64,000 bases of DNA from Macrostomum lignano. Lineage: Eukaryota. Under the pieces are notes generated by a model that saw only the letters and a program-made list of their open reading frames with translations, had not been told where the DNA came from and ran no database searches. Both the position numbers and the translations under genes were made by a program. This document shows positions 1-64,000 of this stretch, one piece after another (the stretch's first letter is position 1; each line of letters starts with the position of its first letter). The stretch covers positions 117,920-181,919 of the forward strand of contig NIVC01002345.1 of the NCBI GenBank assembly GCA_002269645.1. Reading direction: 5' to 3'.

Positions 1-373
1 TCTCTCTCTCTTTCTCTGTCTGTCTCGGTTTTGATCTGTTGACTCCCCCCGTGTTTTGTTATTACAATCTTGTGCATCACTGACTATCTGCCACTGAAAT
101 GTATTTATACTCTACGTTTTGACTTAAATTAAATAAATTCCAATCTGCCCGATGATGCCTAAAGTTAGGCGAAACATGTCGTTCTAATTAAAATGCTCGC
201 AATCTCCTTTCTTTTACTTCTCATTATCAAGCGTGCTGTTCTACCAGAATAGACTTCACAAACCACAAACCATAGACTTTGGGCGTTTAAGCGCCTAATT
301 TCGATGCCTAACTTTAGGTATGATGCACACTGCGTACTAACTAACCGCGACCAATAGTTAACACTGTTAACTA

Positions 374-7399
<7,026 letters not shown>

Positions 7400-8046
7400 G
7401 AAGCAGATACAAAGTTTCAGTTGACGAAAAAAAACTTTTCTAATAAAATAATAAATAATTAACAATCAGTTCTCTCGAACAAAGCCAATGTCAAAGCGCG
7501 GCGAACGTAGTGATTCAGAAGGAAATAATCACGTTTAAATTTCTTGGACGCTTTTAGTAAATAAAAACAAAGACTTCTTTGTAAATAAATAAAAAAGCGG
7601 CTACAGAAAAAACCTTTAGTTGAAAACCTAATGACAGTTTTAAAAAATTTTAATAACGTTTATTAAAAACTCGTACTTATCTACGCTAGTTAATCCGTCA
7701 AAATTACAAGTCACCTCTGTAATAGGGCTGAAGGTTACATTGCAGATCTCTAGTGGAAGCTCAACCCTATCTCTATCAAGATTATTCAGTTAGTTTTAGT
7801 CCAAGCGCCGGGACGGCCACGATTAGCACTTAATAGGCAGAGCACAATATTGTAGAAACTGCAATTATCTACAGCTGTAGTATAATGACTGATAAGTTAA
7901 TAGTAACTTTTGTGCATTGGGTTTGTCTGCAGTACATATATGTTCAATTGTGGAATGATGCATGATACAAGGACCACTGTTTATAGCAATATACAGTGGT
8001 CCTTGGCATGATATAGTATATAGTATATTTAATTGTAACTAAGTAG

Positions 8047-8627
8047 TAGAGCTGTCACGAGATCTTGACGAGACAAGATTCGAGATATATAATAAGATCT
8101 CGACAATTTTTTCCGTCTCGAAAAATCTCAATTTTTTTCAAGAAATTCGAGAGGAGATTTGAAAATTTTCTTATACCTTTTTTTTCAAAAATTTATTCGG
8201 GCCATAGAAATAAAAAAGAGAGCAAATATTCTTATAAATACAACTTCTTGTTGTAATACATTTTGTAGGGCAATTTGAGATGTAAAATCTAGCAGATGTC
8301 GACGAGTAGTTTTAGTGTTATTTACCGAATGTCGTTATATATATTTCTAGCTTGCATATGCGCTCTTTTTAGTTATCATTCCAGTTCTGCGGCAAGGTGT
8401 ATCATAGCAGACTCGAAGACAATATACCAGTCGCTACACATAATTTGCATCTTGTCAAGAAATTCGAGACAATTTGACAAGACAATACGAGACAAGACAA
8501 GATGCAATTCTAATATCCGTTTTTTAGATTTTTATCTCGTCTCGTCTCATCTCGAATTTCTTGATTATAAAAGCCTTTCTCGTCTCGAATCTCGTCTCGA
8601 ATAAAATCTCAAATTTTGACAGCTCTA
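8047..8627. mobile_element. Non-autonomous DNA transposon (MITE), ~580 bp, TIR TAGAGCTGTCA, with subterminal CGAGAC/GTCTCG motif arrays
   Basis: TAGAGCTGTCA at 8047-8057 and TGACAGCTCTA at 8617-8627. Many GAGACAAGA/TCTCGTCTCG motifs occur in mirrored orientation. There is no 8-bp TSD (TA is possible). Confidence 0.75.
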
Positions 8628-10470
8628 TCCATATGCACGTATTACCGTGGCCATACAAAATTGCTTCACAAATTTGCAAAAATACACAACCCAAGGACGA
8701 CTAACGTATATCTTAAGTAGTCCTTGTTACAATCATCTTTCCAGTTTTCATATATTTTACTGGTCCCCGAAAACAGCCGCCTAATTCCATCCCGCCGTTT
8801 CAGACCTTTTAATTCATCTTTAATTTTCCGTTCTTTATTTCCATTATTGTGTTTATAACATAAGTTATAGGTTCATTCGATCCACCGTAACGCAATGAGA
8901 AATTAAAGTAATTTAGTGCTTCAAATTATATTTCACTTCGCTTTCGGGCTCTAAAAGGTAGTGGGACAGATACATATTCAGGTTATAAGGACATAAAATA
9001 AATTCATTTTTTGGATAAAAACTCGCAAGAAATTAGTTTCAAGAAAACTTTTGAAAGAAAACAATACTTAAAAAATACTCGTTAGAATAACAGTGTTTTG
9101 CAGAAGAGTTTTTATTGAAATAAATTTGTTAACATTTCTTTATTTTACATTTGTAATTTAATTTTTTTTGTGACTAATAAGTTTTTCTTTTCTTTCTTGT
9201 AAAGCGCAGCACTCTATCTATCGGTAGGCCCTATCTATCTCGATAATCAATGTTCTTGATAATGCAGTCGGGAACGGAGACTCGTCATTTATATAAATTC
9301 CTAATTATAATTTTTTTTATTTTGTTTGCCTCTAAGGGTTAGAAAACGCTAGGCCTTTTAAAAATCATTTAATTGATCTGGATTACAGTGGTAAAATGAC
9401 AGTGTCTAGGAACTAGGGCGCTAGGCTAAATAACTTTGCTACTATTTAGCTGGCACTAGTAAAATAAGCTCGTCACCACTTAGCTTGCAGTCTTGCCCAT
9501 TGCATCTAAAATAAAATATATAATTGTAGATGCTACTAAACAAGCTACTAGGCCTATGGCAAAGAAAGTATTGCATTAACATTGCATATATATAGGCCTA
9601 TAGGAATATATGTATATCTACTATCATATATATTCCTATATAGTTTAATAAATATTTTGTTATATCACTTTGGTACATATATTTCAAAAGAATGCCTAAA
9701 CAATTAGTATAGGCCTAGTTCATGCAAATATTTACAATCAGTACTTTTAACTCTTGTTTTTTATAGCCATATGTCCTACTCATCTGCCCAAATATTCAAA
9801 TGCTTTAAAGAACTGCATGTATATACATATACATATATAGTTAGCCTAAAGTCATATAATATTTAAGTAAGCAGAGCAAATGGGTCCTGACCAATTTGGC
9901 AACAAACAAATTTGGCAATAGAGATTTACAATAGACTAATTCAACAAAAAGCTACAAAAGCAAATTTGGCTAAAATCTAGGCAAATTTGGCAATAATTAA
10001 TAAAGGAACAACAATTTTGTATAATTCTGATAATTATTTTAGTACAATGGTATTCTTCAATTTAGGTTTTTTGGGCCATACATGTTTTTCGTCCCTTTGA
10101 AAATCTTATTGGCAACTGGATTTTTGGTATCCGAGGCTAATTTGGCAATTTCATTTTCCCCATGCCAATTGCCAATTAAAAAAAGATTTTGTAAGTATAG
10201 GGGCCTAACAAAAGTATTATATAAATTGATATAATTGAATTATTAGTTGTTATTGTCTGCAGCATAGATAGGCCTCATAGCAATCTTATAAGAGAACAAT
10301 TTCTACTTTTTAAATGTATCTTTGGAAATATCCATCCTTAAGAATTGGGCTAGTTGCCTATAAGCAACCAAAAATAGGCATTAGCAACTGAATTTTAAGC
10401 CCCAAGGGCCAGCTGGCAAGGCAACTACAGCTTAGCATAATTTCCAACCTTAAAAAACCCAGTTTTCAAT

Positions 10471-11081
10471 CCCTATTGGAATAAATGTTGAAAACCCGCG
10501 GACGCGCGCTTTAGAATAGAGTCAAATTATTTTCCCGCGCTTTAGGATAATTAGAGATGTCCCGAAAGAGCAGTTTCCTCGAAATCAAAATTCGTTAACT
10601 TTCCAAACTCAAAATTGAAATTTTCCGAAATCAAAATGCAGAAAAACAAAGTTTAGTATGACCAATACTCACTTTTTACATTCGATTTACTGCTTATGCA
10701 AAATGAAATACACGTAGATGTAGCAGAAATTACTGCTTTTTTAGCGATTTTTGACTTTTCGATTTTAGCTTCCAAATTTTGACTTCTAATTTTATTCGAA
10801 ATTGAAATTTGCTCTTAATAAAAATTCTAATTTTGGAAAATTCAAATTGAAATTTCGGAACATCTCTAAGCTTTATAAATTATAAGTGTATAGGCCCCTT
10901 CCACAGAGGTATTAGATGACCCCTTTCCATGCATATGTATTTGCTAGAGCAGCAGCCAGCAAGAAAAGGCAGCGCGCGCACGCCGCGCAGGCGCTGCGCG
11001 CCTGTGCGCGCGCCGCGCTTTAGAAAAATTTCAAAAGTGCGCCGGACGCCGTCCGCGGATTTACAACTTTTTCCTATAGGG
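10471..11081. mobile_element. Non-autonomous TIR element A (611 bp), CCCTAT...ATAGGG termini, 8-bp TSD TTTTCAAT
   Basis: Left end CCCTATTGGAATAAATGTTGAAAACCCGCGGAC; right end (reverse complement) CCCTATAGGAAAAAGTTGTAAATCCGCGGAC. TTTTCAAT is present at both 10463-10470 and 11082-11089. Confidence 0.88.
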
Positions 11082-11440
11082 TTTTCAATTAGCTTTCATT
11101 TTAAATTGAGTTTGTTTTATCTTTCATTTACCTTGTAAGTTTTAATTCCTTTCTAAAAATTTGTTATTTGAGGTTGGGTAGCCTTGTAAACAAAAACCTT
11201 TGAAACTTGTAAAAAAGAGAAACAGTTTTCTCATATGCTTTTTAAGGTCCTTCTATTAGTTACAATGTTTGGGAAAATAATTAGCAAAAAAGCCATGCAA
11301 ATAAAAATGACAAGATTTAGAAATGTCAAGTGGCTCCCATGCACTATCATATTCTCAAAGATCTGAGATGTCCAATTTAATAACATACTTTTTCAGTTAT
11401 TTTAATATGCTTATGTAGCCATTATTTCATATTTTTAAAC

Positions 11441-12187
11441 CCCTATTGGAATAAGTTTCAAAAACCCGCGGACGCGCGACATGGGTGCCAAAATTGTGCC
11501 TTCAAAAGTGCGACGCGACACCAAATTTTGTTGACTGGGGGGCGGCGATGCGCAACACAACACCAATGTCTGTTGACCGAATGACTGGGGGGGGGGGAAG
11601 GATGCCACAGCAGCCACGTTGCAATTGACAATTCTCGTCCTGCCGTTCACTCCCAACACCAAGACCATGGAACGAGGGATGAGAGTATTCCTTTCAATTT
11701 CGCGGAAAAAAGAAATGAAATTTAAAAACAATAAACAGTAAAACAACAAAGGTACAACAGTTAGAAAAACAGCGCATGCATTGTAACTAACAAGTAACAT
11801 TTCTAAAAATTATATTTGAAGTTAATTAGTTATTTTACCATCAAAATAAAAAAGAACAATTCAAGAATTAGTTTTTATCAAACATGTTTGAAACATTTAA
11901 ATACCAAGAAACAACCGTGAACATATTATTACAATGAAACACAGTTTGCGAGGTTTTAGCTGCAGATCTAGGCCGCAACGCGACACATGACGACACCAGC
12001 CGCCAAGTTGCCACACTTTCGCGTCTCGTTGTGTCGTGTCGCGTGACACGACGCATGACGACACCAGGTTTCCACAGTGTCGCGCAATGTGACACCACTT
12101 GACACCACTGTTGCGCGACGTGACACCAGGAGAATCCAAAAATGCGACGGACGGTCATCCACGTTTTGTCAACTTATTCCAATAGGG
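11441..12187. mobile_element. Non-autonomous TIR element B (747 bp), TIR CCCTATTGGAATAAGTT, 8-bp TSD TTTTAAAC
   Basis: Perfect 17-bp TIR. TTTTAAAC is present at both 11433-11440 and 12188-12195. The internal CGACAC/GTGTCG motifs differ from those of element A. Confidence 0.9.
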
Positions 12188-13086
12188 TTTTAAACTAGTG
12201 TTCTGCCACTGCAAGTTTCAACTACCATAACAATAATTGTAGCTATAAGAAAAAAGCAACTTCTGTAGCCAAATTTTCCTATCATTATGGGGCTAAAATA
12301 ATTGTAACTACACTTGCCATAACCATAGTCATAATATATCAAAAATGGCAATTTTGTATAGAAAATTGTAGTATATATAAGACAAAACAGAGAAAAACAA
12401 CAGTAGTAGAGATAAAAAAATATAATTTAAATAGATTTTTCAAATAATCTTGCTTTTGTAAGATATAAATAGATAAGAGATGGATATATAGATTATAGAT
12501 AATCTTATATAACATAAATATATAAGAGATACAAATAGCCTACTGATATAGTAATTTATAAACTATACTTCTACATATACACTTGACTCAACTCAATACT
12601 TAGATTTGATTAGCATATTAATTAAAGTGCAAGTGTAGTAAAAACAAGCAAAACAACTAGACAAGTGAATGAAACCTTTTTGAAGTTTTATAGAAAGTGT
12701 TAGTTCTCTATGTGTATTCAACAAGTATTTATTTAATAGATTAGTAGACTAAAAATAGTTTATTTTGTGTAATTGTCAACATGTTTTTAATATATTTTTT
12801 ATTCTATACTTGATGCCCATAGTTTCATTATAGATAGCCATTATGGCAGTCTGGAAGTTTGCCATTATCCATAACTGTAGCCATAGGCTAAAAAGATTGC
12901 GTAGCTATAATGTAGCTCGTATAATAAAAATATGGCTGCAAAAGTGCCATTCCTATAATTTACTATAACTGTAACCATATTGATAGCAGAATACCATTAT
13001 AAATTTTCACAAACATTCTAAGAAAGCCTTTATTACATGTAATTTGCTAGATTGCTGCCAAATTTGCTTTTGCCAAATTTGTCTCT

Positions 13087-14184
13087 TGAAGTGGCTCGCG
13101 TGCGGCGAGATGAAGACTGCTTGTCTTTTAATAAAGTGCTGCGGCTGGGCCTTTTACCGCTCAAGTTTATTTGGGCCATAGACAGTTTGAGCAGCAGTGG
13201 CTGGCTCTGTCAAAAGTACATGTGTCCACTACACAACTCCCCCCAGAGCCAGACAATGTTGCTCTTGCATTGTGCTCGTCGGGAGCTCAGCTGCTGTGGC
13301 AAACAGCTGGGTCAGCTGTGATTACTTTGCCACTAACACAATGAAAACGACTGGGTTAGAAAAGGGTCACTGGCAGTGGATGACCGGGTTGGGGCGTCTA
13401 AATTGGTAATGTAAAACTGTTAGTAGCACAGAAATCGAAAGCATGCAGAGGCTGGCTCGATGGTGGGTGTTCAGGGACTGTCCAAAAATGTGAGCACTTT
13501 GCTGCTGATAGATCGAGCTGCGAGCCGGTGGCGTTGTGGGCCAGTTGAGGTCATAGACACCAGCATCCTTGAGGCCAAGGGCAGCGGCAGCAGTGGATGG
13601 TTAAGCTGATGATGATGCTGTTGGTACGTATGCCATTGTGGTGATCTGTCGGTAGTGTGGTGAGGCCTGCAGCGCAGAAAAGTGCACCGATGCTTTGTCC
13701 GACGTGTCCGCCTGTGCTGCTGGGACAAGGCGTTGCCGAGGTGAGCCGCATCGATGTCGCAGCGTCGCCATCAGGTGGGGCGTTGCAAGCAAACTTTGGC
13801 AGGCAAGAGCCCTTTACCCGGTGTGCACTGCTCACCTACTGCATAACCGCAGTGACCAGGAATCAGTCATGGTCACTTTGATGCGGCTCCAGTCAGAAGC
13901 GCTGAGCCGGATTTAGGGATCGAGGTGGCCAATGGCTTTGGCTGGACTCGGAAGACCTGGTGGCCGAAACTGTGACGAGGCAGCGGGCAAAAAGCTTGAA
14001 ATACTCAGCTACGGCTGAGTATAGTCAGGCTCACCACTGAAGCGGCTCGCGTGCGGCAAGATGAAGACCGCTTGTCTTTTAATAAAGTGCTGTGGCTAGG
14101 CCTTTTACGGCTCGAATTTATTTGGGCCATAGACAGTTTGAGCAGCAGTGGCTGGCTCTGTCAAAAGTACATGTGTCCGCTACA
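13087..14184 (-). mobile_element. Miniature non-autonomous LTR retroelement (TRIM-like), 1098 bp, with two 147-bp LTRs
   Basis: LTRs 13087-13233 and 14038-14184 have TG...CA ends and 9 mismatches in 147 bp. On the minus strand: PBS TGGTGAGCCTGA 1 nt after the 5' LTR (14036-14025), PPT GGGGGAGTTG before the 3' LTR, and AATAAA within the LTR. 4-bp flanks are CTCT/CTGT. No intact ORF. Confidence 0.88.
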
Positions 14185-14242
14185 CTGTATTAAATTTCTG
14201 TTACCAAATTTGCATGCATCCAAGCAAACAATGGTGCATAAA

Positions 14243-14540
14243 CATACATGCGCAACCTCCAAAATTCGGTCGGCCGTGCGACTTAGTTTTAACAAAAATG
14301 CGACGTAGTTTTTGGCCAAAAATGCGACTTACATGTAAAAAAACCCTAAAGCAAAATTAACGCAACTTTGGGTAAACGGCAGGAGTAACTATGAGTGTTT
14401 TATTAAGCCAAAATGCCTCGTCAGCTACTTAGTACTACTACTTGGGTATTTTTTTAGGTGGACATTTTTGCGACTTCCTTGGTTGGCTGCCAAATCAGTC
14501 GGCCGGATCGGCCGACTCGGCCGACTGTTGCGCACGTATG
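14243..14540. mobile_element. hAT-type MITE copy 1 (298 bp), TIR CATACATGCGCAAC, TSD TGCATAAA
   Basis: CATACATGCGCAAC...GTTGCGCACGTATG termini; perfect 8-bp TSD at 14235-14242 and 14541-14548. Confidence 0.92.
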
Positions 14541-15097
14541 TGCATAAACTCATTAGAGACCTATGTCTTTTATATACAGTATATATATATGCAATGGATC
14601 AATAGTAGTAAAACAGAGAATTTTATAGAAGCTATAATTGGATATAATTTTTTTTTTATTACATTAGATTAGAGATACACTTAGTAGGCCTGGGCCCATA
14701 CTATACATGTATATTATCTGTAGCATGCTAGAAGACAAGGGTTGCTTGCATCTATGGGCTATAGCTTATTAATTTGACTGACAATGAAATGAGGCAAGGC
14801 TGCTAGAAAAATTATGATGAGCTTTTTTAACAAGCAGTGGGATACAACTGCCAGCTAAATAAGTGTTGCCATTTGCAATTCAATATGAGCAAGTGACTAA
14901 TTTAAAATCAGTTTACTCACAGTGACATCATGCCACATCCAGGAAGGTGTACATTATCTCTTTTGTAACCAGGGTCTGAACCCCACGAGACACTTTACTA
15001 TGCCAGACTGGGACAGCTCAATAGACTGCACCTGTACTGCTAATGACCAATCTATGCCAGACATTGTCTATAATATTGGCTGCAATTTTACTGCAAT

Positions 15098-15368
15098 CAT
15101 ACATGCGCGACCTCCAAAATTCGATTTGACTTAGTTTTAACAAAAATGCGACGTAGTTGTTGGCCAAAAATGCTACTTACATGTAAAAAACGCTATTAAC
15201 GCAACTTTGGGTAAACGACAGGAGTAACTATAACTGTCTTAAAAAGCCGAAATGCCTCGTCAGCTACTTAGTACTACTACTTGGTGTTTTTCGGGTGGGC
15301 ATTTTTGCGACTTCCATGGTTGGCCGCCAAATCGATCGGCCGACTTGGCCGACTGTTGCGCATGTATG
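15098..15368. mobile_element. hAT-type MITE copy 2 (271 bp), same family, TSD ACTGCAAT
   Basis: Colinear with copy 1 along its length; perfect 8-bp TSD at 15090-15097 and 15369-15376. Confidence 0.92.
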
Positions 15369-15749
15369 ACTGCAATTAAGTAGGATATATTAGCCTAGCA
15401 GAAATTTTAGCACACAATGACACAACAAAAGTTTATTAGAAACATTTAGCTCACTATTGGTCATTAAAGATGTGTCATTAATGTATGCAAAGTTTTTAAA
15501 ATTAAAAATTGATATGAAAGCTACAAAAAGTAAGATTTTTTGCTAAAAGCTTTACTTGAGATTAAAGAATCCATAATTCCTAGAAATACAAACAAAATGA
15601 ATGTAAGGATTTATTAGACAGAGATCGATAGCAATAGTGATCAATACATTCTATTCTGCTTTATCCACATTAAAGCACTGATATTGCTCTATCCGATTAT
15701 CACCTGTCTGTCATATTTACCTAACGCCATCAGTTCCAGCTGCTCAGGC

Positions 15750-18700
15750 ATGGACGTCGAGAGCATGCACTCGGCTCGCAGCGGCAGATCTGACAGGTCG
15801 CACAGATCGGCGCCGGCTCATCATCATCGGGGTGGCGGCGATATGCGATCGAGCTCCGGCAGGCATCACGGGCCAGGCCAGATTCATTCCCAGCAGCAGC
15901 AGCAGCAGCATCAGATGCAGCCATTGCCGCCTCCGCTGCCTCAGATGGCCTCAGCCTACAGGCCTCAGCCTCCGCCTAACTATGCCCCACCATTGCCGCC
16001 AACATCCATAGCTGCCGCTAGCATGATCTCGCCTTATCATTACCAGCCTCCGACTGACAGCGACAATCCCAATGAACTTGGCGGATTGCAGCAGCATCAA
16101 CAGCAGCAGCAGCAGCAGCAGGCAAACCAGGATGACAATTGGGGCGAGACAAACACGGCGCTAACTGGGGCTACAAGTGAAACTGGTATGAGCGCTGACG
16201 AGATGGCTCGTTATAGTCGAGAGTTGGACGCGGCCGCTGCCGCCGCTGCCAGTGCCGATGCTGCCGGCTTCGACTGCGGTCGAGCTATGGCCACTGTGCT
16301 GAGCGTGACGCTTGGCTTAGCTGCGTTCATCTCGCCTCTGGTTATGGTTGTACTGCCAAAGGCTGGCGCTTTCACTTGGGAGGTGAGGGAGGCTTTGAGC
16401 ATTTTAACCTCTTGCTAATCTTTTCTTGCTGTTGATTCTCATTTACCCACAATCACCATAGAGAATCAACCTGCGTCCATTCACTGTGACAATCTTCCAT
16501 AACTCACTGTGAAATCAGCCTTGGTTTACTGTGAAAATCGGCCCTGATTCACTGTGATTATTGTTAATGGTTCACTGTGATTATTGTTAATGGTTCACTG
16601 TGATTATTGTCCATTATTTACTCTTCACCGTGATGACTGTCCCTGATTCACTGTGATGATTGCCCCTGATTCACTGTGATGATTGTCCCTGATTCACTGT
16701 GATGATTGCCTCTGATTCACTGCGATGGTTGTCCTTGATTCACTGTGATGATTGTCCTTGATTCACTGTGACGTCTGTGATGATTGCCTCTGATTCACTG
16801 TGAAAATCGCCCCTGATTCACCGTTATTCTCCGCGTCCCACAGTTAAAAGAGTGCAGCGTCGCCTGCGAAGGTAAGCTAATTAGTCTGGCATTTCGCCTG
16901 CTAATCCTGCTAGTGGCCACCTGGTGCCTGTTCTTCCGACGTGGCCGAGCTTCAATGCCCCGGGTGTACATATTCCGAGTTTTAATATTATTTCTAATAT
17001 TTGTCATCACTTTCGCATTCTGGCTATTCTACGGCGTGAGAGTTTGGCAGTATCAAGAGTCCGATTATAGCAGTATTGTGGAATTCGCTGTTGGACTCAC
17101 AGATGCCCTGCTGTTTGTGCACTATTTGGGCGTTGTGCTGCTTGAGATTCGTCACCTGCAGGCCAGGTTAGTCATTGTTAGGAATAATCTCCTCTTTCAA
17201 GATCTGTGTGCTGCTTGTCTATGTATGTAGAATCGCCCCTAATCCACACAACCTGAGAATTGCCCCTAATCCACACAACCTGAGAATTGCCCCTAATCCA
17301 GTCTACCTAAGAATCTCCCCTAATCTACCCAACCTAAGAATTGCCCCTATTCCACCCAACCTGAGAATCGCCCCTAATCTACCCAACCTAAGAATTGTCC
17401 CTATTCCACCCAACCTGAGAATTGCCCCTAATCCAGTCTACCTGAGAATCGCCCCTAATCCAGCCTACCTGAGAATCGCCCCTAATCCAGCCAACCTGAG
17501 AATCGCCCCTAATCCAGCCAACCTGAGAATCGCCCCTAATCCAGCCAACCTGAGAATCGCCCCTAATCCAGTCTACCTGAGAATCGCCCCTAATCCAGCC
17601 TACCTGAGAATCGCCCCTAATCCAGCCAACCTGAGAATCGCCCCTAATCCAGCCAACCTGAGAATCGCCCCTAATCCAGCCAACCTGAGAATCGCCCCTA
17701 ATCCAGCCAACCTGAGAATCGCCCCTAATCCAGCCAACCTGAGAATCGCCCCTAATCCAGTCTACCTGAGAATCGCCCCTAATCCAGCCAACCTGAGAAT
17801 CGCCTCTAATCCAGCCAACCTGAGAATCGCCCATAATCCAGCCAACCTGAGAATCGCCCCTAATCCAGTCTACCTGAGAATCGCCCCTAATCCAGCCAAC
17901 CTGAGAATCGCCCCTAATCCAGCCAACCTGAGAATCGCCCCTAATCCAGCCAACCTGAGAATCGCCCCTAATCCAGTCTACCTGAGAATCGCCCCTAATC
18001 CAGCCAACCTGAGAATCGCCCCTAATCCAGCCTACCTGAGAACCGCCCCTAATCCAGCCAACCTGAGAATCGCCACTAATCCAGCCTACCTGAGAATCGC
18101 CCTTAATCCAGTCTACCTGAGAACCGCCCATAATCCAGCCAACCTGAGAATCGCCCCTAATCCAGCCAACCTGAGAACCGCCCCTAATCCAGACAACCTG
18201 AGAATCGCCCCTAATCCAGTCTACGTGAGAATTGCCCCTATTCTACCCAACCTGAGAATCGCCCCTAATCCAGCCTACCTGAGAATCGCCCCTAATCCAG
18301 CCTACCTGAGAATCGCCCCTATTCCACCCAACCTGAGAATTGCCCCTATTCCACCCAACCTGAGAATCGCCCCTATTCCACCCAATCTGAGAATCGCCCC
18401 TATTCCACCCAACCTGAGAATTGCCCCTATTCCACCCAACCTGAGAATCGCCCCTATTCCACCCAATCTGAGAATTGCCCCTATTTCAGCCAACCTGAGA
18501 ATTGCCCCTAATCCACCCAACCTGAGAATTGTCCCTATTCCAGCCAACCTGAGAATCGCCCCTAATCCACCCAACCTGAGAATTGCCCCTATTCCACCCA
18601 ATCTGAGAATTGCCCCTATTCCACCCAATCTGAGAATTGCCCCTAATCCACCCAACCTGAGAATTGTCCCTATTCCAGCCAACCTGAGAATTGCCCCTAT

Positions 18701-20916
18701 TCCACCCAACCTGAGAATTGCCCCTATTCCACCCAATCTGAGAATTGCCCCTATTCCACCCAACCTGAGAATTGCCCCTATTCCACCCAATCTGAGAATT
18801 GCCCCTATTCCACCCAACCTGAGAATTGCCCCTATTCCACCCAATCTGAGAATTGCCCCTATTCCACCCAATCTGAGAATTGCCCCTATTCCACCCAACC
18901 TGAGAATCGCCCCCTCTTTCTAGTCAACCTGAGAATCGCCTCTAATCCAGTACCAAAGAATCGCCCCTAATCCACCCAGCCAGGGAATCGCCTCAGTCTA
19001 ATCAACTACCTACAGTAGTATGACGGTAAGTTAGAAATCGGAAGAAACTCAGTTTGCCATAAATTATTCCAGATACGCCATAAAAGTGCTGCGCTCCCCG
19101 GACGGCGAGTCGCACATCTATCCAGTTGGCGAACTGAGCATTCAACGGGCCGCTGTTCTCGTATTGCAACAATGTGCCGTCGATTTTAACGCATTCAATC
19201 CGTATTTGGAGCAGGCCTACGCTAGCGCTAGGAATCGTTCGGCTCATAGGTGCGCGTCTCTAATCTGTGTGTAGCTATGCAAGTAGACCTATGTATCTGA
19301 TATGCTCATTTAGCTGTCACGATGCCGCAATAATTCCCCCAATTATTCTCCACGATGCCGCAATAATTCCCCTATTTATTCTCCACGATACTGCGATAAT
19401 TCCCCCAATTATTCTCCACGATGCCGCAATAATTCCCCCAATTATTCTCCACGATGCCGCAATAATTCCCCTATTCTTCTCCACGATAATTCCCCCAATT
19501 ATTCTCCACGATGCCGCAATAATTCCCCCAATTATTCTCCACGATGCCGCAATAATTCCCCCAATTATTCTCCACGATGCCGCAATAATTCCCCTATTTT
19601 TCTCCACGATAATTCCCCCAATTATTCTCCACGATGCCGCAATAATTCCCCCAATTATTCTCCACAATAATTCCCCCAATTATTCTCCACGATGCCGCAA
19701 TAATTCCCCTATTTATTCTCCACGATACTGCGATAATTCCCCCAATTATTCTCCACGATGCCGCAATAATTCCCCCAATTATTCTCCACAATAATTCCCC
19801 CAATTATTCTCCACGATGCCGCAATAATTCCCCCAATTATTCTCCACGATGCCGCAATAATTCCCCTATTATTCTCTACGATAATTCCCCCAATTATTCT
19901 CCACGATGCCGCAATAATTCCCCTATTTATTCTCCACTATAATTCCCGCAATTATTCTCCACGATACTGCGATAATTCCCCAATAATTATCCACGATGCC
20001 GCGATAATTCCCCCAATTATTCTCCACAGTGTTCTGCATTACCTACAATTGTAAACCAACACTAAATAAAAAAATGTACATCAGCCTACTAGTTAGTAGC
20101 AACTTTCGTTTTTTCTACCTTTAAAATTACTGTTATTTACAGACGGAGCTACCGTTTCTACGACGTGGACCAGGGCTCGCAGGCCAACGGTTCAGCAGCT
20201 GCTGGAGGCGATAACGGCGGCGGCGGCAATGGCGGAGGTCACAGCAGCAGCGGTAGGCACCAGCGTCGAGGTAGCGCTGCCGGAGGCGGTGGCGGCGGTG
20301 GCAGTCGGTCGGCGGCTGACCGATTCTATGACGAATGCGAGTACGAGCGCCGGCTGAGGAAGCGCCGGGCGCGCCTGGTCACAGCCGCTGAAGAGGCATT
20401 CGCGCACGTGCGCCGGGCCACGAACTCCGAGCTGATGGGTCCGCAGCACCTGCCGCAGCACATGCCCAGCAGCAGCAACAGCCGATTGGCAAACCAATGA
20501 GCGCCTACGAAGCCGCTCAAACCGTGTTTCCAACAATGCTACGCGCTCTGCAGAAATATTTGCGCATTACAAAGCAACAGCCGCGCTATACTACTGACAT
20601 GGTGCTGCACCATCTGACCAACTGCATTCACTACGGACTGTCCGCTAAAGCGTTTATTGAACGCTACCTGACCCAGGGCCCCGTGGTGGAGGACCCTCGC
20701 GCTCCGGCTGGGCGCAAGCGTCAGACCTGGACTCTGCTATGCGACTGCATGCCGTCCAGATCGCTAGACGATGGCGTTCAATTCTGCCTGCGCCAAGGCG
20801 ATGTGAGCCTGTTCTGCACAGTGAAGCGAATACCGTTCTTCAGCCTAGGCGAGGAAGTATTCGACAACAAGCGGCACAAATTCGTGCTCCGTCTGAATTC
20901 GGAGACTTCGGTTTGA
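15750..20916 (+). CDS. VANGL: Vang-like/Strabismus planar cell polarity protein. Exons 15750-16382, 16844-17166, 19073-19249, 20143-20916 (last exon has a -1 frame break near 20415)
   Basis: Contains MDVESMHS, DDNWGETNTALTGATSE, four hydrophobic segments (FWLFYGVR, ALLFVHYLGVVLLEIRHLQ), RSPDGESHIY..GELSIQRAA, YDECEYERRLRKRRARLVTAAEEAFAH, EAAQTVFPTMLRALQKYLRITKQQP and the C-terminal KFVLRLNSETSV PDZ ligand. GT-AG junctions are in phase. Confidence 0.97.
16535..16825. repeat. ~23-bp degenerate minisatellite (GATTCACTGTGATGATTGTCCCT) in Vangl intron 1
   Basis: Repeated GATTCACTGTGA cores. Confidence 0.85.
17228..18990. repeat. 27-bp minisatellite (AACCTGAGAATCGCCCCTAATCCAGCC), ~60 units, Vangl intron 2
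   Basis: The unit translates as NLRIAPNPA and produces the spurious 582-aa ORF. The left half has CCTAATCCAG variants and the right half CCTATTCCAC variants. Confidence 0.97.
19318..20027. repeat. 33-bp minisatellite (CCACGATGCCGCAATAATTCCCCCAATTATTCT), Vangl intron 3
   Basis: Tandem unit with an internal inverted repeat AATAATT-CCCCC-AATTATT; interspersed 24-bp deletion variants. Confidence 0.95.
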
Positions 20917-23900
20917 AAAAAAAACCGCAACAGACTTGCTGCGCGACCAGTTTTTTTGTTCGTTTGTTCAAAATTAAGACGCGAAAAGCCTCGCTACACT
21001 ACTAGTATAGCAAGCGCAGCTGATTTTAGCGAGTAGCGCTAGAAGCATTTTTCGCCGATATGTTGAAATTCAAGTCAAAATCAATAAACGAAACCAGTCT
21101 AAAGCAAAATGACAACGAATAATGATCTGTTTCTCTCGTCAAGGTCTGTTATATGTGCTTTGGTTTTTTTAAACAATGCTGCATGAAATTCTCTATATAT
21201 TGTCTGGCTTTGCTAATAATTTGTAAACTGACGTTAGACTTACCGGTTTTGTTATTCTGTATTGACGAATAAATTTTTGCTTTTTCTGCTTCTGCGCCTG
21301 CCATGGTTGCCCAATTGGTTTTCATTCATTGCTTTTTAATGCAAACAATAAATTGTACTGGATAAAAATAAATCTAAAATTATTCTCTAGGTTCATTTTC
21401 TTTTTCGATTTTTGTTATAATACTGCCATTGTAGTAACTTATAATATTGTTTTAATACTTTGCTTGCATCAGCTATATTAATCATATTTGTTCTCTGTTT
21501 TAGAAAATTAGTCAACTGCGCGTGTGTAAAAACAAATTTTTAGTATATTTTGATGATGAATAAACTTACTATAAAAAGACTAGTATTAGTATTATTGTGA
21601 TGTAAAAGTAAAAATGTAAATATTATTTTCGCACGAAAGATATAATCATTGAATTCGTGCGTTTTTATATCTTTTATAATAATAGTCAAAATCTTTATTG
21701 CTACTATACAATAGTAGCAGCATCTGTTCATGCTTGGATTAAATTAATATTAATTGTTTATCCTAATGCTTTTGTACCGACTTGTCTATATAGTATTAAG
21801 ATATGAATTTGTAATGCTTTAAGGTAGCCTAATTTTATTATTTTATGCTTTACTATGCTATCAAAAATTTGCTCTGTTTGTTGTTCTCAAAGCTTTTAGA
21901 GTTTTCCTCGCAAATTATTTAGCTAAACACGACACCTGAATTTGGTGTGGAACTAGCTTTTTAATAATCCTGTTTATAAATGTTTTTATTACTTTAAGTA
22001 GTTTACGAAGCTACTGTTCAAATACAGTTAATTTTGCAGACAGTCTAATATTGTGTTTTATTGCAGTTAATAATGTGTGTCTGACTCTAATAATGATATT
22101 CTTTAATAATATTGTTTTAGTTCACTGTTAGATTGCTACTAGTACTATATGCGAATAGCTTATGATTTATAAGCATGGCTAATTTGCGAGTTGGCTCCTG
22201 TCAAAAAGGTAATTTTTTATCCTGTGCAATCTTGTCATTTAAAATGGCCTGGTTTCATATAAACAAATACAGTTTTATAGTTGCTTGTTGCTATACTAGA
22301 ATTGTGAATGAGTGATGCTTTATTATGAATTTCACTTTTCTTTAGTGTTTTAGTGTTTCTTTTTTTTTGTCTTCGGTGTCGAACTATCTTAAAATAGCGC
22401 GCCTACTTGAACTTATCGTAATTAGCAATCCCCAAACTATTATTAGGATAATTATTCGCTTTACTGATCAATTTATTACAACTAGGCAGGTGGCGCACTT
22501 TAATCGGAATTGTCACACAACCGGCGAGAGGCATTACTGCTCATTCCGCCAATTCCCCTGAGCAGGCACACAAGCACTTACGTACGCATTCATACGCACA
22601 GGCACACAGGAGTTTCAGCGGCCCTAACTTTATTTACCGTTAGGCATTTACACTCCATTGTGCCTTGGAGGTTTGCCTTGCACGAGCAGAGTCAAGTCGA
22701 GATTCCAAAATTAATGTAATTACACTTGGAATCGAGCCTGGGCTTGCTGGCACAAGAACGCCGCCCTAGACCTCAAACTGTATTCTAAGACGCAATTGTT
22801 AACTTTGGAGGTAACGAAAACTTATTTCGTCGTATTCATAAAATATGAATTTTTCAATAAGGCTAATTTCATTTCACTATGGAGTTTCTGGTACTCGATA
22901 AAAAAATCAATCATTCGGCTCGGCTGACGATTGTACTGCATATGCGCTTGTTCATTGCATCAACAAATGTAGAGACGAGTAGGGGCCATTAATTCTAACT
23001 ATTAAAAATTCTAAAATATAATTTTATAGAATAAAATAGTATAGAATACAATACAAAAATTCGTTCTACAAGTTTAAGGCCGTAGCAGTTGTTTTATTGC
23101 AAACGTATTTAAATTTTCTTTTTTCTTTGACATCGTAGGGCAGGCCACATGCTGCGGTCACTTTGCATCCGTCACGCGCGGCAATCTTCTGTATAATGCG
23201 TGCGTGCGTGGGCTCACTCTGAGCCTGCGTGTATACTGGCTTTTCTGGCTTGGTTGATTACGTATACAATCACTAGCAGTAGCTACTAAGTAAATACTAT
23301 TTTACTGGGCTTAAAATTGGCTATTTATAAGGTAGGCAGTAGCAGTAGCCAGTAGGCTGGATTTAAGGATAAGTAGGGTCCTGTTACTCGACAATAAATA
23401 CAATAAATACAAAAGGCAAACGTAAAAAATACATTAACAAAAGTTTTTAGACAGTTGTTGTAATATTGTTATATTATAGGCCTAGTTGTTATTTTTGCAT
23501 TTATACTAACTGATTTACACACTTACATTAAGTGGTGAGTTAATTATTTTTACAGTCAAAACATAAAACAAATACCATCTAAATTAAATGACGAAATTAC
23601 AATGCAAATAATAAGAGGTGCTTAAATTTTGAAAAGAAACTTTTTTGCTATTTATGCAGTCACCATACTATACTACTAGCCTACCAAGTTTTTATTACTT
23701 GACCAATTTTCAAAAGTAGGCCTAGCACTTATCTTATTTTGAAATTTAGGATTTATTAAATACCATAGTGTGGATTGTGTATTAGTGCAGGCAAGGTCTA
23801 GTGTGGGAAAAACACAGGACTACATTTGGGATTACAGTCATTTGGGGGGTTCAAAGACCTTTTGGCAAAGGGCATTTCGGCAAAAGTTAGATACCTTAGG

Positions 23901-24589
23901 CCTATTATTAGTCATTTTGGCAAAAGCAATATACTAATGCCAAACAGCACTATGGTAGGAACCTTAGAATTCATTGACTGACCAAATTTAGACTTTGTGA
24001 ATTGTGGCAATGGTATTATATACAGGCACAGCAGTATGTTTGAATTGCATATATCCTACCTATCATCATCACAATATACTAAATCTCTAAGGTCTGTCTG
24101 ACCGGTATTCCAGTCCACAGCCTGAATGCCTAAACCGATTTTTTTCAAACTTGCTTTATTCAACTCAAAATTATTGTGAGATTGTGTGGGTGTAATTGCA
24201 TTGAAAAATTTGAATAGAAAGATGGTTAAATATTCGAAAAATGAGTTTTCCCAATACTTTCAATGGAAAGCTAGAAAAGGTCAAAATCTCACTAACTGAA
24301 TTTCAATTCCAATTAAGATTGCGCCACAACTTTTCTCTGTTCACTGTGTACGCCTCAATACTGGCTGCAGTGTGCAAGGGAGAGGAAAAATGCTCAGTGG
24401 CTGCGTGTGTACATTCTGACCCTGGCTGACTGGCGGACGGCATAGAGAATTGCTATTTATAGATTTCACTCAACTGTGCATTGGCTCTACCTGCATACAA
24501 CCTATGCACACTGAGCAGCCTATCACTGCTATGTATTTGACTGCAGTGCCAAAGCATATATGGCTGATTTTTGCGCCCTCCGATCAGTA

Positions 24590-24670
24590 GGCGGAATAGC
24601 CGCAGTGTAGGCACTAGGACTAGGTTTAGGCTAGGCATAAGGTCCAAGGTTCGAGTCCGCCTCCCCAGCG
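24590..24670 (+). other. tRNA-derived Pol III promoter-like sequence (SINE head or tRNA pseudogene)
   Basis: A-box-like TAGCCGCAGTGTAGG and B-box GGTTCGAGTCC. The 5' GGCGGA can pair with TCCGCC, but no complete cloverleaf can be drawn. Confidence 0.45.
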
Positions 24671-24887
24671 GATAATTAAAATTAAATAAATTCATTCATT
24701 AGTAGCTTCTACCTCGACTATTTTGAACAGTTTTTGATTAATTGTAATTAATTTTTTTATTAATTACAATAATTTATTTTTGCTACTCGCACAAGCCACT
24801 AAGCAAATTTGATTTGATTTGTAAAATTCTAAGATCCCATTAATTGTTATTATCTAGGTTTATAGAAATAGATATTACTAAACTGCA

Positions 24888-25160
24888 GATGATGCTGCTA
24901 AACTGCTGAGGCATTGCTAAATGATGAGTGGTGCAAAAAATTGCTGATATGTATCGAAAATCGATTAGTGAGCCATAAAATGCTGAGCTAATTTCTACAT
25001 TGTTGAAAGGATCATTGCAGTAGACGATGCTGCTAAACTGCTGAGGTATTGCTAAATGCTGAGTTGCGCAAGACTGCCAATATGTATCGAAAATTGATTA
25101 GTGCGCTGTCGTAAATGCTGAGCAAATTTTTAAATCATTGAAATCATTGAAAAGATCATT
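24888..25160. repeat. Diverged ~135-bp tandem duplication
   Basis: Two copies of GA(T/C)GATGCTGCTAAACTGCTGAGG...ATATGTATCGAAAAT...GATCATTGCAGT. Confidence 0.75.
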
Positions 25161-25679
25161 GCAGTTTGCTGAGAATACTGAGGGGCCAGCTGAGAGAACT
25201 GCAGACTGCTGAGGGGATAAATGAGAATTATTAAGGAAACACTTGCTGACTGCAAATGAATTGACTGCACACTACTGAGGGGAACTGCAGATTGTTGAAG
25301 GGATCATTGCAGACTGCAAAGGGGACAAACTGCAAACTGCTGACGTTGGTTAGTTTCTCGAGACTTATGAGCGTATAAGCTGCAAACTGCCGAGGGGATA
25401 GCTGCAGACTGCTAGGATAATAATGGCAGACTTCTGAGGCGGATATTTTAAGTGTGAATAATTGTAGCTTGCAGAAGGGACAATTCTGGGTCCCTGAGGG
25501 ATAAATGAATGATAATAATAAAAGTTGTAGAGTACAAATGAATTGTATGACTGCAGTCTGTTTTGCGGAATTAGAAGGGATAATTTTAGGTTGTTGTGGG
25601 GATAACTGCCAATTTCTGGGGAGGGTTTAACTTTAAACTTCTGAGGCGACAATAGTAGTCACCTTTTAGCAGTTTGGGA

Positions 25680-26420
25680 GTGGTGCTAATCTGGGGAGCG
25701 GTGCTAATCTAAGGGAGTGGGGCTAATATAAAGGAGTGGGGGGGGGGCTAATCTGGAGGAAGTAGCGGTGCAAATTTTTGTGGAGTGGTGCAAATCTGGA
25801 GAAGTAGTGCTGTGCTAATCTGGGAAGGTGAAACTATCTGGGAAGCGGCAGTAATCTGTGGAGCGGTGCTAATCTAGGGTGAGTGCTAATCTGGGCTGAG
25901 TGCTAATCTAGGCTGAGTGCTAATCTGGGCTGAGTGCTAATCTGGGCTGAGTACTAATCTAGGCTGAGTGCTAATCTGGGCTGAGTGCTAATCTAGGCTG
26001 AGTGCTAATCTGGGCTGAGTACTAATCTAGGCTGAGTGCTAATCTGGGCTGAGTGCTAATCTGGGCTGAGTGCTAATCTAGGCTGAGTGCTAATCTGGGC
26101 TGAGTGCTAATCTAGGCTGAGTGCTAATCTGGGCTGAGTGCTAATCTAGGCTGAGTGCTAATCTGGGCTGAGTGCTAATCTGGGCTGAGTGCTAATCTGG
26201 GCTGAGTGCTAATCTAGGCTGAGTGCTAATCTGGGCACAGTGCTAATCTGGGCATAGTGCTAATCTGGGGGAAGTGGGGCTAATCTGGGGGTGTGCGGCT
26301 AATATGGGGGGAGTAGTGCTAATCTGGGGGAAGTGGGGCTAATCTGGGGGTGTAGGCAAGGACCACTATGGTACAGTGGTCCTTGGGTGTAGGGCTAATG
26401 TGGGAGAATAGTGGTAATCT
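25680..26420. repeat. 17-bp minisatellite (GAGTGCTAATCT(A/G)GGCT) with degenerate flanks
   Basis: Homogeneous core at ~25880-26250; GCTAATCT-containing degenerate units on both sides. Confidence 0.93.
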
Positions 26421-29400
26421 GGTGAGGATTTGAAAATAATGAATAATCATAAAAGAACTATAAATGAATTGACATTGCAAAGTTTCAAACATTAAGAAAT
26501 GTAACTTTTTAGAACTTTTTAGTCTCAGTAAAATTGGTGTACAACTGCTTAGAGATTTGCTACTGCAGAACTGCGCGGAGATTAGTGAGATATGCTCAGC
26601 GACTGTGCAAAACTGCTTATAGACAAGCGCTAAACTGCTAAGAAGCCACCCGGAGGGGGGCTAAATGGCTAGTAGTATTTCTAAGGTTATTTCTTTGCAT
26701 ATGTATCAGCCAACAGGGGTGTTTCCTGTATACTAAGAAATCCTAATTCTGACACCAAAGTTGTCCTAAGGGTATCTTTAATCCCTCCATTAAGCCACCA
26801 AAGTTGTTGTAGGGCACTTTCTTTAATAATAATATCCCAATTGCTGATACCAAGTGGTAATAGTGCTCTTTGTTCTCTTTTTTATAAATCTTACTGATGT
26901 TACCAAAGTTGTTACAAGGCTAAACCTCTATATAATTCTATTGAAAAGGCTATTAAGTTGTTATAGAGGTTAACTTTTGTCTTTTTAAAATGTTCTAATA
27001 CTGGTAGCTGCTACCAAGACTATCACAATATACTAAATCTCTAAGGTTTGTATGCTTGTTATATTCTAAATTTATATTTCTTAGAAAGGTGCAGCCCATT
27101 TTGGCAAATGAATTTTTGGCAAAAGACACTTTAGCAAAAGTGAATTTTAAGTTTCAATAGATATACATTTTGGCGAAAGAAAGTAACCAGTTTGGCAAAA
27201 AGATGGGCTACGCATATATTGCAAATATACCACTTTGGTGATTGAAGCTTTTAATAAATTGTTCATTGCTGCAAGTTATTTGCAGTTAGAAAATTTAAAA
27301 ACTCATGACTTAGCTTGTAGCTATGTTATGTAAATGCAATCTATCAATATGCAGTCGATGTATTAGGGATGATGACGGTGTGGTTTTTCAGATTAAATCC
27401 TAGGCTCCTAAAATTGTACTTTGAAATTCCACCATAATGGAAGGGCATCTAATAAATCAACTTAATTAAACTGTGACAAAACAAAAACATGTTTAGATAA
27501 AATTAGTCTTTTTAAAGTTTGTGGTTTTTTTACTTACTTCTAAAATAAAAAACTTCTCAGCAAAGCTTAGAATAATTTTTTTGCCAAAATGGTCAGCTTT
27601 AGACAAAATGGTCATTGCAAGAGTATTTTTCGCCATTATTGACTTTCGCTGAAGTATTTCTTTCGCCAAAGTAGATTGAAGCCTCCTAGAATAAGTCAGA
27701 ATGTTTCTTAGAATTAGTCAGAGTACTTTATCTAAGCATAGGTCTAAGTAGTGGTCTGAGTATTATTCTTAGTATTCTCAATATATTAGTTGTGTTCTAT
27801 TGTTATTCTGCTAGCATTTTGGTATTATTCTGGCCTGAGTGGTATTTTGGTCTACTGGTATATGTACTTTGTATTTCCAATCCTATGCATTACTGAGATC
27901 AGAGAGAGGGTCATAGCCTTCATAGTTCTCTATGTACTGCTAGGTTCTATTTTGTATTCTACTTATCACTTCTAGTTCTTAGTAATATATACAGTATGCA
28001 CTTCCTTCTACTTTACTTCTCTTAGTAAAATTAATTAACACAGAGAATAGTCTAAGTATATTTGCTTGGAAAACTTCTTCTTCAATTGTTTATTAAACTC
28101 CTTACAAACTGCAGTGAAGGCATTGTTCTCTTCTCTGCTATGTTACAACAAGAAGTGTTTCTTAGTTTTAGCACAAATTCGAAATGTAATGTATGGTTAT
28201 TAAATTTGTAAAAAGAACTAGGGGGGCCCTGCATACGTATTGTAATTTGTATAGACAATATATAAGTACACAAGTATTAGTTTCAGATATTATATTTGTT
28301 TAAATGTAACCATCAAAGGTTAATATCATATAAATATGAATGTATATATATGTACATTGAAGCACTATATTGCAACCATGCATATGGATACATGTATAGT
28401 TTTTATAATGCTTGCTTCCAATCTATTTACATGTTCAAATCATCACATGTATGAATACTACATGTACAATATGTACAATAAATGGAATAATCATGATATA
28501 TGTATTAGATTTACTAAATTGGCTTTGGTTGAATTGGTTTTTCAATTAAATTGATTCTCAATTAGACTTTGTTTACACCAGGTACAATTTTAAATTCTAA
28601 TATATCAGTTTGATCAGCCACTTTCGCTGTGTCCACTTTTGTAATAGCTTCTACCCACTTTCTTTTTAAGACCAAAGGTTTTCAATAAATAGTCATTTGG
28701 TCATTTTGTCAAATAGGCCTAGTCCTATTAAAAAAAGATGTGTGCATAATTTCCAATTCAAATTAAAGTAAATACTCTACTCTAGATGAGTTGCTTATAA
28801 TTTGATGACTTGATAAAAAATAAGTCAGTATTAGAAAGAAGTATACTTCTTATTTAAAGTGAAGTGTTTCTAAAAAACTAATTACTAATTACTCTAATTA
28901 CTAAAGGGAACCATGATAAGTATTCATAAATACTCAATTCTGCTTTTTGCACTTTGCACTTTAATTTTTAACATGTAACTTTAACCTAAATTTAAAATCA
29001 TATGCATCTATTTCCCACTATTTGACAAAATGGCAAAATGACTATTTGACAAAAAGGATTTTGACAAAATGTCTTAAAATTGAAACAAACTAATATTATT
29101 ATTACCAAATTGAATCTAATGTTACCAAGTGGGCATACTTTGTTACCTAAGTGAGCTATATCCATTGTTAGCCCCATGGCCTATTGCCCTACCATAGGCC
29201 CCTAGTCAAGAAAATGGCCTATGGCATGAAAATTCTATTATGTAAAAATTGTCAAAAAGGGCATTTGTCCTCTGATAGACTTGGCAAATAATCTAAATAT
29301 ACTAAATCTAATACACTAAATCTTTAAGGTTTGTATGCTTATCATTGTCATGTATACTAAAGTCATTAATAATGGACTTGATAATAATATACAAATTATT

Positions 29401-29894
29401 ATCAAGGCTAATGTAAGTTAGCATAAATTCTGAGAATTATATGAATTCATATAATATTTATGCAAGGCAGTGCTTATTGTCAATGGTTTTATCCTAATAA
29501 TGTCAATATTATCCACACAGTGCCATACTAATAATGTCCTGCTTATTCCCATACCAGCTAAATTATAGTATATATAGTGTTATATTAAAATGTTGTAACA
29601 TAATAAGTTATAATGTTGATATCTAATGTCAATAAACTATTGATATTATTTATATTCCTATGCCTATAAAGACTTCTTCAAGTTTAGATATATAGAATAA
29701 ATATTTCCAGTTTTAATTTTAGATCTTAATTTTGTTTTATAAATCTTTTTTATCCTTAGCATAATAATTATGTAACAAAATAGATTTAAACTAGGCCTAC
29801 AATAGTTAAAGCATTAAGACAAATCAAACTAGGCTAGGCTTTTTAAAAAATGTATGACCTATATTAGCCTAGGCCCTAATATATAATAGTAGCC

Positions 29895-30731
29895 CAGTGT
29901 TAAGCACAGGTCCAATACTCCAATACTCCAATAGTATCGCCAATACCATTTGAGTATCAGAGTATTGGACCTTGTTACTTTTTTCTCAGTATTGGACCTT
30001 GGTATTGCCAATACATTTTCTTAAGTTCAATAATCTGATACATTTAATCAAACTAATAGTAATAAATTTGACTAAAAAGCTTAAAAAGTATTTAAAAAAG
30101 TAACAGGAAGTATAGAAAGGATGTTCTCCATGCAAAATGCACTCCACTGGCCAATTTGACCCTCATGAGGCTGGTACTTCTCCGGGGCAACCAGCATATC
30201 CCACTCGAGCTGCTCTGAATTGAATTCTGAAATGATATTAGCTATTAATCGAGTAGGTTCCTGTTAAATTGTTCATAAATTTAATTTAGTGAAAGTCAAG
30301 TAACATCCAATTTCTAATCAATGAGTTGGAGTTTTTACATATCATGCGCATTATTATTTTTGTATCATCTATCATGTAGTCTTTTCATCTTAATGTACTA
30401 TGTAGGTGCAAATGCTAATATAAATATAATGAAAATTTATAACAATATTTTGCCCATTTAATCTTCTTCTCTGATCAGCCACGTCTCACTAAAGTCTTTA
30501 GTGTCTAAAAATTAAGTAGCTAAGAGCTTTTTCTTCATTTTTGGCTTGATAGATGCAGAAAAGTGAGAAAATGCAAAAAAATGATGTATCGGACCAAGTA
30601 TTGGAATAAAGTATTGCACGATACTCAAATTTTGGTATGGGACCAACAAATATCGCCAATGCCTTTTAGAGTATTGGTATTGGAGTATCGCTTTAAAACA
30701 ATACTTTTTTAAAGTATCATGCCCAACACTG
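29895..30731. mobile_element. hAT-type non-autonomous transposon (837 bp), CAGTGTT...AACACTG termini, 8-bp TSD AAGTAGCC/CAGTAGCC
   Basis: TIR plus mirrored subterminal CAATACT/AGTATTG arrays; the TSD matches at 7 of 8 positions (29887-29894, 30732-30739). Confidence 0.85.
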
Positions 30732-31006
30732 CAGTAGCCTTGATTTTTGTTTCTAAAAATAGACAGTTTTACATATTATTGCTTCTTTTATAGCTTGTCT
30801 AAATTATTTTTTATAAGTTATAGGCCATTAGAAAATAGTAGCTAAGTTTATGAATTTACAAGAATTTTTTAGGATGTTTTCTTCTATTGTGTTTCTATTT
30901 TATATAATATAGTATAGTGGCTAACTTATTAAAAACGAAGGCTCATTCAGACAATTTGTAGCAATCTCTTATTGGCCATTCCAGCACTGACCAGTTAACC
31001 CAGTAA

Positions 31007-34000
31007 ATGGAAGAAGAAGAGGTTTTATCTAAAAAGCAAAGGAACACCTTTAAGGTAAATTATTTGCTTTTTTCTGGACGACTTTCTAAGTGATACATTT
31101 ATCATTTTTTTCAAATAAACAAACTGCAAATTTACCTCATAAATTATTGAAACAGTTCCAAGGCTTCAATGAGCACAAGGAGAGGATTAAGTTAGCCTTA
31201 TTGCGCAACCAGCTCTTTCCAATTAAGGTAAAGTCAAAATATTTTACTTGTATTATTTTCTACATACTTCGAAGCTTAACAAAATTTTACTTTGCAATGT
31301 CTCAATGATTTTTAGCTTGACTCTGATACAGACACCAAGTGCGCTGCAGCATTGGAAAAGTGGACAGAATTAAATTCTACTACTGAATATGGTAAGTAGT
31401 ACATCCAGATATTATCGGTTATGTATTTAATATTGAATAAGAAACCTGTGTGCACTTTGGACCCTTTGAAAATTCTAGTTGCCTTTCGCCGCGACGTGGA
31501 GGTCTTTGTCCAATCTTTGGAGATACTTGTTCTACACAAGGTGAGATAAACAGCATATTTATCAACTGGGTTCCTTTATAATAAGAATTTAACCATTTAG
31601 ATACTAATTTTTTAAATGTACTTTTTTAGGATGACGTCATCGCTACATTTAAAGAGGCCTTGCAGAACAGTAGCATCGAATCGTTGCAGCCAATTATGGA
31701 GTGAGTATACTTAAACATTTATGATTTTTTCGTGTTTTTGAGTCTTATTAACATCAAGTTCACTTTCACGTCCCTAAGTATTCACATTACCATCCCATTC
31801 ACCCACATTGCCTCATTCACCCAGTCACTATTCACATTAGCATCGGATTCACCCAACCACCCACCCACGATTCACATTAGCATCGCATTCACCCACCCAA
31901 CCACCCACCATTCACATTGGCATCGCATTCACCCACCCAACCACCCACCATTCACATTGGCATCGCATTCACCCATCCGCAGATTCGGCGTGGCCCTCTG
32001 CTTCGACCTTAGCGAAGCGATGCAGTGGGAATTCGGCAGCCTCGTGAGCATCTACACGGGCTTGTTGAGCCGCCACTCCGCGGCCAGCAGTCACCAGGCT
32101 CTCGAGCACGTGTTCACCGGCATCTCCTACACTCTGTACGCTTTACGTCGTCAACTGCGTCGACAACCGGACGAAGCAGCCATCCAATTGAAACCGTTGC
32201 TATTGGCTGGCGGTCACGTGACTGAATTAGCGGCCGAATCGTTTGCATTTTTATTGCGCAAATTGCCGAATCAATCTAATCAGCTGACCGCTAGACTGTT
32301 GGACTTATTAGCTAGCTGGTTGGACAGTGCTGCAGCATCTGATGATGCAGATCTGATGACGGAAGCTGTATCAGGCACTGTTTTCTATTGGCTTCGGGGC
32401 GCAGCTGGTCAGTTAGCTGCCGGACCATTCCAAACTGTCTATCCGAGACTTATAGACTGGCTGATTGTCAATCAGGAGCTTCCCGCGACTAGAGAGATCC
32501 GTCTACGCTGCTTGACACTGGTGCATGTTCGCTTGTTGCGTCACGCTCGTCGAGGCGATAACAGCGACGCCGCTATCGAACCTATTCGCCGACAATTGCT
32601 AGACCGGTTAGCCGGCGGTTCAGCTTCCGACGCTGCCGAACTAGTTGCTAGGCTGTTGCTAGGCGAATTCGACGATTGTTATTCGAAGAAAAATCGGCGT
32701 CAAGCTTTGGTATTGTCGCAGGCTTTGATTGGTGGAAAAAGCGACCCAGAGCGATGGTGTCGATGCGTTGAAAAGTTGTCGAACAACCAATCGACCTGGT
32801 CGAAATCTGTCGCTCGTCTGACTGCCGGCCTTACTCGATATTTCTGTCAGAGCAGCGACGGCACAAGCAAAATCACTGTTGATCATTGTCTTGAAGACAA
32901 TTTCTGTCAGCGTCTGTTTCGTTGCTGTCGATTGTCGACCTGGACGCTACCAGATGTCGATGCCGACAATAGTGAAATTTGGCGTCGTAGATTTGAATTT
33001 GTTCAGCTGGTTGGCGGCGCCGGAGTCGGAGATGAAGCCGGTAGCGACAGTGGCAGTCTTGGTAGGCGCTTCCTGCGGTTGGCCTTGCCGATGCTAGCTG
33101 AGGCCGTTTGTCTCGGTGGCGCGGAAGCTTTCGAGCAACTCGGCGCCTTCTGTCTGGCGCCGGCGTCTGGCTGTTGGCGCGCACCGGCGGAGTCGTTCGA
33201 GGCGGTGCCAGCTGAGGACCGCCTTATTGACTGGGCTGAGTGCGGGTGAGCTGAGGGAGGGGTGTAGCCTGTGCTGAGGGAGGGATGTAGCCTGTGCTGA
33301 GGGAGGGGTGTAGCCTGAGCTGAGGGAGGGATGTGCTGAGGGAGGGGTGTAGCCTGAGCTGAGGGAGGGATGTGCTGAGGGAGGGGTGTAGCCTGAGCTG
33401 AGGGAGGGATGTGCTGAGGGAGGGGTGTAGCCTGAGCTAAGGGAGGGGTGTAGCCTGAGCTGAGAGAGGGGTGTAGCCTGAGCTAAGGGAGGGGTGTAGC
33501 CTGAGCTGAGAGAGGGGTGTAGCCTGAGCTAAGGGAGGGGTGTAGCCTCAGCTGAGAGAGGGGTGTAGCCTGAGCTAAGGGAGGGGTGTAGCCTGAGCTG
33601 AGAGAGGGGTGTAGCCTGAGCTAAGGGAGGGGTGTAGCCTGAGCTGAGAGAGGGGTGTAGCCTGAGCTAAGGGAGGGGTGTAGCCTGAGCTGAGAGAGGG
33701 GTGTAGCCTGAGCTAAGGGAGGGGTGTAGCCTGAGCTGAGAGAGGGGTGTAGCCTGAGCTAAGGGAGGGGTGTAGCCTGAGCTGAGAGAGGGGTGTAGCC
33801 TGAGCTAAGGGAGGGGTGTAGCCTGAGCTGAGAGAGGGGTGTAGCCTGAGCTGATTGCAGCATAAAAGATCATGGAGTGGATATGCAAGTGATTTTGCCT
33901 TCAAACACTTGCAGCTCCGAGGAGAAGGTGCTTACAGAACTGAGCAGCACGATTGACAGGTTGGCGTCGTCTGCCGATGGTTTTCTATGCAATCGACTAG

Positions 34001-37000
34001 CATTGTGCTGCAGTTTTCTACCGATGAGCAAATTCGCGTAAGTTTTTGGCAGATTGTGAATATTCACTAATTAACAAAAAATCTAAAATGAAAAAAAATA
34101 TCGAATCATTGTCTCAACTTGCAGATCAGAGTCAAGCCTAGCCAGTGTATTGGACAAGCTTGTCAATCTGACAGTGAGACAGCTGTCAAACAGTTCTCAA
34201 ACAGTTGCCCTAACGCTGGACCAATGCCAAGCATTGTTTCGCTGCATCTACGCTTTGCTAAATCTATCCGCTGATGCTGTTCAACTGCAGAATTTAATTA
34301 GTTCGCTAATAGATTCGTTGCCCTGCAATTGCGCTAGCCCGATCTATTGGAAGTGTATCGATTTTCTGTTGCAATTCCTGTCAGATAGAGGCGACCATTT
34401 GAAGTTGATATTCGACAATAGTAATCTTGCTAATAAGCTCAATAGTTTGGCTATTGATTGTTTAACATCGGCTAGTCATTGCGTCAGGCTGCACTGCTTG
34501 CGCACGCTGCGTCAAATTGTTAAACAAGATGCCAACAATCCAGACGATTCAGTGTTATTATTGTTGCGCTGTATCGAGTCCTGTCTAGCTGCCGAGTCGT
34601 TAACAGTTGGTATTGAAAATCTGCGGGAATGCTTGCGTCTGTTGGATGGTCTGGATGCTGAACGGATGGCAGCTGCATCGGCGGCGCCTAGCGTAGCTGT
34701 CAGTACGCTGTGCTGTCGCTATCTGTTAGGCCTGCTCCGTACCCAGTTCACTCCGCTGTGGACTCCCATAGCTAAACTGTTAGCTAGCCATGCCGCCTAT
34801 GCTGGATCAGCATTTTGGTCAGTTTTAACCTCAGCTCTGACCACCGCTAATATCGACTCAGCTAGCATTATTAAGGACAATGCAGTTGAGACTGACGATA
34901 ACGGCAATGACAAACAACAAAAAGAAGAGGTTGCTATGGAAACCGATTCTGGAGACACTGTTTTTATTAATAGTTTCCTTGACAACGAAACGAAGCGACT
35001 CTCGTACGGCCAGTCAAGCCCGAGTCTTGAGCGCATTGATCCGCTTACCTATCGGCTGCAGCTGTGGCGGTGCCTGCGTGTCCTATCGCCCCAGCTAGTT
35101 GCTAAGCGAACCGCTGTCACCTCGCCATTGATTTTAGCCTGCCTTCGCAACGGAGAATTTTGTCCTAGCCCGAATCGCGAACCTTGGATTATCCGACGGC
35201 GTTGCCAAGCAACCCTAGTTGCTATGCTAGATTTGTACTCCGGCCTGGGGAAAGCTATTAAATGTGTCAGCGGTGAAGCGGAGTTGCATCGCTGGTACTA
35301 CAGCTTATTGCAGTGCTCCGCGGCTCAGGTGATGATCATTAATGACTGGATAGAGCTGAGCTAAGGGAAGATTGAGACTGCATAGAGCTGAGATAGGGGA
35401 AGGATAGAGACTGTATAGAGTTGATCTAATGGAAGGATGGAAACTGGGTAGCGTTAAGGTAAAGAAAGGATAGAGTCAGGATAGAGCTAAGAGAGGAGAA
35501 GGATAGAGTCAGGATAGAGCTAAGATAGGAGAAGGATAGAGTCAGGATAGAGCTAAGATAGGAGAAGGATAGAGTCAGGATAGAGCTAAGAGAGGAGAAG
35601 GATAGAGTCAGGATAGAGCTAAGAGAGGAAAAGGATAGAGTCAGGTTAGAGCTAAGAGAGGAAAAGGATAGAGTCAGGATAGAGCTAAGAGAGGAGAAGG
35701 ATAGAGTCAGGATAGAGCTAAGATAGGAGAAGGATAGAGTCAGGATAGAGCTAAGAGAGGAGAAGGATAGAGTCAGGATAGAGCTAAGATAGGAGAAGGA
35801 TAGAGTCAGATAGAGCTAAGATAGGAGAAGGATAGAGTCAGGATAGAGCTAAGAGAGGAAAAGGATAGAGTCAGGATAGAGCTAAGAGAGGAAAAGGATA
35901 GAGTCAGGATAGAGCTAAGAGAGGAGAAGGATAGAGTCAGGATAGAGCTAAGATAGGAGAAGGATAGAGTCAGGATAGAGCTAAGAGAGGAAAAGGATAG
36001 AGTCAGGATAGAGCTAAGATAGGAGAAGGATAGAGTCAGGATAGAGCTAAGAGAGGAAAAGGATAGAGTCAGGATAGAGCTAAGAGAGGAGAAGGATAGA
36101 GTCAGGATAGAGCTAAGATAGGAGAAGGATAGAGTCAGGATAGAGCTAAGAGAGGAAAAGGATAGAGTCAGGATAGAGCTAAGATAGGAGAAGGATAGAG
36201 TCAGGATAGAGCTAAGAGAGGAAAAGGATAGAGTCAGGATAGAGCTAAGAGAGGAGAAGGATAGAGTCAGGATAGAGCTAAGATAGGAGAAGGATAGAGT
36301 CAGGATAGAGCTAAGAGAGGAAAAGGATAGAGTCAGGATAGAGCTAAGATAGGAGAAGGATAGAGTCAGGATAGAGCTAAGAGAGGAGAAGGATAGAGTC
36401 AGGATAGAGCTAAGAGAGGAAAAGGATAGAGTCAGGATAGAGCTAAGAGAGGAAAAGGATAGAGTCAGGATAGAGCTAAGAGAGGAAAAGGATAGAGTCA
36501 GGATAGAGCTAAGAGAGGAGAAGGATAGAGTCAGGATAGAGCTAAGAGAGGAAAAGGATAGAGTCAGGATAGAGCTAAGAGAGGAAAAGGATAGAGTCAG
36601 GATAGAGCTAAGAGAGGAGAAGGATAGAGTCAGGATAGAGCTAAGAGAGGAGAAGGATAGAGTCAGGATAGAGCTAAGATAGGAGAAGGATAGAGTCAGG
36701 ATAGAGCTAAGAGAGGAAAAGGATAGAGTCAGGATAGAGCTAAGATAGGAGAAGGATAGAGTCAGGATAGAGCTAAGAGAGGAAAAGGATAGAGTCAGGA
36801 TAGAGCTAAGAGAGGAAAAGGATAGAGTCAGGATAGAGCTAAGAGAGGAAAAGGATAGAGTCAGGATAGAGCTAAGAGAGGAGAAGGATAGAGTCAGGAT
36901 AGAGCTAAGAGAGGAAAAGGATAGAGTCAGGATAGAGCTAAGAGAGGAGAAGGATAGAGTCAGGATAGAGCTAAGATAGGAGAAGGATAGAGTCAGGATA

Positions 37001-40000
37001 GAGCTAAGAGAGGAAAAGGATAGAGTCAGGATAGAGCTAAGATAGGAGAAGGATAGAGTCAGGATAGAGCTAAGATAGGAGAAGGATAGAGTCAGGATAG
37101 AGCTAAGAGAGGAAAAGGATAGAGTCAGGATAGAGCTAAGAGAGGAAAAGGATAGAGTCAGGATAGAGCTAAGATAGGAGAAGGATAGAGTCAGGATAGA
37201 GCTAAGTAGAGGAAAAGGATAGAGTCAGGATAGAGCTAAGATAGGAGAAGGATAGAGTCAGGATAGAGCTAAGTAGAGGAAAAGGATAGAGTCAGGATAG
37301 AGCTAAGAGAGGAAAAGGATAGAGTCAGGATAGAGCTAAGAGAGGAGAAGGATAGAGTCAGGATAGAGCTAAGATAGGAGAAGGATAGAGTCAGGATAGA
37401 GCTAAGAGAGGAGAAGGATAGAGTCAGGATAGAGCTAAGATAGGAGAAGGATAGAGTCAGGATAGAGCTAAGAGAAGTGAAGGATAGAGTCAGGATAGAG
37501 CTAAGATAGGAAAAGGATAGAGTCAGGATAGAGCTAAGAGAGGAAAAGGATAGAGTCAGGATAGAGCTAAGATAGGAGAAGGATAGAGTCAGGATAGAGC
37601 TAAGAGAGGGAAAGGATAGAGTCGGGATAGAGCTAAGAGAGGGAAAGGATAGAGTCAGAATAGAGCTGAGAGAGGGAAAGGATAGAGTCGGTATAGAGCT
37701 AAGAGAGGAGAAGGATAGAGTCGGGATAGAGCTGAGAGGAAAGGATAGAGTCGGGATAGAGCTGAGAGAGGAGAAGGATAGAGTCGGGATAGAGCTGAGA
37801 GGAGAAGGATAGAGCTGAGAGAGAGAAAGGATAGAGTCGGAGTAACAATAAGTAAATCAGGATCGAGATAAGGAAGGGGTTAGATTTGATAATAATTTTG
37901 TTTGAAAAAGCATTTCTCTTCATTTCCCAGGTGCGCAAAGCGGCACTGCGATGCATAATAGCCTACGGCGACAAGACCCTGGCGGGCAAACCGGCGGCCG
38001 CCTCCTCAGTGGACTGGATTGGCTTTTTGCATCGTCTGTCAGATTTCAAATCAACAAAAGAAGCTTTAGTTAGCATCGGCGGTGACCTGTCGGAGGCTAG
38101 CGAACTGCAGAGGCAGGCCGTCTTAGCGGTTGCTATGCGCCTGTTGCTGGGTAGGGTGCGCAGCGGCGGCGGCGCTGGCGGTCAATTGCAATGCATCTTC
38201 GCTTTCCTAGAAGAGAGCTGCCAACCGGAGGAGCGAAGGAGCTTTCTAAATCAGCTGTTGTTTGATCAGTTTGCCGGATTAAGCCTGGACAATGTGTCCA
38301 GTATTGAAATTGACAGCGACGTGTCCATTGGCAGGCTGCAGGCTGCGGCGAAATGCGCCCTGCTTGTGCTGTCCAGCATGAGACTGGATGCCAGCGAGCT
38401 GTGCAAATTATACAGTCTGCTGCTGTGTTTCTGCGCTTTGCTGCCGCGGTTGGCTGCAAGTTTAGCCGCTAATAATACTACTAGTGTTAGTCGGATCGCG
38501 AGTAGTCAGTTGCGTGGCTTGAGACAGGCTTGTCAGAAAGCTGTTCTGAGAGCGCTGGAGTCTGGCAGCGATCGGTTGCTCACTGAGCGGCTTATTGATG
38601 ACACTTTTAAGTGAGCTGTGTTTTTTATTATTGTTCAGACTGAGTAGTCCATCGCCAGCCTCCCAGATCCTCAGTTGCTGTGCCAGCCTCCCAGATCCTC
38701 AGTTGCTGGGCCAGCCTCCCAGATCCTCAGTTGCTGTGCCAGCCTCCCAGAGTGTCAATTGCTCGGACAGCCTCCCAGATCCTCCGTTGCTGGACACTGC
38801 CGGTGGCGCGGCCTTTGTTCGCGCCCAAGCCATGACAAAGCCGCCCTGTGACGCTGACTTTTGCCACCCTGACAGCATATTTTGTTGTTGTTGTTCAGTT
38901 GCTGGGCCAGTCTCCTAGATCCTCAGTTGCTGGGCCAGCCTCCAAAATCCTCAGTTGCTGGGCCAGTCTCCCAGATCCTCAGTTGCTAGGCCAGCCTCCC
39001 AGATCCTCAGTTGCTGGGCCAGCCTCCCAGATCCTCATTTGCTGGACCAGCCTCCCAGATCCTCAGTTGCTAGGCCAGCCTCCCAGATCCTCAGTTGCAA
39101 TCCCTTATCGTATACTCAGATAGGCTGGTTAAGAACCCACTTCTGCAAGTCACTCGGTTGATCGATCCGCCCTTAAAATTCGCAGGCACTGCGTGGAGCC
39201 CCATCTGCCCCGCCTAGCAACCGAAGCTGCCACCGCAGGCACACCCGGCCTCGCGCTGCGTCTGCTCCAGATCTGGTCGGCCGACAATCGTCACGATCGC
39301 CTATTAGAAGGCCAACCAATTCAATCGTTAGCCGAGTTGCTAGGCAACGCTAATTCGCCTAGCAACGGAAGCGTTAGCGAACCTGTCCTACTAGCCTGCC
39401 TGTCAATCTTCAACAATTTACTAGGCGAAGAGGCGGATTCCACTGCACCGATTGAGGCAATGCAAGCTGATAATAGGAAGCTGTCCCGGCCTCACTATCT
39501 GATGCCGGTTGCAGATTCTCTAGCCAGCTTCGTGTCCAATCGTTTATCTCCCGGTAGATTAGAAGCTTCCATTGACGTGTCCAGAGAAGCGCTAAGGTTG
39601 CTGGCTCTTCTAGTAGACAACGGTCTGTACAGAGCCGAGGCGTGCGAGAAATTGGCCGGCACCCTGCTCAGACTGCTGCTGCTACCAATGGATGGAAAGA
39701 AGAGCAAATCATCAAAGAAGAAAGTTGGCGGCGGAATTGGCGGACTGAGAAGCGACGAGTTTCAGGCGCGTCTGTTGGCGGCCCTGCTGACTCTGTTGAA
39801 GAGGGCCGCCTCACCATGTCGGACGCTGTTTCTGTGAGTTTTATCAGTCTCAGGGGTGAGATTCCAGTCAGTCTTAGGGGTGAGATTCCAGTCAGTCTCG
39901 GGGGTGAGATTCCAATCAGTCTCAAGGGTGAGATTTCAATCAGTCTCAGGGGTGAGCTTCCAGTCAGTCTCAGGGGTGAGATTCCTGTCAGTCTCAGGGG

Positions 40001-43000
40001 TGAGATTCCAGTCAGTCTCAGGGGTGAGATTCTAGTCAGTCTCATGGGTGAGATTCTAGTCAGTCTCAGGGGTGAGATTCTAGTCAGTCTCAGGGGTGAG
40101 ATTCCAATCAGTCTCAGGGGTGAGATTTCAATCTATCTCAGGGGTGAGGTTTCAATCATATAGTCTCAGGGGGGAGAGATTTCAATCATATAGTCTCGGG
40201 GATTTTAATCATATAGTCTCGGGTGAGATTTCAATCATTTAGTCTCGGGAGATTTCAATCATATAGTCTCAGGGTGAGATTTCAATCATATAGTCTCAGG
40301 GGAGATTTCAATCATATAGTCTCAGGGGGATAGGGGGAGATTTCAATCATATAGTATCAGTATTTAAATATTCACAAGTCAAACTTATAGTTTTAACAAA
40401 AAAATTATACTTCATATATTCCCTACTAAATCTCATATTTATTTCCACTAAATCTCATCGCACATGCAGGCAAGCGTTCACGCTGTTCTCAAAGCTCACT
40501 CACCGATCCAGTCGGATACTGCTCTGCCAAATAGCGGAGGCTGCCGTCAGTAAGCTGGGCTTGGTCAGCCAGCCTCTGGGCGAGCTGGCTAACGATGTAA
40601 GATACATTTCTCCGCATTGATTGCTACTTAGGGTTTTTTTCTAAGTAGTGCAGTTTGCCTCTGACTATCGTAAATTAGTTGGCAAATAAAACCGTTTTTT
40701 AATTATAGGTTATGTATATACTGCCTATTGTAAATCAACAACTGCATTAAGAAGGCATTTAGTCTATATAAAATGGATAATTTCGCACCTTTGTAATAAA
40801 TTATTCTAGATTATATCTTTTTTAGCCTAAGCCTTTTACCTTTTCCTGTCATTTAGCCTGTTTATAGCTGCTATTAATTTTGCTGCTAGATGCTTATGTA
40901 GATTAATCTGAGACTTCAACATCAACAGTTCCATAGGCTCGAACGATAAGACATGGACTGTGCATGCTGTCTTGCCTTGGTTTTTGCTGTCTAGATTTGT
41001 GTACTTTTAGCTGTATTATTATCGCATCTGAAGTATAGAATACACCTTATACATATTTATACATGTAGAGCTAATTCATTGACTTAGTTAGGCAGGATAG
41101 ATGGGCTATCCTGATCAGTAGAATAAAATAAGTTATTTTATCCCTATTCTTTCACTATCTCCTTTCCCAATGAACATACCCCTATAGCATTTGTTCAAAA
41201 TTTGTCCTCATATGGTTTAGTCAGGGTTTTTGTTTTAATTCGATAGGGAGGCATTCGTTTAAATTATTTAGCCAATCAATTTTATCGTGCGACCATTGCG
41301 TGACTGTTCGACTCCCAGTGAGTTCTGCTCTCCACTTTTGTGGGCGTCCCAGTTGGCCCATAATTTATGGCCTGCTCATATTTTCTTTTCTCTCGATAAA
41401 TTTCTCGATTTTTTACTGTTCATTTTTCTACCCTTGTTTATCATCCGCCGAATTTATTCATTTTTCTTATGCATCCTTTCTTCAGACTCTGCCATGAACC
41501 CTCCCTCAGACTCTGCCATGAACCCTCCCTCAGACTCTGCCATGAACCCTCCCTCAGACTATACCATAAACCCTCCCTCAGACTCTACCATAAACCCTCC
41601 CTCCGACTATACCATGAACCCTCCCTCAGAATCTACAATGAACCCTCCCTCAGAATCTGAAACAAACTATTTCTTAGAATTTGCTTCAACTGTTTCTTAG
41701 ATTCTGTAATCTCTTCAAATCTACTTAATTCTTTACTTTTCTATTCCTCCTGTTACTTTTTCCACTAATAATTATTATACACTGCAGCCAACGGCCCAAC
41801 CTCTTGGGTGCCTAGCCATCCAGCGCTGCAAGTTAAGCAGAGTTGGTTGTGGTTAGTACGCAGCTTGCGGCACCCCTCGAGTGCGGACGCCTTGAGGCTT
41901 GAGCGAGTAATAAAACTAAGCTGAAAGCTCTGTACAATTTGTACACAGTATTGCTTATGAATACAGATTTTGCTGAGCAGTTCACTCACAGCCAAACCAC
42001 TTATCCACCCATCCAGTTGAACGCCTGGGACAAACGGCACATTGAGATGCCCGACTTCGAACGGCGAGAACGCGGCCATCAATCAGCTTTGACAATTGTG
42101 ACGGCTTTGACAGCCGGTCCCAGCCTCTCTTCTTCATCATTGTCTGGCTGGTCTCAACTGCTTAACAATCGTTTAGAGACCCTGCTCATCGCTGAGCACT
42201 GCGCTCTGCATACCCTGGCTCACGTGACTGACGGCCCTCTGAGATTGTTGGCTTCGGAATTGCTGCAGTCTTTGATTGCTGCTTTGGCCGGTTTAGACAT
42301 TGCGAGTACCAATGCAGCTGATCGTGATGAGTCTGAGGCTCGCTCTCGCGTGCTCAATATGCTCCTGTGGCGCTCCGTCTGGCCAGCCATTGCTCAGGGC
42401 GTCAAAATGGACGAGGTGAGGGGCCAGCTAGGTTTGCTGCTTGTTTTTTGGGGATCCTGTTCTCTCCCGCTATTATCCCGTTTTCTTCCCTGCTCTGCAA
42501 ATGTCCTCCCAGACTGACTCAAGTACCTTCTCGGACTTCCTATACCTTTAATTCCCCCTAATACTATCCTAGAACCTGCTCAAATTCCCCAAATACCTTC
42601 CTAGATTCCCCATAGCCTCTTAAATCCCCCAAATACCCTTCTTGATTCCCCATACATTCTCGAATCCCCCAAATACCTTTTTTTATTCCCCATACCCTCT
42701 CGAATCCCCCAAATACCTTTTTTTATTCCCCATACCCTCTCGAATCCCCCAAATACCCTTTTTTTATTCCCCATACCCTCTCGAATCCCCCAAATACCTT
42801 TTTTTATTCCCCATACCCTCTCGAATCCCCCAAATACGCTTTTTGATTCCCCATACCCTCTCAAATCCCCAAATACCCTTTTTGATTCCCCATACCCTCT
42901 CGAATCCCCCAGAAACCCTTTTTGATTCCCCATACCCTCTCGAATCCCCAAATACCCTTCTTGATTCCCCATACCTTCTCAAATTCCCTAAATACCCCCT

Positions 43001-46000
43001 AGATTCTCAATATCCTGTCATATTCTCTAAATACCCTCATAGGTTCCCCATACCCTCTCAAATTCCCTAAATACCCCCTTGGATTATTCATACCCTCTCT
43101 AATTCGCACACACCCTTCTATCTTCTTCTATTCCTGTCTGAGTTTGTTCTTTTGCCTTAGAAATTTCTGCTACTCATACTTCTGGCTCTTCTCACTCGCT
43201 GCTCAATAATTATGCCCCGTGTTGGGATTTATTTTCCTTCACACAGGCACTGCTCTCTCAGTAGCATTCAGTAGGCCAATTTGGCTATCAATTTATTCTG
43301 TCTGTGCCTACCAGAGTATCGGTTCTCTTAATACACGGTTTTTTCGCATTATTCATGAATATTTTCTTTCTCTATATGCTATGTTGACAATCCAAAAGTG
43401 ATAAAAAACATACCAGCTGAGAGAATAAGTAGCCTGCCTCGCAGTGAGGCTTGTGTACTAACCTGTTAGTGCAAAGATGCTAGTTGATTAATCCTTGTTT
43501 TTGCTGACATACTCCCACCCACATTCTTCCCATTTTATATACAGATCCCAATTCTCCTTTCTAAACCTGCTCTAGACCCCATTCTTCCCATCCATTCTAG
43601 AATATCTCATAACAGTCTAGCTCTAGATCCCCATTCTTCCCATCCATTCTAGAATATCTCATAACAGTCTAGCTCTAGATCCCCATTCTTCCCATCCATT
43701 CTAGAATATCTCATAACAGTCTAGCTCTAGATCCCCATTCTTCCCATCCTTTGTAGAATTTCTCATAACAGTCTAGCTCTAGATCCCCATTCTTCCCATC
43801 CATTCTAGAATATCTCATAACAGTCTAGCTCTAGATCCCCATTCTTCCCATCCATTCTAGAATATCTCATAACAGTCTAGCTCTAGATCCCCATTCTTCC
43901 CATCCATTGTAGAATTTCTCATAACAGTCTAGCTCTAGATCCCCATTCTTCCCATCCATTCTAGAATATCTCATAACAGTCTAGCTCTAGATCCCCATTC
44001 TTCCCATCCATTCTAGAATATCTCATAACAGTCTAGCTCTAGATCCCCATTCTTCCCATCCATTGTAGAATTTCTCATAACAGTCTAGCTCTAGATCCCC
44101 ATTCTTCCCATCCATTCTAGAATATCTCATAACAGTCTAGCTCTAGATCCCCATTCTTCCCATCCATTCTAGAATATCTCATAACAGTCTAGCTCTAGAT
44201 CCCCATTCTTCCCCCCCCATTCTAGAATCTCCCATAACAGTGTAGCTCTGGATCCCAAACTGTATAAAATGAATTTCTCTAATTTCTCCCATGCTCCCAA
44301 AACCCTGCCTGGCAACAGAACCGTCGCGTGGAATACATCGGCCTACTAGGCAAAATTGTTACCGAATTCGGTCGCCATGCTCGCCTGCAAGGATTAGCGG
44401 GTCTCCTGCCGTCGGCCCAGCAGCAGCAGCAGCAGCAGCAGCAGGCATCTGCAGATGCAAGCGCCGGCAGTTCGACATCTGCCTCAGTCAACGACTCATT
44501 TTTCGACAATGTTCGCAGCGTCAATGTGAGTAAATGTTTATCTACATGATTGTTTAGTCTGTATAGTATGGACTATCCTGTGTATGGTCTCACCTGTCTC
44601 AATTTAACCTTCTCTCTAGTCGGCTCGAATCGTGAAAGGATTCCGCCAGCTGATCACCTATCTAGCCAGCCCTAGAGGGGATTGCATCCCTGCTAATCTG
44701 CTGTATCACTACCTGCTGCCGCTGCCTATGCACTATTTGCACAAGAGCGGCCGGTCTGCTTCAGCAGGGAAACAGCAGCAGCAGCAGCAAGCTTCTAACA
44801 GACGCAGCTTAATAGAATCCTCTTTAGAGCTGCTGGCCTCCATCAGCTCCCGTCTGTCTTGGCCGATGCTGCAGCAGCTGCTCAAACTCTGCCTGAAAGG
44901 CTTGGACGGGCCGGCTACGGAATCCAAGCTGCCAGTGCGGCTGGCCGTTGCCGCCCTGTCCGGTCTGGGAGAAATCGGAGAAGTAGACGAGGATGATCAA
45001 TTAGAAATCGAACCGGAAGCGGCTAGCAAGCAATCTGGCAATCGGAAGCGACGATTGCGTTTCTTCCAGCAATCGGTTCCGGTTAGTAACATTTTTGCAA
45101 CGGTTAAACGAGCGAAAAAATTGTCACCGGAAGTGAATAATGGCAGACCGGAAGTGACTAATAGCAAATCGGAAGTGACTAATGGCAAACCGGAAGTGAC
45201 TAAAGGCGAACCGGAAGTGACTATAGGCGAACCGGAAGTGACTAAAGGCGAACCGGAAATGACTAATAGAAAACTGGAAGTGACTAAAGGCGAACCGGAA
45301 GTGACTAATGGCGAACCGGAAGTAACTAACGAAGAACCAGAAGCGTCAAATAGCGCCACTAGATCAATGGGAGGCAGCGGGCCGTTGACTTTTCTAATAG
45401 AATTCGTCTGTCCCCGATTGGAGCGCCACCTGTCCAGAGACAAGACCGCCGCTGAGCAGCAGCACCGGTTGGCGCCGCGACAGGAGCCCCAGGTGCTTCA
45501 AGTATCCGTGGCCGTGGCCCTCGCTCAATTATTAGCTAAGCTACCCCGCCGGCTGCGAGACCAACGCCTGCCTAAGCTGGTCTATCGGCTAGCGGAGTTC
45601 CTTCGCAGTCGGGAACACGCCGTACGCAAAGAGGCCGGTGCAACTTTAGTACGAGTTGTACAGTTGCTAGGCAACGACTATCTAGGCTTTGTTGCCAGGG
45701 AATTGAGCCTGCTATTGGCTAGAGGATACACTCGGCACGTGTTGGCGCACACGCTGCACTCTCTGTTGCGTCACTGCCAGGCTGCTGGCATGCCTACCGG
45801 CTGTCTGGATGGCGAGACCCTGGATCGGCTGTGCCGCATCTACATGGACGAATTGTTGGGCGACTTGTCCAAGGAGAAAGAGGTCTAGAATTGATTCTAT
45901 TGCGATGTTGTACTTCCGTTTTTAGTTATCACTTGAGATTTAAAGTTCACTCTTGTTTGAATTCTGAGTTCCCATCTCCTAATCTAGATACCCGAAATCC

Positions 46001-49000
46001 CGGATTATCCTAATTAGGTCATAAATTCATTCCAATTATTCCCTATCTAAATAAAAAATCCCAAATTCCGTCTCCCTAATTACTCGTATATTAATTCATA
46101 AATTAAGTCCAATCACTCCCTATCTAGATCAAAACTGCCAAATCCCATCACACTCCCTATCTATAGATCAAAACTGCCAAATCCCATCACTCCCTATCTA
46201 TAAATCAAAACTGCCAAATTGAGTTCACTCCTATCTATAGATCACAAATCCCAGATCCAATCATTCCCTATCTATAGATCACAAATCCCAGATCCAATCA
46301 TTCCCTATCTATAGATCGCAAATCCCAGATCCAATCATTCCCTATCTATAGATCACAAATTCCAGATCCAATCATTCCCTATCTATAGATCACAAATCCC
46401 AGATCCAATCATTCCCTATCTATAGATCACAAAATTCCACTTCCTATCTAAAGATCGAGAACCACTCCCTATCTATAGATCACAAAATCCCATCACTTCC
46501 TATCTATAGATTAAGAACCACTCCCTATCTATAGATCAAGAACCACTCCCTATCTATAAATCAAGAACCACTCCCTGTCTATAAATCAAGAACCACTCCC
46601 TATCTATAAATCACAAATCTTAAATCCCATCACACACTATCTATAGATCAAAACTTCCATATCCCATCACTCCCTATCTACGAGGGATCTTAGTCTTAAT
46701 TCGTAGATCTGAAATCCACTTAATCAACATATTGTTCTTAATCTTAGCCTAGAGAGTCAGATCAAAGTACAAATAGTCTCTAGATATCTACGCCACCCCA
46801 CCCCCCCTCGCAGGTGGAAGCGCTCACCCGCAAGCTGCCTGAGGCGCAGCGCACTCACGCCTATAGCGTGATGCACCGCCTTGGCTCCATGGTGGCCCAA
46901 CCGGCCTGGCCCAGCTCACCAACATTCTGGCCAATCAGTGCTCCGCTGTGCGCAGCTTAGCCGCGCTTAAAAAACTCGAACGACTCTGCGGTCAGCTGGA
47001 ACGAGCCGACTCGTTGCCTGGCAACAGCGGATTAACAGACGAACAGTTGCTAACCGCCGCTCACCTGCTCTGTCGTCGAGCAGGCGACGAACAGAATGGC
47101 GATAATAATTCGAAAGATAAATTGTTAGTAGCATCAGGAATCGAACCCGCGGCTGAGCATCGAAGTGTCGGCATTCGCGGCCCGGACTGTCGACTGCTGG
47201 ACCCGGAGCCTGCCAGATCCGAGACGCGACCCGCGCAGCTCGGCAGCTATCAAGTGCTGCTAAGATTCGGCCTGAGATTGCTCTACGCTGTGCTCAGAAA
47301 TGCTTCATCAAAAAGCGACTCAGAGAGCGGCAAGAATAAAAACTGCTCCCCGATATCGCGTCGGATGCTGGATCCGTTTGTGCCGATTCTGTTGAGCTCG
47401 TTGGATTCGCAACACACAGCTGTGCTCACGGCGGCTCTGCAGTGTCTCAGCCGTCTGGTTCCCCTGCATCAGTTGGCGGCTACAGCTGCTGCTGATCTCG
47501 ATAAAGGCCAAGGCCAATCCAGCAACGCTTACCGGCCGATTGCTAAGCGCGTTCTGGCTCTGTTTAACGAGCAAAGCTTGCACTGGTCAACTAGGCAACA
47601 GTTGCAGCAGCCGTCTCAATTGCAACAGTTGCTGCATAAAACTTTAGCCGTTCTTATTAGACACGACGCGCTGTCGCAGCCGGATCTGGTCACCATAGTA
47701 GACTACATCGCTCTGGATGTGGACAGTCCGCACAGGGCCAGTCACGCTTTTCCTTTGCTCCGAGCTTTGCTAGCTAAACGCCTCAACCCTAAGCCGCAGC
47801 TGAGACACGAATTAGACGTTGAAACTGAGAAAGATCACGCCAGTCTGTCCTCTATCATGGACTCCTTGCGTCGTCTAGTGGTCACATCTGCGCTAGACTA
47901 TGTTCGCAGTCAGTCGCGCGACTGTCTGTTAATCTATCTAAGAGATTATCAACTGCCAGCTAAAACTGTACGACGCTATTTGGACTTCTTCTTAGTTCAG
48001 TTGGATTACGATGGCGTGGATGGTAGGAGCTCGGCTGTGCAGATGCTGGCCTCCCTGATCCACTGCATCTCAGCTGACTGGCTGGTGAATGGCGATCTGG
48101 CCAGGGTGCTGTTCCTCAAACTGTTAGTAGCCGCAGACTCGGAATGCAATGATCAGCTGAGAGCCCGGCTAACCGACTGCTTGCACGGCCTGTTGCGCAG
48201 ATGCGGCGCAGATCAGCGCAGAGAATTGTTTGCCTCAGCTTTGCGTCTGATGCGCACGGATGTTAAACAGTTGTCGCAACGGGTTGTTCAACAACGCCTG
48301 GGTCTGACTGCGGCTTTGTCGTTTTTTGAGTACAGAGAAGTTGAAACAGAGAGCGGCGATGAAGAGAACTGGTCCACAGTTGAATTGCACACCTGCTTAG
48401 CTGAACTGTTGAAGCAACTGGCTGATGCATCCTTGAGTACAGCCGAACACGAGCAGAAGCCTAAAAGCCTAAAACAAGCTCAAGAGACTGACGTGGTAAA
48501 CGAAGCAATCGATCATGCTCTGTTCCGTTGTGTTGACTTGTTAGCCAGATGTCCCAATGCGCTGCAGCTGCAGCAGGTACACACAGACATCTGGTCATTG
48601 TTAGAGAGCCTGCTGAATCATCGGTTCGCTTGGGTTCGGCGTCGCTGTCTGCAGTTGGTTGCTAACAGACTGGCTGAGCAGTCCCAGCCGGCAATGACTG
48701 ACACAGACTCAGCCATGTCTCACTGTCGCACTCTGGCCTTGGCATTTTTTGATCAGTTAAAATCGCCTCACCTGGATGAGGCCTGGTCAGACGATGTGGC
48801 TCGCGCACTTGTTCACCTGTGCTGTCGGGTTCACCAGCTAGAACTGGGTAGTGACGCGAGTCCAGCAACAGCCGGTTTAACCGGCGCAGATAAAGGCTTC
48901 TCAACCGAATGGATTCTGCTCAGAGTTGGCCGAGAGTCGCGCTACGAATTGCAGCATTTGAAGCCGTCAACGCTTCGCCGCTGCCTAGCCTTGAAGGTGT

Positions 49001-49383
49001 GCGCCGGGGTGGCCTCCGTGCTGGGCGGTGACGCTTTGGAATCGTCCGGCTGTCTTCGCCGGTGCCTGGCCGTGGCGGCGCGCGAACTTCGACAGCGAAA
49101 TGCTTCGCCAGAAGTGACCGATCTGGCGCACTCGCTGTTGGACACACTGCGACGGGGCGTCGGAGAGTCCGCCGTGGCCTCGGCGCTGGCCCAGCTGACC
49201 AGGTCGCGAGCTGCTGCCCGGTCCGACCGTGCCGGATCGCTGGCTGCCGCCGCCGTCACTCAACCGGAAGTGTTCGCTAGACGGAAACGCCGCAAACAGC
49301 AAAAGAAAGCTGAAGCGGCCAAGGCCAAGATTGCCAAGTTTAAATTGGCCAGGCGTGGCGGTCTGGCTGCTTCTAAGAAATAG
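31007..49383 (+). CDS. UTP20: UTP20 (U3 snoRNP/SSU processome HEAT-repeat protein), ~2950 aa. Exons 31007-31054, 31156-31227, 31316-31391, 31479-31540, 31630-31700, 31983-33245, 33861-34037, 34125-35328, 37931-38610, 39186-39833, 40470-40596, 42017-42415, 44319-44525, 44620-45882, 46814-49383 (-1 frame break near 46897)
   Basis: Colinear with recalled UTP20 motifs: NTFK|FQGF, LEKWTELN, LEHVFTGISY, VRKAALRC, LNAWDKRHIEMPDFERR, SFFDNV, YLLPL, RLPKLVYRLAEFLRSREHAVRKEA, LARGYTRHVLAHTLHSLL, LDPFVP.L, YLDFFLVQLDYDGVDGRSSA, and a basic C-terminus. All junctions are GT-AG in phase. The donor of exon 6 could be 33239 or 33245. Confidence 0.93.
31800..31975. repeat. 40-bp minisatellite in UTP20 intron 5
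   Basis: ATTCACATTGGCATCGCATTCACCCACCCAACCACCCACC, 40-bp period (31870, 31910). Confidence 0.85.
33247..33853. repeat. 23-bp G-rich minisatellite with a 46-bp dimer, filling UTP20 intron 6
   Basis: CCTGAGCTAAGGGAGGGGTGTAG alternates with CCTGAGCTGAGAGAGGGGTGTAG. Confidence 0.95.
35470..37830. repeat. 33-bp purine-rich minisatellite (~70 units), UTP20 intron 8
   Basis: AGGATAGAGTCAGGATAGAGCTAAGA(G/T)AGGA(G/A)A tandem. Confidence 0.97.
38645..39098. repeat. 28-bp minisatellite, UTP20 intron 9 (interrupted by ~140 bp of unique sequence)
   Basis: CTCCCAGATCCTCAGTTGCTGGGCCAGC units. Confidence 0.9.
39843..40355. repeat. 24-bp minisatellite, UTP20 intron 10
   Basis: CAGTCTCAGGGGTGAGATTCCAGT, drifting to GAGATTTCAATCATATAGTCTC variants. 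Confidence 0.9.
41483..41660. repeat. 24-bp minisatellite, UTP20 intron 11
   Basis: TCAGACTCTGCCATGAACCCTCCC, about 7 copies. Confidence 0.9.
42560..43100. repeat. ~40-bp minisatellite, UTP20 intron 12
   Basis: CCCCATACCCTCTCGAATCCCCCAAATACCTTTTTTTATT units. Confidence 0.9.
43570..44252. repeat. 52-bp minisatellite (~13 units), UTP20 intron 12
   Basis: CTCTAGATCCCCATTCTTCCCATCCATTCTAGAATATCTCATAACAGTCTAG; period 43621 to 43673. Confidence 0.95.
45126..45345 (+). repeat. In-frame 21-bp coding repeat (PEVTKGE-like, ~10 units) within UTP20 exon 14
   Basis: ACCGGAAGTGACTAAAGGCGA units, translated as PEV(T)xxx. Confidence 0.9.
46120..46680. repeat. 37-bp and 29-bp related minisatellites, UTP20 intron 14
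   Basis: CCCTATCTATAGATCACAAATCCCAGATCCAATCATT and CCCTATCTATAAATCAAGAACCACT variants. Confidence 0.88.
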
Positions 49384-49499
49384 GACTGGCTGACGCATTG
49401 CTCCGGTGTTCTGTGTCTAAAGTCCGGCTTGTTTTCTAATATTCGGACTGTTAGGGCTTAGTTTTGAACAGGGATTATCGAAGTTTCGGGTTCAGGCTT

Positions 49500-50190
49500 G
49501 GTTTTTAGATCAGGTTTAGATTCGGGTTTTTAGGTCACGTTTAGATTCAAGTTTGTAGATCAGATTTAGATTCGGGTTTTTTAGGTCAGGTTTAGATTCA
49601 AGTTTGTAGATCAGATTTAGATTCGGGTTGTTTAGGTCACGTTTAGATTCAAGTTTATAGATCAGATTTAGATTCGGGTTTTTTAGGTCAGGTTTAGATT
49701 CAAGTTTTTAGGTCAGGTTTAGATTCGGGTTTTTTAGGTCAGGTTTAGATTCAAGTTTATAGATCAGATTTAGATTCGGGTTGTTTAGGTCACGTTTAGA
49801 TTCAAGTTTATAGATCAGATTTAGATTCGGGTTTTTTAGGTCAGGTTTAGATTCAAGTTTGTAGATCAGATTTAGATTCGGGTTGTTTAGGTCACGTTTA
49901 GATTCAAGTTTATAGATCAGATTTAGATTCGGGTTTTTTAGGTCAGGTTTAGATTCAAGTTTTTAGGTCAGGTTTAGATTCGGGTTTTTTAGGTCAGGTT
50001 TAGATTCAAGTTTATAGATCAGATTTAGATTCGGGTTGTTTAGGTCACGTTTAGATTCAAGTTTATAGATCAGATTTAGATTCGGGTTTTTTAGGTCAGG
50101 TTTAGATTCAAGTTTTTAGGTCAGGTTTAGATTCGGGTTTCTTAGGTCAGGTTTAGATTCAAGTTTTTAGGTCAGGTTGAGATCCGGGTC
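49500..50190. repeat. 25/26-bp monomer satellite with 51-bp and 102-bp higher-order structure, immediately 3' of UTP20
   Basis: TTTAGATTCGGGTT(T/G)TTTAGGTCA(G/C)G alternates with TTTAGATTCAAGTTT(A/G)TAGATCAGA. Confidence 0.93.
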
Positions 50191-50679
50191 TTTAAATTAT
50201 ATTCAAATTCGAATTCAGATTTCAAACAGAGTACAATTAAGGCATGATTTGAGAAGTTTCTTTTCGATTTCCATTTATTAATGTGGTTCACTGATGCAAA
50301 TGCTTAGCAAGTGATGTGTAATTGTCTCTGATTTATCATTATCCTACTTTCCTGTTGATTTCATCTTACTTCCTTCCCGCTGTGCCCATTGTGCGTTGTC
50401 TTCTTTGGCTAAAGATTTGTTAAAGTTGGCCAAGAATTTAAAGTTTAAGAATTGTCATTTTCTAGCTCGGCCAACGCATTTGGTACTGCAGTTGAGCACC
50501 GCGAGTTGCACTGCTGTGGCATTAAATATAATCCCAGTTTGGGCATTTTATATGTTGCTCGTCAGTTTTGTGGACACGAAATGTTGCTGCAGTTTTTAGT
50601 AGGATTTTTGTTGGCTTGATTTCTTGTAACTGTGGTAAGGGGCTGATGGTGGGTTTCTAGGGATATGCTTGTGCCTGTC

Positions 50680-51517
50680 TGCCTTTCTGTCTGTCTGTCT
50701 GTCTGTCTGTCTGCCTGTCTGTCTGCTTGTCTGCCTGTCTGTCTGTCTGTCTGCCTGTCTGTCTGTCTGTCTGTCTGCCTGACTGTCTGCCTGTCTGTCT
50801 GTCTGCCTGTCTGCCTGTCTGTCTGCCTGTCTGTCTGTCTGTCTGCCTGTCTGTCTGTCTGCCTGACTGTCTGCCTGTCTGTCTGCCTGTCTGTCTGACT
50901 GACTGTCTGTCTGTCTGACTGTCTGCCTGTCTGTCTGTCTGACTGTCTGACTGTCTGTCTGTCTGCCTGACTGACTGTCTGTCTGACTGTCTGCCTGTCT
51001 GTCTGCCTGTCTGCCTGTCTGTCTGCCTGTCTGTCTGTCTGTCTGCCTGTCTGTCTGTCTGCCTGACTGTCTGCCTGTCTGTCTGCCTGTCTGTCTGACT
51101 GACTGTCTGTCTGTCTGACTGTCTGCCTGTCTGTCTGCCTGACTGTCTGTCTGTCTGCCTGACTGTCTGTCTGTCTGCCTGACTGACTGTCTGCCTGCCT
51201 GCCTGTCTGTCTGCCTGACTGTCTGTCTGTCTGTCTGACTGTCTGCCTGTCTGTCTATCTGCCTGAATGTTTGTCTGCCTGCCTGTCTGTCTGTCTGCCT
51301 GACTGTCTGTCTGTCTGCCTGACTGCCTGTCTGTCTGACTGTCTGTCTGCCTGTCTGTCTGTCTGTCTGTCTGCCTGTCTGTCTGTCTGTCTGACTTGTC
51401 TGTCTGTCTGACTTGTCTCTCTGTCTGTCTGTCTGTCTGTGTGTCTGTCTGTCTGTCTGTCTGCCTGTCTGTCTGTGTGTCTGCCTGTCTGTTTGTCCGT
51501 CTGTCTGTCTGTCTTGG

Positions 51518-51560
<43 letters not shown>

Positions 51561-51669
51561 ATGCCCGCCTGTCTGACTGTCTGTCTGCCTGTGTGTCTGT
51601 CTGTCTGTCTGTCTGCCTGTCTGTCTGTGTGTCTGCCTGTCTGTTTGTCCGTCTGTCTGTCTGTCTTGG

Positions 51670-51712
<43 letters not shown>

Positions 51713-51880
51713 ATGCCCGCCTGTCTGACTGTCTGTCTGCCTGTGTGTCTGTCTGTCTGTCTGTCTGTGTCTGTCGGTCTGTCTGTCTGTCTGTCTGTAT
51801 GCCCGCCTGTCTGACTGTCTGTCTGCCTGTGTGTCTGTCTGTCTGTCTGTCTGTGTCTGTCGGTCTGTCTGTCTGTCTGT
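50680..51880. repeat. Degenerate (CTGT)n/(GACA)n tetranucleotide array
   Basis: CTGT/CTGC/CTGA units, with a secondary ~150-bp duplication near 51440-51720. Confidence 0.97.
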
Positions 51881-52514
51881 ATTTTTGTATCGGAGCCTAT
51901 CATATAATTACTTTTTTACGCTGTCTCCAAGTATTATAAAGCAAGTTCGGGCCGCCAGCCACACCGAATAATGAATAAATTTTTGTTATCTTGTCTAGTC
52001 AGACATATTTTGAAACATTTAGCCTATTGGCCGTTAGTATTTCGCGATGACCTAAAAAAGAGCTATAAAAATTCCATGACTATAATAAATTCACTAAGTG
52101 CCCCATCGGGACATCCCATGCCTTTCAAAGCTGGGTATATTTGCCAATGCAACGCTATGCAATTCTCAAAGCAATATGCGCTATCAGGTTAAGACTGTGT
52201 GCCAAGCTGGATTTCAGATTCAGGCCTTATCATAAGCGCTTATTTACAGCACTTCGAGCATTTATAGTGCGGCCTTGCTGAATTGCTGACGTCAATGCAG
52301 CTTGATCTTTCCGTGGTTTGCTGTGTTGCTGGCGGCTTCTGCAATGCTTAATGGAGATTTCAGATGGGGTTTAATTTATTATTGTTAATTCGACTGCGTG
52401 TTTATCCGACTTTGCTGTCGGATTAGGCAAGAGGATTACGTGATTAGAATTAGTCAGTCACTGATTAACGCAGTAGTTCGCTTTTAGAATTTCACGCGTT
52501 TCCAGGCTTGTCCG

Positions 52515-54833
52515 TGTCTTTGCATTCCTGATCTTAGTGTCTTTGCATTCCTGATCTTAGTGTCTTTGCATTCCTAATCTTAGTGTCTTCATTCCTGATC
52601 TTAGTGTCTTTGCATTCCTGATCTTAGTCTCTGCATTCCTGATCTTAGTGTCTTTGCATTCCTGATCTTAGTCTCTGCATTCCTGATCTTAGTGTCTTTG
52701 CATTCCTGATCTTAGTCTCTGCATTCCTGATCTTAGTGTCTTTGCATTCCTGATCTTAGTGTCTTTGCATTCCTAATCTTAGTGTCTTTGCATTCCTGAT
52801 CTTAGTGTCTTCATTCCTGATCTTAGTGTCTTTGCATTCCTGATCTTAGTGTCTTTGCATTCCTGATCTTAGTGTCTTTGCATTCCTGATCTTAGTGGCT
52901 TTGCATTCCTGATCTTAGTGTCTTTGCATTCCTGATCTTAGTGTCTTTTCATTCCTGATCTTAGTGTCTTTGCATTCCTGATCTTAGTGTCTTTGCATTC
53001 CTGATCTTAGTGTCTTTGCATTCCTGATCTTAGTGTCTTTGCATTCCTGATCTTAGTGTCTGCATTCCTGATCTTAGTGTCTTTGCATTCCTGATCTTAG
53101 TGTCTTTGCATTCCTGATCTTAGTGTCTTTGCATTCCTGATCTTAGTGTCTTTGCATTCCTGATCTTAGTGGCTTTGCATTCCTGATCTTAGTGTCTTTG
53201 CATTCCTGATCTTAGTGTCTTTGCATTCCTAATCTTAGTGTCTTTGCATTCCTAATCTTAGTGTCTTTGCATTCCTGATCTTAGTGTCTGCATTCCTGAT
53301 CTTAGTGTCTGCATTCCTGATCTTAGTGTCTTTGCATTCCTAATCTTAGTGTATTTGCATTCCTGATCTTAGTGTCTTTGCATTCCTGATCTTAGTGTCT
53401 TTGCATTCCTGATCTTAGTGTCTTTGCATTCCTGATCTTAGTGTCTTTGCATTCCTGAACTTAGTGTCTTTTCATTCCTGATCTTAGTGTCTGCATTCCT
53501 GATCTTAGTGTCTTTGCATTCCTGATCTTAGTGTCTTTGCATTCCTGATCTTAGTGTCTTTGCATTCCTGATCTTAGTGGCTTTGCATTCCTGATCTTAG
53601 TGTCTTTGCATTCCTGATCTTAGTGTCTTTGCATTCCTAATCTTAGTGTCTTTGCATTCCTAATCTTAGTGTCTTTGCATTCCTGATCTTAGTGTCTGCA
53701 TTCCTGATCTTAGTGTCTGCATTCCTGATCTTAGTGTCTTTGCATTCCTAATCTTAGTGTATTTGCATTCCTGATCTTAGTGTCTTTGCATTCCTGATCT
53801 TAGTGTCTTTGCATTCCTGATCTTAGTGTCTTTGCATTCCTGATCTTAGTGTCTTTGCATTCCTGAACTTAGTGTCTTTTCATTCCTGATCTTAGTGTCT
53901 GCATTCCTGATCTTAGTGTCTTTGCATTCCTGATCTTAGTGTCTTTTCATTCCTGATCTTAGTGTCTTTGCATTCCTGATCTTAGTGTCTGCATTCCTGA
54001 TCTTAGTGTCTTTTCATTCCTGATCTTAGTGTCTTTGCATTCCTGATCTTAGTGTCTTTGCATTCCTAATCTTAGTGTCTTTGCATTCCTGATCTTAGTG
54101 TCTTCATTCCTGATCTTAGTGTCTTTGCATTCCTGATCTTAGTCTCTGCATTCCTGATCTTAGTGTCTTTGCATTCCTGATCTTAGTGTCTTTGCATTCC
54201 TAATCTTAGTGTCTTTGCATTCCTGATCTTAGTGTCTTCATTCCTGATCTTAGTGTCTTTGCATTCCTGATCTTAGTGTCTTTGCATTCCTGATCTTAGT
54301 GTCTTTGCATTCCTGATCTTAGTGTCTTTGCATTCCTGATCTTAGTGTCTTTGCATTCCTGATCTTAGTGTCTTTTCATTCCTGATCTTAGTGTCTTCAT
54401 TCCTGATCTTAGTGTCTTTGCATTCCTGATCTTAGTGTCTTTGCATTCCTGATCTTAGTGTCTTTTCATTCCTGATCTTAGTGTCTTTGCATTCCTGATC
54501 TTAGTGTCTTTGCATTCCTGATCTTAGTGTCTTTGCATTCCTGATCTTAGTGTCTTTGCATTCCTGATCTTAGTGTCTGCATTCCTGATCTTAGTGTCTT
54601 TGCATTCCTGATCTTAGTGTCTTTGCATTCCTGATCTTAGTGTCTTTTCATTCCTGATCTTAGTGTCTTTGCATTCCTGATCTTAGTGTCTTTGCATTCC
54701 TGATCTTAGTGTCTTTGCATTCCTGATCTTAGTGTCTTTTCATTCCTGATCTTAGTGTCTTTGCATTCCTGATCTTAGTGTCTTTGCATTCCTAATCTTA
54801 GTGTCTTTGCATTCCTGATCTTAGTGTCTTTTC
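52515..54833. repeat. 23-bp satellite (TTTGCATTCCTGATCTTAGTGTC), ~100 units
   Basis: Highly homogeneous tandem with recurring 2-nt deletion variants. Confidence 0.98.
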
Positions 54834-55379
54834 ATTTCTCAAGCATCAGCAAGCAAAGTCCTCAGCATCTTTGCAATCAACAGATTACCAGCATTTTGTT
54901 TAGTAAGTTGTTAATTCAGCTGGATTTAATTTGCAGTCCTGTTGCCATCATTGCACACTCCAGTTTGTGTAAATTGTTTGGCATAAATTGGCTGCATACA
55001 GGTGAATCGGTCAATCAATCCATCAATGGATGCATAAAATGTCCCCCTGCACGGGATTAAAACAGGAACATTTGAGCAAGGAACCACCCTGTTTAATCGG
55101 TCAACAATATGCCAAATTCATTGATTATGCAGAGCGCTGCCATGCGGTAGGGGAGCTCTTGCTCGTATGATTTTTGAGCAATCGTTTTTCCGATGGACAA
55201 TGATTGGGAGCAGGGATAAGCAATGTCTGGTTGTGCGGTCCAGCGCTTATTTTATAATTGGCTCTGCTTGACGTGAATTCTTTTTTTACTTTCTGATAAA
55301 ACACTGCAGACATAATTGCTAATTCTCTAATTGCAGTGTTGACAAAAAGTGGGTGGATTATGATTGATTCCGTGTGTTG

Positions 55380-55795
55380 ACAGATAGATAGATAGGTAGA
55401 TAGATAGATAGATAGATAGATGGATGGATGGATAGATAGACACACATGTAGACAGACAGAAAGACAGGCAGACAGACAGACAGACAGACAGACAGACATA
55501 CAGACAGACAGACAGAAAGATAGACAGGCAGACAGACAGACAGAAAGATAGAGACAGGCAGACAGACAGCCAGACAGACAGACAGACAGAAAGATAGAGA
55601 CAGGCAGACAGACAGCCAGACAGACAGACAGAAAGATAGACAGACAGACAGACAGACAGAAAGATAGACAGGCAGACAGACAGACAGAAGGATATACAGA
55701 CAGACGGACAGACAGACAGACAGACAGAAGGATAGACAGGCAGACAGACAGACAGACAGACAGACAGAAGGATAGACAGGCAGACAGACAGACAA
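55380..55795. repeat. (GATA)n/(GACA)n microsatellite
   Basis: GATA run grading into GACA/GGCA units. Confidence 0.95.
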
Positions 55796-57565
55796 GATAT
55801 ATGCATTCATGCATACAGATAGCTCATATTTCTCTAGTTGAAAGCAATTTGCCAATAGAAAATGGTAATTCTTAACAAGTGCAGGCAATTTGCTCAAGTG
55901 CCAAGGGGCAAATTGGCAGGTGCAAGCAGCAGTCTGCCTTCCCACACTTGTACGTGCGTGCCGCGCCAATGTTGCTGGGAGCGGAGCTGAGCATGATCGT
56001 GCTAGCAACTGGGAGAGCCCATGGGTTGGAGCTGCGGATATTTGAAGTTTGTTCAGCTTTTGCGCCGCGCCTTTGTCCTGCAAACACGGCCTCTGGCATG
56101 AGGGCCAGTTCTTGTGCTCAGCTGAATTTGAAAAAGAAGAAAAATGAATGAAAGAAAGTTTGTTGCCACTGGAGCGCGCTCAGTTTTTAGCATTTTCTCA
56201 GGTCAGTCAGAAGAATTCCTTCTTTGGGATCGATTTTTGTCAATATATTTGGCACGAACTGCTCAAGTGGCAACAGAAGGACTCACGCTTGCAAATCGTC
56301 TCGAAAGAGATACACTGATCAAAGATCAAAGTCTGACTTTGTGTCTGTCTCCGTCATTTTGTCTGTGTGTCTTTGTTTCCTTGTATGTGTCTTTGTGTCT
56401 GTCTGTCGTCTGACTGTGCGTCTGTCTTACTTTTTGTTTGTCTTTTGTCTTTGTGTTTGTCTTTTTGTCTGTGTTTCTTTGTATCGGTCTTTGTGTCAGC
56501 CTTTGTGTCCCTGTGTGTATGTGTGCCTAATTGTTAATTCCTGTCATTGTAAAGATTTCTTTCACTGTGATTTCTTTGTAATAAAATGGTAAAATAACCT
56601 TCAACAAACGAGTTATTTGTAGTTTAGAATTTTATACTTCTGCAGAAATATTATAACCAGAGTAGACTTTCTCAAGCAACCATTGTTCCGATTATATAGG
56701 CGTCGAACTACTGATTAAAAATAATAAAAAAAGTTAAAATGGTTAAATGATCGCTAATAGTTGCGACAGCAGAGCAAGTATATGCAAACATGCAGTTGGA
56801 GCAACTACATAAGTTTGGTTAGGGTGTCAAACATTAAGTAAACTATAGCATAAGTTGAAACTAGTAGACATTGTGCCAATATGAAACAGTTAGCTTTCGA
56901 AGCAAAGCCAAGGGTAAATCAATTTAGTAATTATGGCTGATGGCTTTTCTGACAGTGCTTTGACCCCTTGCTGGAGTGGGTGAAAAGTCAGCGCTGTGAT
57001 GAGAAACACTCATAGCTGGAACTAAAACAGCTCACAGCTATTGGGGTTGCAAATTAACTCGAGTGGAATTAATTAGCCTAATTTATCCATGCCAAGCCGA
57101 GTTACAATCGGAAACTGCATTTGACAGCGAAAATGCTGGCGTATATGGATTGAGGCTGCATGGTAGGCATATAGCTGTGAACTGTATTTACAGCCAACTT
57201 CAAGGGTTGCCTCGCCCCATAGAGACAGAAACCTTGGCTTGACAACGCCAGTTTTCTTCCGGTCTCTGGGGGGAGGGGGGAACAAATCCCACTATGCCAC
57301 GGCCTCCATTGTGTGTCAGTTGGCACATTTCCGTATTGAATCAGAACACTGCACTCTTCATTAGTCACTATACCTACGGAGCAAGCGATGTCGTAGAGGT
57401 GAAATAAACATTAATATTTTACCGATGATGTTACAAATATCTCAAGTTCAGGGTTTACATTAACTGTCTAAAATTGACAGGAGTTATGCGCCTTGATATG
57501 AGTAAAACTTGTTGAGTTAGTTAAAATTGAAGAAACTATCAGATCAGCGTGTGTCGGTGGAGCTC

Positions 57566-59520
57566 TCAGATGAGGGTCTCCCTCGTTGTGTCCGCGGCCG
57601 CTGCCTGCCAGCTGGCAGCCGAGTCGCTTTCATATCCAGCTTCTCTTCTTCCTCTTTGAAGCAGCTGCTGTTGCTGCCGCTGCTGCTGCTGTTGCAGCTT
57701 CAGCTGTTGCAGAATTCTCGGACGAACCGCCTGCTTCTGGACGGCCGCGGCTGCGGCGGCTGCCTTCGAGGCCGGCCGAAGAAACGTCGACGGGCTCGAC
57801 TCCAGGCGGACAATCTCCGGCGGCGACGGTGGCGACGGCTGGCGCCAGGCCGACATCGGCGCCGGCGGCGTTAGCGGCGGAGTCAGCAGCGGTGGAGGCG
57901 GAGGCGTTGGAGGCGGCGGCGACAGGCGACGAACTTCGGGTCGATGACGAGGACAAGAGCCCCGGCCGCTGGTTGGAGCAGGTCGACGACGAGGCTGATG
58001 ATGCCTCTGCTGATGCTGCTGATGCTGCACCAGCTGTCGCTGCTGTTGAATCTCTTTACGTCGTCGTTTCGTCATCTTTGAGATGTCAACGCTATCGGCA
58101 GCTGCCTCGTCAGACGAATCGGCATTCACCCGGATGTGGCAGCGGTTGTCGCAACGCTGGCGCTGTCGTCGTCGCAGTAGTCGACGCGAGCCTTCTGCAG
58201 GCTGGCCCGCTGCTTCTGGCTGGCGATGCGCAGCAGGATGATGTCGCACAGCATGGAGGACAGGCCGAACAGGGCCAGGCCGCTGCCCAGGTTCATCGAC
58301 AGGCTGTAGAAATCGAAGCGGCCGCCCTCGCCAGACACGGACACGAATATCTTGATGCCGTAGGCGTGCACCAGCATTCGGCGGTCTTCGCCCTCGCTGC
58401 GGTAGTTGTAGGCGTACTGCACCGAGAAGCCATGCGTGTCGGTGCCTCGCCCGGTGTCCAACTCGCGGAAGTGGTACTTCGGCAGGCAGCGCTCGTCAGG
58501 CAAGTCGAAGTTGCACATCCAGGAGATGTCAACTCCGATAGCTCCGCCAACTCTGTAGATGTCCTCGGCCGATTTGGCGTCGCCTGTGGCGTAGTGAAGA
58601 ATGTCGCCCAGCCGGAACACGGGGCAATAAGTGAAGTTGGGATGCTGCTGCTCGTACAGGCAGTTGTGCAGGTAGTCGCTGGTCATCCAATCCAAAATGT
58701 TTCGCCGCTTCTTGTCGAACGCTCGAAAGTCGACGCTGTTCTTGAGTAGAATGGTGAAGTCTCTGGCTCGGGTGAGCACAGATTGGCCTGGCAGCTGGAA
58801 ATTGTCCTCCATGAGCAGCGGGCACCAGCCGTACGACATGCAGGTGTGCGTACTGCTGTTGCACTTGCCCGTGCGCCGCCCGTATTCGCCGATGGTTCCG
58901 CCGGCGCAGTCGCTGTCCCAGTAGCAGTGTCCGGCCCTCTCTGGACAAGCCGACATCGACTGGCGATCGGTGACGCGAGCGTTAGTCGTGATAAAGATGG
59001 CGCCGTTCATGATCGGGGGAATGATGTAGTCCGCAGCGTCCCAGACCCTCGCTCCGTTGTCCCAGTCGTCGCTTTTGTTAACAAAATCCAAACCCTTCAC
59101 TTTGAAAACAACGCCGCCCTCTGGAGTCTCCTTGGCCTGGTAGCCTTTCTTGTGCCAGATGATGTAGAACAAGAAGTACACAATCACAGACAGCTGGACG
59201 CTGCGATAAAACAAGCCAAACTTAATGCTTCGGATCACCACCACTTTTTGCAGCTTGTATTCAAAGAAGCCGGCCAGAATTTTGTGAAGAAACTGCGGTC
59301 CCGGGCGACTCGTGCGGGCCTGCGACGGCTGCTTCTCGTGCTCCATGACTGGTTTAGCGTTGGCCTTAGTCTGTCGGGATTGACTCAACGTTGGGCGAGG
59401 AGATTTCGGGTATTTTATTTTCCCTTTGGGCCAATCGGAACCCATCAAGCTTTCATTGGCTGATACTGGGGAATCAGCCAACCTACCCTTGTAGTCCAGA
59501 GTCGAGTGTGGAAGTGGCAT
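57566..59520 (-). CDS. P2RX: P2X-family trimeric ion channel, single coding exon. Core 59520-58129; probable Pro/Gln-rich tail 58128-57566 after a -1 frame break
   Basis: Contains FFEY, TM1, KKGYQ, FKVKG, WDAADY, FITTN, all ten ectodomain cysteines, GWCP, DFTILLKNSVDF, YCPVFRLGDI, GGAIG..I.W.CNFD, AYGI, and TM2 NLGSGLALFG...CDIILL. The first in-frame ATG is at 59520 (alternatives 59445, 59346). Confidence 0.95.
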
Positions 59521-60411
59521 GAGAACCAACAGAGAGGAGGAGAAGCTGAGAGCTTTAATACGAGCTACGGCATCTGCTATTGACAGATTGACAGATTGAA
59601 GTATCTCGCTAAAGAACAAAACTCAAATTTTAAATGACGGAAACGCAAGTCAATCAATAATCGCAGTGCTCAATCGGTAAACAGTTTATTGACAAATAAA
59701 ATCATTAAAATATTAATGAATTTGTTTTACTGGTTGACTATTGACCATATATAAGGCTCTAATTACATGTAACTACCGAGTTTACGTCCAATTCGCACGA
59801 GTTTTATTCAGATTCCTGTAGTCTAGTCAATATTGAAGCATTGATGGTAGACTTAGCTGGATAAAGTATGAATAGAATAAAATATCTGGCAAGCTTGAAA
59901 CCAACGGCAAGTTTTACTAGCTAGTATTATTAAAGATAAAAACTAATCAGACGTAAATTAAAAGTATTGACATCCTCGATATGCTCAATAAATAGGAGTT
60001 AGCTGTTAAATACCGTAATGTCTTTGATACTCACAATAGCTTTCCTTGCAATAGCATCGAAAAAGAAATTATCGAGCTTGTTAGCTAACAAGCTATGTTA
60101 CAAATTATTTAACTCTAATGCTGTTTAAAAATTATTCGAGAAAAGCTCTCCACGCAAAATCGTCAGAAAACATTAAAACTCGTGTTTTAATCGACCCGAC
60201 GGAATGAATAAAGAAACTTGCCAAGTTATTTTGATGTTTCCGCGGACGAGCTTACATAACTGGTTTTTTTGCAGGCGTGGTGAGCAGATTATACATGTAC
60301 TCATTTTTTATGGCAAAAACCAAATAGAAAATATCCTTTAATCAAGTTATAAGCGAAAAAAAGTTCTTCTTCGACGGCTCTAGCTCTTATCCAAAGGGTT
60401 TTTCATACGTC

Positions 60412-61823
60412 TCAACGGTCGTCCTTTTCATCCGCTAGACTCTTAGCGGCAACTCGACCAATTGCTTCTTGCAGAAGCAGAGCTCCGGTGCGAATGACCG
60501 ATCGAGCTGACCGCTTCCGGTTAGCGCCTTCGCCAAGATTGCAGGACTTTCGCTCGCAATCCACCGGTAGCATCTTCGACAGCTTGTTCGACTTGAGCGC
60601 ATCGTCAAGCCTTGGCTTCCTGGGAACTGTGGCGCTTGTTGAACGGCTTCCTCCGCCGGTTTTGATCGACTCGGTGTCCAGAATTAACGAAACAACTTGA
60701 ACACCGCCAACTTCGGCCAAGAACATCTGCATAAATGCATAAATAAATCAGCAAAAATGTTTTTGGTGACCAGATACTGCTAGCTACGTGTCTGGGTCTT
60801 TTCAGGAATAAGGATTCCAACTTTTCAAACTGTTCCAAGGTTCATGGAGGAAAGAAGGGGCAGAATACAGCTCTGCAAATTTAGAGGTTTGTGCCAAAAA
60901 AATCGGTGGTAAATGGCCTGCACGTAAAAGGTCTAAAGAAACGTTCAAATCTTCATCAAATTAATCCGGCTTTTGTGTGATAACGCAGCTTGTGCAAATC
61001 GCGTGATTTGATAGCTCAATTGACGACAGTATCCTCAAAATAAGCATGGCCTACTTACCTGGTAGGTGCCCTCGCCAACTTTTCGTACCAATCGTACGCG
61101 TCTTCCCCGGCTGTCTTTAGCAAACTCGGCCTTGTTCTTCTCTTCGCCGCCCGGTTCGTCAACAGCAGCAGCGATGGATCGCCTGAGCAGAGCGCCTGAA
61201 CGTTGGCGCTTTTCAGGCGACGTAGCGTAATAGGCAATCAGATCGACTACGGTTTTGAATCGGCGGTTCGAGTACAGGTAGTAACCAGCCGGGCTCTCCC
61301 TGACCAGGTAGTGCTTCACCCTAGAGGACTCTTGCTTCGTCAGCTGGCCCTCTACCACGGAGGCGCTTCGCCGAGCTCGGAAGAGACGGGACATCAGCGC
61401 AGCCACGGAGGAGTTACGCACTCCGTCGGCCCCGTCACGTCGCCTCGAAGAGTTCACTTCTTTTAGTACGCTGATAGCGTACCTTTCGCGACGGCTGTGA
61501 CAGGGCCTGAGCAGGTAAGTTCCACCCTGCCTGTCGCCGCTAAGCAGCAGCTTGTTGGCCTCCTGTCTGGTGCAGTTCACCCAACAGTCGAGACTTTCCA
61601 CTTGTCTATAAATCGACTCTTCGCTCTTGATTGTAGCGATGGTTGAAACCGGAGTTGAAGAGTCTCTTGGCGGCAGGGCCGGTGGTGGCGGCGACTCTTG
61701 ACGACGTTTCTGCAGCGCGTCGCTCCGTCTGCGAAGTTGAACCGTGTTGTTGTCCGAGTTTTCCACCGCCATCATTGAAGGTGGACGGGGTGGCAGTTCC
61801 GGAGGTTCGCTTGAGTTGACCAT
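60412..61823 (-). CDS. SH2-domain protein with proline-rich N-terminus and a truncated kinase N-lobe. Exons 61823-61059 and 60726-60412, 359 aa
   Basis: Contains PPELPPRP/PPALPPR motifs and an SH2 domain (WVNCTRQEANKLLL..GTYLLRPC..RYAISV..VKHYLVR..YYLY..RFKTVVDLIAYY), then RLVRKVGEGTYQ|MFLAEV. Donor CAG|GTAAGT at 61059; acceptor TTTATGCAG|ATG at 60726. Confidence 0.8.
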
Positions 61824-62444
61824 GGCTAATAGACTGCTTGATGAAGTTTACTAGGAATTCGCTTTCGCTGCGACCAAAAACGAGATCAAACTGCGGTGGA
61901 ATATAAACTAAAAATTAACTAGCTGATCTAAGAGCTATAAGATTCAACAGCATTAAAGCTAAATAGTTTTTAGGGTGGTGTTAAAAATCATTTGACTTCA
62001 TGTTTGCATTACAGTTAGGCGCAGTCGAATCCTGTTTACATTCTGGTGGTCGCTTGAAATTTGGTGGGCACAAATCTGGCTGGCTTTAAAGTTCAGCATT
62101 TCAGCGCATGAGCCTAGTTATTGGAGGTGAAGTTTCACTATAGCTTTTCCGCTAGCTGACAGGATATACAAGCAAACTGAGAGTGTAGAAACTATTAGTT
62201 AGTTATAAGTGTCTGTTACAGAATCTTCCAACTGCATTGGCATAAGCAGCATCAGTGAAAATTAAAACCATCGGATTCAGTTAGAACTTGTTTATGCTGC
62301 CTCTGATTCTAAACAGCTGTCAGCTGAGACAGCTAGTGTGCTTTCTGCAAATAAATATAATTAAATCAAATCGTGTGCATACGTGTTCCTAGATGCATTA
62401 AAACAGTGTAGACCGAAGTAGGGACAGGGTAGGTAGATGCATGG

Positions 62445-63918
62445 AAATCGGCAGATAGAGGCATGGAAATCGGCAGATAGAGGCATGGAGATTTGTAGAT
62501 AGATGCATATAGATCAGCAGATAGATGCATATAGATCAGCAGATAGATGCATATAGAGATCAGCAGATAGATGCATATAGAGATCAGCAGATAGATGCAT
62601 ATAGAGATCAGCAGATAGATGCATAGAAATCAGCAGATAGATGCATATAGAGATCAGCAGATAGATGCATATAGAGATCAGCAGATAGATGCATATAGAG
62701 ATCAGCAGATAGATGCATAGAAATCAGCAGATAGATGCATATAGAGATCAGCAGATAGATGCATAGAGATCAGCAGATAGATGCATATAGATCAGCAGAT
62801 AGATGCATATAGAAATCAGCAGATAGATGCATATAGAGATCAGCAGATAGATGCATAGAAATCAGCAGATAGATGCATATAGAGATCAGCAGATAGATGC
62901 ATAGAAATCAGCAGATAGATGCATATAGAGATCAGCAGATAGATGCATATAGAGATCAGCAGATAGATGCATATAGAGAGATCAGCAGATAGATGCATAG
63001 AAATCAGCAGATAGATGCATATAGAGATCAGCAGATAGATGCATAGAGATCAGCAGATAGATGCATATAGATCAGCAGATAGATGCATATAGAAATCAGC
63101 AGATAGATGCATATAGAGATCAGCAGATAGATGCATAGAAATCAGCAGATAGATGCATATAGAGATCAGCAGATAGATGCATAGAAATCAGCAGATAGAT
63201 GCATATAGAGATCAGCAGATAGATGCATAGAAATCAGCAGATAGATGCATATAGAGATCAGCAGATAGATGCATATAGAGATCAGCAGATAGATGCATAG
63301 AGATTAGCAGATATAGATGCATAGAGATCAGCAGATAGATGCATATAGAGATCAGCAGATAGATGCATATAGAGATCAGCAGATAGATGCATAGAGATTA
63401 GCATAGATAGATGCATAGAGATCAGCAGATAGATGCATATAGAAATCAGCAGATAGATGCATAGAAATCAGCAGATAGATGCATATAGGAGATCAGCAGA
63501 TAGATGCATAGAGATCAGCAGATAGATGCATACATGTAGAGATCAGCAGATAGATGCATAGAGATCAGCAGATAGATGCATAGAGATCAGCAGATAGATG
63601 CATAGAGATCAGCAGATAGATGCATAGAGATCAGCAGATAGATGCATATAGAGATCAGCAGATAGATGCATAGAGATTAGCCAGATATAGATGCATAGAG
63701 ATTAGCAGATATAGATTGCATAGAGATCAGCAGATAGATGCATAGAGATCAGCAGATAGATGCATAGAGATCAGCAGATAGATGCATAGAGATCAGCCAG
63801 ATAGATGCATAGAGATCAGCAGATAGATGCATAGAGATCAGCAGATAGATGCATAGAGATCAGCAGATAGATGCATAGAGATCAACAGATAGATGCATAG
63901 AGATCAGCAGATAGATGC
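62445..63918. repeat. 22/24-bp satellite (GCAT(AT)AGAGATCAGCAGATAGAT)
   Basis: Tandem units; scattered single-base indels toward 63480-63800. Confidence 0.97.
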
Positions 63919-64000
63919 TGCAGAGCCGGAGATCTGCCCAAGCAGGCCAACAAAGCAGTTTTGCTACTTTACTACTCAAACTCAGTTTCAATTGCTTTAA

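What the first reader, a model, noticed from the sequence alone, without database searches (positions are those of the whole stretch)
58126..59520. P2X channel with an intact fold but a remodelled ATP-binding site: candidate non-ATP-gated P2X
Seen: all ten ectodomain cysteines, both TMs, KxKG (FKVKG, 59103-59092) and the xFT threonine are retained. However, the GYNFRFA motif reads GFSVQYA (SVQ at 58425-58417), and the Lys of RTLIKAYG reads His (RMLVHAYG, 58368-58366). Knowledge: in P2X structures the NFR Asn and Arg and that Lys coordinate the ATP phosphates, and mutating them sharply lowers ATP potency. Inference: this channel may respond to a different ligand (protons, Zn2+, another metabolite), be constitutive, or act as a modulatory subunit in heterotrimers. 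Three clustered functional substitutions with no structural decay argue against simple pseudogenisation.
Basis: partly seen in the sequence, partly recalled or inferred. Interest (0 to 1): 0.82.

Follow-up and report, generated by a model that had tools for sequence, protein, structure and literature searches.

The report
Flatworm P2X with half-dead ATP site
This is an intact, selectively maintained flatworm (Macrostomum-type) P2X ion-channel gene in which one of the two halves of the ATP-binding pocket has been replaced, so it probably cannot be opened by ATP on its own and most likely serves as an accessory subunit alongside ordinary P2X subunits.

Summary
An uninterrupted minus-strand ORF (CDS 59346-58126, 406 aa) matches Pfam P2X_receptor end to end (3.7e-98). 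It keeps both TMs, all ten ectodomain cysteines and the P2X fold. Of 59 columns that are at least 80% conserved in 140 other P2X representatives, it departs at five. Four of these are the upper-body half of the ATP pocket: N→S308, F→V309, R→Q310, K→H327 (zfP2X4 N296/F297/R298/K316). The fifth depends on the alignment. The lower-body/dorsal-fin half is kept.

It is not a pseudogene. The same substitutions occur in Macrostomum lignano Mlig019017 (79% identical, RNA-seq-derived model), and dN/dS is 0.06-0.23. M. lignano also has canonical P2X genes and a second divergent paralogue. Parasitic flatworms have a separate divergent clade.

Best reading (about 0.4): an accessory subunit whose intact half-site pairs with a canonical neighbour in heterotrimers. 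Rivals are a homomer with a new ligand, a very low-potency ATP channel, or a non-conducting regulator. Nothing functional was testable. It is a new variant of a known kind, of moderate to high interest.

The parts
58126..59346 (-). Coding sequence of the divergent P2X subunit (406 aa plus TGA). It has no intron across the whole P2X domain.
   Evidence: ORF; Pfam PF00864 3.7e-98; PDB hP2X4 2.5e-75; AF2 model pLDDT 80.7, Foldseek hP2X4 E 7.7e-38, target-normalised TM 0.77-0.86 to P2X1-4.
59347..59619 (-). In-frame upstream extension of the ORF, with an alternative ATG at 59520. Probably 5'UTR.
   Evidence: No similarity to M. lignano upstream of 59280. The ATG at 59346 has the better Kozak context (sequence). 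M. lignano copy P0300 starts 10 aa before LAGFFEY.
59251..59253 (-). L32, at the position of the conserved Thr of the N-terminal YxTxK/R motif (P2X2 T18). The window reads YKLQK.
   Evidence: T or S in 102 of 122 representatives. L occurs in all three Macrostomum divergent proteins and in only one other sequence.
59152..59226 (-). TM1 (residues 41-65).
   Evidence: Helix 41-65 in the AF2 model; aligned with TM1 of hP2X4.
59092..59103 (-). K82-V-K84-G (zfP2X4 K70/K72). Phosphate-binding lysines of the lower-body half-site, retained.
58741..58758 (-). F197-T198-I-L200-L-K202 (zfP2X4 F188/T189/L191/K193). Adenine and phosphate contacts of the lower-body half-site, retained.
   Evidence: L226 and V243 (zfP2X4 L217, I232) are also retained (sequence; roles from PMC3866589).
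58417..58425 (-). S308-V309-Q310, replacing the NFR motif (zfP2X4 N296/F297/R298) of the upper-body half-site.
   Evidence: The same residues occur in M. lignano, with a synonymous TCG/TCC difference at S308.
58366..58368 (-). H327, replacing the conserved Lys (zfP2X4 K316, hP2X4 K313).
   Evidence: K in 124 of 136 representatives. In the model's beta-hairpin (308-317 / 320-344) residue 327 lies across the strand from residue 310.
58231..58311 (-). TM2 (residues 346-372), with the conserved NLGSGLAL...LCD pore motifs intact.
58186..58200 (-). L383-Q-K-A-R387, at the place of the post-TM2 YXXXK motif (Y lost, K to R).
   Evidence: Alignment; role of the motif from PMC3360091.
57566..58125 (-). 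Possible continuation of the C-terminal tail in the +2 frame. It is Q/R/P-rich and ends RETLI-stop (57583-57566), as in M. lignano. It would need a 1-nt indel or a short intron, and this is unresolved.
   Evidence: for example GT..AG 58129-58092, 38 nt. Identical terminal RETLI in P0001. No BLAST-level similarity otherwise. M. lignano copy P0300 also has a frame-shifted tail.

Best explanation
The locus encodes a real, expressed-type P2X subunit. It belongs to an intronless flatworm P2X lineage and to a Macrostomum-specific divergent clade.

[quoted passage not shown] It has replaced the complementary upper-body half (N to S308, F to V309, R to Q310, K to H327).

Inferred: a homotrimer would therefore have three crippled sites and should be essentially insensitive to ATP. 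The most likely role is an accessory subunit that co-assembles with a canonical P2X subunit. In a canonical2:divergent1 trimer, the divergent subunit's intact lower-body half pairs with a canonical neighbour's intact upper-body half. That leaves two complete ATP sites and one dead site, and two sites are enough to gate P2X channels. The subunit would then tune stoichiometric ATP sensitivity, gating or desensitisation (through loss of the T18-equivalent), and trafficking or anchoring (through loss of YXXXK, a long tail and a possible PDZ-type ETLI end).
For: Membership and fold.

Surgical loss: only 5 of 59 family-conserved columns differ, and 4 of these are the upper-body half-site. The lower-body half-site residues are retained. 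The assignment of residues to the two subunits is from PMC3866589 section 6.

Selection: dN/dS is 0.19 (NG86), 0.23 (LWL85) and 0.06 (ML) over 366 codons against the M. lignano locus L001. Third codon positions are 65% identical, against 85-88% at positions 1 and 2. There are synonymous differences inside the motifs.

Expression of the M. lignano counterpart: its GenBank models come from RNA-seq transcript assembly (PMC5730564).

Canonical partners exist in M. lignano: P0096 and P0158 have NFR and K intact.

Two ATP sites suffice, and receptors with one dead site are functional (Wilkinson 2006, Hausmann 2012, Stelmashenko 2012, as reviewed in PMC3866589).

The YXXXK motif is lost. Mutants of this motif traffic poorly as homomers and are rescued by heteromerisation (PMC3360091).

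The sister paralogue P0157 has different replacements (VVE...R), so the half-site looks degenerate rather than re-specified.
Against: - No functional, expression or assembly data exist for this protein, and co-assembly cannot be predicted with the tools at hand.
- Retention of the lower-body half-site is no stronger than retention of conserved columns in general (54 of 59), so the asymmetry rests on the loss, not on special retention.
- The L191-equivalent is Q in both M. lignano divergent proteins.
- P0157 appears to lack the KxKG segment. This could be a gene-model artefact.
- The four replaced residues are identical in the window and in M. lignano, which is also what a re-specified pocket would show.
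- Whether the window's own genome has a canonical P2X is unknown. There is none within the 64 kb.
Confidence: 0.4

Rival explanations
1. A homotrimeric channel with a re-specified ligand. Adenine and ribose recognition and two or three lysines are kept, but the beta/gamma-phosphate clamp (N, R, K) is gone. The pocket could then bind a less charged adenine compound (ADP, AMP, adenosine or a dinucleotide), or be controlled by protons or metals through H327.
For: S308, V309, Q310 and H327 are identical in the window and in M. lignano div1 despite dS of at least 0.75, with a synonymous change in the Ser codon. The adenine contacts are retained in the window. N to S and K to H also recur in schistosomatid divergent P2X (P0181, P0207), which hints at a preferred alternative chemistry. 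The pore and gating machinery are intact.
Against: The sister paralogue P0157 has VVE...R instead, so no common new pocket is conserved in the clade. With about 80% overall identity, four unchanged residues are expected by chance about 40% of the time. The YXXXK motif and the T18-equivalent are lost, and in known P2X this impairs homomer surface expression and gating. No candidate ligand can be inferred.
Confidence: 0.2
2. Still an ATP-gated homomer, but with very low potency (high micromolar to millimolar). It would act as a damage or lysis sensor, or as an intracellular (vacuolar or lysosomal) channel exposed to high luminal ATP.
For: [quoted passage not shown] Ostreococcus P2X lacks YXXXK and has an EC50 of about 250 uM. 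K82, K84, T198 and K202 remain.
Against: In metazoan-type P2X, Lys68, Lys70, Arg292 and Lys309 each matter for potency (PMC3360091). Here R, K and N are lost together. Polar contacts to the gamma-phosphate are described as critical for agonism (PMC5801290).
Confidence: 0.17
3. A non-conducting regulator or constitutively active channel. It would be retained in the ER or endosomes, acting as a dominant-negative or chaperone-like partner, or it would leak without any ligand.
For: The trafficking motif and the N-terminal Thr are lost. A P2X1 PKC-site mutant is listed as dominant negative (Ennion and Evans 2002, cited in PMC3360091). P2X6 is ER-retained without partners.
Against: Pore-lining and gating motifs (NLGSGLAL, LCD) are strictly conserved under purifying selection. 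That would not be needed for a pure decoy.
Confidence: 0.13
4. A pseudogene, or an artefact of assembly or alignment.
For: The C-terminal tail changes frame at the stop at 58126. The gene is intronless.
Against: The 1.2-kb ORF is intact. dN/dS is 0.06-0.23 and GC3 is 0.81. The same substitutions occur in three M. lignano copies. Intronlessness is shared with functional flatworm P2X genes. The alignment has no gaps around the motifs.
Confidence: 0.03

Closest known systems
Macrostomum lignano BOX15_Mlig019017 g1-g3 (PAA81535.1, PAA61171.1, PAA82904.1), unannotated 'hypothetical protein'
   Same: 79% identical. Same GFSVQYA, RMLVHAYG, YRLQK and LQRAR motifs, intronless, same terminal RETLI.
   Different: There is no flank synteny, and dS is 0.75-1.9. 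It is therefore probably the orthologue in a different Macrostomum species, or else an old paralogue. The L191-equivalent is Q rather than L. Its tail is a continuous 639-aa ORF.
Schistosoma mansoni SchP2X and other canonical neodermatan P2X (ATP-gated; Agboh 2004, as reviewed in PMC3853471)
   Same: About 41% identical. They fall in the same flatworm group in the NJ tree (54% support). At least Fasciolopsis P0010 is also intronless. Both have long low-complexity C-tails.
   Different: The canonical proteins keep YETQK, NFR, LIKAYG and YRKAK. The window protein has lost all four and sits on an accelerated branch.
Vertebrate P2X4 (best solved-structure match, 9bqh / 4dw1)
   Same: Same fold, ten cysteines, TM2 motifs and lower-body ATP contacts.
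   Different: hP2X4 N293, F294, R295, K313, T17 and YXXXK are all replaced here.
Mammalian P2X6 (heteromer-dependent subunit)
   Same: The proposed behaviour is the same: a poor or absent homomer that functions in 2:1 heterotrimers with a canonical partner, as in P2X2(2)/6 (PMC3866589).
   Different: P2X6 keeps its ATP-binding residues, and its defect lies in folding and ER exit. Whether the window protein behaves like P2X6 is untested.
Engineered half-site mutants (P2X2 K69A / K308A-type subunits in P2X2/3 and P2X2/6 heteromers, and concatemers)
   Same: One dead intersubunit site out of three, with the channel still gated by two ATP (PMC3866589). The window protein looks like a natural 'K308A/R290A/N288A' subunit.
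   Different: Those are laboratory constructs. This is a naturally fixed gene under selection.
Neodermatan divergent P2X clade (e.g. CAH8840334.1 Trichobilharzia, TPP63337.1 Fasciola, TGZ71468.1 Opisthorchis, VDN14635.1 Dibothriocephalus)
   Same: Flatworm, intronless, the T18-equivalent is lost (to M), N/R/K are variously replaced (some also N to S and K to H), and the YXXXK Lys is lost.
   Different: It is a separate clade. Each clade has 100% bootstrap support, and the joint clade only 4.5%. K84 is usually lost as well. Identity to the window is about 35%.
Dictyostelium DdP2XC and other cloned P2X homologues that give no ATP current
   Same: P2X-family proteins that fail to form ATP-activated channels on their own (PMC3853471).
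   Different: They are very distant (the ectodomain cysteines are not conserved) and intracellular. They are not metazoan-type receptors.

Membership tests
P2X receptor family (Pfam PF00864) | Full-length match to the family profile | tested here: met
   E 3.7e-98, 329 bits, profile positions 1-353 of 361. 34 PDB P2X sequences matched at E 2.5e-75 to 8.7e-46.
P2X receptor family (Pfam PF00864) | Two transmembrane helices flanking a large ectodomain, with a P2X ('dolphin') fold | tested here: met
   AF2 helices 41-65 and 346-386. Foldseek top 50 hits are all P2X, E down to 7.7e-38, target-normalised TM 0.77-0.86 to P2X1-4.
P2X receptor family (Pfam PF00864) | Ten conserved ectodomain cysteines (five disulfides) | tested here: met
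   C134, 141, 147, 162, 169, 175, 229, 241, 278 and 287 all lie in conserved Cys columns.
P2X receptor family (Pfam PF00864) | TM2 pore motifs (N-x-G-S-G, conserved Asp) | tested here: met
   MNLGSGLALFGLSSMLCD; G354 and D368 are conserved.
ATP-gated (canonical metazoan) P2X receptors | Lower-body half-site: K70, K72, T189, K193 (zfP2X4 numbering) | tested here: met
   K82, K84, T198 and K202. L200, L226 and V243 stand for L191, L217 and I232.
ATP-gated (canonical metazoan) P2X receptors | Upper-body half-site: N296, (F297), R298, K316 | tested here: not met
   S308, V309, Q310 and H327. The canonical residues are present in 90%, 81%, 93% and 96% of other representatives.
ATP-gated (canonical metazoan) P2X receptors | N-terminal YxTxK/R motif (PKC-consensus Thr) | tested here: not met
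   YKLQK; T or S in 102 of 122 representatives.
ATP-gated (canonical metazoan) P2X receptors | Post-TM2 YXXXK motif | tested here: not met
   LQKAR at positions 383-387. The motif is described as 'common to all P2X subunits' (PMC3360091). The alignment here is gappy, so the exact register is approximate, but there is no Tyr within the 13 residues after TM2 that precede R387 (positions 374-386).
ATP-gated (canonical metazoan) P2X receptors | ATP-evoked cation current | not testable with these tools
   Needs electrophysiology.
Heteromer-dependent accessory P2X subunit (P2X6-like behaviour) | Canonical P2X partner encoded in the same genome | tested here: inconclusive
   M. lignano has P0096 and P0158 with intact sites. 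The window's own genome is not available beyond 64 kb, which contains no other P2X.
Heteromer-dependent accessory P2X subunit (P2X6-like behaviour) | No functional homotrimer; co-assembly and surface rescue with a partner | not testable with these tools
   Needs co-expression, co-IP or BN-PAGE, and recordings.

The most novel reading that the evidence does not exclude
The Macrostomum divergent P2X forms a homotrimeric channel that is gated not by ATP but by a different extracellular cue. Candidates are a less phosphorylated adenine compound recognised by the retained adenine/ribose/Lys half-site, or protons or metal acting on His327. This would make it the first natural non-ATP ligand-gated member of the metazoan P2X family. 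It would parallel the way insect IRs arose from glutamate receptors.
Probability: 0.17. Interest if true: 0.88.

Novelty: new variant of a known kind. Interest (0 to 1): 0.62.

Why it matters
Metazoan-type P2X receptors are treated as ATP-gated channels with a conserved ATP pocket. This locus is a paralogue under purifying selection in which exactly one face of the intersubunit ATP pocket has been abolished. Its close M. lignano counterpart is represented by RNA-seq-derived gene models; expression of this copy itself was not tested.

If it is an accessory subunit, it would be the first natural P2X case of a division of labour between binding-competent and binding-incompetent faces. That arrangement is familiar from pentameric receptors but has been seen in P2X only in engineered mutants.

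If it is a homomer, it would open the search for a non-ATP P2X ligand.

An analogous, uncharacterised clade exists in schistosomes, liver flukes and tapeworms, where ion channels are of interest as drug targets. Macrostomum lignano has transgenesis and RNAi, so the question can be tested directly.

Tried and rejected
- **Species identification.** A protein search with the neighbouring UTP20 ORF found nothing. The 8000 word-sharing candidates were probably dominated by low-complexity matches, so the search was wasted. Exact look-ups of the window's P2X ORF (two possible starts) and of the SH2 ORF found no record. The species therefore stays 'Macrostomum-like, not in the annotated collections'.
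- **Retrogene origin of the divergent clade.** I first thought intronlessness marked the divergent clade, because the canonical Mlig018619 has at least 7 exons. However, canonical Fasciolopsis P2X and the neodermatan divergent genes are also intronless. Intron loss therefore predates the remodelling and does not explain it.
- **Common origin of the Macrostomum and neodermatan divergent clades.** NJ with 200 bootstraps gives 4.5% support for a joint clade. This is rejected provisionally. No ML phylogeny tool was available, and deep nodes are weak (54%).
- **E178 as a fifth functional change.** This is alignment-dependent. HMMER places a 2-residue insertion there and aligns E180 with hP2X4 E168, so I do not count it.
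- **Tail homology.** BLASTP of the +2-frame tail against the M. lignano tail is not significant (E at least 0.52). Only the terminal RETLI is shared. Candidate short introns exist, but none is convincing.
- **Antisense ORFs.** The ORFs over the gene on the + strand (57586-58749 and 58783-59463) have no Pfam match. They are the expected by-product of high GC3.
- **Bacterial-type promoter and terminator scan.** Uninformative for a eukaryotic locus.
- **First NJ/bootstrap run.** It timed out and was redone with numpy.
- **Literature.** Searches for any earlier description of such flatworm P2X variants found none. The library is not exhaustive.
Full report
**1. What is at the locus**

The minus strand carries one uninterrupted ORF, 58126-59619. 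Its translation matches Pfam P2X_receptor over profile positions 1-353 of 361 (E 3.7e-98). It also matches 34 distinct solved P2X sequences. The best is human P2X4 (9bqh, E 2.5e-75).

The likely start is the ATG at 59346, for three reasons:
- It has G at -3 and G at +4.
- It gives an N-terminus of normal P2X length.
- Similarity to the nearest relative begins just downstream, at 59280.

With M1 at 59346 the protein has 406 residues.

An AlphaFold2 model built on 53 homologues has mean pLDDT 80.7. It shows helices at 41-65 (TM1) and 346-386 (TM2 and beyond), separated by a beta-rich ectodomain. Foldseek returns only P2X structures at the top: hP2X4 at E 7.7e-38, and target-normalised TM-scores of 0.77-0.86 to P2X1-4.

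No other P2X copy lies in the 64-kb window. ORFs on the opposite strand over the gene have no family match. They are what a coding region with 81% GC3 is expected to produce.

**2.

The HMMER alignment to hP2X4 has no gaps around the motifs.
- GYNFRFA aligns to GFSVQYA, and LIKAYG aligns to LVHAYG.
- This gives hP2X4 N293, F294, R295, K313 (zfP2X4 N296, F297, R298, K316) replaced by S308, V309, Q310, H327.
- K82 and K84 (KVKG, 59103-59092), T198, K202 and all ten ectodomain cysteines are present.

I then aligned the protein with 148 other P2X sequences: 141 of the 150 best 50%-identity representatives from an exhaustive search, plus seven reference sequences. I asked where it departs from columns that are at least 80% conserved among the 140 sequences outside the two divergent flatworm clades.
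- Of 59 such columns it departs at five: N308, F309, R310, K327 and E178.
- The E178 difference is alignment-dependent. HMMER's pairwise alignment puts a two-residue insertion there and aligns E180 with hP2X4 E168.

So the departures from family consensus are essentially confined to one face of the ATP pocket. The hypergeometric probability is about 1e-5, but the test is post hoc and three of the columns are adjacent.

- The Thr of the N-terminal YxTxK/R motif is Leu (YKLQK, L32). T or S occupies this position in 102 of 122 representatives.
- The post-TM2 YXXXK motif reads LQKAR.

**3. It is a maintained gene, not decay**

The nearest database protein is Macrostomum lignano BOX15_Mlig019017 (P0001, 79% identity). 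It is present as three copies in that neopolyploid genome. All carry GFSVQYA, RMLVHAYG, YRLQK and LQRAR.

The M. lignano gene is a single 1920-nt exon (L001). Only the coding region is alignable to the window (79% nucleotide identity), and there is no flank synteny.

Over 366 aligned codons, dN/dS is 0.19 (NG86), 0.23 (LWL85) and 0.06 (ML). Codon positions 1, 2 and 3 are 85%, 88% and 65% identical. Synonymous differences occur inside the remodelled motifs, for example S308 TCG against TCC.

GenBank gene models for that assembly derive from an RNA-seq-guided transcript assembly (PMC5730564), so the M. lignano counterpart is transcribed.

The window's own protein is not in the collections. Because both M. 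lignano proteomes are in the collections, the window most probably comes from a different Macrostomum species. An unannotated old paralogue cannot be excluded.

**4. Family context**

M. lignano also encodes canonical P2X subunits with every motif intact:
- Mlig018619 (P0096: YETSK, TKVKG, NFT, GWNFRYA, LIKAYG, YRGAK);
- A0A1I8H227 (P0158).

It encodes a second divergent paralogue as well, A0A1I8ISC6 (P0157, 58% identical to the window). That one also has YKLQK but reads GYVVEYA and MLIRARG, and its model lacks the KxKG segment.

In an NJ tree (382 columns, 200 bootstraps):
- the window, Mlig019017 and P0157 form a clade with 100% support;
- this clade sits on an accelerated branch, with Kimura distances to outgroups of 1.1-1.5 against 0.75-1.15 for canonical flatworm P2X.

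Parasitic flatworms have their own divergent clade (100% support). It includes Trichobilharzia, Schistosoma margrebowiei, Fasciola, Opisthorchis/Clonorchis and Dibothriocephalus. In it:
- the T18-equivalent is Met;
- the N/R/K positions are variously S..R..H, I..E..T, S..Q..Q or C..N..K;
- the YXXXK Lys is lost.

The two divergent clades join in only 4.5% of bootstraps. The remodelling therefore looks convergent, although NJ and weak deep nodes (54%) leave a single ancient origin possible.

Intronlessness is not special to the divergent genes. Canonical Fasciolopsis P2X and the Fasciola and Opisthorchis divergent genes are also single-exon. Mlig018619 has at least seven exons.

**5. How it most likely works**

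Established knowledge (PMC3866589, section 6) says each ATP site lies between two subunits.
- The phosphates are held by K70 and K72 on the lower body of one subunit, and by N296, R298 and K316 on the upper body of its neighbour.
- Adenine contacts T189, the K70 backbone, L191 and I232.
- Ribose contacts L217.
- Lys68, Lys70, Arg292 and Lys309 (P2X1 numbering) are important for ATP potency, and Asn290/Phe291 contribute to agonist action (PMC3360091).
- Contacts to the gamma-phosphate are critical for agonism (PMC5801290).

In the window protein the whole lower-body/dorsal-fin set is present: K82, K84, T198, L200, K202, L226, V243. The whole upper-body set is replaced by uncharged or weakly basic residues. 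A homotrimer would therefore have three sites lacking N, R and K, and I infer it is essentially ATP-insensitive.

In a heterotrimer with two canonical subunits, the divergent subunit's intact lower-body half would face a canonical upper-body half. That leaves two complete sites and one dead site. Two occupied sites suffice to open P2X channels, and receptors with one engineered dead site work (Wilkinson 2006, Hausmann 2012, Stelmashenko 2012, reviewed in PMC3866589).

Loss of YXXXK fits the same picture. Mutating it limits surface expression of homomers, and heteromerisation with wild-type subunits rescues it (PMC3360091).

The different replacements in the sister paralogue (VVE/R) argue that the half-site is degenerate rather than rebuilt for one new ligand.

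I therefore rank 'accessory subunit of ATP-gated heterotrimers' first, at about 0.4. The steps that are shown are family membership, fold, selective loss, purifying selection, and co-existing canonical paralogues in a congener. The steps that are inferred are ATP insensitivity of homomers, co-assembly and stoichiometry.

**6. Rivals**

- A homomer with a new ligand (about 0.2) is not excluded. The four new residues are identical across the two species, adenine contacts are kept in the window, and N to S plus K to H recur in schistosomatid divergent P2X. However, four unchanged residues are expected about 40% of the time at 80% identity.
- A very low-potency ATP channel (about 0.17) has precedent in Dictyostelium and Ostreococcus.
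- A non-conducting regulator or leak channel (about 0.13) is disfavoured by the strictly conserved pore motifs.
- A pseudogene or artefact (about 0.03) is contradicted by section 3.

**7. Loose end: the C-terminal tail**

The P2X frame stops at 58126. The +2 frame stays open to 57566 and ends RETLI-stop, exactly as the 639-aa M. lignano protein does. Otherwise the low-complexity tails show no significant similarity.

A 1-nt indel, a short intron (for example 58129-58092) or a genuine truncation are all possible. One M. lignano copy (P0300) has a similar tail frameshift. The terminal E-T-L-I fits a class I PDZ-ligand pattern; that is from my own knowledge and was not tested.

**8. Novelty**

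Full-text searches found no description of P2X subunits with a naturally ablated half-site in flatworms or other animals. Surveys of flatworm channels simply count two or three 'P2X' genes per species (PMC4794918).

It is a clear family member by fold and profile, but it fails three features that define canonical ATP-gated P2X receptors. I class it as a new variant of a known kind. The interest is moderate to high and depends on electrophysiology.

Noticed in passing
Related proteins P0181, P0191, P0207, P0208, P0214, P0228; loci L003 1001-2923 and L006 1001-2803: Trematodes and a cestode carry a separate clade of intronless P2X paralogues, auto-annotated 'P2X purinoceptor 4'. The T18-equivalent is Met, the N/R/K ATP residues are variously replaced (two also N to S and K to H, as in the window), K84 is usually lost, and the YXXXK Lys is lost. 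They appear to be uncharacterised.
   Followed up: partly
window 57566-58129 (-): The +2 frame after the P2X stop codon stays open for 187 codons of Q/R/P-rich sequence and ends RETLI-stop, identical to the end of the M. lignano 639-aa protein. This implies an indel, a short intron or a recent truncation. ETLI resembles a PDZ-binding end.
   Followed up: partly
Protein P0157 (UniProt A0A1I8ISC6, M. lignano): A second divergent paralogue whose model lacks about 17 residues including KxKG. It also has a 250-residue N-terminal extension that looks like a mis-called ORF. It may be a gene-model artefact or a further degenerate copy. No DNA was retrievable.
   Followed up: partly
L002 4001-10368 versus L001 10001-11920, L005 1001-2665: M. 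lignano canonical P2X Mlig018619 has at least 7 exons over 6.4 kb. The flatworm lineage containing the schistosome-type canonical P2X and both divergent clades is single-exon. This suggests an old retroposition at the base of that lineage.
   Followed up: partly
window 17229-18992, 35344-37814, 52514-54836, 62434-63918, 2389-3428, 43569-44256, 49501-50193: The window is packed with long, well-conserved minisatellite arrays (periods of 20-66 nt, up to about 100 copies). These produce extreme GC and AT skews and long mechanical ORFs.
   Followed up: no
window 50675-51880 and 55450-55794; L001 19148-20046: Long (CTGT)n/(AGAC)n tetranucleotide arrays. They are the only non-coding sequence shared with the M. 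lignano locus, where they lie inside the Mito_carr gene span.
   Followed up: no
window 44632-45888 and 46948-49383 (+): Two long ORFs match the UTP20 and UTP20_C domains (1.5e-34 and 4.2e-20). They are probably exons of one small-subunit processome gene downstream of the P2X gene on the opposite strand. A protein search with the second ORF returned nothing.
   Followed up: partly
window 61035-61823 (-), 15684-16418 (+), 6953-7465 (-): Other gene fragments: an SH2-domain ORF immediately upstream of the P2X gene on the same strand (1.3e-13), a Strabismus/Vangl fragment (1.6e-19), and a myosin N-terminal SH3-like plus head start (1e-13).
   Followed up: no
Proteins P0182 (Littorina saxatilis), P0197 (hagfish), P0188 (unnamed): Sporadic P2X representatives in other phyla also have non-canonical ATP-site residues (for example K84F/N308H/K327R in Littorina, and N to S, R to K, K to Q in hagfish). 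Natural variation at this pocket may be wider than assumed.
   Followed up: no
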